From NCBI RefSeq assembly GCF_006345805.1, contig NC_042997.1:194246001-194310000 (forward strand): a stretch of 64,000 nt of DNA, written 5' to 3'. A program made the translations under genes and the position numbers. The notes under the pieces are model-generated. The model saw nothing but the letters and a program-made list of their open reading frames with translations. It did not search any database and was not told the DNA's origin. Below, piece after piece: positions 1-64,000 of this stretch (positions within the stretch are counted from its first letter, which is position 1; every line of letters starts with the position of its first letter). The DNA is from Octopus sinensis (Eukaryota).

Positions 1-1503
1 CCACGTAAGAAAATTTCTCGAATTACTCTAAACCAACAAAGTAACAGACCCAAGCGATATTCTTCTCTATACTTATAGAGTTAACTCCTGTTTTCGTCAC
101 ACGGCTCAGTAATTCCGTCTATACTTAGATTTATCTAAGTCTATCGATACACATGAGAAAAGCCTTTATGATCCTACTAAGTACCGTACTGTCGCGCTTA
201 CGTTCAACAATACTCCTTCCCTCCTTAGCAACCATCAGTGAAGTTTCACCAGAGCTAAGCTAAAAGAGATTCTTCTTCTGTATATGTCACTGGTGACCAC
301 TCGCCTTTTTATTCTTATTTTTACTTTGTTGGGCTTTGGTGAACTTATGAGCAATAAAGTCTTCGGCCACATCTGACATCCAAAGCTCTTAGTTAAGTCG
401 CTTAAATCCGACCTATCTAGTAAACCTTAATTGAGAGGTGTTTTTTCCATCAGACTCGTCAAAAACAGCTTGTGATGTCGGATTTCTTTCTGACCCATAT
501 TCTATCAACTCAGCAATTATTCAAAGTTCTGTTCTGAGCTCCACACTCTTCATTCTGTGAACAGCATCCCAAACAAGCCATTCGGCTGTTTGATTAAGGA
601 TCATTCACAAACCGGCCAAGATCACTGATCTTGAAACATGTAGAACCTTCTCTTCGACCTTACAACTACCAATAGTTTCAAACTCTTCTGAACTGTCAAG
701 TTACCACTACAATCCTTCAGTCTCTTAACATCTCATCATTCATTCTGTATTTTATCTCTCCCCCAACACGATCTCAAGTCCCCGCGAAATCTCTCAGCCA
801 ACGTTCTCGCTTAGCCCCTCTCAAGTCCTCAACAAACATCACAGCCTGTTTTGTTGAGCTTCAGACCATTTCTTATCAAATAGACCAATAATCGAAAGCT
901 TTCCATCCGTGACCATCATTTTTCAACCCCACCAGTATTTATTTAGAAGTCCGTTTGTATTCCTATATATTCTACATGTATGTGTATATGTGAGTATATA
1001 TGTTTTTATGCATAACTTTTTCTATATACTTTTCAGTTTCTACAAGACCAAGTCAGTCACCTACAGGGTGAAATGCTGGATATTAAGAACACATATAGTG
1101 AAGTGAGTTTGCTACGAGATAGGCTTACCTTATTGGAAAAACTTGTAATTAAAGGTAAGATAATTCCATTAATATTATTTGCCAATGAAATACCAAAATA
1201 TTTATTTAAATTTAAATGACTTTATTGTTACCAGAATAAACATCAGTGTATATATATATATCATATTCATTATCAGCAGTATCCGTTCAAAATAGTATTT
1301 TGTATATCTAAGTTAATGTGGATATACTATAAAAGGCCAACAATATTCGATATTCTTCTCGAGAAAGCATCTCGTATAAAAACGTATAGTGCTAAAAGGC
1401 ACAGAATTATATCAGCAGCAGACGAAAAACGCCCATCATCAGCAGTGGAATTACTAAATCTAGATTTCTGCTTCTTTGGGCGTCATCAGCAGCCAGTATC
1501 CAC

Positions 1504-1590
<87 letters not shown>
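1504..1590. repeat. (GTA)n microsatellite
   Basis: Pure AGT/GTA tandem run; source of the poly-V and poly-L ORFs. Confidence 0.95.
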
Positions 1591-1860
1591 TTCTGACTTA
1601 GGCCCAAGACTGACAATTTTTATTGGTGGTGGGAGGGATTAAAAAATACCATGGGTCACCGCACGTTGACTGGTACTTAGACCGGTATTTCATTTTATTG
1701 GCCATGAAGGGAGGAAAACCAAAGTTGACCTTGGAAGTTTTGTGACGTTCTCAGTCCAAAAGTCACCGAGGTCAACTTTGCTGTTAATCCTTTTGCGGTC
1801 GAAACTAGTCAGGCACTGGGACCAATGGTATTTGCTAACAGTTGGCCTAAATCAGAAACC

Positions 1861-1903
<43 letters not shown>

Positions 1904-1940
1904 TTAATAATAATAATAAAAACAATGATAATGATAATAA

Positions 1941-2455
1941 ATGCCTGGTGCAGTATCTGGCAGTGGCTCTCATGGCTTCTGACCCTAACTGATTGGAAAT
2001 GTTATCATGTACATTGTTTTGTCTTGGTAAAAAAGATGGACTACAGCAAATATTCTGCTCAATATCACAGATTTGCTTGCCAGTTGTTTGACCTTAACCA
2101 GTTGAGCATGTCCCTTAGTGGATCGCTGATCACGAGCAGAAGTAGTGGGGGAGGATCATAGCCATGTATTGAGAGGAATTCTTTCGTGTTTGAATAATTC
2201 ACCCCTGGAAACATGGGTGTTTTGTTCAACATCCTTAAAACAAACTTTTGAGCGGGAAGGGATACTCGACCTGAAGAAAATTATAACTGGGCCCCACCTG
2301 CAAGGTCATGCACTGTTTATCTTGATATATGGTCACCATGTCGTGCGCATATGATTGTGATGTATGTGTTTGGTGTACCCTTATCAGATTGGTATACTGA
2401 ACTTCGTATATTTTAACCCAGTGTCACTTTGACGGCATGCACTGCTCTCTCATTC
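1941..2455 (+). mobile_element. ~515 bp non-coding dispersed repeat embedded in (AAT)n arrays
   Basis: Reverse-complement homologs at 53218-53591 and 53619-54130; (AAT)n on both sides. Confidence 0.8.
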
Positions 2456-2525
<70 letters not shown>

Positions 2526-2748
2526 CTGGTAATAGTAGTAGCAGTAGTAGTAGTAGTAATGATGAAGATAATAATAATAATAATAATAATAATAGTAGTA
2601 GTAGTAGTAGTAGTAGTAATAATGACTTTAGGATTGTCATTTGTGATGTTGATGTTATATATTCAGTATATTTTTTCTCAAACGTATAAATTTGTTCATA
2701 TAATTGTTTTATTATTAATATAGTTATATTATTGATTTTGTGTGTGTG

Positions 2749-2827
<79 letters not shown>

Positions 2828-3060
2828 CGATTTGATTGATGGATGGGTGTATATTAATCTATACACATAACATACCTCAATATTGTGTCTAATATTGTCT
2901 ATGTATGTACGTCTATGCCTTTTGATGGAAGTTCGATGTGACGTTGACATGTGTTAGTCTCAGTGTGTATGCGTATTACATAGGTACAAGTCTTGCGTTA
3001 GTATATGCATGTGCATACCTCTCTGTCTGCCTCTTTGTATGTCATTCTCTTACGGACGGG

Positions 3061-3504
3061 GGATCTTTTCGGTTTGAACGGCAGTTTTTTCTAGCGGTGT
3101 CATATGAAATTGTCACCCATAATTATGACCCTAGTATCGATCTATTGCATTTCAATCTATTTTAGGGTTAGGATTTGTTCGGGTTAGGTTTAGGGTTAGG
3201 GTTAGGGGTGGGGGAAGGGTTTCTTTTTTTCTTCAGAAATGTAAATAAACCGAATCTGTTTCTTATACGAGGGACATATTCATACGACACAGAATGTTGT
3301 TTACCTCAATGGACGTCATTGATTGGTTGAAATTGCAGAAATTGAAGAAAAAAACAACAAATATCTAACAAACTATAGAATTTTCTCAATAAACCCAAAA
3401 GAAAAAGATGTTTTATAAACACATTCTACCAGTATACGAAGTTTAAAAGAGTTTAGTTACGTGGAAATTATTTTAAAAAACTGCCGTTCAAACCGAAAAG
3501 ATCC
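3061..3504. mobile_element. MITE with ~30 bp TIRs and 8 bp TSD (Merlin-like), internal TTAGGG repeats
   Basis: TIR GGATCTTTTCGGTTTGAACGGCAGTTTTTT / AAAAAACTGCCGTTCAAACCGAAAAGATCC; TSD CGGACGGG at 3053-3060 and 3505-3512; second copy at 61472. Confidence 0.88.
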
Positions 3505-4302
3505 CGGACGGGAAATTATATTCGATATCAATTTTAGTATATTTAATATTTTACTTATGTTGCACTCCAAATAGCAAAAACTAAAACGACATAAATTGAA
3601 ATTAAATTCGATATGAGCCGAATATTCTACAAACACGAATTTAAATTTCATTTTTGTATTTCCTTATCGTGAATTCCAATTTGAAATAGAATTTCAGATA
3701 TTCTTTTTTTATTTTTTTAGAACCGATGCGCTTTTTTTTTTTCTTTTTTCCCCCTCGATCTTTGGTTTTTAGGTGCATATATCTGCGGGACAGAAAATGA
3801 AACAATAGGGAAATACAAAAATAGGCTTGGATATCCCGAGTAAGCGAAACGAATATGTAAATGTTTAAAAGCCACTTATATAATTTCATTAAATGGAAAT
3901 ATATTAATTTAAAATTAATTTAAACTTGTCTTCCGTTAAATCTTTTCAAATTTATTTATATTATTCATAGAAGTGCTTCCAGTTTATTTTTAATTTATCA
4001 TTCTTCTTGTTTATGACTTGGTTTATATTTTTGATAATACTTCCTATTAAGATCGTCTACGACTCAAACAATTTGTAACGTAGGCCTTTTGAAGTCATGT
4101 TCACAACATCGTCATTAATCTTAAAACAGAAGTTGCTATTTAAAAAAGTTAAATATTTTAATAGATATATAAATAAAATATGAACGGGTTATTAAACATT
4201 ATTTAATACTAACTTTTGCGCATTTACATAATCGTTCCACTTCTTCGGGTGACCCAAGTCTATTTTTGTATTTTCTTTGGTTTCATTCTGAGTCCCATAG
4301 GC

Positions 4303-4950
4303 AAGGCGGCGAGCTGGCAGAATCGTTAGCAGCCCAGGCGAAATGCTGAGCGGTATTTCGTCTACCGCTACGTTCTGAGTTCAAATTCCGCCGAAGTAAA
4401 CTTTGCCTTTCATCCTTTTGGGGTCGATTAAATAAGTACCAGTTACGCACAGGGGTCGATGTAATCGACTTAATCCGTGTGTCTGTCCTTGTTTGTCCCC
4501 TCTATGTTTAGCCCCTTGTGGGTAATAAAGAAATAGGTATTTCGTCTGTCGTTACGTTGTGAGTTCAAATTCCGCCGAGGTTGACTTTGCCTTTCATCCT
4601 TTCGGGGGTCGATAAATTAAGTACCAGTTCCGCACTGGGGTCGATGTAATCGACTTAAACCCTTTGTTTTGTCTTTGTTTTGTCTTTGGTTTGTCTTTGT
4701 TTTGTCTTTGTTTGTCCCCTCTATGTTTAGCCCCTTGTGGGTAATAAAGAAATAAGAATCGTTAGCGCATCAGATCAAATGCGTAGCAGCATTTCATCCA
4801 CCCTTTTACATACTAAGCTCTACTCCCGCTGAGGTCAACTTAACCGTTCATCTGTTCGGGGTCAATGAAATAAATATTAGTAAAGTACTGGGATCGATAT
4901 GATCGACTAACCCCATTCCCCAAATTTCAGGTATAGCCCCTATATTAGAA
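4303..4950 (+). mobile_element. SINE family A (tRNA-derived), tandem multimer
   Basis: Head GGCGGCGAGCTGGCAGAA, B-box-like GAGTTCAAATTCC, core GCCTTTCATCCTTTCGGGGTCGATAAATTAAGTACCAG; repeated units. Confidence 0.9.
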
Positions 4951-5675
4951 ACATTTCTTGCTGTAAATATATGTACTCAAAACCATTGATCGTTACTTTT
5001 TATTTCCAACTCAGTTTTAGCAATTTTCTGACCGAGAAGAAATTATAAAATATTTATATTTAAAATAAAATAGTCGAATCAATTTCTCCCTCCAAACCAC
5101 ATCTCGTAGTCTCTGCATAAGCATGTTCTATAAGTAAGTAGTAAAGTCATTGTAGCCGTATTTATTGTAGTCTGTAGTTCTTTCTGACTTTAATATTGTT
5201 ATCCACAAACAATATCTATCTGTTTTTCTACCACTGCGATAATCTCACTTCTCTCACTCTGTCGCCCCGGTTCTCTTTCTGTCATTTCATCATTTTCAAC
5301 TCGCTTTTTTGGTCACGTTGCCTTGGACGAGCGGGACCAACGTAGATTAGAAAATTACTTTTTGTTTTGCCGAGGAGGAGGCAACCTCTCTAGTGCAGGC
5401 GCCATAATAAAATGCACACTGTATTGTTTGTAAAGTGGCGGGTAATGAGGAGCGGCAAGTGTTTCTAGAAAGCATGCCAAAAAGGGAACGTGAGTGGAAG
5501 GCGTGATTCCTGAGCTGTCTATTAGGGTAGTGACTAAAAACAAAGGACTTGGACCGTGGTGAAGCATTCAAGTCGTATTTGCATAGAAAGTGGATCTAAA
5601 ACGATAACGATGAAGAGGAGGAGAAGGAGGACGACGATGAGAATGATGATGATGATGACGACAACGATAATGACA

Positions 5676-6280
<605 letters not shown>

Positions 6281-6955
6281 TATATGTGCAGATTTGTATG
6301 GTTTGCTTTATCTATGTATTCTCATGCACATAGTTGCGTATCTAGAAATGCTCTTGTATATTTAAATGACAAACTTCTGGAAAGTTTTACAGATTTTTAC
6401 AGTTCCAGTGATGGATTGGATCTGTAGTCTTCGAATTAGCTTTCTCCTTTCTGGTTTTGAGAAGCCTAATTTCCCAAGATTTAGGCAGTATGTATGTATG
6501 TATGTATGTATGTATGTATGTATGCGTACTGCATATATTCCATTTGTATTAAACTAAATTTGAATATATAGCCTACGTAATAATTACCTATTCAGGCAAG
6601 TAAATGACAGAATTAATAACGCATGAAGAAAATACTTCGCAGTATTTAATTATGTCCTCTTTTCGTTGTGAGTTCAAATTTCGCTGTGGCCAGCTTAATC
6701 ATTACTCTTTCAAGATCGTTATGAAATGAAATACTAGCCAGATATTATCTCTCGAAGCTCTCTACTACAACCTTTGATAGAAATTATCTATCTTCTATTG
6801 TTAAGGGTTGTTGAATGCAGTATCTGGAAAATACTGGATATAAATGCTTGCGTAGTATTTACTGAAGGCGCTTGGTGGAATGGAGAAGGTGTTGGGCCTC
6901 ATTATTGTGAGTTCGATTCCTGAGATGAGAATTTCACGATATTCTGGTCATCTTG

Positions 6956-7257
6956 TTTGATCCTCCTCGAGCCATGCCTGGCTCATTAGGGCTGGTTTCC
7001 TGGTTTCCTTGGCGTATAGATTCCCCACCTGGACGGGACGCCGGTCCGTCGCAGGTGAGCTGCAAGATGCAGGAGGAAAGAGTGAGAGAAAGTTGTGGCG
7101 AAAGAGTCAGCAGAAGTTCGCTATTACTTTCTGCCGGAGCCGCGTGGAGTTTAGGTGTTTTCGCTCATAAACACACACATCACCCGGTCTGAGATTCGAA
7201 CCCGCGATCCCTCGACCGCGAGTCCGCTGCTCTAACCACTAGGCCATGTGCCTCCAC
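6956..7257 (-). mobile_element. SINE family C (tRNA-derived), tail type 1
   Basis: Minus-strand head GTGGAGGCACATGGCCTAGTGGTTAGAGC...GGGTTCGAATCTC; imperfect 13 bp TSD TCTGGTCATCTTG / TCCGGTTATCTTG. Confidence 0.88.
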
Positions 7258-7607
7258 TCCGGTTATCTTGGCTAAAACATGTTTCGGAGCGGACGGCTGG
7301 AAAAGCTCTTTCTCCCTTCAGCTGCCACATCTTAGACGTAACAACTGGAGATTCCAACGAAAAAACTTAGACGTTCCTATGGGATAAAGATGGAATGTTC
7401 TGGAGGATGTCTGTGCCTACACGTGATTTAATACACATCAAAAACCAACCAGCAAAATCATAGTACAAGTAACCAGAGCATACTCGCTTGTGAGTGACGG
7501 CTAAGCATTTTCTTTTTATTTACTTAGGTCCAATTTCTTGGAATTTGTCATGACCTTTATTTAACAAAGCTATCTCATAAACCAGATTCATTTTCGGCTT
7601 TCTCTCT

Positions 7608-7639
<32 letters not shown>

Positions 7640-7678
7640 TCCTGCTTTCTTTCTTTCTTTCTTTTTTGCACATTCCAG

Positions 7679-7786
7679 TTGTCATCTACAGGCAAGATGC
7701 AACAATGAACGTTGGTATACGATTTGCGATGGATATATAAACTATTCCAATTATACGAATATGGCAAACAGATCCTTCTATGTGAA
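7679..7786 (+). CDS. candidate internal coding exon (CHLQARCNNERWYTICDGYINYSNYTNMANRSFYV) of an extracellular protein
   Basis: Long polypyrimidine tract + CCAG acceptor; 108 bp with one open frame, phase 2-2; 3 Cys and 3 N-glycosylation sequons; donor GTAATG is weak. Confidence 0.5.
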
Positions 7787-7798
7787 GTAATGTAAACT

Positions 7799-7871
<73 letters not shown>

Positions 7872-8218
7872 TGTGTGTATGTGTGTGTGTATTCTTCCGA
7901 TGTCAAACATTGCTGATCTCGGGACATGATATCCATCTTCATAAAACAATCACACTGATTTCGTTGTAATGCGTGTCTCTTTATTTTCTAATTCTTCGAA
8001 TTCTTGCCACAAAGAAGCGACTGCTTTCTAACGACTAAACAAAGCTCCTTCTTTGGAATTCAGATAACAACCGAAGTAACGTCTTGAATTTCATATAAAA
8101 GTCATAAAAGCCATTAAGGTTTCAGTTACAGAATGAATTTGCTGGGAGACAATCGCGCACATAAAATGTACAGAGAATTTATACTGCAGCCTTGTTGCTG
8201 TATAAATTCTTCATTATA

Positions 8219-8512
8219 GGCGTAGACATGGATGTGTGGTTAGAAAGGTCTCTTTGCAACCACCTGAGTTTAAGTTCAGTTCCACTGCCCGGCACCTTGG
8301 AGGCGAATCTTTTACAGTAGATTCAGTCCCACTGCGTGGCATCTTGGGCAAGTGTCTTCTACTAAAGCCTCGGGCCTTGTGAGTGGATTTGGTAGACGGA
8401 AACTGAAAGAATCCTGAGACCAATAGAATAAGTACATGGTTTACAAAGAGTAAGTCCTGTTCGACTAAAATGCAGTGCTCCAGCATGGCTGCAGTCAAAT
8501 GACTGAAATGAA
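8219..8512 (+). mobile_element. SINE family B, internally deleted
   Basis: GTTCAGTCCCACTGCGTGGCATCTTGGGCAAGTGTC and tail CAGCATGGCTGCAGTCAAATGACTGAAA. Confidence 0.85.
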
Positions 8513-8521
8513 TATACATGT

Positions 8522-8573
<52 letters not shown>

Positions 8574-8670
8574 ATACTTTACCTCTGAGGCAATATATGC
8601 ATATATTTATTTATACATGTGTGCGTGTGTGTGTGTGTGTGTGTCCTACTGTGCCACATTTTACTATATA

Positions 8671-8717
<47 letters not shown>

Positions 8718-8778
8718 ATCATGTTGGATCGTTAGCTCCTACACGCATTTTTTTCTCTCCTTGTTTCTTTTCTGTGTA

Positions 8779-8816
8779 TCTTTCTGTCGAAGAGCGTAGG
8801 CTCGAAACGTAAAAGA
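8779..8816 (+). ncRNA. minimal type I hammerhead-like motif, U6 core variant
   Basis: TCTTT-CTGTCGA-A-GAGC(GTAG)GCTC-GAAA-CG-TA-AAAGA; homolog at 17930-17967 (-). Confidence 0.55.
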
Positions 8817-8912
8817 CTTGTTTTATTTCTATTCCTGAGCGCCATACTAATACAATTGTTTGTTTGTACTCCACCTGCCTTCGTCTTTTGTTTATTTTCG
8901 TAAACCTTCCCG

Positions 8913-8951
<39 letters not shown>

Positions 8952-8984
8952 GTACATACATACATATATACATACATATATACA

Positions 8985-9034
<50 letters not shown>

Positions 9035-9048
9035 CATACATACATACA

Positions 9049-9084
<36 letters not shown>

Positions 9085-9149
9085 TATATATTATATATAT
9101 ATATATATATACATACATACATACATACATACATCCATACATACATACA

Positions 9150-9197
<48 letters not shown>

Positions 9198-9198
<1 letters not shown>

Positions 9199-9443
9199 GT
9201 TAATAAAATAGAACATATGCATATATATAAACATATATGTACGTACCTACCTCTACATGTACATATACACGCATATATGTGTACAGGACACCAAAAAGAC
9301 GTCGAACACATAGAGAGACGAAAAACATAGACACAAACCAAGGAACAAGACAAGCAAAAAAAGAGATACAGGACAATAAGCACAACGAAAAATCCCCTTC
9401 TTCAGTCGCTAAGGTTTCATCTACTAAACGTTTCGAAGGATAT
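9198..9443 (-). mobile_element. dispersed repeat (Penelope-like terminal-repeat fragment)
   Basis: Close homolog at ~41445-41705; contains CGAAACGT and CTGAAGA motifs on the minus strand. Confidence 0.6.
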
Positions 9444-9629
9444 ATATATATACGCATATGCTCTGTATGAGCATATGCGCTTACGTGTCCCTGTGTGAAA
9501 GTGTGACTGCGCGTATTGTCTATGAACAATATGAATATGTTTGTGTGAGTGTGCGCGAGTGTATGCTGGGTGTTTTTGTAAGACTACCTCATACACCCAC
9601 ATAAATAACTATACACCCGGTGATTTTTT

Positions 9630-10311
9630 ATGTACCTGCATGTGTTTGTTTGTGTGTGTCTGTGTGTGTCTGTGCGTGTGTGTCTGTGTGTGTGTTTGTG
9701 TCTGTCTGTGTGTCTGTCTGTGTGTATGTGTGTCTGTGTGTGTGCTTGTGTGTCTGTATGTGTGTTTATGTGTGTGGTGTTTGAGTGTGTGTGTGTGTAC
9801 GTGTGTGTGTGTGCGTCTGTGTGTGTATGTGTGTGTGCGTTTGTGTGTGTCTGTGGTGTTTGAGTGTGTATGTAGTGTTTGAGTGTGTGTGTATGTATGT
9901 ACGTGTGTATGTATGTGCGTGTGTGTGTGTATTTGTGTATGTGTCTATGTGGTGTTTGAGTGTGTCTGTGTACTTGTGTGTGTGTCTATGTGTCCGTGTC
10001 TGTGTCTATATGTGTGTGTCCGTGTCCGTGTGTGTGTGTGGTGTTTGAGTGTGTGTGTCTGTGTGTGTGTCCGTGTCTGTGTCTATGTGTCCGTGTCTGT
10101 GTCTATATGTGTGTGTCCGTGTCCGTGTGTGTGTTTGTGTCTGTGTATGTGTCTGTTGTGTGTGTGTCCGTGTCTGTGTCTATGTGTCCGTGTCTGTGTC
10201 TATATGTGTGTGTCCGTGTCCGTGTGTGTTTGTGTGTGTGTGTGTCTGTGTGTGTGTCCGTGTCTGTGTCTATGTGTCCGTGTCTGTGTCTATATGTGTG
10301 TGTCCGTGTCC

Positions 10312-10343
<32 letters not shown>

Positions 10344-10599
10344 CTGTGTGTGTGTCCGTGTCTGTGTCTATGTGTCCGTGTCTGTGTCTATGTGTGTGTC
10401 CGTGTCCGTGTGTGTGTGGGTGTGTGTGTGTGTGTGTCTGTGTGTGTGTCCGTGTCTGTGTCTATGTGTCCGTGTCTGTGTCATATAGTGTGTGTCCGTG
10501 TCCGTGTGTGTGTGTGTTTGTGGTGTGTGTGTGTGTGTATGTGGTGTCCGTGTCTGTGTCTATGTGTCCGTTGTCTGTGTCTATATGTGTGTGTCCGTG

Positions 10600-10635
<36 letters not shown>

Positions 10636-10890
10636 TGTGTGTGTGTCCGTGTCTGTGTCTATGTGTCCGTGTCTGTGTCTATATGTGTGTGTCCGTGTCC
10701 GTGTGTGTGTGTGTTTGTGTCTGTGTATGTGTCTGTGTGTGTGTGTCCGTGTCTGTGTCTATGTGTCCGTGTCTGTGTCTATATGTGTGTGTCCGTGTCT
10801 GTGTGTGTGTCCGTGTCTGTGTCTATGTGTCCGTGTCTGTGTCTATATGTGTGTGTCCGTGTCCGTGTGTGTGTGTGTGTGTGTGTCTGT
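9630..10890. repeat. complex (TG)n-derived minisatellite with higher-order units
   Basis: Recurring block GTCCGTGTCTGTGTCTATGTGTCCGTGTCTGTGTCTATATGTGTGTGTCCGTGTCC. Confidence 0.9.
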
Positions 10891-11046
10891 GTCACTCACC
10901 CATGTCCTCTATAATTACCCGTTCGGCTGATATGCATGTGGATGCCTTTGTGTGCAGCAAGTAGCAAGTGTGTCTATGACTGCTTCTTGGTGCGTTGTCA
11001 CTGCATGTGTGTGCATTTCAATCCTCGCTCAAGACAATACCTACAT

Positions 11047-11241
11047 ATGTGTGTATGTGTGTATGTGTATGTATGTATGTATGTATGTATGTATGCATGT
11101 ATGTATGTATGTATGTATGTATGTATGTATGCATGTATGTATGTATATGCATGTATGTATGTATGTATGTATGTATGTATGTATGTATGTATGTATGTAT
11201 GTATGTATGCATGTATGTATGTATGTATGTATGTATGTATG

Positions 11242-11273
<32 letters not shown>

Positions 11274-11301
11274 CATGTATGTATGTATGTATGTATGTAT
11301 G

Positions 11302-11333
<32 letters not shown>

Positions 11334-11940
11334 AATCTATGCATGTATGTATGTATGTATGTATGTATGTATGTATGCATGTATGTATGTATGTATGTAT
11401 GTATGTATGAATCTATGCATGTATGTATGTATGTATGTATGTATGTATGTATGTATGTATGCATGTATGTATGTATGTATGCATGTATGTATGTATGTAT
11501 GTATGAATCTATGCATGTATGTATGTATGTATGTATGTATGTATGTATGTATGTATGTATGTATGTATGTATGTATGTATATGCATGTATGTATGCATGT
11601 ATGTATGCATGTATGTATGCATGTATGTATGTATGTATGTATGTATGTATGTATGTATGTATGTATGTATGTATGTATGTATGTATGTATATGCATGTAT
11701 GTATGTATGCATGTATGTATTTATATATGTATATATGTGTATGTATGTATATATATATGTATGTATGTATATATGTATGTATGTATGTGTGTATGTATGT
11801 ATGTATGTATGTATGTATGTATATGCATGTATGTATGCATGTATGTATGTATGTATGTATGTATGCATGTATGTATGTATGTATATGCATGTATGTATGC
11901 ATGTATGTATTTATATATGTATGTATGTGTATGTATGTTT
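11047..11940. repeat. long interrupted (TATG)n microsatellite
   Basis: TATG run with recurring TGCA and GAATCTATGC variants. Confidence 0.95.
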
Positions 11941-12399
11941 ACATGACACACACATACACACACATACACACACATACACTCACATATATATGTTATATAT
12001 ATATAGTTATATATAGTTATATATATATATAATTATATATAACAGTTATATATAGTTATATATATATATATAGTTATATATGTACAAGTGTATGTGAATA
12101 TATATTTATATGCTATATGTTGTCTATGTACGTATGAGTGCGTTTTAACGTGTTACCGCTCACAGCTCTTTGTATCTATATGCGGTGCGCCCTCCTCTCA
12201 TCTGTCGGACACAAATGAGCCACGCTGGTTCTCCCCACTTAAAAACCTATTATTATTACCTGTTGGTAACAGAAACAGCAACATGCCACCTTAATGCTTC
12301 TGTGTTTTTCTAATGACGTCAACAAACCAACAAATTAGAGAGAAGCACCACATCACTGATTAATTAGATTAAATTTCCTCACTTCATCAAATTTCTTAG

Positions 12400-12441
12400 C
12401 ACTAACTTGACTGTTATTGTCCGCGTACATGGCGTCACTAG
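12400..12441 (+). CDS. candidate 42 bp micro-exon (TNLTVIVRVHGVT)
   Basis: TTTCTTAG acceptor, consensus AG|GTAAGT donor, open in phase 2-2 and compatible with 7679-7786; NLT sequon. Confidence 0.4.
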
Positions 12442-12892
12442 GTAAGTTCTTTCAGTCATTATTACGTTTGGCGAGCTGGCAGAATCGTTAGCACGCTGTA
12501 CAAAATAAATACTTAGCGGCATTACGTCCGTCTTTTCGTTCTGAATTCAAATTCCGCCGAAATCGACTTTATTTTTATTCTTTTGGGGGTCGAAGAAATC
12601 GACTATCCTTCTTCCCCACCCCAATCTCAGGCCTTGTGCTTATAGCAGAAAGGATTATTACAGTATTTGATGCCTACTGGGGTACACCATTTTACGCGAA
12701 TATAAAGATTGTTTTTACCATTAATCTGCTGTGTCGAGGAAGTAATGCTTCGTTGAAGAGGTTTAATAAGAGCGAAATACGTCTTGAGTTGTCGTTCGTA
12801 ACTGCGTAAGTCTGATAAACACTAGCAGTACCTGTGTGTTTTACTATTTTTTTAACTAGGTGTGCACATTTTAGGGAAACTATACAACATAT

Positions 12893-13250
12893 AGGCGCAG
12901 ATGTGGATATATGGTTAAGAAACGCGCCTTGCAACCACGTGTTTTTGGGTTCAGTCCCACTGTGCGACACTTGGGTTAGTATCTTATACTGTAGCCCCGA
13001 GCCGACAAATGCTTTGTGAGTTTGGGAGATGGAAATTGCATGGGTGCCCGTTGTATATATTATGTATATATCTTTGAGCCTCAGTTGGTTTGTTTGTGTC
13101 CCGGTAACTTAGCGATTTGGCAAAAGAGAAGGATAGAGTAAGTACCAGACTTTAAAAAAGTGAAGTGCTAGGGTCAGTTTATACGACTAAAACTGTTCTA
13201 GGCAGTGCTCCAGTATGACCATAGTCCTATGACTAAAACGAATAAAGGAG
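12893..13250 (+). mobile_element. SINE family B, diverged
   Basis: Head and tail similarity to other B copies. Confidence 0.8.
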
Positions 13251-13436
13251 CATGGACGATAAAGAAGAGCAGTATTTCATAATCCTTTCCACTTCAGACA
13301 CAAAGCCTGACTATATCGGCCCTAGTGTTCAACTGGTACTTATTTAATCGACCCTGAAAAAATAAAACGCAAAGTTAACCTCGGCTGAATTTGAACTCAG
13401 AGCGTAAAGCCGGCAGAAATGCCGCGAAGTAATTTT

Positions 13437-14220
13437 AAGGCGGCGAGCTGGCAGAAACGTTAACACACCGGGCGAAATGCTTAGCGGTATATCGTCTGTC
13501 TTTACGTTCTGGATTCAAATTCCGCCGAGGTCGACTTTGCCTTTCAGCCTTTCGGGGTCGATAAAATTAAGTACCAGTTACACACTGGGGTCGATGTAAT
13601 CGACTTAATCGGTTTATCTATCCTTGTTTGTCCCCTCTATATTTAGCCCCTTGTGAGTAGTAAAGGAATAGGTATTTCGTCTGCCGTTACGTTCTGAGTT
13701 CAAATTCCGCCGAGGTCGACTTTGCCTTTCATCCTTTCGGGGTCGATAAATAAAATACCAGTTACACACTGGGGTCGATGTAATCGACTTAATCCCTTTG
13801 CCTGTCCTTGTTTGTCCTCTCTGTGTTTAGCCCCTTGTGGGTAGTAAAGAAATAGGTATTTCGTCTGCCGCTATGTTCTGAGTTCAAATTCCGCCGAGGT
13901 CGACTTTGCCTTTCATTTTTTCGGGGTCGATAAATAAAGTACCAGTTACGCACTGGGGTCGATGTAATCGACTTAATCCTTTGTCTGTCCTTGTTGTCCT
14001 CTCTGTGTTTAGCCCCTTGTGGGCAGTAAAGAAATAGGTATTTCGTCTGCCGCTACGTTGTGTGTTCAAATTCCGCCGAGGTTGACTTTGCCTTTCATCC
14101 TTTCCGGGTCGATAAATAAAGTACCAGTTACGCACTGGGGTCGATATAATCGACTTAATCCCTTATCCTGTCCTTGTTTGTCCCCTCTATGTTTAGCCCC
14201 TTGTGGGCAATAAAGAAATA
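13437..14220 (+). mobile_element. SINE family A tetramer nested in an antisense family A copy
   Basis: Units restart at 13671, 13855 and 14037; 22 bp TSD AGAAATGCCGC(G/T)AAGTAATTTT at 13415-13436 and 14221-14242. Confidence 0.92.
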
Positions 14221-14450
14221 AGAAATGCCGCTAAGTAATTTTGTCTTGTACGGTAGCAAATCTGCCAGCTTGCCACCTTTCTGGTGTTAAAAATAACATC
14301 AGTCATGACGTCAATGTTTTCTCTTCGCCACGTAAGTATTATTTTAGACTGCAGCCATGCTGGGACACCGCCTTAACGGTTTTAGACCAGTGTTTCTCAA
14401 GGCAGGGCGCATAAGCTACCTGTTGTAGCATAGCATTAATTTGGTAGAGT

Positions 14451-14786
14451 GTGAAGGCGCATGGCTCAGTGGTTAGGGCGTCGAACTTACGATCGTGAGG
14501 TTGTGAGTTCGAATGCCGGACTGGGCTGCGTGTTGTGTTCTTGCGCAAGACACTTTATTTCACGTTGTTCCAGTTCACTCAGCTGTAGCAATGAGTTGCG
14601 ACGTCACAGGTGCCAAGCTGTATCGGCCTTTGCCTTTCCCTTGGATAACACTGCAGGCGTGGAGAGGGGAGGCCGGTATGCATGGGCGACTGCTGGCCTT
14701 CCATAAACAACCTTACCCTGACTTGTGCCTCGGAAGGTAACTTTCTAGGTGCAATCCCATGGTCATTCGTGGCCGAAAGGGGTCTC
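14451..14786 (+). mobile_element. SINE family D (tRNA-derived)
   Basis: A-box TGGCTCAGTGG, B-box GTTCGAAT; homolog at 56003-56318. Confidence 0.88.
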
Positions 14787-15239
14787 CTCCGAGTGACTTC
14801 AGAATGAGGCGTAAGCAATATGTAAGTAAAATATAAGTAAACCTTGCCATAAAATTTTCATAAGACTTATTTTCAGTGAATAATTGTTATATATTTTGTT
14901 CATGATAGGGGTTCACGATAGGGCGGAGGGAGGATTGAAAAGGGGAGTAGGGGCGAAGCGCTGGGAAATATTATTCTGGTCGATCAAATCGATCTCAGCA
15001 CTTATTTTTAGTTTGGTACTTATTGTTGAACCGCTAGGTAACGGAGATTCAAACGAACCAACAACACTTATCAAAACAGTTGTAAAGAAACTTTCATAAT
15101 ACAAACGTTATCTGAAACAGGACGCAATACTTTAACTAAAGTGGTTATACATACATACATACATACATACATACATACATACATACATACAAGAAACTGC
15201 GTGCTACCGTGAAATTCTGTTTTTGCTGGGGAAAAACTC

Positions 15240-15985
15240 AGAACGTAGCGTCTGCCGCTACGTTCTGAGTTCAAATTCCGCCGAGGTCGACTTTGCCTTT
15301 CATCCTTTCGGGGTCGATTAAATAAGTGCCAGTTACGCACTTAATCCATTTGTCTGTCCTTGTTTGTCCCCTCTGTGTGTAGCCCCTTGTGGGCAGTAAA
15401 GAAATAAGAAACGTTAGCATGCCGAGTGAAATGCTTAGTGGTATTTCGTCTGCCTTTACGTTCTGAGTTCAAATTCCGCCGAGGTCGACTTTGCCTTTCA
15501 TCTTTCGGGTCGATAAATTAAGTACCAGTTATGTACTGGCGTTGATCTAATCGACTGGTCCCTTCCCCCAAAATTTCGGGCCTTGTACATAGAGTAGAAA
15601 AGGCTATTACGACAACCTGGCAAACACGTTAGCAGACCGGACACAATGCTTAGCGGCATTTCGTTTGTGTTTACATTCTAATTTCAAGTTCCGCCGAGGT
15701 GACTTTACCTTTAACCCCACTTTCGGGATCGATGAAAGAACCATCAGTTGAGCGATGGGGAATCGATGTAATCGACTTAGCTCCTACCCCGAAATTACTG
15801 GCCTTGTGCCAAAATTTAGAATCATTATTACTGTCTTATTATAAGATGGTGATCTGTCAGAATCGGTAGCACTCCAGACAAAATGCTAAGTAGCATTTCT
15901 TTTGACTTTACGGTCTGAGTTCAAATGCCACCAAGGCCGACTCTACCCTTGGATCCTATCAGGGGTCGATAAAATAAATACAAGT
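15240..15985 (+). mobile_element. cluster of SINE family A copies
   Basis: Several successive A cores of varying divergence. Confidence 0.85.
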
Positions 15986-16114
15986 CAATTATTTCATCAT
16001 TGGAGAACAACGTCTTCTGTCAGACGAATATGGGTTCGTATCACACTCAGTTTATTAGCGTCAGTGGATTTTGGGACACCCAGTGACTACTCTTGTTAGA
16101 TTCATTCGTCCGAC

Positions 16115-16170
16115 GTAGCTTTGGCTGAGGAGGCACAACGGTGTCGAAACATCGGGTGTCCAAAGTCTAC
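16115..16170 (+). ncRNA. type I hammerhead ribozyme, canonical core
   Basis: GTAGCTTTGG-CTGAGGA-GGCAC(AACG)GTGTC-GAAA-CAT(CGG)GTG-TC-CAAAGTCTAC; GUC cleavage triplet ending at 16160. Confidence 0.75.
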
Positions 16171-16770
16171 TTGCGCTAATTAATCGAGTGTGTTATGAAA
16201 AGATTCGTCTGAAAGATGTTCTCTAATTACAAAATACAACAGCGATTAACATATTCGAGTTCGAATCTTTCGGAACATATGAATATCTAAGTCATCTTTC
16301 TAATTTTCGCTATTCACGTGCACATGGCGATTCCTAATCGAAGGAGATATATTGATTACTTCTATGCGAATTAAGAATAGTTTAAAAGCTTCCAAGTCCT
16401 CACCTGAAGACTGACATAACAATTCAGACTTTCTTCTTTCGCTCACTATCTTCATTGGCACCTTACCAAATACTGGCATCTAACATTTGTTTTGTCTTAT
16501 TTTTCTTCGTAGGTAAACAGACATGAAATATATTAGTACAACACAGAAAGTTGCTTGTTATTTTTACTTGTATATTATCTCTCGGCAATATTTGTGTATC
16601 ACGCATGAGAAGAATTAAAATTAACCAGAGATGTTTTTAATAAATCATTTCTGATCTTTCTTTTCGGTTTCTAAATTGCATTAGTTAGTTTCGTCAGTTA
16701 ACATTTAGTCTTACTAATCAAGCAATTAATTTAGATTAACTGTAGTACACCGTTCTTGTTTCCTCGAAGT

Positions 16771-17180
16771 TCTCTCTTTTCTCTTTTTACTTGTTTCAGT
16801 CATTTTGACTGCGGCCATGCTGGTGCACCGCCTTTAGTCAAGCAACTCGACCCCGGGACTTATTCTTTGTAAGCCTAGTACTTATTCTATCGGTCTCTTT
16901 TTGCCGAACCGCTAAGTGACGGGACATAAACACACCAGCATCGGTTGTCAAGCAATGCTAGGGGGACAAACACAGACACACAAACATACACACACACACA
17001 TATATACACATATATACGACGGGCTTCTTTCAGTTTCCGTCTACCAAATCCACTCACAAGGCTTTGGTCGGCCCGAGGCTATAGTGGGAGACACTTGCCC
17101 AAAATGCCACGCAGTAGGACTGAACCTGGAACCATGTGGTTGGTAAGCAAGCTACTTACCACACGGCCACTCCTGCGCCT
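16771..17180 (-). mobile_element. SINE family B, full length
   Basis: Head GGCGCAGGAGTGGCCGTGTGGTAAG, internal (TA)n(TG)n, A-rich AAAAGAG tail. Confidence 0.93.
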
Positions 17181-17816
17181 ATTGTTATCGTTTTTAAAAC
17201 TCGAGTCGACTAGAGTTTTCTCAAGACTGATTAATAATGGTCGACAGAATCATTGCATGTTTAACTACGTCTGCTAAAGGAAATATGTTAAATCCAGCGA
17301 AATAAATTCTTCCTCTCTTATCAAAGAGAAAATACTGAACTGCATGTTTTTAGTTAAGGTGTACGAAGAAGGCATCGACCGAATATCAAGAAGGAAGCTG
17401 ATAGTGAATTAGTATTATAATTATTTCAGGAAATTTTAATAAGAATAAATACAAATAAACCTACAATTAAAAAAATAGTATTAGTCATTGGTTAACATAA
17501 TTTTTTAATCTTTCAGCAAATACAAGAGATAACACCGGTCGGGTTTCTATCTTATTCTCACCTACTCAGAGAAGCATATAAGCCGATATGCGAGTAGGTT
17601 TCGTATCAGAGTTGAAGTCAGTTCAATTCACTGATATTGCTAATTCCCTTCAAAAGTACAGGAATGTCATACGATTACAGTTGCATTTGCTGCAAATCCG
17701 TGTCTTTGTATCTTTGTTTTAAAAAAAGAACCAATGCTATCAGGATATCAATGAAACTGTATGCGTGTATATATACACACACATATATATAGATATATAT
17801 ATAGAGAGAGGGGGGA

Positions 17817-17853
<37 letters not shown>

Positions 17854-17929
17854 AGAAAAACAAAGGACGAAGACAGGTGTATGAACAACAAGCAGGTGTA
17901 TCAGTTTGACGCTCGGGAAAATGAAAAAG

Positions 17930-17967
17930 TCTTTTACGTTTCGAGCATACGCTCTTCAACAGAAAGG
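17930..17967 (-). ncRNA. minimal hammerhead-like motif, U6 core variant
   Basis: Minus strand CTTT-CTGTTGA-A-GAGC(GTAT)GCTC-GAAA-CG-TA-AAAG; downstream ~80 bp homologous to 8817-8905. Confidence 0.55.
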
Positions 17968-17968
17968 A

Positions 17969-17999
<31 letters not shown>

Positions 18000-20201
18000 T
18001 GTATGTATGTATGTATGTATGTATGTATATATGTATGTATGTACGTATGTATGTACAGTGTAGTGATAAGATGTAACTGAATATGACACTATTCAATGAC
18101 GCACCATTTTAAAAAGTTTCTGGAAAACTCAATTCATAAAATATTCTCATTTTCGTTTAACTTTTCTCGATTCACCTGCCTATATTTCTCATTATTTACT
18201 CTCCCCTTTTCTCTCTATATATATATTCCAAGAATATTTTACAAACACACACACACACACATTTATCTATGATATTCGGCCAAAGAAACTCTCTACCTCA
18301 TATTCACCGTAAATATAGAGGATACAGCTCCACTGGCAGCCTGTGATTTGTGCCTGCTCCCAATTATTCTACGCTTTTCCTGCGATGAAACTACGAAAGT
18401 TGAGGCTAATTTATTGTCTCCGATGCGCACGATTTCCCAACCTCTGCAACAAAGTGTCTCCCGTCTATTTGTGGTTTTGAAAATGTTCCTGTCCTAATTG
18501 TAAAAGGCAACCAACTTCTCTCTTACGCCTGATAAAGTGGCCGGTTTATAAGATTGCAATGGACAATAATAGAAGACACTTGCCGAAGGTGCCATGCAGT
18601 GGGACTGAACCCGAAACCATGTGGTCGGGAAGCAAATGTGTGTGTGTGTGTGTGTGTGTTAGCATACCCAGGAGAATTGCGCAGTTCATTTTGTGGTGCA
18701 GTGTAAGCGATAAACACCTCTCCACTCGGTAATAAATATCCTGTCATTTTCTTCAAAATCTTTGGAAAATTTCCTGAGAAATCCTCTCTATCCTTTTCGA
18801 CTATGTTTTCTCTTCTAACCTTTTTTCTCATTCTGGCTTATACAAAATATTCTTGCCGATCATCAACGTTCTCATTTTGCCTTTTTCCTTGATTAGCTCC
18901 AGCTTCTTATTACGACACCTTCTAGCTCCATGTCTTATATTACCTTCGTTCCTTTTCTCTTGAGTTAATGTCTCTTGTCGTTCTTGATTCTCCTCTCTTT
19001 ATTCCTAATCCTCATTTCTTCTTTTTGCCATTTTCCCAATATTTCCTTGTAGCTTCTCTGTCGTTTCGTTTCAATTTTTCCTGTCATGCTTTATGATCAT
19101 TTTCAGCCGCAACACACCAAACTCCGTTTCGCTAATAAAATAATTCAAGAAGCGCTTAATATTATATATATATTGGTAACACCCGTACCCAGGATGTACC
19201 ATAACGCATCTTTTACAAAGAAAGTTTGGAATACTGGTAATAATATACAAAGAGTTGGAAAAGCTCGTACCTAGGATTTACAGATACACACGTTTTACGA
19301 ATAAATTTGGCAATCTGTTATATTTTATTGCTGAAGATAGATTCCTGTGGTGTAAAAATCTCCCACGCTGTGGAAGGTTTTATTTAAGTGTATGTATCGA
19401 AGAGAGAGAGAGAGATAAGAGACACAGATAAAGATTCAAACGAACACTACTGACACTCACACACACACACACACGCACACACACACAAACTGACACACAT
19501 ACAAACATCAATGGGCGCGTACACATGCACACACGCACACACAGACGACTTTTAACGGTGCGTATATGTGTGAGAGAGCTGACGGTATGTGTGTATGTGC
19601 GCGTGATATTAGCGTTAATATGTGTGCTAGTGTGTGTATGTGCATATGTACAAGTACCCGTAGCATTAATTTAATTTTTTCACTATTTATCAAATTTAGG
19701 AATACGGATATATATAGCTACGAAAACATTGTATCCAACATATACCGTAGGACATTTTACAAAAGAAGTTAGGAACACAGATACTAATACATAGATAGAT
19801 GCTCAATTTACACGACGTCTTGATCTAAGACGCACGAGTTAAATTATCTGGTAAATAGTGAAAGAAAATTAGACAAATGATATTTGCACGTGCACACGTC
19901 CCCCACTCTCCAACTCTCACACAACATACACACACAGCTAACTGGAGTCTGTGTATGTGTGTTTATACCAATAGCGTCCGTGTGTGTGACTGTGTATATT
20001 TTTGCGCGTGCCAGTGGCGTCCGTTTGAATCACTTAATCTATCTCTCCCCCCTTTCTCCCCCTCTCTCTTCTCTCTCTGTCACTCTCTCTCCCCCCTCTC
20101 TCTCTCCCTCACACACGCACAAAGTTTTACCACCACCTTTCTATAACGTAACAGATTTTTTACACCACAGGAATCAATCGTTCTGACTTTATTATAATAT
20201 A

Positions 20202-20251
<50 letters not shown>

Positions 20252-20736
20252 TATAATATGTTATATTACAATATATTGTATTCGAGCATACAAGTAATCG
20301 TACCTTCTTTTTAGACCTGAATAGCAGAAACGAAAGAATCCGTAAAAGACTGCCATGTTTAAAGCTCAATTCATCTTCCCATATGTCATTACTATATATA
20401 ATTTTATTCCCTCCACGAAAATTGTATAATATATATATATACAGGAGATAATATTATACAATACTGCAACCACTGTAAACAAATCTCACATTACTCTCTC
20501 CTCGTGGAGAGATCATACTCGATAAGGATTTTTAGCAAAAGGGTAAAGGATTTACTTCCAGACTTTTGGAATCTGAATGTTCCATGCAATTTTAGTTGAA
20601 GGCTTATGAATTTGTTGTTTATTTTTCATTTAATAACAGTGACTCAACAGCAATGATATCGTCAAGGGAGGTAATTAGTTTTGATATCTTGGAAGCTTTC
20701 ATATTTTTCTTATTTACCTCTCTTGGCATCATCCAG

Positions 20737-20833
20737 ATGTTGTTTTATGGTTGCAGCAGCTGCTAAAATGCTGTTATTTGGTTGCCAAAACTTTGGTTCT
20801 ATAAATTTCTGCGATAGACGTCCCAAGCAGAAG
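20737..20833 (+). CDS. weak candidate exon (CCFMVAAAAKMLLFGCQNFGSINFCDRRPKQK)
   Basis: Pyrimidine tract + CCAG, AAG|GTATTG donor, one open frame entering in phase 2; no recognisable homology. Confidence 0.2.
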
Positions 20834-21016
20834 GTATTGTCAAGCAAACACTCATTCATTTGTTTGTTTTATTGTGTATATGTTCGGTGATCTCAACCAA
20901 GTAATTGCTTTATATGATATTTATAATGCTATCGTTAATAATAATAATCATGCGTGTGTACTTTACTGTTGTTGAACTCGGTTGTTTACTTGCAACTCTG
21001 TATGGCGGTACTGAGT

Positions 21017-21245
21017 GGCGGCGAGCTGGCAGAAACGTTAGCACGCCGGACGAAATGCGTAGCCGTATTTCGTCTGCCGTTACGTTCTGAGTTCAAATTC
21101 TGCCGAGGTCGACTTTGCCTTTCATCCTTTCGGGATCGATAAATTAAGTACCAGTTGCGCACTGGGGTCGATGTAATCGACTTAATCCGTGTCTGTCCTT
21201 GTTTGTCCCCTCTGTGTTTAGCCCCTTGTGGGTAGTAAAGAAATA
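21017..21245 (+). mobile_element. SINE family A monomer with TSD
   Basis: GGTACTGAGT duplicated at 21007-21016 and 21246-21255. Confidence 0.93.
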
Positions 21246-21284
21246 GGTACTGAGTGAGAAAAAACACGCTACGAAACAAGTTTT

Positions 21285-21568
21285 GAATACTAACTACAAA
21301 TACAATAGGGTCTCGCATATGTTAATATACTGAGTTGGAAAAAAAAGATCCAATTAACTGAGATTATCTTTGAAATTAACAGACTAAAACTCACTGCTAC
21401 AAATTTAAGAATATAAGTAATAGTGATCGTTCTAATAAAATGATTTAAGTAACATCTAGAAAACAAAGAAAATGCAATATGGGGATGGGTCTTGTCTTTA
21501 AATACAGATGAAGGTAATGGTTATGTTTCGGTCTTATTAAATCTCCTTAGCGAAGGATATTCTACTCA
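21285..21568. repeat. unclassified old dispersed repeat
   Basis: Colinear similarity with ~41105-41356. Confidence 0.55.
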
Positions 21569-21944
21569 ATTCCTTTTACAAACAGATAGATGAATAAATA
21601 GATTAACAGACAGGCAGACAGGCAGGCAGATAGACAGATTGTAGGGTACAGTGGTACACATACACGCGCACACACAGATACACACGCGCACACTCATACA
21701 CACATGCACGTAGCGGGATTTGCCACAACTTCTATCTACGAAATTCATTGACAAGACATTGGTCGGCTCCGAACTATAGCAGAAAAAACGCTTGTCCAGC
21801 GCGCGTAAATCTTCTAATTTGATCGGTCAATGGTGTAATGCTACAGCGCTCTGTTTTGGTAGGGTGATTAGGCGATGTTCTTTTCTTCATCTTGAATATA
21901 TGCCGTATACATACATACATGCATACATATGTGTGTGCGTGTTT

Positions 21945-22015
<71 letters not shown>

Positions 22016-22034
22016 TATAGATTGATAGACAGAC

Positions 22035-22070
<36 letters not shown>

Positions 22071-22158
22071 CGTGAAGTATATTTACCACCTAAATATGGC
22101 GGACTCATAGGGACGATGCTACTGTTGTTTATAGCCCCAGGAAAATTATTAATTTGAT

Positions 22159-22215
22159 ATCATGCTGATGAAGAAAGTGAATTTTATAATTCTAATCCCG
22201 AAACGCGTACATGAT
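22159..22215 (+). ncRNA. minimal type I hammerhead ribozyme
   Basis: ATCATG-CTGATGA-[weak stem II GAATT/AATTC]-C-GAAA-CGCG-TA-CATGAT. Confidence 0.6.
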
Positions 22216-22381
22216 TAATCGTAAGACTGGTTAGTTTCGTTATTTTTTCTTCTTTTTGACTATGTGAGTTACGAGTATTGCTGTCTGTGGAGTTATATTG
22301 TAGTTAAAAGAATTAGCGGTTTTGACTGCTATTTCTAAATTTTCGGTATGCGGTAAAGCAACTTTTTGGTAAACCCTTAAT

Positions 22382-22469
<88 letters not shown>

Positions 22470-22579
22470 GTACACGCACGCTCACGCGCACACACACACA
22501 CATATGTATGTGTATTCACAAGAAAACGTGAATGCTGTGGTGTGTGATCCTTAGATGGGGTAGTCACAACACACATCAC

Positions 22580-22910
22580 AGGTGATGAAAGGAGGAGAAA
22601 CGGGTGACTTGGTTGTGCTTGAATTGAGACGATACAAGAGCATTCAACACCGGGGAACCGAGGTCATTATAGTAACGGTAAAAAGAGGCAGAGAGAGGAT
22701 GCTGCATGCATATGACCCAAAGGCTAGGTCGTGTCTGTGAGTGATTTTTATGCCAAAAATTTAAGTGAAACTTCTCAGGATACGATGTCTGTGTGTACTG
22801 CAACAGTATTGTCCCATATGTGAGGACAATATTCCCTCGTAGGGATCACTTGAGCTTTGTGGAATGTCAATTATTGTTGGAAGCTGAAGTATTTTCTGGC
22901 ATTGGGGAGA
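22580..22910 (-). pseudogene. CR1/L2-group LINE ORF2 fragment, degenerate
   Basis: Minus-strand translation LTFHKAQVIPTREYCPHIWD and ...FYRYYN resemble the C-terminal region of CR1-type reverse transcriptases. Confidence 0.6.
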
Positions 22911-24019
22911 AAAGTTAACCTTTGGGATGCGGTCCTAGATATATTATATTATATAATATATAGGGGAGCTTGTGTATATTTGTGTTTAAGATGTGTTTAT
23001 TTGATCTATCAAATCATGTTACAGCGCTAGGTATAGTAGGTATTTAAATAATGCATTCGTGAATTGGATGTGGAGCTGATGAAAGAGCAATAACTCTTAA
23101 AATATGTATATACACCAATATATTTTCTGTTTTCGATCGCCTTGTTTACATAGACGTATTAGTGTACGAAACGCCGTAACTTGCAGTGATGGCTCTGAAT
23201 TCTATAGAAAAACTATTGAGATAAACTCAAGAGTGATATTTCTGTGTGTTATTCTACGTATATGTGGTTGTGCTCGAGGAATATAAGAGATGTTTATGTC
23301 TATATATCTATGTACCGCCATGTTTGTATGTTTGTATATGACTGTATGTACACGTAAGACAAAAACTTGGTTTTTCTTTTTATCCTTTTTTTCTCCTTTT
23401 TCTTTTCAAATCTTGACTGTCTTTTTTTTAAATCCTCAATATATCTCTCTTTCTATCTGCCTCTATCTCTCGTCTCTCTTTTCTATTTCTCTATTGACAG
23501 ACATCACAGATAAGAACAGAGAAATGGAGTCATCTCACTACAGAACCTAAAACAGATTTATATCCATTTAACCACACATACACACACACACACAAACACA
23601 CCAAAAATTTGTTTAAAAAAGAATAAAATGTAAAATAACGCTGAACGAAAACCAAAAAAAAAACAACAAAAAAACAAAAAAACAGTTCACAATGAAAGAA
23701 AGACAGAAGGAAGAAAAGAAGGAAGAGACAGAAATCAGAGACGATATCTTCCAAACCAAATCTACTGCTGTATTGATGCATGGTCGTTGTTCTTGTTGAT
23801 GTTACTGATGGTGATGCTGATTATGTTGCCAATGCCGCCATTTTTCTTTTTCTTTTCTAATTGTCGTTTATTGGACAAGCGAATGATTTTTTAAAAATTT
23901 TGTTGCTGGTTTTCATTTTATACTTAAAATAACAATTTCTCCTTTACAGTATACCCTGTCATGTACACACACACACATACACACACAAGTGTGTGTATAT
24001 AATATCAATTATGTGTATT

Positions 24020-24068
<49 letters not shown>

Positions 24069-24089
24069 GTATGTATGTATGTATATATT

Positions 24090-24580
24090 TTTTATTTGTT
24101 TCAGTCATTAGACTGCGGTCATGCTGGGGCACCGCCTTGAAGAATTTTTTTCCAGATGTATCAAGCCCATTACGTTTTTTTTTCTAAGCCTGGGAAATTA
24201 TTCTATCGCTCTCTTTTGCCGAACTGCTACGTTCCGAGCACGTAAATACACCTATACCAATTGTCAAGCGGTGGAGTGGGGGGAAACAAATACAAAGACA
24301 CACACACACACACATACACTTACATACATACATACACATACATACATACATACATACATACATACATACATACATACATACATACATACATACATACATA
24401 CATAAGTAGCTATACGACGGGCTGGGACTTCTCTCAGCTTCCGTCTAACAAATTCACTCACAGGGCTTTGGTCGGCCCGGGGCTATAATAGAAGACATTT
24501 GCTCATGGTGCCACGCAGTGGGGCTGAACCCAAAACCATATGGCTGGGAGCCAAACATCTTACACAATCGCGCACGCACT
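24090..24580 (-). mobile_element. SINE family B, diverged
   Basis: Tail and head similarity, internal (CATA)n. Confidence 0.85.
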
Positions 24581-24681
24581 TATATTTATGTATGTATATA
24601 TACACACAAAACAAGCCCTCCACTCTTTCATTCGTTTACTCCTTTGGAAATGAAGGATTCGAGCTCGGTTTTCTAAACTAG

Positions 24682-24737
24682 AATACCTCTCGGTTCTACC
24701 TTTCCCTTATTTTTATTTGCGCTGTTTCCAGGTAAGT
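24682..24737 (+). promoter_or_regulatory. candidate recursive splice site (3'SS immediately followed by 5'SS)
   Basis: AG-free pyrimidine tract then TTTCCAG|GTAAGT (junction 24731/24732). Confidence 0.4.
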
Positions 24738-24882
24738 GAAGTACACGGTCTAATCAATGCCCCGTTCAACTGTACACACTATATACATATACATATATAT
24801 ATATGTATGTTGTTGTGTGTGTATGTATATGTATCACACACACACCACACACTATATATATATATGTGTGTAGTATATATAT

Positions 24883-24921
<39 letters not shown>

Positions 24922-24935
24922 AATGTGTGTAGATG

Positions 24936-24968
<33 letters not shown>

Positions 24969-24992
24969 ACATACATACATATGCGTATATAT

Positions 24993-25132
24993 AATCAAAA
25001 TAAGCAACAAGGATATCCAGAGGTAATGCAGTACGATCGTTTCATGCAACTCCATTTAATTGAACAATGCAATCATTACATGAAACGATCGTACTGCATT
25101 ACCTCTGAATATCCTTGCTGCTTATTTTGATT
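24993..25132. repeat. near-perfect palindrome (~54 bp arms) containing a hammerhead 3' half
   Basis: Arms 24993-25046 and 25079-25132 with 2 mismatches; GAAACGATCGTA motif. Confidence 0.85.
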
Positions 25133-25239
25133 TTAATCACCTTACTTTGAAATTGTATGGATAATACCGTACTAAATTCTGGTGCCTCAGCTTAAGTACC
25201 ATATTCATTTGAATCTAATTTTATGCGTATATATATGTA

Positions 25240-25580
25240 GAAATATAGTGCCAAAGCTCCCAGCAATGTCATCACGCTTCAGGACCAGTTACTGCAACAG
25301 CCTGGGTTTCAAGGGCCCACAGCTTTTTAATATTCTGCCAATGAGTCTGAGGAACTTGTACATAGTAGATGTAGGGGTTTTAAATCAAAGGTGGACCTCT
25401 TCCTGTTGAGAGTCCCAGATGAACCTACCTCACGGCAAGAGGTGCAAATGGGAGTTGCTATATCAAACTCCATTCTTCACCAAGTGCCACATATTAGAGG
25501 AGGCTCTTAGTAATAACAGTGTAGCAAAACGGCTGTGAATCAGCATGGCCCTAGCTCTGAGCTGAAACTAGGAAAAAAAA
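25240..25580 (+). pseudogene. CR1-clade LINE 3' end fragment
   Basis: GFKGPQLFNILPMSLRNL...KSKVDLFLLRVPDEP...SNSILHQ, typical CR1 ORF2 C-terminus with a frameshift, then 3' UTR hairpin and A run. Confidence 0.75.
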
Positions 25581-25581
25581 A

Positions 25582-25737
25582 TGTGGCTGTGTGGTAAGTA
25601 GCTTGCTAACCAACCACATGGTTCCGGGTTCAGTCCCACTACGTGGCATCTTGGGCAAGTGTCTTCTGCTATAACCTCGGGCCGACCAATGCCTTGTGAG
25701 TGGATTTGGTAGACGGAAACTGAAAGAAGCCTGTCGT

Positions 25738-25811
<74 letters not shown>

Positions 25812-26030
25812 TTTGTGTGTCTGTGTTTGTCCCCGTAGCATTGCTTGACAACCGATGTTGGTGTGTTACGTCCCCGTCATTAGCGGTTCGGCAAAAAAGA
25901 GACCGATAGAATAAGTACTGGGCTTACAAAGAATAAGTCCCGGGGTCGATTTACTCGACTAAAGGCGGTGCTCCAGCATGGCCGCAGTCAAATGACTGAA
26001 ACAAGTAAAAGAGAGAGTAAAAGAGAGTAT
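25582..26030 (+). mobile_element. SINE family B, near full length
   Basis: Matches B body and (GTAAAAGAGA) tail. Confidence 0.93.
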
Positions 26031-26239
26031 ATATATATATATATTTTTTACATACATATATTTTTACATGTGTATGTGTGTGTGTAGTTAAATAAGATTC
26101 GGGTGAAATTCCTGTAGTATGCTATGCGAAACTCGTCCATCATACAGTGGAAATGCTCCTGCCACTGGCTATACATCAGGAATTCCATCGTAACCGTAGA
26201 GTCTATATACGCACGCATGTATGTATATATATCATGTTA

Positions 26240-26970
26240 CGACTGTCGCTCTGCACCCAGCACCACATCACTAACCGTGTCACAAGACTGCTACAACCAC
26301 TATGACTACTACCGCCATACTGTAACCACCTCTGCACCACCGTAACCACCACCACCAGAACACTATAGTCACCTCTGCACTACTATCATCACCACACCGC
26401 TGTTGCTACCACCATTGCACCACAGCCAATACCACATCGCTCTAGTCATCACTACACCGCTTTAACCAGGACCACACTACTATAACCTCTACAATCGCAC
26501 CACTGTAACCAGCACCACCACCTTACCGATCTAGGTACCACCACACGCTTATGACCATCACTTCTTTGCTGTAGCATCCTCCCCCACGCCTCTCTAGCTA
26601 CCTCCACAGTACTACAGCCATCATCATACCACTGTCACAACCACCACTACAGTCCTATAGCCTCTATAGTCGCCTCTACTCTTCTATAGACGCCAGCACT
26701 GCACTATAGACAACATTACGGTACTATAACCGCCACCATACATAGCTACCACTCCATCACAATAGCCTCTGTTATACCACTGTAGCCACTACCATGCCAC
26801 TATATTCGCCGCCACAACACCACTATAGCTAACATCACTATCACACCAGTGTACTTAACACTACACCTCTATAGATATAACTACGAGGGTACTATATCCA
26901 CGGCAACACCATTTTGGCTTTAGCCAAATCATTGTGTATCACCACTCTACAGTAACCATCATCACTGCAC
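26240..26970. repeat. degenerate ACC/ACT-rich low-complexity tract
   Basis: Quasi-periodic CACCACTGTAACC / CCACTATAGCC motifs; resumes after 28181. Confidence 0.6.
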
Positions 26971-26972
26971 TA

Positions 26973-28180
26973 CGGGGGTCGGCTGAAAAGTTCATAGGCT
27001 GACTCAGAGACTCTCATGGAAGGTGACCAAATGAGGTTTACCATTCAACATAGTCCCCCCCACCCTTATGGTCCACGCACTCCTTCCATCAGTGTTGCAG
27101 TGCTTCGATCCAATCGGTGAAGGAGCTTTCATCCTTGTTGGTCAATAAAGTCATCAGCAGCAAATATGACGTCATCATCATGGCCACACTAGTTCCCAGC
27201 CAAGTATTTTTCATGTTGTGGAACAGATGATAGTCAAAAGGGGCTAAATCAAGAGAGCAAAGAGAGTGATCAACCAGTTCAAAGCCACAGTCATACACAG
27301 CAGCCGTTCAAACCAAGGACGTGTGTGCTGGAGCATTGTTCTGATGAAACAAGACCCCTTTCGTTACTTTTCTTAGGTGTTTGGTCTTGATAGCCTTTAG
27401 TAACTGCCTCAGCAAGTTGGCATAGAACTCTCCATTGATGGCATGACCCTTTTGAAGGGCCAATAAACACAATGTCTTTTGCATCCAAAAAAACTGAGGC
27501 CATTACCTTCCCTTCAGATGAAACGACCTTGGTCTTCTTTAGAGCAGGTAAGGAGGGGTGTTTCCACAGCATAGACTGTCTCTTTATCTCTGGGTCAAAG
27601 TGATAACGCTAACACTCATCTAGGCTTAGGAAACGATCAAGGAAACCAGCTGGAACTGCCTCAAACAATCTCAGATTTTCTGGCGATGTGATCGGCTTGG
27701 TACCCTATTGACCAGGGTCCATAGTGCAGAATATTCTCAATCCTCTCCCGGGATTAGCATATCCAGTGAGAGAATTTGGAATATTTGATTTATAGTCAAT
27801 TGACTGCCATGTGGTAAACACGATCAATGTTTTCCTCAGAAGTGGCAGTTGCCGGACGTCCAGACCCGGGGGGTCATCTTCAAGACTATCCCTTCCCCTT
27901 CTACATTCAGCTGTCCACCTTTGCACTGTTATTAAAGCTGGAACATCTTCCCCTAATGCAGCAACCATGTCAGCCTGGATGGCATTAGGAGCTAAGCCAT
28001 TGTTTTTTCCGTAATCACTTAATAACGCTTTGAAGTCTTCTTTGAACAGTCAGACGTCAGTTTATCAGGAAAGAAAACATACATTTATAAATAAGAATGG
28101 TTGAAATGAATGCATGCAAGATTTCACAGCTCTAGCATCACTCCTTCATAGACAGCCTATAAACTTTTCAGCCGCCCTGG
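26973..28180 (-). mobile_element. near full-length mariner transposon with inactivated transposase
   Basis: TIRs CGGGGGTCGGCTGAAAAGTTCATAGGCTG / CAGCCTATAAACTTTTCAGCCGCCCTGG, TA on both sides; frames give TVQRW..RRGRDSLEDDP, GKVMASVF.DAK and SLDLAPFDYHLF (YSPDLAP motif) with frameshifts. Confidence 0.92.
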
Positions 28181-28300
28181 TACTGCGTTCACTAACACCG
28201 CACTACTATATCCAACACCACACTTTTACAGCTACAACGAACAAACGTCTATAGTTATATTACTATATATTACAGTATTCGAACCCATATTATCTATAAA

Positions 28301-28677
28301 CATGACAGACGTTCTACCATTGAAGCAAAGCAATCCTTCGAATTTCTCAATTCGTCTTAGAAACCTTATTCTCACTAGCGATAATTGTATATTGCTTACG
28401 TCATAAGAATTGAGCAACTACGCGAAAACGTGAAATAATTCGTTTCTTTTTTTTTTGTTGTTTTTTTTTTAGGGGGAACAGTGGATCTCGAAGTAGTTAT
28501 ATTCATCTAATATTTACACGCTGTTAGTTAAGTATCTATTTCGAGTTCAATTCTCTTGAAGTTCTAAAGTATTATAATTTAATATAAAATTCTTGCTGTT
28601 AAGAATAAAGATTCTAAAACTTTATTCTTAAATAATTTCGAAGAATCGTTTTGTCCAATGGTAGAACATCTGTCATG
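28301..28677. mobile_element. MITE-like element with ~42 bp imperfect TIRs
   Basis: CATGACAGACGTTCTACCATTG ... CAATGGTAGAACATCTGTCATG; no clean TSD. Confidence 0.65.
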
Positions 28678-28679
28678 TA

Positions 28680-28868
28680 TCTTTTATCTTTTACTTGTTT
28701 CAGTCGTATAACTGCGGCCACGCTGGGGCACCGCCTTGAAGTGTTTTAGTCGAACAAAATCGATACTAGGACGTATTTCTTAAAGCCTAATATTTATTCT
28801 ATCGGTGTCTTTTGCCGAACCGCTAGATGCGGTGGTGAGGGACGAAAACGGACTGAGAGACACACAAT

Positions 28869-28905
<37 letters not shown>

Positions 28906-29074
28906 TTGAACCCGTATATATACAAGTGAGTAGACAAACGAAAGAAATAGGCACTCAACACGTAAAAGCAAACTAACGCAGGCTGTCACGAGATGGCGAG
29001 GGGACAAACACAAACAGAAACACACACATATATATGTACACGTACACACATACACACACACACACACACACATA

Positions 29075-29109
<35 letters not shown>

Positions 29110-29430
29110 ATTTCCATCTATCAAATTCACTTACAAGACATTGCTCGACCCAGAGTTATACTAGAAGTCCTTGCCCATGATGCTGCGCAGTGGGACCGAA
29201 CAAATCGACTCTAGGACTTCTTTCTTAAAGCCTAGTAATTATTCTATCAGTCTCTTTTACCGAACTACTAAGTTACGAAGACGTAAACAAACCAGCACCT
29301 GTTGTCCAGCGGTGGTTGAGAAATACACAAACACACACCCACACATAAACACAAACACATATCCGCGCGCGCGCGCGACGAGTTTCCCCGCAGTTAACCA
29401 AATTCACTCACAAGGCCATGGGCCCGGGAA
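28680..29430 (-). mobile_element. fragmented SINE family B copies
   Basis: Several partial diverged B segments. Confidence 0.7.
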
Positions 29431-30852
29431 CAGGACGTGCAGGTGGTGCAAGCGCACTCCCTAGAATTTTTGCGGAGTGCAGAACCAAAATTTGCAGCCC
29501 TACTAATTTTTCTCAGGTTTAGAAAACGGTAAATAAAAAGCGATGTGTAAAAAGTAGCTTGAAGTTAGGTTCCTTCTCAAAGAACAAAACACAAAAATAC
29601 AAAAAAAAAAATAAATAAATAAGACCTTGTTTGTAAATATATTTGGACCTGGGTTTGCTTCCCCTAAGCAAATTTCATTCCCGAGCCAGTGCACAAGGCT
29701 GTAATCGGGCCAGAGCCATAATAAAAAAGGTATTTTCCCAAGTTCCTGCACTGTAGATTGAACCCAAAACCGCGTGATTGCAAAGTAAGCTTCTTAACTA
29801 CACAGCCATGTCTCGCCTATATATAAAAAAAAAGCCGGAATGCTTCACAATTAGCGTGTCACAAATTAGCAGAAGCCGTGCTAATCTTTATATCGTTCCA
29901 ATTTTCATATTTATCCTGTCGAAGCAACTTTCAACAAATGTCACCCACTTCTCTTGCACGATTTCTTATTATTATGACAAATGTCTTTTCTCGGACTTAA
30001 TAAGCCTTTTTAACGAGCCTTTAATTTGTTAAGTCGTCGACTGCTTGGCTGTGAGTTAAAATCACAAATATTTATGTTTCTTGACAAGATACTTTAATCC
30101 ATTCATTACTAGTCCGGTTCACAGAGATATGAGAAATGGGTACGACGATTTCCGTTGATGGTGTTAGGAGTAACTGGTTGACTCGTATTCATTTATTGCT
30201 ACGATAACTGAAACCAAACGCACCGCTCTATACACTGATGTGATTGATGGAAGAATAAGCTGTCTACTTTGAGCATAATACGGAAGCCGTGGGCTGTTTA
30301 TTGTCACCTGGTGCGCCTTGAAGAAATATTTATTCGTGGAAAATTAAAATGCGATAGATAAGCTTGTCAAAGATGACGGACAGTTGTGAAACAGCTTTGA
30401 GTACATCGGAAAAAAATAAATGTGTTAAAATACTCATTTGCTTTCTATGGGAGTCACGTGACTTTTGACTGTTGGCTTTCATTCTTAGCTATGTATTCTT
30501 TGCCTTTCGTCCTTTCGGAATCAGTGAAATAAGTACCAGTTGGGCACTGGGGTCGATGTGATTGCCTTCTCCTCTCCTCAAAATTGCTGACATGATGTTG
30601 AAAAAAATTAGGAAAAAAGAATTCTTAGATATGTACATACTTCGATAGATACATCAGCATGATTGCATATATACATAACATACATTTTTACATACATACA
30701 CACTTACATGCATACAAGCATGTATACATACATTCATACACACACATGCATACACGTACGCACACATACATGCATACATACATACATGCATACATACATA
30801 CATACATACATACATACATACATACACATACATACATACATACATACATACA

Positions 30853-30884
<32 letters not shown>

Positions 30885-31085
30885 CATACATACATACGTA
30901 CGTACGTACGTACGTACGAACGTATACAGACTTATATTCATAGACACTTACACAGCCATATATATATATATTATTGTGTCTGGGGAGAGTTATTCTCTTT
31001 TAGTGCCTTATAAATTTAAAACACTCACCGGTCCAATTTCCCCACGTATTCACATAAAGAACCTTGCAAACCAAATGCAAAAAAC

Positions 31086-31145
<60 letters not shown>

Positions 31146-31924
31146 CATACATACATACATACATACATACATACATACATACATACATACGTACGTACGA
31201 ACATTCAAACATATACGCATACACACACACACATGCATAATTGCATGGTGGAAGTCAAGTCATGACCGAATAAGACCACTTTCTTAATTCATTAAGTCCG
31301 AGCGAACGTTCCGAGAGTCTAAGAAGTCCCTGTGCGCGAAATTGCTTTGAATGGATAGTACTGGACCCATTTTTCGGTGCAATCAGCTATAAAACCAGTG
31401 ACACAACAGAATTTTGAGACGACCAGAAACCAACGGCACTTCAGGTTTTTATATAAGAGTTTAACTTCTCCTGAAGGGAAGTTCTAATGAGAATTAGTGG
31501 GGGTGGTCTTTCACTCTCGTTGGTTTACATGCTAATTGCCCCTTAGCTAGGACCCTAACGTAGTCAATAGTGGTTAACAGGTGGTTCCACACCCCTCAAA
31601 ACTCGGGAACTCCCCGTACTAGGGACCCACTACCAGATGCAGTTAAAAGTCCTATCCAGGACATACATGCACACACACATACATGTATACATACACATAC
31701 ACACATACATACATACAGATGTACATACACACTCATATACATACATGGTGGCTGCCCCCTCGTTATCGAGTATGGCCATTGCACGAAGCTTAATCAATGT
31801 TGTTATCGTGCAATGCCTGTGCAAGAAGATTTTTTTAAAGTGAGGAAAGGTTTTGTACTGAGTCAATCTCACTCACTAAGCAACAGCAGCCATAATCCGA
31901 AAAGAAGAACAGTCAACATCATCG

Positions 31925-32297
31925 GTAACCACTGAGCCGCAGGTTTTATGTCGGAGTTATCCCAGTTACCTGAGTTACCTTCTCCTAGAAGGATGCCCTA
32001 ACAAAGGCTAGGAGTCCTTCACTCCCAATGGTTTAACTGCGCGATCGAGTATTCAGTCCGATTATTTCTATGTCCCCGCGCATGATACAGCCTTAAGACA
32101 TTTATTGGATGGCCGTTGATTCTCAAGAGTTCCTCCGCCCTTTGACGGGTTTTGTTTTTCATCCCGCAAGGTGTCCAATAAACACCCTCCTCACCAAGCA
32201 AGCTTGGTGGGGGTTGCCGGTTTAGTCGTCGACGACCCGACCATGCAACAGGTTGTACTGGGTTACATGTTACCAGTAGCACTCGAAAGTGACCTGA
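31925..32297 (-). mobile_element. 5' UTR of an RTE-like LINE
   Basis: GC-rich structured segment with GGGCATCCTTCTAGGAGAAGGTAACTC motif resembling RTE 5' UTRs; begins abruptly at (CATA)n. Confidence 0.5.
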
Positions 32298-33218
32298 CAT
32301 ACACATACATACATACATACATACATACATACATACATACATGCATGCATGCATGCATACATGCATGCATGCATGCATACATGCATACATACATACATAC
32401 ATACATGCATGCATACATACATACATACATACATACATACATACATACATACATACATACATACATACATACATACATACATACATACATACATACATGA
32501 TATAGACAGACAGACAGAGTGTATCAAGAATTCGAGAACAGAAAAGAATTCCAGGCAAAACAGACACCAGGCCGAAAAACATAAAAACAGAAAGACGACA
32601 CACCCGTTCATCTAGATACAACGAGGAAACAAACCATTCGATATAACCACCCTCAGCCCTAATACCGTCCCCGATACATCCACGGAAGTGGCTGCAAGCC
32701 AAGATCACCTTCCGAACCCATACCTTCTACCGCACCCACAATGATAGTCTCCCCACCAACAACTAGTCCTTAGCTCAATGAAGCCTCTAGCTGATACCCC
32801 GTTTCCGACGTTCTGAGAATTTCAATCATTGGATGCCACAAGATCGTGAAAATTTTCGATCAACCATTCCCTGGTCGCGAGGGCCTATGTGGGAGAGTAC
32901 AGAGTCCAGATGGAAAATGTTGGGCCCTCACTAGGCTACTCCCACTTCCTTGATCCAGAGTTTGATCACTATGTCAAGGACCTCAATGCACGTGTTGATA
33001 ATCACCCTACGGGACTATGGAAAGAAATGAGGTAATATGACATGGCCCCCATTGTTCATGATACCCAGAACCATTAAAAACGACAGGAACCCGGTATACA
33101 TTACCATAACTGTAGGCACCTTGCACAGTCTCCGTTGAACCGTCCCTCGATCCTCTTGTTAACTTTCGGACTTGGCCGAGGTTGTTATCATCCTAAAAAG
33201 AAAGCAAAGCTTGGCATA

Positions 33219-34032
<814 letters not shown>

Positions 34033-36220
34033 CAAGTACTTCACTCGGATTACATGGTCTTGCTGGACATGAATTGTTCTCTCTTCATTACGTAGTATCA
34101 TACTTGATGTCCTCGGGAATATCTGTTAGTGGACTCTGCTACCTTGAATTGCTTAGTGATGCTCTTATCGATTCGCTGGCGCTGATGTTGCTCTGGTCCT
34201 GCTGGACGAAGTCTACCATCCTAACAACACTTGACCATTGTAAATGTTTACTTGCATTAACACTTGCCCTAGATGCCGTGCAATGGGATTGAACCCGAAA
34301 CTGCTTGCAAAACGAGCTTCTTCATCACACAACCGTGCCTACGCCTAATACGTGAAATTTCCCACCGGAGCAGTTTCTAATTTACACAACTTGTTGTAGG
34401 TTCAGCAACGAAGGATCTGTAATTCTGAAGAATATATCATGTTTTCCCCAAAGATAAAAACAAAAAAAAGCTACGTCGTCATTCGTGAGCGAGTATAATA
34501 CGGTAACCGACCCCCTTGTTTTCGCTAATTGTTTTAGTTGCCAATGTAATCGCGAGCAAACATAGACACCCTAACAACAGACCTACTCTTGACCCTTCGG
34601 AGCACAACGGATTTGACAGCTGGAAGAATAGAGGGTTGCACCAGCCCTAGGCTAGTATACATTTCCAGCTGAGTAGACTGGAATGACGTGAAATGATGTG
34701 TTTTTGCGCAAGACACAACGTGCCACTCGGTTCAGAAATCGATCCCATGACCCTGTGATCGAGAGACCAATACTCCTAACCACTAAGCTAACATAGGCAA
34801 AAGGCCTCAAAAGATTTCTGGTCGGGTACCTATGTTAGAAACTGTTATTGCTGAAGTCCTTACACTTGCCTAACAACATTATACGCAGCATTTATTTATA
34901 TACATTCACGTTTTAAGTTCAAATCTTGCCTGAGTTACTTTACCTTATATTCTTCAAGTGTCGGTAAAATATGTTTCATGCCATCAATGGTGTCGGCCAT
35001 TTACCCCGTTTTTCTGTTCAGTTTAATAATTATCAATTACTTTCTGAAATGCTATCACACGTCCTTGAAAACTTATCGGGTGGTACAGTGATAAAACAGA
35101 AACAGAACAAGGAGAAAAATATTTATTAAAAAGAGAAAATATCTTGAACAGATGGCGTACCCTAGCGGCAGATACTGTAAGAGAGATAATCACTTCGAGA
35201 TTAATCATGGCGAAGTTAGAAGTTAAAATTTTGAATCGAAGGATAACAAAAAAGATGCACAGAATATACATATTTAATATCTTTTCTTACTCATTACAAA
35301 GGTCTTAAATTGTATAGTAATAGCTAAACCGTGTACAGCGCCATTTCATCCTTATTTGAAGCCATCGGCATGACACAACCTTCTTTTTCTTTTATAAGGT
35401 CAATCCTTCATTCAGTCCTTCCTTCTTCCAAAGTATCTTAACCCTCTGTCTCTATATCAGCTCTCTCTCTTCTATGCACCTTCTACATTTGATGATATTG
35501 TGACGGTGACACTTCATAAGATCTCTCGGCTGAGTTTTTCCATTGTTTCTACACTGTAAGACTTTTTACCAGCCGATCTACAAGTTATTTCTCAGTCGTC
35601 ATCACACAAGAACTCTGCCATTATATGTCACCCGTATATCACAAGAACTTTCGCAGTTAGTATTCTACTAAACTATTCTACAGATCTTCTACCGTGTCCA
35701 AATTTTTCAATTTTGTGTTTCTGTAGTGATTTTTTTTTTTATTGATCTTTACCTCACCATTTCATCCATATTGAAAATGTATTCAACAACAACAAAAAAA
35801 AGCTACTGCCAAGAAAACGAAGTAATTTTTACTTATATTTTTAATATAATGCTTTTCTTTCTTTCGAATAATTTTTTTAATGAAACAATAAAAAGATTTT
35901 TTAAAAAACAACAACAACGTTACTTATTTCTCTTGTATCGGTATTTTTGCTCATATGTTTTACTGTATGTTAAAAAGTGATTATTCTTACAGTCGAAATC
36001 TAAAAACAAGGAAGCTAATGTACGGACAGGATTGACGTGAGGAAAAACAAAATTAAAATCTAATACCCAGAACCATTAAAAACGACAGGAACCCGGTATA
36101 CATTACCATAACTGTAGGCACCTTGCACAGTCTCCGTTGAACCGTCCCTCGATCCTCTTGTTAACTTTCGGACTTGACCGAGGTTCTTATCATCCTAAAA
36201 AGAAAGAAAAGCTTGGCATA

Positions 36221-36420
36221 CTCTTTTACTTGTTTCAGTCATTTGACTGCGGCCATGCTGGAGCACCGCCTATAGTCGAGCAAATCGACGCCAGGACTTA
36301 TAATTTGGAAGCCTAGTACTAATTCTATCGGTCTCTTTTGCCGAACCGCTAAGTGACGGGGACGTAAACACACCAGCATCGGTTGTCAAGCGATGTTGGG
36401 GGAACAAACACAGACACACA

Positions 36421-36511
<91 letters not shown>

Positions 36512-36560
36512 GACGGGTTTCTTTCAGTTTCCGTCTACAAAATCCACTCACAAGGCTTTT
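36221..36560 (-). mobile_element. SINE family B, 5'-truncated
   Basis: B tail and body; shares its 3' flank with the 33219 copy. Confidence 0.88.
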
Positions 36561-36944
36561 CTGAAGATTTTTGTAGTGAAGTGTAACAGCAGAACAAAGG
36601 GGGAAAGAACAATGTATAAATATGCAAAATGAAAGAAGTTTCTGCCCCACAAGGAAAGGTGAAATTCGTTTCTTTGAATGAGCGCTCTACCGAAACCTCA
36701 AACTTAACATCTCGCATAATTTAGCATCCAGGTAGCCTTTGCCTGCCATGATATTCTACTTCTTTCAGTCGTCTGACAATAGCCATGGGTGGGACACCGC
36801 CTTGAAGGGTTTAAGCAAACAAATCGACCGCCGTACATTTTTCCAAAGACTGGTACATATTCCATCGGTTGCTTTGACGTGCCGTTAAGTTAGAAGGACG
36901 AAAACAAACACTGGTAGCCAAACTGCGGTGAGATAACAAACAGT

Positions 36945-37370
36945 CGATTAGATTGAATCCCAGTACGCAACTGGTACTTAATTTATCGACCTAGAAAGGG
37001 TGAAAGGTAAACTCGATCTCGGCTGAATTTGAACTCAGAACATAGTGGCAGGCAAAATACCTATTTCTTAATTACCCACAAGAGGCTAAACACAGAGAGG
37101 ACAAACATGGACAGACAAACGAATTAAATCGATTACATCGATCCAGTGCGTAACTGGTACTTATTTAATCGACCCCGAAAGGATGAAAGGCAAAGTCGAC
37201 CTCGGCGGAATTTGAACTCAGAACGTAAAGACAGACGAAATACGGCTACGCATTTCGCCCGGCGTGCTAACAATTCTGCCAGCTCGCTGCCCAAAACGGA
37301 TGAACGTAAAGACGGACGAAATGCCGCTAAGCATTTTGCCCGGCTTGCTAACAATTCTGCCAACTCACCG
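36945..37370 (-). mobile_element. SINE family A multimer
   Basis: Reverse-complement A cores. Confidence 0.85.
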
Positions 37371-37679
37371 TCTAAGCCATGCCATTATCAATAAATAATT
37401 GATTAATGAATATAGATGAAACTCTATACGAGTTAGATATTAACAGAAGATAGGTAGAACACCGAACATTTTGAAGATGTTTTATTTCCTTGGTACTCTC
37501 AATAATTCTGAAAAATGCATGGACGTCACACAACTTCATTTTTGTTTCGAAGACGATAACGACACAGCTGGCATTAAGTTGAAATAAATTTACCTTTTCC
37601 ACAGAACCAGCTGGGATTTGAACACTGCGCGTAAAACTTGAAAAAAAAAAAAAAAGAAAAAAGACAATAACGGAACAGA

Positions 37680-38075
37680 TTTTGGTACAAGGCCAGAAGT
37701 TTAGGGGAGGGATTAAGTCGATTACATCGACCTCAATGTTCGACTAGGACTTATTTTATGAACCCGAAAGGATGAAAGCAAAGTCGACTTCGGCGGAATT
37801 TGAACTCAGAACGTAAGGTGCCGCTAAGTATTTTGCCTGGCATGTTAAGAATACTTATTTCTTTACTACCCACAAGGGGCTAAACACAGAGAGGACAAAC
37901 AAACGGATTAAGTCGATTACATCGACCCCAGTGCGTAACTGGTACTTAATTTATCGACCCCGAAAGGATAAAAGGCACAGTCGACCTCGGCGGAATTTGA
38001 ACTCAGAACGTAAGAACAGATGTAGTGCTGCTAAATATTTTGTCTGGCGTGTTAAGGATACTGCTAGTTCGTCGC
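37680..38075 (-). mobile_element. SINE family A dimer
   Basis: Reverse-complement A cores. Confidence 0.82.
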
Positions 38076-38087
38076 CACTCGTGATTA

Positions 38088-38440
38088 GGGTGGTGGAGCT
38101 GGTAGAGTCGTTGAAGCGTCGGAACAAGCATCGTGACATTTGTTGCGGCTCTTTACGATTGTAAAGTCGTGAGTTCGATATCCGGCGGCGCGTTGTGTTC
38201 TTTAGCATGACACTTTATTCTGCAATGCTCTAGTCCAATCAGCTGATAAAAATGAGTTGTACCTGTATTTCTAAGGGTCAGCCTTGTCGCATTCTGTGTC
38301 ACATTGAATCTCCCCGAGGACCACGTTAAGAGTACACGTGTCTGTAGAGTGCTTAGTTATTTGCACGTTAATTTCACGAGCAGGCTGTTCCGTTGATCGG
38401 GTCAACTGGAACCTTCGTCGTCGTAACCGACGGAGTGTCA
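38088..38440 (+). mobile_element. chimeric SINE with tail type 3
   Basis: Tail 38260-38438 is the reverse complement of ~63003-63185, but the head differs. Confidence 0.7.
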
Positions 38441-38590
38441 GTTTAATGTTTGTACAATTTGCAGAAACTTTCTGACAGGAATGGCGACAAGAACGCTTGT
38501 GATGCAACTCTTGACCTGGTGCTAAACAACAATAACACCGCTAACAACGACTACAACCATTTAGTAAGACACTGAACCGTATGTGTCACT

Positions 38591-38944
38591 AGTAGCTTGC
38601 TTACGAACCACATGGTTCCGGGTTCAGTCCCGCTGCGTGGCACCTTGGGCAAATGTCTTTTACTAAAACCTCGGGCCGACCTAAGCCTTACGAGTGGACA
38701 TTTTGGACGGAAACTGAAACTCTTTTACTCTTTTACTTGTTTTAGTCATTTGACTGTGGCCATGCTGGAGCACCGCCTTTAGTCGAGCAAATCGACCCCA
38801 GGACTTATTCTTTGTACGCCAAGTACTTATTATTCTATCGGTCTCTTTTGTCGAACCGCTAAGTTACGGACACGTAAACACGCCAGCATCGGTTGTCAAG
38901 CGATGTGGGGGGGGGAGGGCAAATACAGACACACAAACATATAT

Positions 38945-39005
<61 letters not shown>

Positions 39006-39160
39006 TACGACGGGCTTCTTTCAGTTTCCGTCCAAAAAGTCTACTCGCAAGGCTTAGGTCGGTCCGAGGTTTTAGTAAAAGACACTTGCCCAAGGTGCCA
39101 CCCAGTGGGACTGAACCTGGAACCATGTGGTTGGTAAGCAAGCTACTTACCACAATGCCA
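38591..39160. mobile_element. SINE family B with inverted duplication of its 5' part
   Basis: 38591-38719 (+) pairs with 39019-39147 of the minus-strand copy 38720-39160. Confidence 0.88.
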
Positions 39161-39823
39161 CTGTTGACGATTCTACAAGCTCATTAGTAGCTTTGTTTTA
39201 AATATAAAATTCCTTCTAACTTTGACACGAGGCTTGAAATTTTGGGAGTGGGACCAGTAGATTACATTGACTCCAAAATGATATTTATTTTATCAACACC
39301 GAAGTGATGAAAGGCAAGGCTGACCTTGAAGGAATTTGAACTCCGAAAGTAAAGAACAAGAAGAAATATTACTAAGTATTATGTTCGGCGTGCTAACGAT
39401 TCCGCCAGCTTGCCGACTTTTGTTTTAAATTATAACACGACAGGAAAACAGTTACATTGTATGTCAAAACAATAAATTCTGGAATTCGTTAGAAGAGAAA
39501 TATATCAGGCTTTCTGGGGATCATTTAATAAATATAACAATTAGGGCTCACATTACTATACAGTTGTATAACCAAGTCTAAGGGTGCGTTTTATTGTCAT
39601 CGTAGTGGGTGAGGGGAGAGTGGTAGAGGTGGTGGTGCTGGTGGTTGTGATGCTTATAGTGATGGTGATGATGGCGGGGACGGGGATGATTCTGGTGGCG
39701 CTGCTGCTGTTGGTGGTTGTGATGTTGGTGGCGATGGTGGTGTTAATAGCTATGTTAACGGTCGTGGTAGAAGTTGCATTAACAGTGACGATGGCGTTGG
39801 TGGTTGTGTTAATAATAACAGCG

Positions 39824-40474
39824 TAGAAGGTGGCGAGCTGGCAGAAACGTTAGCACACCGGGCGAAATGCGTAGCCGTATTTCGTCTGCCGTTACGTTCT
39901 GAGTTCAAAATCAACCGAGGTCGACTTTGCCTTTCAGTATTTCAGGGTCGATAAATTAAGTACCAGTTACGCACTGGGGCCGATGTAATCGACTTAATCC
40001 GTTTGTGTGTCCTTGTTTGTCCCCTCTATGTTTAGCCCTTTGTGGGCAATAAAGAAATAAGAAACGTTAGCACGCCGGGCGAAATGCGTAGTCATATTTA
40101 GTCTGCCGCTACGTTCTGAGTTCAAATTCCGCCAAGGTCGACTTCGCCTTTCATCCTTTCGGGGTCGATAAATTAAGTACCAGTTACACACTGTGGTCGA
40201 TATAATCGACTTAATCCGTTTGTCTGTCCTTGTTTGTCCTCTCTGTGTTTAGCCCCTTGTGGGCAATAAAGAAATAAGAAACGTTAGCACGCCGGGCAAA
40301 ATGCTTAGCGAAATTTCGTCTGTCTTTGTGTTCTGAGTTCAAATTCCGCCGAGGTCGACTTTGCCTTTCATCCTTTCGGAGTCGATAAATTAAATACCAG
40401 TTGCGTACTGATGTCAATCTAATCGATTGGCGCTCTCCCCCAAAATTTCGGGCCTTGTGCCTAGAGTAGAAAAG
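39824..40474 (+). mobile_element. SINE family A trimer with TSD
   Basis: 13 bp TSD AATAATAACAGCG at 39811-39823 and 40475-40487. Confidence 0.92.
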
Positions 40475-41391
40475 AATAATAACAGCGGCGGCGGCGGCGG
40501 TGGTGGTGGTGGTCGTCGTCGTCGTCGTCGTAGCGAAACTAATATTAATAGTAACCGTATTCATGGCAGTGATGCCAATGATGGAGTGGGAGTGAAGGCG
40601 GTGGGGATTACTAAAGATGATGGTGGAGACGGTGGCGTTGTAATGAAGAAGTAGGTGGTGGTGATGACGTTCATGATGATGATGATGATGATGGCAGTTC
40701 AAATAATGGCTACGCGCGTTCTGACAGAGTTGATGTGTATGTTGTGAGGAGAAGAAAGAAAGGCGGCTTTGCCGTTGATGTTATCGTTGTTGTTGCTGTT
40801 GTTATTGTTGTTTTTGAGAAATGGGCAATAAGTTTAGTTGATTAATGGAGGAAGCAAGTAGACAAAGGACCGGAAATTTGACCAGACAAATTGGAGGGAA
40901 AATACGAAGCTTGTCGTCTGCCGAATAATAAAACAGCGACGTACAAACACATACACACACGCACACATACATTCATACATACATACATTCATACATAGTT
41001 ACGTACGTACAATATTATATGTACATACATACATAAGTATGTGTGTACGTATAATTTTGTATCAACAAGATGGTTGAGTGAATTTCTCAGGGGCGGCGTG
41101 CCGCGTAATAAATACAAATACAACAGGGTTTCGAATATGTAATAGAATGTACCGAAACACTTAGATCAACTGAGACTATCTATGCAATTTGTAAACAAAA
41201 ACTCACGCCAAGCAAATGAGTTCAATAAGTTCAATTAATGGAAATTTTTCGAAAAAAATGCAATATGGGAGTGAATCTCGTCTTTATACAGCCAATAGTG
41301 AAAACTAGGAACATATCGGTTTTATTAAACATCCTCAGCGAAGTATATTCGTCTCAGTAAAAGATGCTATACAAAAGAGTTATATAAAAGA

Positions 41392-41444
<53 letters not shown>

Positions 41445-41859
41445 TAATAAATAAAATAAAACATATGCATATATATAAACATATATGTACGTACCTACCT
41501 CTACATGTACATATACGCGCATATATGAGTACAGGACACCAAAAGGACGTAGAACACAATGAGAAACGAAAACATAGACACAAACCAAAGGAACTGGACA
41601 TTTATTTAAAAACAGCAAAAAAATAGAGTACAGGACAATTAACACAAAGAAAAAAACCCTTCTTCAGTCGCTAAAGGTTTCATCTACTCTACGTTTCGAA
41701 GGATAAAAGCGAGACGTATCTTCGACAAGAAAACTTTCCTTCCTGCGAAAAGCAAATCTTTTCGCAGAGGGGTAAAAAATGGTAAAAACAGGACTGTGAC
41801 GACAGTACAAATTGTAAACAGTAAAGGACAGGACAAGAAAAAACAAGAAGGGCTGTTAT

Positions 41860-42158
41860 ATCACCGTGACCGACCAGGCTATCAGATGTTGCTAAACATC
41901 GCTGGTCACAATGCGCTTCGCATTGTTTTAGCCTTCAAATGACCCCACCCCGCTGGCTAAGCGAGCAGGCCATCAGAAGAAAGAGTGAGAGGAAGCTGTG
42001 GCGAAAGAGTACAACAGGGTTCGCCACCAACCCCTGCCGGAGACACGTGGAGCTTTAGGTGTTTTCGCTCAATAAACATTCACAACGCCCGACCGGGGAA
42101 TCGAAACCGCGATCCTACGACCGCGAGTCCGCTGCCCTAACCACTGGGCCACTGCACC
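41860..42158 (-). mobile_element. SINE family C, tail type 2
   Basis: C head; tail shared with 55250-55533. Confidence 0.88.
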
Positions 42159-42237
42159 ATATATATATATGTGTTTGTGTGTGTGTGTGTGTGTGTGGTG
42201 TGTGTGTGTGTGTGTGTGTGTAGGTCTTTATATATAT

Positions 42238-42965
42238 ATACAAAATTAAGAGGAATGACCACTAAAGTGGACACCTAATATGCTAAACATAGATGTGAAA
42301 TTGCGATTACCACGAAGAATGTGTTCTCAAGAAAAATCTCACGAAAACGACAAAATGTAAAAATGAGCAACACAGATAAAAATATACGAAATAAAAAACG
42401 ATTACCTACGTACCAATGGTTTCACTTGTTAATGTCATTTTTACATTTTGGCGTTTTACTGAGATTTTTCTTCGTGGTAATGGCGATTTGACTCTCTTTA
42501 CTCTTTTACTCTTTTACTTGTTTCAGTCATTTGACTGCGGCCATGCTGGAGCACCGCCTTTAATCGAGCAACTCGACCCCGGGACTTATTCTTTTTTTTT
42601 TTGTAAGCCCAGTACTTATACTATCGGTCTCTTTTTGCCGAACCTCTAAGTAACGGGGACATACACACACCAACATCGGTTGTCAAGCAATGCTAGGGGG
42701 ACAAATACAGACACACAAACACACACATATATATATATACATATATATGACAGGCTTCTTTCAGCTTCTGTCTACCAAATCCACTCACAAGGCATTGGTC
42801 GGCCCGGGGCTATAGCAGAAGACACTTGCCCAAGATGCCACGCAGTGGGACTGAACCCGGAACCATGTGGTTGGTTAGCAAGCTACTTACCACACAGCCA
42901 CTCCTGCGCCTATGTTTAGCATATTAGGTGTCCACTTTAGTGGTCATTCCTCTTAATTTTGTATG
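42238..42965. repeat. foldback element interrupted by a SINE B (42491-42910, minus strand)
   Basis: 42238-42292 pairs with 42909-42963; ~42300-42365 pairs with ~42435-42490. Confidence 0.85.
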
Positions 42966-43064
42966 TAACACAATTTTTAATCTTCGGATTTTTTAAATAT
43001 GCTAAGCCACTGGTTTTAATTGATTATTATCAATTTTTACTCCTATTATCTAATTATATATATA

Positions 43065-43113
<49 letters not shown>

Positions 43114-43119
43114 CTTTTC

Positions 43120-43321
43120 TTTTTTATTCTTTTACTTAGTTCAGTACTTTAGTCGAACAAATCGACCCCTGGACTTATTCTTTGTAAGCCTAGTATTTAT
43201 TCTGTCGTTCTGTTTTGCCGAACCACTAAGTTACGGGGACGTAAACACACCAATATCGGTTGTCAAGTCATGGTGGTGGAGACAAACACAAACACAAAAA
43301 TACATACATTCATGTGTGTGT

Positions 43322-43420
<99 letters not shown>

Positions 43421-43582
43421 CGACGGGCTTCTTTCAGTTTCCGTCTACCAAATCCACTCACAAGGCTTTGGTCGGCCCGAGGCTATAGTAGAAGACACTT
43501 GCCCAAGGTGCCACGTAGAGGGACTGAACCTGGAACCATGTGGTTGGTAAGCAAGCTTCTTACACTCAGCTACTCCTACACC
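43120..43582 (-). mobile_element. SINE family B with internal (TAGA)n
   Basis: B body. Confidence 0.9.
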
Positions 43583-44292
43583 TATATATATATATCTTAT
43601 TACGAAATATGCCAAGGGCTTCCTTTCATACATCATTTCAATATTGACAATTCTTGTCAATCCTACAGAAATCTGAACCGCAGGTTTCCAGAAGGTTCTG
43701 CTTGTCATATCGTCAACGGAAGAACATGAATTTATGTTGAATTCCTTTAAATTTGTTCCTTATTTACCAAATTACAGCTGCATCCTCTAAAAATGACCAG
43801 ACATCCGTTTTATAATTCGGTTGACTTGAAACTACATCTATGGGGCTTTTCTCTTTTTTCTTGTTTTTTTTTTAATGCAGGCTTCCCCCGCGTTTCCTTT
43901 GTTGATGTGGGATTTGCAGCTTGGTTTAGAACTGTGAATGGTGCCTTGTTTTGGTAGTCTTCCAACCTTTTTGAACGGTTACGAAATATAACTCCCTTAA
44001 CGGGATATGTTGCACCAATTATCTTTCCACTGCCTCTAGCCTTTCAACACTGGATATTCTGGAGGTTGCTACAAAAGGAAATTATTTGCCCGACCTGTTA
44101 GAAATGGCAACCAATTTTCACTCAAAGGAAATCTCCCTACCGCAGTGTTGGTTGATCTTTTGACTTCGAAACACCCTGGAGATCAAATAACTATTTACTC
44201 GGAATATATTAAATAAAAACAAACTAAGAAGAAATTACAGGCACATTTTACATGAGACGATACCAAATAAGAGACGGTTTAAAAAATTTTAA

Positions 44293-44737
44293 TCTCTTTT
44301 ACTCTTTTACTTGTTTCAGTCATTTGACTGTGGCCATGCTGGAGCACCGCCTTTAGTCGAGCAAATCGACCCCAGGACTTATTCTTTGTAAGCCTAGTAT
44401 GCCTAGTACTTATTCTATCGGTATCTTTTGCCGAACCGCTAGGTTACGGGGACGTAAACACACCAGCATCGTTTATCAAGCGATGTTGGGGGGACAAACA
44501 GACGCACAAACATATATACACACACACATACACACACACACGCACACACATACATATATATATACACATATATACGACGGGCTTTTTTCAGTTTCCGTCT
44601 ACCAAATCCACTCACAAGGCTTTGGTCGGCCCGAGGCTACAGTAGATGACACTTGCCCAAGTGCCACGCAGTGGGACTGAACCCGGAACCATGTGGTTGG
44701 TAAGCAAGCTACTTACCACACAGCCACTCCTACGCCT
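44293..44737 (-). mobile_element. SINE family B, full length
   Basis: B head, body and tail. Confidence 0.93.
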
Positions 44738-45106
44738 ATCTGGAGAAAATATTTTATGAATCACACTAAGCTGGTAGAATCGATAACGCTTAGGACAGAA
44801 TGCTTAAGAATAATTCTTCTGGTTCTTTACGCTTTGAGCTCAAATACTTCGAGGTCAGCTCTGACTTTTGTTTTATGTATCTAAGATTCGCAGAACAAGG
44901 GGATAGTACCTATGGCTTTTGCATGAAGGAGAGAGCTCGATAAATCAGCAACAGTCCTTCTGACAGATTTCTATATACTTTCCGCCAACGTTATATCAGT
45001 CACAAAGCTTCTTTCGACTCGAGATAAGGATAGGAAACACTTGGCCAATCATTCTCCGAACCACGACTACAAAGGAAACTTTTTCACCCACAAATACTGT
45101 ATTATG

Positions 45107-45326
45107 TAGGGTGTTCAAAAAGTCTCTCCGCAGTAAGTATTTTATTGCAAAATAAATATTTAAAAGATGGTATAAGACTACAAAAGAATATGTTAGACTC
45201 TACAAGACTTTAAAAAAGAACTTTATAAGAGGTGCTGAAAGTGTCGTCCTTCATTTTCAATGCATAAAATTTAATTTCTTTTTTACTGCCGTGTGAGCAC
45301 TGCGGAGAGACTTTTTGAACACCCTG
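45107..45326. mobile_element. Tc1/mariner-type MITE
   Basis: TIR AGGGTGTTCAAAAAGTCTCTCCGCAGT / ACTGCGGAGAGACTTTTTGAACACCCTG followed by TA. Confidence 0.85.
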
Positions 45327-45340
45327 TATATAAAACCAAC

Positions 45341-45380
<40 letters not shown>

Positions 45381-45985
45381 TGTGTGTCTGTCTGTCTGTC
45401 TGTGTCTGTGTTTCTGTGTGTCTGTCTGTCTGTCTGTTTCTGTGTGTCTGTGTCTGTCTGTCTGTGTGTCTGTGTGTCTGTGTGTCTCTGTGTGTGTGTG
45501 TGTGAGTGATCTGACTTGGATAGTTGTAGAATAAAAGCGAAGTACCTAACTTGCGTATATTATTTAATACAAAGGTAGAGAATTGAATAGACTCGTCAGC
45601 GCGCTGCAAACAAATATTCGTTCCTGACCCTTTAAGTCTGAGTTCAAATCCCACTTAGGTCAAAGCCGCCTTTCACCTTCTCATCTAAAAGCCAATAAAG
45701 TACTGGAGGGGGTGGAGTGGGGGGTAAATTCTCTCCCTCTTTCTCTCACTTATTCTCACATGAAGGACAAGGTCCCCGAAGTTTTTTTCCAAGTTCAATT
45801 GTCTCACAGTAGTTCATCTTGTGGATTATTCTTCTCAATTGATTATTGAAAACGCTGAGCATTACAAATTTCTTCGGATTTTGGTGATGAATCAATGACG
45901 AACAAAGAATTACTAAGAGCAAAAATTACGTGTAGCTCCAAGAGCATCTTTGGTGAAGTACCAACTCGGAGGTACGTATCGATAT

Positions 45986-46050
<65 letters not shown>

Positions 46051-46052
<2 letters not shown>

Positions 46053-46291
46053 CAAGTATAGATGGGCTGGACACGTCGCCTGGCTCACCGATAATCGGTG
46101 GACACACGCAGTTGTCGAGTGGTACCCGCGTGAGCGGAAAAGACCACCCGGAAGACGGTGGAGTGACGATTTCAAGAGGACGATTGGGATCACGTGGATG
46201 AGAAAGGCGCGATCCAGAGAGGATTGGACAGCGTGCTGTGACCAGCGGTGTCAAATGGACGCCTGACGGACTGGTCGGTCAAAGTGATCAA

Positions 46292-46296
<5 letters not shown>
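46051..46296 (+). pseudogene. RTE-clade LINE 3' end inserted in (TA)n
   Basis: SKYRWAGHVAWLTDNRWTHAVVEWYPRERKRPPGRRWSDD...* (stop 46264-46266), short AAGTGATC tandem tail. Confidence 0.88.
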
Positions 46297-46323
<27 letters not shown>

Positions 46324-46724
46324 CTAGCAGCTAAGCCCGGTTTCACCTGGTCTGTTTGGATGATGTGGCTGTGTTCATTTTCGGTTAGGCATAATCTATA
46401 AGAGCGTTTCTCAACCTTATCATTTTGGGTCCCCTGTTTCGATTGGAGCCTCCAGCTGTATAAAAATTTCTTGACCCCCACCCCGTCAGAAAACAGCTTC
46501 TAAGCAACTGGTTATTTTAATGGCGGAAGAAAGAGGGGAATTCCATTAGAAAACGATTTCATCGATTTTCTCGGTAAGTATGGGGGCTAGGGAAAAAATA
46601 CAAACTGCATTCCAATCTATGGACCCGTCTCCACATGTGTGCCATTTTTCACGAGAATCCACCCAGCCGTTTGGCTGTGAACCTCAAGACAAGAAAGAAT
46701 ACAACGATCGCCCATGTCCAATTG

Positions 46725-46725
<1 letters not shown>
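46324..46725 (-). mobile_element. non-autonomous Helitron-like element (3' end clear, 5' end uncertain)
   Basis: Minus strand ends CCAGGTGAAACCGGG hairpin ... CTAG|T. Confidence 0.5.
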
Positions 46726-46755
<30 letters not shown>

Positions 46756-46827
46756 CAGGGTAATAAAGATTTTAGAAATGTTTACTACCAGTGGCCTAGC
46801 GTATAGAAAAATTATATATTATTCATA

Positions 46828-47070
46828 TAAAATACGGTGTACATTTAAACACATAAAAAAGTTTCGATCATAGGAATCCCTTACGCTAGAAAGAACAGCT
46901 AAAATAAGTCAGAAACCATGGTCCAGGAAATAGATGGTAAATGCTTTTATTTTTCATTCCCTTCGAGAATTTTTCCCTAATTAGTTGTTTGGACTTCAGC
47001 TGTTCTTTCTAGAGTAAGGGATTCCTATGATGGTAACCTCTTAATGTGTTTAAATGTACACTATATTTTA
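46828..47070. repeat. inverted repeat (~70 bp arms) with a hammerhead 3' half in the loop
   Basis: TGTACATTTAAACACAT...CATAGGAATCCCTTACGCTAGAAAGAACAGCT pairs with 46999-47070; GAAACCATGGTC in loop. Confidence 0.8.
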
Positions 47071-47967
47071 TATATATATATATGCATGCATACATACATT
47101 CACTGGATATGGGATACGTAACACGCTGCCTAAATACCAATCTTGAGAAATTTGGCTTCTCAAAACCAAAATAGTGAAAGCTAATTCAAAGACTATAGAC
47201 CCAAGCCATCACTGGAAGTGTAAAAAAATCTGTAAAACTTTCCAGAAGTCTATCATATAAGTATATATGAGCGTGTCTAGATATGCAAGTGTATGCGTGA
47301 GAAAACATACATAAAACAAAACATATAAATCTGCATATATACATACATACAAAAATACCCTGTTGTTATGTTGAAATTCCAATGAAGGAGACTTGGATCT
47401 AGGTTAACAACCAGCTCTTTATTGGCAAGAAATCTTGAAATCAAACTGAATAATGACATACATACATATATACATACATACACACACACACACACACATA
47501 CATACATACATACATACATACATACATACATACATACATACATACATACATACATACATACATACATAATTTCTTATCTGTGTACAAGACTAAAAATTTA
47601 ATTTATAGTGAAGAGAAATGAGATAATGTGGATGGTATTTTTACCTTTTTTTAATACACTACTGTCACACATGAATTGACTTGAAGCACTGAACCGAAAC
47701 CTACTCATACTTTACTTTCTGTTCTCTGTGGCTGTGCTAAATTTCTTTACCTTTTTTTTCGTAGATTTGCTTGCTTTTTGTTCTACATTTCTGTGAATCT
47801 AATTAACACTTCTCACTCAAAAATGCTTTCTTCATATTTTGGCAATTTTTTTCTCTTTTTTTTTTTTTTGGAAAAAATGTATGGTTCGTATTTTTAGCCT
47901 GTAAAGAAGAAAAAAAAGAATCTTAATTTTTCTTACATAATGTCTGGAGAGAATTAACCTCTGGATA

Positions 47968-48190
47968 TTGCCAGAGATGTTGATGATGATGATGATGATG
48001 ATGGTGATGGTGATGGTGGTGGTGGTGGTGGTGATGGTGATGATGATGATGATGATGATGATGACGACGATGATGATGATGATGATGACGACGACGACGA
48101 TGACGGTGATGATGATGATGTGTGTGTGTGTATGTGTGTGTGTGTGTGTGTGTGTATGTGTGTGTGTATGTGTGTGCGTGTGTTGCCAGA

Positions 48191-48221
<31 letters not shown>

Positions 48222-48319
48222 GTGATGGTGGTTGTGGTGGTGGTGGTGGTGATGATGATGATGACGACGACGATGATGATGATGATGATGATGACGACGA
48301 CGACGACAACGACGATGAC

Positions 48320-48353
<34 letters not shown>

Positions 48354-48375
48354 TTGATGATGATGATGATGATGA

Positions 48376-48445
<70 letters not shown>

Positions 48446-48446
48446 C
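47968..48446. repeat. duplicated (GAT/GGT)n+(TG)n microsatellite block
   Basis: TTGCCAGAGATG at 47968 and 48183, each followed by (GAT)n then (TG)n. Confidence 0.85.
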
Positions 48447-48503
48447 GAAATCAGACATTCTTTTCTATAAGTATATTAATTCTATATTCAACAATCTTTT
48501 TAG

Positions 48504-48997
48504 TGGTCGAACAACTGGCGTATGACGAAGTAATGACGACGGCAGCTACAGATTTTCAACAACTACGGAAACAACAACAGCAGCAACAGCAGCAGCAGCA
48601 ACAACAACAACAACAATATGAATCTTCAGCTACACCTGGTGTTTTCCAAAGCAGATGTCCTTATTCCTTTCCACCCGTCGAACCAGCTTTTCCTACTTTA
48701 CCATCGAATATCCAACGAGAGTTTAGAGGGAACTTAACGAAATTCCTGTTCCGGTGCGTCGACCTATGGAATGCGCATGAAAAAGAATACTTCTTCCGAG
48801 ACGGTATAAATAACTTGCACCAAGATGACCCTAAACTCTTTGACAACCGAAGCTGGTCGGAAGAATCAATGTCGCTATATTTACCTGCCAGCAAGCAGAA
48901 GCTTGCGGCTACGTCTTCAGGAGCAAAAACCAAAATCAGAAGACACTTAAGCGCGTATTTCTTAGCATTTGTAATAATAGTCTTATTCGTTGTGTAG
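48504..48997 (+). CDS. probable terminal coding exon of a GPI-anchored or membrane-tethered protein with poly-Q
   Basis: TCTTTTTAG acceptor (phase 1); ~163 codons of mostly complex sequence; mixed CAA/CAG poly-Q; C-terminus TSSG-spacer-AYFLAFVIIVLFVV*. Confidence 0.7.
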
Positions 48998-49150
48998 TAT
49001 CAATGTTAGCCACCGAAAACTGTGCCTTGCTGCAAGTTGTTCCTGATGTTCTTGTTGTTATTGTGGTAGTTTTCATTCCCCCCAGATTTAATAGTCAACC
49101 TGATCTGATAGACATTATTGTATTTCTCCGGTGTATAAGTCGATGTAGTA

Positions 49151-49496
49151 TCTCTATATATATATATAAACGGCAAAATGTCTGTGTGTGTGTGTATCCT
49201 TGATACAAATCCACAATTTTTCAGTTAGAGGGCTCGCACTTTCTATGGTCATTCAAAACCGTCCAAGGGTGGTCGTGCACATCTTTACATTTCCCCAGTC
49301 ACCCCGCAAAGCCATTAAAAAATCAATAGAAGTGACTTTTTGGTGAACTTTCTATCCAAAACCCAATCAAAATGCCTGAAACTTGATACACCAATTGAAT
49401 GCCAGCTAGCTTATGTGATCGGTCGGAGATTTGGATAGTACTCGCGTGTATGTGCGTACGCACGCAGCTGTATATGCTGCCGGGTCATAGTGCTAG
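49151..49496 (+). mobile_element. non-autonomous Helitron
   Basis: A|TCTCTATATA 5' end, CCGGGTCATAGTGCTAG|T 3' end, inserted between A and T with no TSD. Confidence 0.75.
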
Positions 49497-50074
49497 TATA
49501 GTGTAAACGTGTAGCGTTAACATTCAAGGATCGTCACTAATGTTCCAAATCCCACTGCATTTCACATGAAATTTTGGTGGGGCTCCAAAGTAGTCTTTGT
49601 GTATAAGTCGAGCAACCTTTTCTTTTAATGTAAATTTTCCGAAAAATTCGACTTGTATTCCGGAAAATATTGTTTGAGGATAACTTGACAATAATATTGT
49701 GAAAAGACAATTTAATATTTAAAGTTAAAGAATATAGAGTTTTATGTATATGCGCGCATGGTAAACATGTCTGTAAGTATCATATATAATTTAATTTATT
49801 TCGTCAATAGACTGCATTTTAATTTATGAAATCAACAGCAAAAACTCTGTGACTGCCATTCCTACCATCATTAATTATAAACAAAAGGGGGGATTGAGAG
49901 AGAGAGAGAGAGAGAGCATAGTAGTTAATAAATAACGAATATGCGTTAGGTAATTACCCTCATTAGCTAATGAATGTGATTGTGTAATTCATATTATTTT
50001 ATTATTCATTAATTGATATTATGCTCTGTACTCTCCTAATGCTTTACTTTAGCACTTAAGTATATTGAGTATAT

Positions 50075-50120
<46 letters not shown>

Positions 50121-50122
<2 letters not shown>

Positions 50123-50514
50123 TCTTTACTCTTCTACTTGTTTCAGTCATTTGACTGTGACCATGCTGGAGCACCGACTTTAGTCGAGCAAATCGACCCC
50201 AGGACTTATTCTTTGTAAGCCTAGTACTTATTCTTTCGGTCTCTTTTGCCGAACCGCTAAGTTACGGGGACGTAAACATGCCAACATCGGTTGTCAAGCG
50301 ATGTTGGGAGGACAAACACAGACACACAAACATACACACACACACATATATATATATATTCATACGACGGGCTTCTTACAGTTTCTGTCTACCAAATTCA
50401 CTCACAAGGCTTTGGTCGGCCCGAGGCTATAGTAGAAGACACTTGTCCAAGGTGCCACGCAGTGGGACTGAACCCGGAACCATGTGGTTAGTAAGCAAGC
50501 TACTTACCACACAC

Positions 50515-50515
<1 letters not shown>
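50121..50515 (-). mobile_element. SINE family B in (TA)n
   Basis: B body and tail. Confidence 0.92.
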
Positions 50516-50572
<57 letters not shown>

Positions 50573-50959
50573 ATTCAGTAGTTCAGGTTATGAAAAGATA
50601 TAACGTGATTTGGGCGAGTACTAAAGGAAGAACAGAGGATGAGATACGTAACTTATGTAACTACGTAAGCGAACATTGCACATTATTTCAGAAGATATCT
50701 AAAACAATGAATTGAGGGGACAAGTACAAAACATACCTCGACTTCATCTGATTGCTTATCGCTGATATATGACGGCTGGTTTGAGGTAAATTTAAAGCAT
50801 TGTATCTTATGTAAAATTTGAATTTATATGAAAGCCAAAACAATGCAATTTAATAAAAAAGTTTTGTTGTCCTGTTTTTTTTTGTTGTTGTTTTTGTTGC
50901 ATTTTTCGTTGTTGGTTTTTTTTTTCTTTCCATTAAATTTTCGATCTAAAATGATATAT

Positions 50960-51255
50960 TGTTTGTTCCTTCTCAAGCCATGCCTGGCTCATAATGGGCC
51001 GGTTTCCCGGTTTCCTTGGTTGTAGAGGTTCCCCACCTGGACGGGACGCCGGTCCGTCGCAGGTGAGCTGCAACATGCAGGAGGGAAGAATGAGGGAAAG
51101 TTGTAGCGAAAGAGTCAGCAGAAGTTCGCCATTACCTTCTGCTGGAGCCGCGTGGAGCTTAGGTGTTTCGCTCATAAACACACACATCGCCCGGTCTGAG
51201 ATTCGAACCTCGACCGCGAGTCCGCTGCTCTAACCACTAGGCCATGTGCCTCTAC
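50960..51255 (-). mobile_element. SINE family C, tail type 1, with TSD
   Basis: 12 bp TSD AAAATGATATAT at 50948-50959 and 51256-51267. Confidence 0.92.
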
Positions 51256-51432
51256 AAAATGATATATGCTCACAGCGAATTGTAAGATAACTTCGTTCGT
51301 TTCTTTCCAATATTTGAATTAACATGAAAAATATTTTTATCGTAATTTTTTTTTTTTTTTTTTGTAGTTCTGTTCTTTCTCTACAACTTTTTATCGTTCT
51401 TGAAATTTGAATATATTCCCTTCTTTTCAAAT

Positions 51433-52070
51433 ATGGAGTGTCAGGTCGTAAAAGAGTAGCTTTTTTGTGACCTTCTTCTCTTCGCTTTTAATGAAGGTTT
51501 CATATCTTCCAAAGACGCTCGAAACACTTGTACTTGTGTAAAACGATGGCGCTGTTACTGAATGAATTACAGAAATGGTTTTTCACGCTGCTTAAAGGAG
51601 AAACTCAACCACACAAACTCTCCGCATTCCAGACGACCTGTTCAGTTCAATAAGGATCGATTAAACGAGCTTATCCAGGAGGATCTGCACCAATCCACTA
51701 GGGCTCAGCAGATGGGATGCTTTCAATATACTGTCACTCGTCACCTTCACTCGATGAGTAAGCCTCAAAAATTCGATGCGTGGATGCCACACGCTCTGAG
51801 CGAAAGCAACAAGTTCCAGCGCTCCTTTATCGCCACCAGTTTCTCGTTTGAAACAAGACTACTCGTGGATACAGAGATTTTTTTTTACCAGGTCGTCATC
51901 GGCGACAAAAAATAGTGTCTTTACATCATTACAAAACTATGGAAAGAATGGTTGTGTCCCGACAAGCAAGCAAAACCTCGATGCAATCTAGAGCTGCATC
52001 CACAAGAGATAACGATCTGCATTTGGTGGGATTGAGAAGGACTAATCCACTACGAAATGTTTCAAAACAA
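51433..52070 (+). pseudogene. mariner transposase relic (5' part)
   Basis: MECQV..LLLFAFN, RPVQFNKDRLNELIQED, WMPHALSE (WVPHEL motif), IGDKK*CLY (TGDEKW), LHPQ..CIWWD; stops and frameshifts. Confidence 0.85.
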
Positions 52071-53217
52071 TCCCCTCCATTGATCAGTTGAAGTTTAGAC
52101 AGTGTCATTTGACAGTTAGCTGGTGCTGGCTGCTGGAGCCTGCCGGTGAGTATTTAAAGGGAAATTTGGCAGGATGTTCATTCGCCTGCCGACACTCGTT
52201 GACGCTGCATTGAAGAAACCAAAGAACAAAAGAAAGAAGGAGAAAGAAGAAACGCACTCAACACCAGAGCTGAAAACACCTCCGAAATGGGTGGGGGCCG
52301 CCACCGGACGTGACTCCTCCTGATGATGTCTTTAGCTACTGGATCCTATAAAGAAGCTGTTGAGGTATCCAACCACCAAACGTGGTTGGAATTCCTCACT
52401 ATTGCAATGTCTTTTAACGGATCTCCAATTTCCGGATAGGTCTGTATTCCCACATGATACGACACGGCAAAACATCGAACTATAGCGGCAAATGTACCTG
52501 AAACATGATCTTGAGGAGCAACAATGTCCTGTTGAACCTTCACTCGACGAGAGAGTTCAACATTTGTCCACTACAGATCAACTGAGACACTACAGATCAC
52601 TTGAGACTCCCAGACGACTAATTAATTCGTTAACTTTGTTGCCGAATTCTACTTTCCTTCCTCATTACCGGCTGCTGATATATTCACGTTGTGTTGTTGT
52701 TCGAAAGTAGCGAAATCCAAACATTGCTTATCTCTAAACGAATTAATGTTGCCTGCAATGATTCACCATAACTTAAGGAGGCAACAACTGTATGGAAGTC
52801 ACTTCTAATTATCTCAAATCAGCTTTTTTGGAAACCAAACATCCTTGAAATATGAAGTTCGGCTTGTAAGAATCTTGGCCTGTTTCCATTGTTGCCGAGA
52901 ATATAAATTTAGCATTTTCTAAACATTCATTTCTTCTGCCTTCAGTTGATCACTAATGAAGCTAACCAGCTTTGAACAAACCAGGGAGGGACTTTCTATG
53001 CGGTCACTCAAACTGTTAGAAATAGCAGTTAAATCTCCCTCAAATCATTTATATAATGTCTTGGATAATACGGCCCCAAGTCGATACGACATCCCTGGGA
53101 GAACGATGAGATCTTGATTCAGTCATTGGATTGCGGCCATGCTGGGGCATGATCTTGAAGACACAAAGATACACACACGCACACACACTCACACGCACAT
53201 ACACATAATATGTATAT

Positions 53218-54130
53218 ACCTCGCAGGTGGGGGCCCAGTTAGAATTTTCTTCAAGTTGAGTAGCCCATCCAGCTCAAGATGTTGTTTAAGGATGTTGAAC
53301 AAAACACCCATGCTTCCAAAGGTGAATTATCCAAACCCCAAAGAATCCCTCTCAACACATGACTACGATGCTCCCCCCCCCACTACTTCTGCTCGTGATC
53401 AGAGAAGCACATATCGGCAGCCACTAAGGGACATGCTCAACTGGTTATGGTCAAACAAATGACAAGCAAATCTCTGGTATTGAGTAGAATATTTGCTGTA
53501 GGCCATCTTTTATACAATGTACATGATAACACTTCCAATCAGTTAAGATAAGAAGCCATGAGAGCCACTGCTTGATACTGCATCAGGGCATTTTATTATT
53601 ATTATTATTATTATTATTGAGTGAGAGAGCAGTTCATGCCATCAAAGTGACACTGGGGTAAAATATACGAAGCCCAATATACCCATCATGACTACCCGTC
53701 TGATAAGGGTACACCAGGCACATGCATCACAACCATATGTGCGCGACATGGTCATCTCATATCAAGATAAACAGCACATGACCTTGCAGGTGGGGCCCAG
53801 TTAGAATTTTCTTCAGGTTGAGTAACCCATCCCGCTCAAAAGGTCCCTGAATAAGGGTTGTTTAAGGATGTTGAACGAAACACCCATGTTTCCAGAGGTG
53901 AATTATTCAAACCCCAAAGAATCCCTCTCAACACATGGCTATGATGCTCCCCCACTACTTCTGCTCGTGATCAGAGATGCACATATCGTCAGCCACTAGA
54001 GGACATGCTCAACTGGTTAAGGTCAAACAACTGACAAGCAAATCTGTGGTATTGAGCAGAATATTTGCTGTAGCCCATCTTTTATACCAAGACAAAACAA
54101 TGTACATGATAACACTTCCAATCCGTTAAG
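53218..54130 (-). mobile_element. two tandem copies of the (AAT)n-embedded repeat
   Basis: Reverse complements of 1941-2455, separated and followed by (ATT)n. Confidence 0.85.
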
Positions 54131-54131
54131 A

Positions 54132-54179
<48 letters not shown>

Positions 54180-54181
<2 letters not shown>

Positions 54182-54407
54182 GGCGGCGAGCTGGCAGAGT
54201 CGTTATTGCGCCGGGCAAAACGCTTAGCGGCATTTCACCCGTCTTTACGTCCTAAGTTCAAATTTCGCAGAGGTCGACTTTGCTTTTCATCCTTTCGGGG
54301 TCGATAAATTAAGTAGCAGTGAAACACTAGGGTCAATGTAATCGACTGGTCGCTTCCCCTAAAATCTCAGGCCTTGTACCTACAGTAGAAAGAATTATTA
54401 TTATAAT

Positions 54408-54441
<34 letters not shown>

Positions 54442-54590
54442 ACTACTACTACTACTACTACTACTACTGCTACTACTAAAACGATGAGCTGGCAGATTCG
54501 TTAGCGCGCTGAACAAAATGCCTAGCGTCATTTCGTTCGTGATTACGTCCTGAGTTCCAATTCCCTCGAGGTCGACTTTGGGATCCTTTT
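54180..54590 (+). mobile_element. SINE family A copies
   Basis: A head and core at 54180-54395 and 54480-54590. Confidence 0.82.
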
Positions 54591-55249
54591 GGATGACTCT
54601 CCCCAGACACAACAGAACATTAAAATAGTTTATCTGGTGTTATTGAGAAGAGATTGTCTGAAGTTGCAGATATTTCCCCCCTTTTTTTTTTTTTACTCTT
54701 ACTTTCACTGGTTTCAGTCAGAGGTTGCGGCCGTGCTGGAAAACTTCCAGGATCTCTCTACGGAATTGTTTCTGGTGAAGTAGTGATCAGGACAGAGCTG
54801 CTCTTCTTTGTGCTTCCGGCCGTGATGTAAGTTCATCTGGCTACTGAGATAAAAATTTGTCCAAATGTTCTTTGAAAACATCCACATCTACGCCTCGCAG
54901 ATCTCTTAAATCGTTTGGCGGAGTGTTGAAAACTTGAAATTAAGCAGTTACAATATTGGGAGTTTAGTCTCGGTGAATTATCAGTAATTAAGGTATTAAG
55001 TGTATGAAATAAATTTTAGGACCAAAGTCTGAGAAGAAACAGTAATAAGAGTCTGAGTACTTGAAGCATTTTGTTTAGTACGGGATCTTTGGTACTATGC
55101 AGTAGAGTCGGGTGCGGTGGTTGCTATAGCTTTCTGTCCCAAAGATGGAGCAGGTCTTTCCAGAATCTTCCAAATATGTGCGTGTGTGTGTGAAATGTAA
55201 CGTGTCTGGAATGGCGCAGCAATACAGAGTGGACTATAATAACTGTTAT

Positions 55250-55533
55250 CACCGACCAGTCCATCAGATGTAGTTACACATCGCTGGTCACAATGCGCTC
55301 GCATTGTTTTAGCCTTCGAACGACGCCACCCCGCTGGCTAAGCGAGCAGGCCAACAGCAGAAAGAGTGGGAGAAAGAGTACAGCAGGGATCACCACCATC
55401 CCCTGCCGGAGCCTCGTGGAACTTTTAGGTGTTTTCGCTCAATAACCACTCACAACGACCGGTCTGGGAATCGAAACCGCGATCCTACAACCGCGAGTCC
55501 GCTGCCCTAACCACTAGGCCGTTGCGCCTCCAC
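55250..55533 (-). mobile_element. SINE family C, tail type 2, with TSD
   Basis: 12 bp TSD AATAACTGTTAT at 55238-55249 and 55534-55545. Confidence 0.92.
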
Positions 55534-56002
55534 AATAACTGTTATAGATAATTTAATTATTCATTATATTAGACTATGGATAATTAAATTATTTGCTATT
55601 ATATCTCACAAACAATGCACAATGCTTCCAGCGAACTACAGCATATACTGTTGTCAATTATTAACGATTGTACGGTTTTCTTTTGCTTTCATTCATTGCG
55701 AATTCTTCTCTATGTTATCCTCGTATGCATTAAACGAGAGATCCGCCTGGCATTCAGTAATGACGCACACGAACCGTCTGTCCTTGAAAAAGCATGTCAG
55801 CAATGCATTCACACTCTCTCCTGCAGTTCTCTTATACTTATCTAAGATTAATTCCATCACTTGAACTCTTAATTCTGGTAATTAATTTGATTGATTTGTT
55901 TCTGTGAACTTTCGTAATTTGCTGGAAAAAAAGTCGTTTTTTAACTAAGACAAATGAGACTGTTAAAGAGAAGGTGGATATATGATTACTAAATAAAGAT
56001 TT

Positions 56003-56318
56003 GTGAAGGCGCATGGCTCAGTGGTTAGAGCGTCGAGCTTACGATCGTAAGGTTGTGAGCTCGAATCCCGGACCGGGCTGCGTGTTGTATTCTTGAGCAA
56101 GAACTCAGCTGTAGAAGTGAGTTGTGACGTCACAGGTGCCAAGCTGTATCGGCCCCTTTGCCTTTCCCTTGGATAACACTGGTGGCATGGAGAGGGGAGG
56201 CCGGTATACATGGGCGACTACTGGTCTTCCATAAACAACCTTGCCCGGACTTGTGCCTGAGAGGGTAACTTTCTAGGTGCAATCCCACGGTCAGTGTCGT
56301 GACCGAAGGGGGTCTCAG
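56003..56318 (+). mobile_element. SINE family D with TSD
   Basis: 12 bp TSD AAATAAAGATTT at 55991-56002 and 56319-56330. Confidence 0.92.
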
Positions 56319-56954
56319 AAATAAAGATTTATTTGTCTCTGCCTACAACGTCCGTTTTGTAATGACCAGTTTATATAACTTAAACACTACATAAATGAAA
56401 TATGAGTTTATTTAACTCAGTCCCGTATAATCAATTTTTATTTTTAGTTTTTCAGTTTAAATTTAAAACAATTTAAGAATGTATCTCCTGCAGTTTACAT
56501 CTTTAAAATGTTCCTCTAACCTCACTATTAGGAGACAGTTGGTCTCGCCGTTATATTCACTACCACGACAACTGCAATAGATGGAATACACATATTTCCC
56601 TTCCTATGGAGGGATTGTTGAGGAGAGTCGCTGTGGAGAGACAGAAAACTCAGACATGGCTAATTATTTGTAAAGGTCAAAGGACAGTCATCAACTATTG
56701 TGGAACAAAGTCGAGGTAGCAGACTGGAAGGCGACTAAAAGAATCGGTGAATACACTGGGCTTTGGTAACGTCTTTGGTAGACCCAGCAAAGAGGGAAAC
56801 ACCACACGGAAGCCATTAATCAAGAAGGGAAAAACTTGAAAACAACAAACATTAAAAAGTTAAATCTAAAACTCCTAATATCCATAATTTTAATGTACAG
56901 GGTGTCCACAAAGTCTGGGTACATGGAGTAAATAAAATGATAACATAAACAATT

Positions 56955-57188
56955 AACAATTGCAGCGTGGAAGGTGTTTGTAAGCCATTTAAGAAACACG
57001 CAAAAGCCGTTCGATTCACTTCAACATTTAAGTTTAATTTGTCAAATGCACGGATTTTTGTCAGTGAACAGGTCGCGGTCTTAAAGCGACGAAAATATTT
57101 TGACAAATTAAACTTAAATGTTGAAGTGAATCGAACGGCTTTTGTGTTTCTTAGATGGCTTACAAACACCTTCCACGCTGCAATTGTT
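56955..57188. repeat. long palindrome (~90 bp arms)
   Basis: AACAATTGCAGCGTGGAAGG...TTTGTCAAA pairs with TTTGACAAA...CCTTCCACGCTGCAATTGTT. Confidence 0.92.
57057..57107 (+). ncRNA. minimal hammerhead fold with G3-C8 compensatory core
   Basis: TTTGTCA-GTGAACA-G-GTCGC(GGTCTTAAA)GCGAC-GAAA-ATAT-TT-TGACAAA. Confidence 0.65.
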
Positions 57189-57769
57189 TTCGTTTCAGCA
57201 CGCGATTTCAGATCAAATCACTTGCTATGCAAGTACATCTCCGTAATAAACAATTAAATATAAGAAATAATAATTTTTCCTTTTTTACTTTTGTTTAAAT
57301 TAAATAAAAAAAATACTTTACTTTTCAAAATGCTGGTTGAAGAAAAGTTTCATCCACACAAGCTACAGATATTGCATCACTTAAATGAAGACGACCCTAA
57401 TAGACGAATGCAGATGCGCGAATGGTTTTCAGATAAATTGGATGAAAATATCAATTTTACTAAAATGTAGGCTTACTTAATTGAGTTCACCTGAATTTTG
57501 CAAGGCGCATCAAGTCATGCATTGAAAATGATGGAAATCATGTTTAAAATATTATTTAGTAACATTATAATTAAATAAAATTGTTTTGTTTTAAAAGTAT
57601 GTGTTAATCCCCATGTACCCAGACTTTGTGAACACCCTGTATTACGAAACAACAGAATTAGTGAAATATAGGTATTAAGTATTGAAAGTGTGATAGAGGA
57701 CGTGAGGGCGCAGTTGGCAACTTAATCATTTAACTAAACTGCTCCAATCAAACAACGCCAATGCATATG

Positions 57770-57995
57770 CTAGCTGGCAGAAACGTTAGCACGTCGGGCG
57801 AAATGCGCAGCCGTAATTTCGTCCGCCGCTGCGTTCTGAGTTCAAATTGCGCCGAGGTCGACTTTGCCTTTCATCCTTTCGGGGTCGATAAATTAAGTAC
57901 CAGTGACGCACTGGGTAGATATAATCGACTTAATCCGTTTGTCTGTCCTTGTTTGTCCTCTCTGTGTTTAGCCCCTTGTGGGTAGTAAAGAAATA
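57770..57995 (+). mobile_element. SINE family A
   Basis: A core and tail. Confidence 0.9.
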
Positions 57996-58004
57996 GAAAA
58001 AGAT

Positions 58005-58400
58005 ATGCTTTCTCTGTGAATCTACCTTCAGCTTCGATGACTGCTTGAATGCGAAACCGGAATTGTTGGCATACTCGCACTAAATTGTCATAATTCATTT
58101 CGAACATCACCTGAGCAACGGTGGCCTTCAGTGAAGCCGTGGCAGCCACAAGTTTGATGATACGTAATCTTAAGGATTGTCTGATATCTGTTCTTGGGTT
58201 TCGTGGGCTTTGTGAGGTGTTAAGTCTTGTTGAAACACATGACTTTTCATTGCGTATTTCATCCATCCAGTGCTTAAGAACAGTCCCTAGTTTAACATAT
58301 CCAGCAGCACTAGTCCTAAAACCCCATCTAAAAATGTGAGGTGGTATGATTTTACCTTTGTTAAAACCATTACAGTCGCTAGTAACTTAATGTGCCTCAC
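58005..58400 (-). pseudogene. Tc1/mariner-superfamily transposase fragment
   Basis: SLKATVAQVMFEMNYDNLVRVCQQFRFRIQAVIEAEGRF resembles Tc1/maT-type C-termini. Confidence 0.6.
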
Positions 58401-58499
58401 ACTGGGAACATCAGACAGATCGGCACATTTCTGTCATTTTTCTTGTTAGTCTTCTGGACTTCGTCGTATTTCTTCTCATCAGAGAAGGACCAATGTATG

Positions 58500-58890
58500 C
58501 CATGTTCGTAAGGGAGTTTATAGAAGAAATAATACCAGTAGACACCAATGACATCGCTGAGCTAGAGATAATAGAGTCTCATAGTAGGACTTTATCTATT
58601 GAAAACCTGCTGGAATTCGCACAGCAACGCATCTAGAATGAAACGGAAGACTTTGTTGCAGAACCAGCAACGCCATAAATAATTCTTACTAGATTCCTCG
58701 GAAAAAAGCATCACGATGAAGTCAGAAATCATGAACCAGTTTACTGAGAATGACTCTGATTTGGAGCGCAGCTGCCAGGCGAAGAGAAGTGTTCTTCTGC
58801 TGTGAATTGTACTCAAGAAAACGCAGACAACATCAGATGCTTACCTCGAAAATCACCCGATGAGTGAGGAAGACCCCCAACCTTAATCCT
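58500..58890 (+). pseudogene. possible pogo/Tigger C-terminal relic
   Basis: ENDSDLERSCQAKRSV resembles a Tigger-like C-terminal motif; heavily degraded. Confidence 0.3.
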
Positions 58891-59029
58891 CATCCCAGAT
58901 ATAGTCTGTTCTGGTTTATTTCTCACATCTGCTTTTCAACTGAATTAATGGTGATTAGGTTTGTGTTTTCATGATTAGTGAATTTTTAATCTGCCGGGCG
59001 GCTATTCAGAATATCAGTGAATATTTTGT

Positions 59030-59282
59030 TGTGTCTGGGGAGGGTCATTTTTTTTTGTGCCTTATAATGTAACACACTCACCGGTAAAAAGACTATTGAA
59101 AAAGTTGAAAGACGCAACGAAAATTTTAGGAAAATAAAAATAGGAAAAAAGTGGAAATTTTATCGGTGAGTGTGTTACATTATAAGGCACAAAAAGAAAA
59201 TGACTCTACCCAGGCACAACAGAATATGCTTCAACACACAAACTCACATAAAGAATCTTGCAAACCAAATCCAAAAACGACA
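59030..59282 (+). mobile_element. foldback repeat family F copy carrying a U3-A8 hammerhead fold (59093-59129)
   Basis: Reverse complement of 59914-60103; homologs at 30975-31087, 54592-54620 and 62608-62932. Confidence 0.8.
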
Positions 59283-59579
59283 ATGAATATTTCATTCACT
59301 TTTTCCTATATCGGAAACGACGAATACTCTTCAGAGTAATTGACTGCCTGTGAGCATGCGCCATTAAAGAGACCCAAAAAGGTTGAAATACATCTGGCAA
59401 TTTCGCTGATCACTGCAGGGATGAATTTTTGTATTCCTGATATCTATCGAGTTTTTAAGACATGTCATATCAGGACAAATACGGCAGTGACTAGTCTAAC
59501 AACAGTGTGTGTGCATTAAGTATGATACATAGAAGGCTGTCTTTATCTATTTTTCATAATTATCTATCAGTATACTCAT

Positions 59580-59888
59580 TATTCTTTATTTGTTTCAGTC
59601 ATTTGACTGCGGCTATGCTGGAGCACCGACTTTGGTCGAACAAATCGACCCCAGGACATATTTTTAGTAAGCCTAGTACTTATTCTATCTTTCACATTTG
59701 CCGAACCGCTAAGTTACGGGGACGCAAACACACCAACATCGGTTGTCATGCGATGGAGTGGGGACAAACAAAGACACGCAAACATATACATACGACAGGT
59801 TTCTTTCAGTTTCCGTCTACTAAATTCACTTACAAGGCTTTGGTCTGCCCGAGGCTATAGGAAAACACTTGCTCAATGTGCCACGCAG
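59580..59888 (-). mobile_element. SINE family B, truncated
   Basis: B tail and body. Confidence 0.88.
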
Positions 59889-60064
59889 AATTAACTTAAA
59901 CTTTTGTAACCTTTCGTTTTGGGATTTGATTTGCAAGATTCTTTATATGAGTTCGTGTGTTGAAGAATATTCTGTAGTGTCTGGGGAGAGTCATTTTCTT
60001 TTTGTGCCTTATTATTTAACACACTCACCGGTAAAATTTCCACTTTTTTCTTATTTTTATTCTC

Positions 60065-60101
60065 CTAAAATTTTCGTTGCGTCTTGCAACCTTTTCAATA
60101 G
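60065..60101 (-). ncRNA. minimal hammerhead fold with U3-A8 core (family F)
   Basis: Minus strand CTA-TTGAAAA-G-GTTGC(AAGAC)GCAAC-GAAA-AT-TT-TAG. Confidence 0.5.
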
Positions 60102-60752
60102 TTTTGACTCTGTCCGTTATTTACACTGCGTTCCCTTTTGTTTGTTTGGGCGCATGCGTGTGGGTCAGTGTGTGTATGTGTGCCTATACATGCATGCATG
60201 TACGTATGTATGTGTGTGTGTTTTTGCATGTGTATGTATATATATGTGTGTATGCGTATGTATATATGTATGTTTGTGAGTGCATCTGTATGTAAGTATC
60301 CTGTATATTTACGTAGTTGCCTGTCCGTGTTTGTGTATTTTCTATGTATGTGTGTGTGAGCATGTGATTGTATATATATCCACCTCTGTCTCCTTGTGTG
60401 TGCATGTCTGTGTGTGTGTGTTATGCAACTATGTACCATGTTTGTATGTATGGATGTGCATCTATCATAATACGTGACAGAAAACTCAAAGAACGCAGAC
60501 GACATTGTATGATATTATCTAAAATTAGCAAACGCCTGAAGGGTCACAGACTGTATTGTTCTATCACTTTCATCTATATTTGAATCAATATCAAGCTCGT
60601 CTAAAATGTTGGAATTGTTAGAGAGCTCTTCGAAGTGACATGTGTAATCTCTCCCAAATGTTTACGTTTCGAGTTCAAATTCCGTGGTGACATATTGCAG
60701 CTTTACACAAATGAAGCAGACGGATTTTTTTAATGTATTGCTTTATTTTGCC

Positions 60753-61146
60753 ATCTCTTTACTCTTTTACTTGTTTCAGTCATTTGACTACGGCCATGCT
60801 GGAGCACCGCCTTTTAGTCGAGCAAATCGACCCCAGGACTTATTCTTTGTAAGCCTAGCACTTATTCTATCGGTCTCTTTTGCCGAACCGCTAAGGAACG
60901 GAGACGTAAACACACCAGCATCGGTTGTCAAGCGATGTTGGGAGACAAACACAAACACACAAACATATACACACACATACATATATACGACGGGCTTCTT
61001 TTCAGTTTCCGTCTACCAAATCCACTCACAAGGCTTTGTCGGCCCGAGGCTATGCAGGAGACACTTGTCCAAGGTGCCACGCAGTGGCACTGAACCCGGA
61101 ACCATGTGGTTGGTGAGCAAGCTACTTACCACACAGTCACTCGCCT
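60753..61146 (-). mobile_element. SINE family B, full length
   Basis: B head, body and tail. Confidence 0.92.
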
Positions 61147-61471
61147 TTTTTTTTCCAGTATTAAGTCACTTAGCATTTTTAAGGTACCCTCAAATGAGAC
61201 ATAACTAATGAAATATTAAATCGAAACAGGTTACAGGTGGTTAGAGCTAATCACTTGACCTCTATTGGACAGCGTGGACAGGTGAGCCTGTACCCAGCAC
61301 AGAGACAAGCTATCAACAACAGCAGCCTGTGGCTTCTATCCAGTGAATCGACGACTGAAAAGACTTTGTGTGTGTGTGTGTGTGTGTGTGCGTGCGTACG
61401 CATTTTCTTGGTTTTGTACACAGCTCTGAATAGTAAACGGTCACGAGTTCTATTTTTTAAAATCCATGATT

Positions 61472-61884
61472 GGATCTTTTCGGTTTGAACAGCAGTTTTT
61501 TCTAGCGGTATCATATGAAATTGTCATCCATAATTATGACCCTAGAATCGATCTATTGCATTTCAATCTGTTTTAGGGTTAGGATTAGGGGTGGGGGGAA
61601 AGGTATCTTTTTTTTCTTCAGAAATGTAAATAAACCTGTTTCTTAAACGAGGGACATATTCATACGGTACAGAATGTTTTCACCTCAATAGACGTCATTG
61701 ATTGGTTGAAATTGCAGAAATTAAAGAAAAAAAACAACAAATATCTTACAAACTATAGAATTTTCTCAATAAAACCAAGAGAAAAAGATGTTTTATAAAC
61801 ACATTCTACCAGTATACGAAGTTTAAAAGTGTTTAGTTACGTGGAAATTATTTTTAAAAACTGCCGTTCAAACCGAAAAGATCC
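61472..61884. mobile_element. second copy of the Merlin-like TTAGGG-containing MITE
   Basis: Same TIRs and body as 3061-3504, fewer TTAGGG units, no clean TSD. Confidence 0.88.
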
Positions 61885-62607
61885 GTTATTTTTATTAAAT
61901 CCTTCCAAATTCCAGGTTATTTTCAAAATTGACTGAAATACAGAGGCAATATCTCAAGTACAGTTTGTATTAGAAAAGGAATTTTTTATCGAAGGGGGAT
62001 AATCTGCTCAAATCGATTATCCCCCTTGCTTTATCAACACTGAACACGCGTTAGTTCTTCCAGAGATCGAATTTCTAACCTAACCATTTCCTTTACTTAC
62101 CCATCTGATTTCTTCAGAAACTGCATAAAAGCCACTACATAATAAAACATTGCACTGTACAGCAAAATATTATCAATAATGTGTTTCTTTTATATCTGAA
62201 AAATGTAAATTATTTTCTGAGTAGCAGACTCGTTAGTGATGGACACAATGCTTTATGGAATGGATTTAGTTACGGTCCTCTATGAACTAAGTTCAAATCT
62301 CGGCGAGGGCCATTTTGTCTTTCGTCTTTTCGGAGGTCATTTAAAATATTTAAACATTTGTACATTACTGCATATACTTTATACGCACTTTTGACAAGTT
62401 GTGGTGCACCTGAGCACTGTATACAATAATTTCATTATTATTATTATTATTATTATTATAATGCCGTCAAGTACTGGGACGAGTCAATATTTCGATACAG
62501 CATAGGCCTGAAGCCATGTGGTTGGAAAGAAATTTCTTAACCATGATTAATAACAAAAGTCTGTTCATAGCGTATCGCCTCTCATTTATAGTGAGCCATA
62601 AATGTAC

Positions 62608-62932
62608 TTCGTTTTTGGATTAGGTTTGCAAGATTCTTTATATGAGTTCGTGTGTTGAAACATATTCTGTTGTGTCTGGGGAGAGTCATTTTCTTTTTGT
62701 GTCTTATTATTTAACACACTCGCTGGTAAAATTCCCACTTTTTTTCTTATTTTATATTGCCCTAAAATGTTTGTTGCGTCTTGCAACCTTTTCAATAGCT
62801 TTAAGTTAAAACTATTGAAAAGGTTGCAAAACGCAACGAAAATTTTAGGAAAATGAAAATAAGAAATAAGTGGAAATTTTACCGGTGAGTGTGTTAAATA
62901 ATAGGGCACAAAAAGAAAATGACTCTCCCCAG
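62608..62932. mobile_element. family F palindrome (~125 bp arms) with a U3-A8 hammerhead fold at 62812-62848
   Basis: 62675-62800 pairs with 62810-62932; CTA-TTGAAAA-G-GTTGC(AAAAC)GCAAC-GAAA-AT-TT-TAG. Confidence 0.85.
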
Positions 62933-62997
62933 AACCAACATAAATGTATTGCTATACTTAAAATATTGGGAAGTACTTGTTTAAGCACTGCAAATAT

Positions 62998-63381
62998 GGA
63001 AGCACTCCGTCGGTTACGACGATGAGGGTTCCGGTTGATCTGAATCAACGGAACAGCCTGCTCGTGAAATTAACGTGTAAGTGGCTGAGCACTCCACAGA
63101 CACGTGTACCCTTAACGTAGTTCTCGGGGATATTCAGCGTGACACAGAGAGTGACAAGGCCGGCCCTTTGAAATACAGGTACAACAGAAACAGGAAGTAA
63201 AAGTGAGAGAAAGTTGTGGTGAAAGAGTACAGCAGGGATCACCACCATCCCCTGCCGGAGCCTCGTGGAGCTTTAGGTGTTTTCGCTCAATAAACACTCA
63301 CAACGCCCGGTCTGAGAATCGAAACCGCGACCTACAACCGCGAGTCCGCTGCCCTAACCACTGGGCCATTGTGCCTCCACT
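62998..63381 (-). mobile_element. SINE family C, tail type 3, with TSD
   Basis: 11 bp TSD ACTGCAAATAT at 62987-62997 and 63382-63392. Confidence 0.92.
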
Positions 63382-64000
63382 ACTGCAAATATTCATGGAG
63401 GAAAGAAAACATAAAACAAATAAAAATGATAAACAAAATGTTGTTTAGGTAATTTATTTTATTTTAAAATGATAAAAAGAAACATTTCTAGAATGTTCTG
63501 CGAAATACAGCTGTACTGTTGCTCAACTCAATAAAAAGAAGACAGCTATTTGGTTGTTAAAATCCCACAAATTTATGCGTGATTGTGCCACATATTAACA
63601 GTCTATTTACAAAAGATAGTTATAAGTCAAAATAACAGGTTTCTTTAATTTTAAACACCCATTTAGAGCATTTTACTAGTGTGAGCACACACACACACAC
63701 ACACACACATATATGCATACACATGCCTGTATAAACACACATAACAAATGAATCCAGTTAACATGATTGGATGTTTGGAACAATATATATATACTTTCAA
63801 TGTTTGGAAAGAAATATTAAAATGTTACCCTCCGTTCTATTTTGTTTTCAGACCTTCTGGTACAACATGACGAAATTCTATCAGTAAATGCATTCTATTG
63901 AATTTTTGTCTTTTCCTCCAATTCAAACAAAAGAAAAATCCACATCTGTAAAAAGTCCCACTCAAGCAAGCATGAAAAATGGATAAAAGAAATCCAGTTA

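Follow-up and report, generated by a model that had tools for sequence, protein, structure and literature searches.

A hammerhead motif in an intron of an octopus collagen XXVI-like gene: probably an ordinary transposon fossil and not a gene switch

Introduction

Does a hammerhead motif that lies in an intron of an octopus gene, on the gene's own sense strand, serve that gene as a switch, or is it the remnant of a mobile element? The question is raised by a few hundred nucleotides of the window, by which we mean the whole 64,000-nucleotide stretch of Octopus sinensis DNA analysed here, and a preliminary description of that stretch had leaned towards the first answer. Hammerheads do occur in introns of protein-coding genes: those of RECK and C10orf118 are described in the available text of PMC3088659 as conserved mammal-wide and active in vitro. 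Mobile elements offer precedents of another kind. The non-LTR retrozymes of metazoans, according to the available portions of PMC7229834 and bioRxiv 10.64898/2026.07.22.740005, are non-coding units of 150-450 bp with GC below 45% that carry a type I hammerhead, stand head-to-tail and have a proposed origin from Penelope-like elements (PLEs); the same portions report them from a mollusc, the mussel. The hammerheads of PLEs themselves, in the accessible part of PMC4209133, are mostly scattered single motifs of truncated elements, with some close pairs on opposite strands. Our analysis suggests the second answer: the locus in the window is probably an ordinary transposon fossil.

Results

The host gene

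The host gene was mapped from its exons, as follows.

1037..1154, + strand: coding exon of the collagen XXVI-like (EMI + collagen) host gene, on the 5' side of the element, with its donor GT at 1155 in phase 1 (tblastn, 39/39 residues identical to P0001; splice sites)
1155..23500, + strand: host intron containing the element in sense, reaching 48503 where splicing goes to the far last exon (exon mapping, splice sites)
23501..23550, + strand: coding part of the short-isoform last exon, of the P0001/P0121 type (tblastn, 15/15 residues identical; AG at 23499-23500; stop codon)
48504..48997, + strand: coding part of the alternative far last exon, homologous to the P0002 C-terminus (BLASTP, 50% identity, E 7e-52; phase-1 AG at 48502-48503)

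A collagen-repeat exon 33 kb upstream matches octopus collagen alpha-1(XXVI)-like proteins, P0001 at 94% and P0002 at 74%. Since the host exons map to the + strand, the element stands in sense within the intron at 1155-23500, and the preliminary description was right to place it in an intron on the sense strand of its host. Two alternative last exons terminate the gene. A poly-Q stretch and a hydrophobic C-terminal tail are encoded by the far one, and a search with this exon, at 48.6 kb, as the sole query returned nothing among 106 candidates.

The motif and its cleavage junction

The motif itself occupies fewer than fifty nucleotides.

16119..16165, + strand: type I hammerhead motif (direct reading, alignment to 55 other copies, gap count)

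Direct reading gives the core CUGAGGA at 16125-16131 and GAAA at 16146-16149, a stem II of 5 bp (16132-16136/16141-16145) and a stem III of 4 bp (16149-16152/16156-16159; A-U, C-G, A-U and U.G) with loop CGG, so that the core and the short stem III claimed earlier are both there. Every position of the conserved core is occupied as in a hammerhead, namely C3 U4 G5 A6 N7 G8 A9, G12 A13 A14 and A15.1-U16.1 (16125-16131, 16146-16149, 16159), and the stem pairs next to the core are formed in 4/4 positions in stem II and 4/4 in stem III, with one G.U in each. The window motif is derived from a hammerhead.

On the 3' side of stem III come U16159 and then C16160, after which the putative cut would fall, and stem I sets 16119-16124 against 16160/16161-16165, with one C fewer than the family has. 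Between U16159 and the AAAG that follows there are two Cs in the window copy and three in the family, and among 56 copies the gap count finds a single-base gap at the junction Cs in this one only. With two Cs, stem I cannot keep six contiguous pairs and still leave H17 unpaired; the loss thus leaves either no unpaired H17 or a distorted stem I, and the window copy, in which an unpaired H17 and an unbroken stem I do not occur together, falls short of a canonical monomer. A strict descriptor that asks for the core, U-H and 4 or more contiguous stem I pairs finds matches in 7 of the first 30 family loci but does not return the window copy. Rfam at its gathering score yields 0 matches within the whole 64-kb window, and the motif by itself folds no better than shuffles (z -1.21; 32/200 as good). 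The earlier label of a canonical, full three-stem hammerhead therefore goes too far, the copy being one C short at its junction and missed by the strict descriptor, and cleavage as a monomer, which had also been proposed, is unsupported in view of that lone lost C.

A missing H17 would be expected to abolish hammerhead cleavage. If C16160 is kept as H17, either G16123 must bulge or G16124 must be extruded before C3. Constrained folding gives -14.89 kcal/mol for the register without H17, -12.59 for the extruded G and -7.99 for the bulge (ensemble -21.80), which puts the register without H17 ahead of the two H17 registers by 2.3 and 6.9 kcal/mol in predicted stability. The better H17 fold has a predicted probability of 3e-7, as compared with 5e-8 to 6e-3 for five intact natural copies, L008 having been left out of this comparison for a gap. 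Because the value lies inside the range of the intact copies, folding alone is no proof of inactivity, and because those copies score low too, the absolute probabilities are uninformative. A natural hammerhead variant with 2 nt inserted between stem I and C3 was impaired in cleavage (available text of PMC3088659). Judged by its sequence, the window hammerhead is likely no longer able to cleave well.

One could suppose instead that an element of the same origin still cleaves slowly in the bulged or G-extruded register, or that a third C survives in other alleles or species, with the arm described below suppressing cleavage by accident and the host unaffected. All 11 conserved core bases and H17 are indeed available if stem I has a bulge or an extruded G, stems II and III are fully paired, and the arm lowers the predicted probability of the active fold by about 4.4 orders when 15990-16175 is folded and by about 10 for the whole element. 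Moreover, the loss of one C from CCC is a typical long-read error or the product of slippage. Against this, folding prefers the register without H17, and runs X3 and X4, which may be the source sample itself, share 1.00 of 89 sampled words of 15900-16800. Since a false one-base gap should cost about 3 of these words, the two-C form is likely present in the short-read data; it is probably real, and a long-read error is an unlikely source of it. On balance we think residual cleavage of this kind unlikely.

A family of old repeats

The motif belongs to a repeat family. Its own genome holds at least 41 matches to the query 16086-16228 (160 candidates, 40 scored) and at least 44 to a full-unit query (760 candidates, 40 scored); 66 loci, less 10 duplicates, left 56 unique loci that were examined. 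The unit is about 335 nt long, has a mean GC of 37% and is non-coding, the longest stop-free frame being 30-83 aa across the 56 copies. In tandem copies the unit's 3' end joins its own 5' start.

Median identity to the family majority is 82.5% over the unique loci. The window copy ranks third of 56 in closeness to that majority (87%), partly because it was used as the first query. The core is intact in 18/56 copies, core plus stems in 6/56, and a 28-nt core stretch has only 6 genome matches within 1 mismatch. The low median, the few intact cores and the scarcity of near-matches indicate that the family is old. Core columns are nevertheless better conserved than base-matched non-CpG columns, at 0.94 vs 0.85 (0/10,000 resamples, a procedure that assumes independent copies and columns), and this is seen also in 23 loci found with another query. 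Such conservation fits a ribozyme that would have been selected during the element's mobile phase. Pairing in the stems does not exceed that of shuffles, with 634/755 cells paired vs a shuffle mean of 632.7.

In the family, stem III is 4 bp long and is closed by a loop of 3 nt. In animals, the available parts of PMC4209133, PMC8557442 and PMC11167929 give a stem III of usually 1-2 bp or none, and large ones in fungal and protist PLEs; a stem III of 4 bp is thus unusual for animals, one mildly unusual trait. No description of the family was found in the literature searched; Repbase, Dfam and the supplements of PMC8557442, PMC4209133 and PMC7229834 may list it.

The inverted arm and the mode of insertion

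The motif is part of a larger arrangement of repeats.

16089..16332, + strand: main copy of the ~335-nt repeat, truncated at its 5' end and covering profile columns 84 to ~337 with the optional ~30-nt 3' tail (nhmmer, E 6e-62)
15990..16085, - strand: inverted 5'-truncated second copy (the arm), profile columns 145-238 (nhmmer, E 3e-21)
15859..15989, + strand: high-copy SINE-like repeat adjoining the arm's outer end, where the arm stops (family D2/D5, very high contig depth)

The main copy is aligned by nhmmer over 16089-16317, with an envelope to 16328, and its end at ~16332 was set by eye; its 3' tail scores 31 vs a null 99th percentile of 21. The two copies stand head-to-head across a junction of 3 nt (16086-16088), and the outer repeat at 15859-15989 we take to be a SINE.

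The arm at 15990-16085 is a reverse-complement copy of the main copy's 3' half. The upstream antisense copy, which had been placed at ~16000-16085, is therefore real, and it pairs in the predicted fold, which is one long hairpin of -101.7 kcal/mol (z -8.58; 0/200 shuffles as good) in whose MFE form the arm pairs with the cut site and with the 3' strands of stems III and I. Its supposed purpose as a silencer is another matter. The same layout occurs at 13/56 family loci, arm and partner are 77% identical over 87 columns (~76% is expected under independent decay), and 13/53 other copies match the arm as well as or better than its partner does. As the layout is family-wide and the similarity does not exceed what decay predicts, the arm likely arose at insertion, and its sequence gives no sign that it was kept for pairing.

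How would such an arm come about? An inverted copy within 160 nt of the 5' side was found at 13 of the 56 loci, and within the same distance of the 3' side at none; 14 loci are head-to-tail partial tandems and 29 are solo. The ~30-nt tail is present in 14/48 and absent from 34/48 of the copies that reach column 298, the 8 ending earlier being left out. The family thus shows 5' truncation, partial tandems, an inverted 5' copy and an optional tail. In the available text of PMC8557442, PLE insertions come as partial tandems, can have a 5'-truncated copy in inverted orientation at their 5' end and in some cases carry a tail of 30-40 bp, the tail corresponding to two internal RT start sites (PMC11167929, in the part available); the PLE protein is described, again in part of the source, as extending both target strands. 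In these four traits and in its type I hammerhead, the family resembles PLEs with hammerheads in their pLTRs. A MITE with terminal inverted repeats was considered and rejected: the arms are two 5'-truncated copies of one unit, their breakpoints vary, and 43/56 loci have no near inversion.

A search by tblastn of 30 Penelope-type ORFs against the 56 family loci, of ~3 kb each, gave no match, and no autonomous parent was found at 30 of 147 GIY-YIG loci, where 1.5 kb on each side held no profile match with E < 1e-3. The RT + GIY-YIG ORF between pLTRs that marks an autonomous PLE was found neither at the 56 loci nor at those 30/147. The parent not having been found, the Penelope link rests on architecture. 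There are in the genome many Penelope-type RT + GIY-YIG ORFs (L037, L038, L047 and others), and several of them are open frames of 760-880 aa, which means that an autonomous Penelope-type family, possibly a recent one, exists there.

These data also bear on the idea that the unit is not a self-contained non-autonomous element and is instead the terminal repeat (pLTR) of an extinct autonomous PLE. It would agree with the scattered single motifs and opposite-strand pairs of PLE hammerheads (PMC4209133, available part). However, in the copies that extend to the unit's 5' start, what lies upstream is its own 3' end, an inverted copy or unrelated DNA, and never an ORF, and we regard a pLTR origin as very improbable.

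We rejected the notion that the cut of the ribozyme (column 156) is where upstream partial copies begin, as the nearest starts fall at columns 141-146 and one arm runs to 115. Among 26 upstream partial copies (L009 was excluded as an alignment artefact), 4 (L001, L011, L081 and L088) start at columns 141-146, a small sample picked out post hoc. At these columns, 10-15 nt short of the cut site, GAAA meets stem III, and such starts may reflect a reverse transcriptase stalling at the ribozyme fold.

The acceptor at 16512 and the relatives

Downstream of the element lies a candidate splice site.

16490..16518, + strand: putative acceptor-like site with 17/20 pyrimidines, TAG at 16510-16512, then GTAAAC (sequence reading)

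Its TAG ends at 16512, 352 nt after C16160. The preliminary description had called this a strong 3' splice site, and the polypyrimidine-TAG signal is present as stated, with 17/20 pyrimidines vs 14-16/20 in three real acceptors; the + strand of the 22.3-kb intron, however, has 5 YAG sites equally rich in pyrimidines, of which this is one (the - strand has 1), and the site is absent from the retrieved host proteins. Splicing to it in the intron's phase would add four residues and then a stop, and the peptide from 16513 is the C-terminus of none of the 5 host proteins (P0001, P0002, P0121-P0123). The stretch after the site (16490-16770 region) is single-copy. The AG/GTAAAC at 16511-16518 resembles either a recursive splice site or the 5' edge of a last exon that would be very short; a GTR after one of 5 strong acceptors is within chance (~0.14, a rough estimate). 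Contig sets X1 and X2, which we guess to be RNA, have no cover over 16023-16210 and ~21-nt cover near 16485-16505, which, from the bin depths, would be a chance low-complexity match and not an exon. Among the runs listed as sharing the sampled words of 15900-16800 none is RNA; neither this nor the missing cover weighs for or against transcription.

Contigs of two other organisms, X5 and X6, span the element (one contig each), so the insertion, being common to both, predates their split. Within the element X5 differs by 15 substitutions and 20 gap letters in 383 nt and X6 by 21 and 8 in ~375 nt; the downstream flank differs by 1 in 204 nt in X5 and by 9 plus 1 gap in 425 nt in X6. Conservation above the flanking intron, which would be expected of a domesticated hammerhead, is not seen, since in these single contigs of X5 and X6 the element differs more than its downstream flank. 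The persistence of the insertion, common to two other organisms, counts against the reading of the element as a fossil.

Could the host have co-opted the element after all? The ribozyme would then cut the nascent pre-mRNA under the restraint of the arm and so steer splicing at 16512 or the choice of last exon. Several features of the locus suit such a switch: the element lies in a sense intron with two alternative last exons downstream, the cut site is covered by the arm, and the 16512 site is single-copy, richer in pyrimidines than the three real acceptors and set in a region that has changed little in the two relatives. Yet the lesion falls at the cut site itself, the arm's layout is generic and its complementarity not in excess, the element has diverged more than its flank in X5 and X6 (one contig each), and there would seem to be no factor at hand to open a hairpin of ~80 bp. 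We find the switch highly doubtful. Nor do we give more than slight credence to a co-opted insertion accident, in which a cut at 16160 would occur when the arm is melted or A-to-I edited and would steer use of the AG/GT at 16512 or of the exons at 23501 and 48504. If true, it would amount to an editing- or kinetics-gated ribozyme switch in a cephalopod collagen XXVI-like gene.

Discussion

We consider it highly probable that the element is an old fossil copy of a non-coding, hammerhead-bearing repeat, non-autonomous and Penelope-type or retrozyme-like, which lies in a sense intron, is likely a poor cleaver and is passively transcribed. What is established directly is the family with its unit length and head-to-tail junction, the loss of the C, the presence of an inverted copy on the 5' side and the host intron. 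As to mechanism, a Penelope-type RT/GIY-YIG protein would have acted in trans on the non-autonomous unit, and two cDNAs primed near the unit's fixed 3' end, both ending early, would have been joined head-to-head, forming the arm at insertion. Both copies would then have drifted independently, the arm would have been trimmed by the SINE or by a deletion, and one C at the H17/1.1 junction would have been lost later. Within the pre-mRNA of the host, the stretch would form a long imperfect hairpin that leaves with the intron, and the ribozyme's role would have belonged to the life cycle of the element and not to the host gene.

By analogy with known systems, the element most likely works like a non-LTR retrozyme moved by Penelope machinery. 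Like those retrozymes, the octopus unit is short (~335 nt), has a mean GC of 37%, no frame longer than 83 aa and a type I hammerhead, and it stands head-to-tail at 14/56 loci, as partial tandems, one of them with two full units. Unlike them, its copies are mostly solo or partial-tandem with at most two full units in a row (L074, the sole locus where the main copy stands next to a full unit; stem II of that main copy is broken), the family is old and decayed, has frequent 5' inversions and is known here from DNA copies, and the window copy is a truncated monomer and not a tandem. In contrast to PLEs, the family lacks an RT/GIY-YIG ORF and has a stem III of 4 bp with a 3-nt loop. The window copy shares with the RECK and C10orf118 hammerheads of PMC3088659, as far as its available text describes them, a place within an intron of a protein-coding gene; it differs from them in being one of at least dozens of scored copies (among hundreds of candidates), in the lesion at its cut site and in diverging above its flank. 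By these tests it does not qualify as an active retrozyme, an autonomous PLE or a domesticated intronic hammerhead.

As a decayed repeat copy, the single locus is of little weight. The family is of interest as an octopus example that joins retrozyme-like units to Penelope-type insertion, with its partial tandems, 5' inversions and tail, and its 4-bp stem III, unusual in animals, could be assayed in monomeric form in intact natural copies. Since Penelope-type insertion yields a ribozyme with an antisense arm automatically, caution is due when genome scans turn up such pairs.

Two further observations concern the rest of the window. Pfam searches with 6 window ORFs found only a transposase fragment above cut-off, which is of the DDE type and lies in pieces at 27291-28049 on the - strand (Transposase_1, E 1.7e-05). 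A second, unrelated and younger hammerhead repeat of ~390 nt occupies 33470-33863 on the - strand, antisense to the host gene, with its core from 33778. No ORF match was found at 11 other loci of this repeat, among which there are tandem and inverted copies. It has at least 40 matches at 94-97% identity (1053 candidates). Its CUGAUGA core is intact, its stem I has 6 bp and its stem II is long, while stem III, short and palindromic, is of the kind usual in animals.

What the first reader, a model, noticed from the sequence alone, without database searches (positions are those of the whole stretch)
59093..62848. Repeat family F carries a U3-A8 hammerhead variant at its terminus in several copies
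Seen at 59093-59129 (+), 60065-60101 (-) and 62812-62848 (+), with a damaged copy at 62762-62798 (-): CTA-UUGAAAA-R-GUUGC(5 nt)GCAAC-GAAA-AU-UU-UAG. The architecture matches the 57057 motif (extra purine after A9, A/U palindromic stem III, U17) but uses a third 3-8 pair. Homology between copies stops just 5' of the motif. With C3-G8 and G3-C8 copies elsewhere in the window, three Watson-Crick combinations appear, suggesting a radiation of non-canonical ribozymes in non-autonomous Penelope- or retrozyme-like elements. Weaknesses: stem I is only 3 bp and the core is A-rich.
Basis: partly seen in the sequence, partly recalled or inferred. Interest (0 to 1): 0.78.

Follow-up and report, generated by a model that had tools for sequence, protein, structure and literature searches.

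The report
Penelope retrotransposon minimal hammerhead ribozyme
The repeat is the leftover end of a protein-coding Penelope-type jumping gene, and the motif in it is a hammerhead-shaped RNA with a swapped core base pair that likely cuts itself slowly as a dimer, a kind already described in other animals.

Summary
The motif is at all four places given; the 59093 copy has a 4-bp stem II. A published-style descriptor gives 4 window hits and none in 100 shuffles. Family F is neither a retrozyme nor non-autonomous. Walking genomic copies upstream reaches a roughly 620-nt UTR and a reverse transcriptase plus C-terminal GIY-YIG frame with a Neptune-type zinc-finger linker. Tandem copies place the motif in the pseudo-LTR, 73 nt before the start codon. 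Across three subfamily groups none of 24 constrained motif positions changes, against 10-15 of about 70 flank positions. Only N7, loop II, N17 and stem I change, including a compensatory U-A/C-G swap. The 57057 G3-C8 family is a sister Penelope (endonuclease about 50% identical), so the 3-8 pair covaries between homologues. The U3-A8 core, extra nucleotide, palindromic stem III, U17 and 3-bp stem I are all in Cervera and de la Pena 2014. Cleavage is untested, stem I is weak in the youngest subfamily, and copy 5' ends pile up just upstream of the motif, not at the predicted cut. Verdict: real, likely functional, a new member of a known kind.

The parts
59093..59129 (+). Minimal type I hammerhead motif, copy A (U3 59096, A8 59101, U17 59126; predicted cut 59126/59127); stem II reduced to 4 bp
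   Evidence: stem I pair probability about 0.05
59089..59280 (+). 5'-truncated PLE copy A: motif, 5' UTR, start codon at 59200 and the first codons of the ORF, ending near the +190 site
59020..59089 (-). Inverted partial partner of copy A (motif positions about +66 to +135)
60065..60101 (-). Intact motif, copy B (U3 60098, U17 60068; predicted cut 60068/60067)
59912..60463 (-). PLE copy B: about 360 nt of the CA-rich UTR (60102-60463), motif, start codon 59994-59992, end at +190 (59912)
   Evidence: 77-84% identical over 519-594 nt to RT-selected copies L100, L106, L107, L108
62762..62798 (-). Damaged motif, copy C (G12 and A15.1 changed)
62608..62802 (-). PLE copy C, inverted partner of copy D, ending at +190
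62812..62848 (+). Intact motif, copy D (U3 62815, U17 62845; predicted cut 62845/62846)
62808..62943 (+). PLE copy D, start codon 62919, ending near the +135 site
30966..31083 (.). Further family F fragments without the motif: 30966-31041 (-) and 31043-31083 (+), in TA repeats
57057..57107 (+). G3-C8 minimal hammerhead of the sister PLE family (G); 7-bp stem I, 6-nt palindrome

Best explanation
Family F is the pseudo-LTR end of an RT plus GIY-YIG Penelope-like retrotransposon, and the motif in it is a minimal type I hammerhead with a U3-A8 core pair that likely self-cleaves slowly after U17 when two copies pair through their AAUU palindromes. Shown: the element layout (ORF, UTR, motif, start codon 73 nt after the predicted cut), tandem and inverted copies, two 3' ends at +135 and +190, and hammerhead-specific conservation across subfamilies. 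Inferred from published PLEs: the RNA is made from a tandem array; the two pseudo-LTR motifs form a double hammerhead, probably helped by the element's protein; reverse transcription starts internally at +135 or +190, mostly on uncut RNA; and most cDNAs stop just upstream of the motif, leaving the 140-200 nt single and inverted copies seen in the window.
For: ELEMENT: GIY-YIG PF01541 E=1.5e-6, 28.8 bits, above the 22.6 cut-off. RT motifs SMDVISLYPS, QGAAIG and YSRYVDD are visible in the frames (motif names recalled), with weak RVT_1 (E=0.0087, below cut-off) and Atlas neighbours at 0.95 carrying RVT_1/HTH_animal. A C-x4-C-x2-C linker precedes the endonuclease. L208 and L212 show EN end, UTR, motif, ATG at +108/+107 and the ORF start. 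An opposite-strand copy lies within about 600 nt in 19 of 29 and 14 of 29 loci. 37 of 45 UTR- or RT-selected hits end at +128 to +136 or +185 to +193. SELECTION: majority sequences of three flank-defined groups differ at 0 of 24 constrained motif positions against 13 of 68, 15 of 68 and 10 of 72 flank positions (Fisher p 0.014, 0.007, 0.048). N7 is A in 68 of 68, C in 17 of 22 and G in 4 of 4. Stem I pair 2.2-1.2 is U-A in 63 of 68 young copies and C-G in 13 of 22 old copies. In Logan contigs of 4 runs the only listed variants inside the motif are at CpG sites (11 rows not shown). Sister family G: EN/linker 40-56% identical in most hits, N-terminal peptide 13 of 26 identical, 0 of 10,000 shuffles, G3-C8 in 27 of 28 parsed copies, variation mostly in loop II. 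PRECEDENT: PMC4209133 figure S3 lists a S. mansoni PLE motif with the same UUGAAAA core, 3-bp stem I and U17, and an oyster PLE motif with the same AAUU stem III.
Against: No cleavage data. Stem I is only 3 bp in the young subfamilies, with monomer pair probability 0.2-0.3 (0.05 in copy A) against 0.54-0.84 in the old subfamily. The modelled dimer (-8.6 kcal/mol) is far above the two-strand minimum (-20.5). 5 of 22 old copies have a C-A mismatch at the covarying pair. The within-family covariation is one event: the pair-count tool finds 2 pairs with double changes, 428 of 500 shuffles as high. 5' ends fall at -11 to +4 in 24 of 53 hits chosen on downstream sequence, at +34 in 2 and at the predicted cut (+35) in none (inverted partners are not independent). 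Motif copies were admitted at 19 or more of 24 skeleton matches (108 of 164 anchors), and the group with N7=G has only 4 copies. Pfam does not call the RT at its cut-off, and no intact full-length ORF was seen in the copies examined.
Confidence: 0.78

Rival explanations
1. The motif is hammerhead-derived but, in the young subfamilies that include the window copies, is no longer an effective ribozyme; it is kept as a protein-binding, promoter or RT-pausing element.
For: Stem I shrank from 4 bp (old) to 3 bp (young) and a small AGUC/GACU hairpin competes with it. Copy ends ignore the predicted cut. In the anole PLE, hammerhead mutants do not affect insertion in vitro and no RNA-seq ends were found at the cut (PMC11167929).
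Against: The free positions (N7, loop II, N17 kept as U or C) and fixed positions follow catalytic rules. Stem I stayed paired through a double change. The anole motif cleaves once protein is added.
Confidence: 0.14
2. A non-autonomous retrozyme- or SINE-like element that carries the motif at its end.
For: Many copies are only 140-200 nt long and start just 5' of the motif; the window holds no F ORF remnant (tblastn).
Against: The short copies are nested truncations of a 4-kb coding element and their 3' part is the ORF start. No head-to-tail arrays of short monomers appeared in the loci examined; retrozymes are described as tandem and non-coding (bioRxiv 10.64898/2026.07.22.740005).
Confidence: 0.04
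3. A chance A-rich hairpin in a foldback or MITE-like DNA transposon, with the inverted pairs as terminal inverted repeats.
For: The core is A-rich, stem I is short, and palindromic pairs occur at 59020-59214 and 62608-62943.
Against: Inverted arms have variable lengths and breakpoints and are a described PLE feature (PMC8557442). The family encodes RT and GIY-YIG. The motif sits at the same place in a sister family with compensated 3-8 and stem II pairs. 0 hits in 100 shuffles.
Confidence: 0.03

Closest known systems
Minimal hammerheads (min-HHR) of metazoan Penelope-like elements, including the S. mansoni Cercyon U3-A8 family (Cervera and de la Pena 2014, PMC4209133)
   Same: Type I topology, U3-A8 core (UUGAAAA in the S. 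mansoni(4) row), extra nucleotide after A9, G10.1-C11.1, palindromic stem III without a loop, U17, 3-bp stem I, position in the pseudo-LTR, most copies single or opposite-strand truncations.
   Different: Different host and PLE clade; AAUU rather than ACGU palindrome (AAUU is in the oyster row, with C3-G8). No cephalopod row and no G3-C8 row among the 56 motifs of figure S3 as read in text.
Neptune/Nematis EN+ Penelope-like elements (Craig et al. 2021, PMC8557442, passages)
   Same: RT followed by C-terminal GIY-YIG, CX2-5CxxC linker, partial tandems, inverted 5'-truncated copy, optional tail, A/T-rich and TA-repeat flanks (44 of 71 flanks at +190 have 12 or more A/T in 14 nt).
   Different: Tail about 55 nt against 30-40 bp described; clade not tested by phylogeny.
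Anolis Poseidon PAc hammerhead (Frangieh et al. 2024, PMC11167929, parts 1-2 of 4 read)
   Same: Motif at the pseudo-LTR/ORF junction; two 3' ends inside the ORF start; no sign that cut RNA is the template.
   Different: PAc has C3-G8 and its ORF starts at stem II; here the ATG is 73 nt after the predicted cut. PAc cleavage was shown, this was not.
Non-LTR retrozymes (bioRxiv 10.64898/2026.07.22.740005, part 1 of 5 read)
   Same: Type I hammerhead in a high-copy animal repeat; proposed to derive from PLE pseudo-LTRs.
   Different: Family F is coding and not built of tandem short monomers.

Membership tests
EN+ Penelope-like element | C-terminal GIY-YIG endonuclease | tested here: met
   PF01541 E=1.5e-6, above cut-off, at residues 331-424 of the 428-aa frame of L080
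EN+ Penelope-like element | Reverse transcriptase upstream of the endonuclease | tested here: met
   Catalytic motifs visible; RVT_1 weak, E=0.0087, below cut-off, in 1 of 2 pieces and absent; Atlas neighbours at 0.95 with RVT_1/HTH_animal; no PDB match
EN+ Penelope-like element | Partial tandems that form pseudo-LTRs | tested here: met
   EN end, UTR, motif, ORF start in L208 and L212; motif before the ORF start also in L205-L207, L210, L211, L214, L215, L219, L220, L226 (24 loci examined)
EN+ Penelope-like element | Inverted 5'-truncated copies and optional 3' tail | tested here: met
   19 of 29 and 14 of 29 loci with an inverted partner; two ends 55 nt apart
Neptune/Nematis clades | CX2-5CxxC zinc-finger linker between RT and EN | tested here: met
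   CTNDNCMVC before the endonuclease; definition from PMC8557442
Neptune/Nematis clades | Placement in the RT phylogeny | not tested
   No reference PLE proteins were fetched
Minimal type I hammerhead of PLEs | Core N3-UGA-N7-N8-A with Watson-Crick 3-8, GAAA, U16.1-H17 | tested here: met
   U3-A8 in 64 of 68 young, 20 of 22 old and 2 of 4 third-group copies; N17 is U or C in the majority sequences
Minimal type I hammerhead of PLEs | Extra nucleotide after A9, G10.1-C11.1, palindromic 15/16 positions | tested here: met
   features from PMC4209133
Minimal type I hammerhead of PLEs | Stem I pairing supported by covariation | tested here: met
   U-A to C-G at 2.2-1.2 between subfamily groups, a single event, with 5 of 22 C-A mismatches; only 3 bp in the window copies
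Minimal type I hammerhead of PLEs | Self-cleavage after N17, as a dimer or with protein help | not testable with these tools
   Needs an in vitro assay; no raw-read RNA run was listed
Non-LTR retrozyme | Non-coding tandem monomers, each with a hammerhead | tested here: not met
   Copies are truncations of a coding element

The most novel reading that the evidence does not exclude
Two sister Penelope families in one genome have rewritten the catalytic 3-8 pair in opposite ways (U-A here, G-C at 57057) and use different dimer palindromes (AAUU against AAUAUU). They would form active, mutually orthogonal double hammerheads kept under selection although cut RNA is not what gets copied. That would be a natural double-mutant series, including a G3-C8 core for which my searches found no natural example, and a handle on the open question of what PLE hammerheads do, for instance trimming the 5' leader to switch the RNA between translation and reverse transcription.
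Probability: 0.2. Interest if true: 0.6.

Novelty: new member of a known kind. Interest (0 to 1): 0.3.

Why it matters
It places a repeat with well over a thousand copies as a Neptune-type Penelope element and adds a U3-A8 hammerhead family from a new host. The useful addition is evolutionary: old and young subfamilies and a sister family give direct sequence evidence that PLE minimal hammerheads are under structure-specific selection. Their role in transposition is described as unclear (PMC8557442, PMC11167929), and this series is a ready set of natural variants for testing dimer and protein-assisted cleavage.

Tried and rejected
Rfam scan of the whole window: no hammerhead model among the 150 listed matches at the family F copies; only chance miRNA hairpins on the inverted pairs. 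Expression: no RNA holder listed and no raw reads; contigs cannot show ends, so the cleavage-site and circular-junction tests were not possible. The F1/F2 comparison (0 of 27 against 24 of 108) is inflated by indel shifts and by a query covering motif positions 1-10, so it is not relied on. A four-way flank clustering collapsed and the script stopped; groups were then set from that result and checked with a flank-only tree (young group against the rest 99/75, not starred). A longer stem I in full-length copies was looked for and not found in the young group (2.4-1.4 is A-G in 49 of 68). A pile-up of 5' ends at the predicted cut was not found. Family G showed no ORF in the first 30 loci but did in the upstream-selected set. 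Lunse et al. 2017, on short-stem-III hammerheads of PLEs, is not held; I saw only its citation and a summary in PMC6765202, and it may list G3-C8 or cephalopod examples. File 1 of the PMC4209133 supplement could not be searched. PMC1636495 had no passage on U17. Earlier scan notes: none.

Full report
OBSERVATION. The window lies in a 2.72-Gb animal genome; its repeats look to me like an octopus (recalled, from no call). Copies at 60065-60101 (-) and 62812-62848 (+) are intact. The 59093 copy has a 4-bp stem II, and the 62762-62798 copy has lost GAAA. Read as a type I hammerhead the motif is stem I CUA, core UUGAAAA (U3, N7=A, A8), one extra G, a 5-bp stem II closed by G10.1-C11.1, GAAA, an AAUU palindrome in place of stem III, U17, and stem I UAG. 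A strict descriptor gives 4 window hits from two families and none in 100 shuffles; it was written after seeing the motifs.

WHAT THE REPEAT IS. Genome searches returned 929 to 2,485 first-look candidates per query, which the tool calls lower bounds. Walking upstream from the motif led through a CA-rich stretch to a GIY-YIG frame, then RT motifs. L096 holds an inverted 3' copy, about 3.1 kb of broken ORF, about 620 nt of UTR, the motif and a TA-repeat flank. Pfam calls the endonuclease above cut-off. The RT rests on visible motifs, a weak RVT_1 hit and Atlas neighbours. A C-x4-C-x2-C linker points to Neptune or Nematis (PMC8557442, passages). A search with the 5'-most ORF piece gave 53 candidates. 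Of 24 loci examined, 12 carry the motif or a decayed form of it upstream of the ORF start, and L208 and L212 show the whole junction: endonuclease end, UTR, motif, ATG at +108/+107 and the continuing frame. The motif therefore lies in the pseudo-LTR, and the 'terminal' 135-190 nt of the short copies are the 5' UTR and first codons of the next unit. Window copy B keeps about 360 nt of the UTR, so homology does not stop at the motif.

COPY ENDS. 37 of 45 UTR- or RT-selected hits end near +135 or +190. The reference itself ends at +190, but loose ends in Logan contigs mark both places and only tandem copies run on. This matches the PLE tail, which in the anole element is the stretch between two internal RT start sites (PMC11167929). 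5' ends fall at -11 to +4 in 13 of 29 copies chosen on downstream sequence and in 11 of 24 other hits in the same loci; 2 of these 53 start at +34 and none at +35. The copied RNA was thus mostly uncut, as reported for the anole element in vitro. A transcription start or an RT stop at the small AGUC/GACU hairpin could explain the pile-up; neither was tested.

IS THE STRUCTURE SELECTED? Inserted copies decay neutrally, so I compared subfamilies. Queries lying downstream of the motif recovered older groups. Sets chosen with motif letters were dropped. Of 164 flank anchors, 108 had a recognisable motif, and 94 of these kept the homologous 5' side (68, 22 and 4). Majority sequences differ at 0 of 24 constrained positions against 13 of 68, 15 of 68 and 10 of 72 flank positions. 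Differences fall at N7 (A, C, G), loop II, N17 (U, C) and stem I pair 2.2-1.2 (U-A in 63 of 68, C-G in 13 of 22, U-G or U-A in the group of 4). Against this: 5 of 22 old copies have C-A there, the swap is one event, and the pair-count tool is only mildly above its shuffles (86% paired, 7 of 500; pairs with double change, 428 of 500). Folding gives a firm stem II but a weak stem I in young copies (0.2-0.3) and a firmer 4-bp one in old copies (0.54-0.84), and the dimer is not the lowest-energy two-strand form.

THE SISTER FAMILY. The 57057 family (487 exact hits of an upstream 24-mer, 0 control) has the same anatomy. tblastn finds F-like endonuclease, linker or thumb sequence in 11 of 30 loci. 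Its N-terminal peptide matches F at 13 of 26 residues. Its motif has G3-C8 in 27 of 28 parsed copies, C-G in place of U-A in the middle of stem II, a 6-nt palindrome and a 7-bp stem I. The 3-8 pair and stem II therefore covary between homologous pseudo-LTRs, which is the strongest evidence for a true hammerhead. The C3-G8 motif at 33778 (-) is a different repeat, seen once more among the fetched loci, and was not linked to these families.

MECHANISM. Most likely the tandem array is transcribed, two pseudo-LTR motifs pair through their palindromes to build stem III, and each cleaves after U17, 73 nt before the start codon. Published minimal motifs cleave weakly and only as dimers or trimers (PMC4209133), and the anole motif needs the element's protein, so slow, assisted cleavage is expected. 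U17 is recalled as the least favourable allowed residue. All of this step is inferred. I put hammerhead ancestry and selection at about 0.9 and real cleavage by the young subfamily at about 0.65.

COMPARISON AND NOVELTY. U3-A8 covariation in nature was reported in PMC3088659 (passages) and for about 1,300 S. mansoni PLE motifs in PMC4209133 (parts 1-2 of 4). That paper's supplement (file 2, parts 1-2 of 3) shows the same core, 3-bp stem I and U17. Searches turned up G3-C8 only as an engineered variant (PMC11167929; PMC3884650, passages), but the key 2017 survey could not be read. An octopus repeat annotation lists Penelope families and has no occurrence of 'ribozyme' (PMC13282606, passages). 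Also seen: PMC6765202, PMC6155905 and PMC2377424 as passages. Family F is a new member of a known kind; the subfamily series and the G3-C8 sister are the parts worth a follow-up.

Noticed in passing
window 57057-57107 (+); L310-L339: G3-C8 minimal hammerhead with a 7-bp stem I in a sister PLE family; no natural G3-C8 example turned up or among the 56 motifs. More unusual than the U3-A8 motif.
   Followed up: partly
L310-L339, about 10 nt upstream of stem I of family G: A branch-point, pyrimidine-tract and CAG sequence resembling a 3' splice site; the D. virilis Penelope intron also ends at stem I. No such signal is obvious in family F.
   Followed up: no
window 33714-33784 (-): C3-G8 type I hammerhead with a 6-bp stem I, long loop II and ACCGGU palindrome; weak Rfam HH9 match (E=0.0057); lies in a roughly 335-bp repeat with a 93% copy in L077.
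   Followed up: partly
family F, motif positions -11 to +4: Strong pile-up of 5' truncation and inversion points at a small AGUC/GACU hairpin overlapping stem I; may mark a transcription start or a cDNA snap-back point.
   Followed up: partly
window 38451-38523 (-): Weak match to the CPEB3 HDV-like ribozyme model (28.4 bits, below the 35 gathering score).
   Followed up: no
window 29829-29928 (-): U6 snRNA-like sequence just under the gathering score (39.7 against 44 bits), probably a pseudogene.
   Followed up: no
L102 (G000:C10:89695500-89705400): Two RT-EN-UTR-motif units about 5 kb apart in direct orientation.
   Followed up: no
L065, oriented 3166-3477: An exon-like frame with a P-loop that resembles a dynein heavy chain segment (recalled resemblance), next to a family F insertion.
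   Followed up: no
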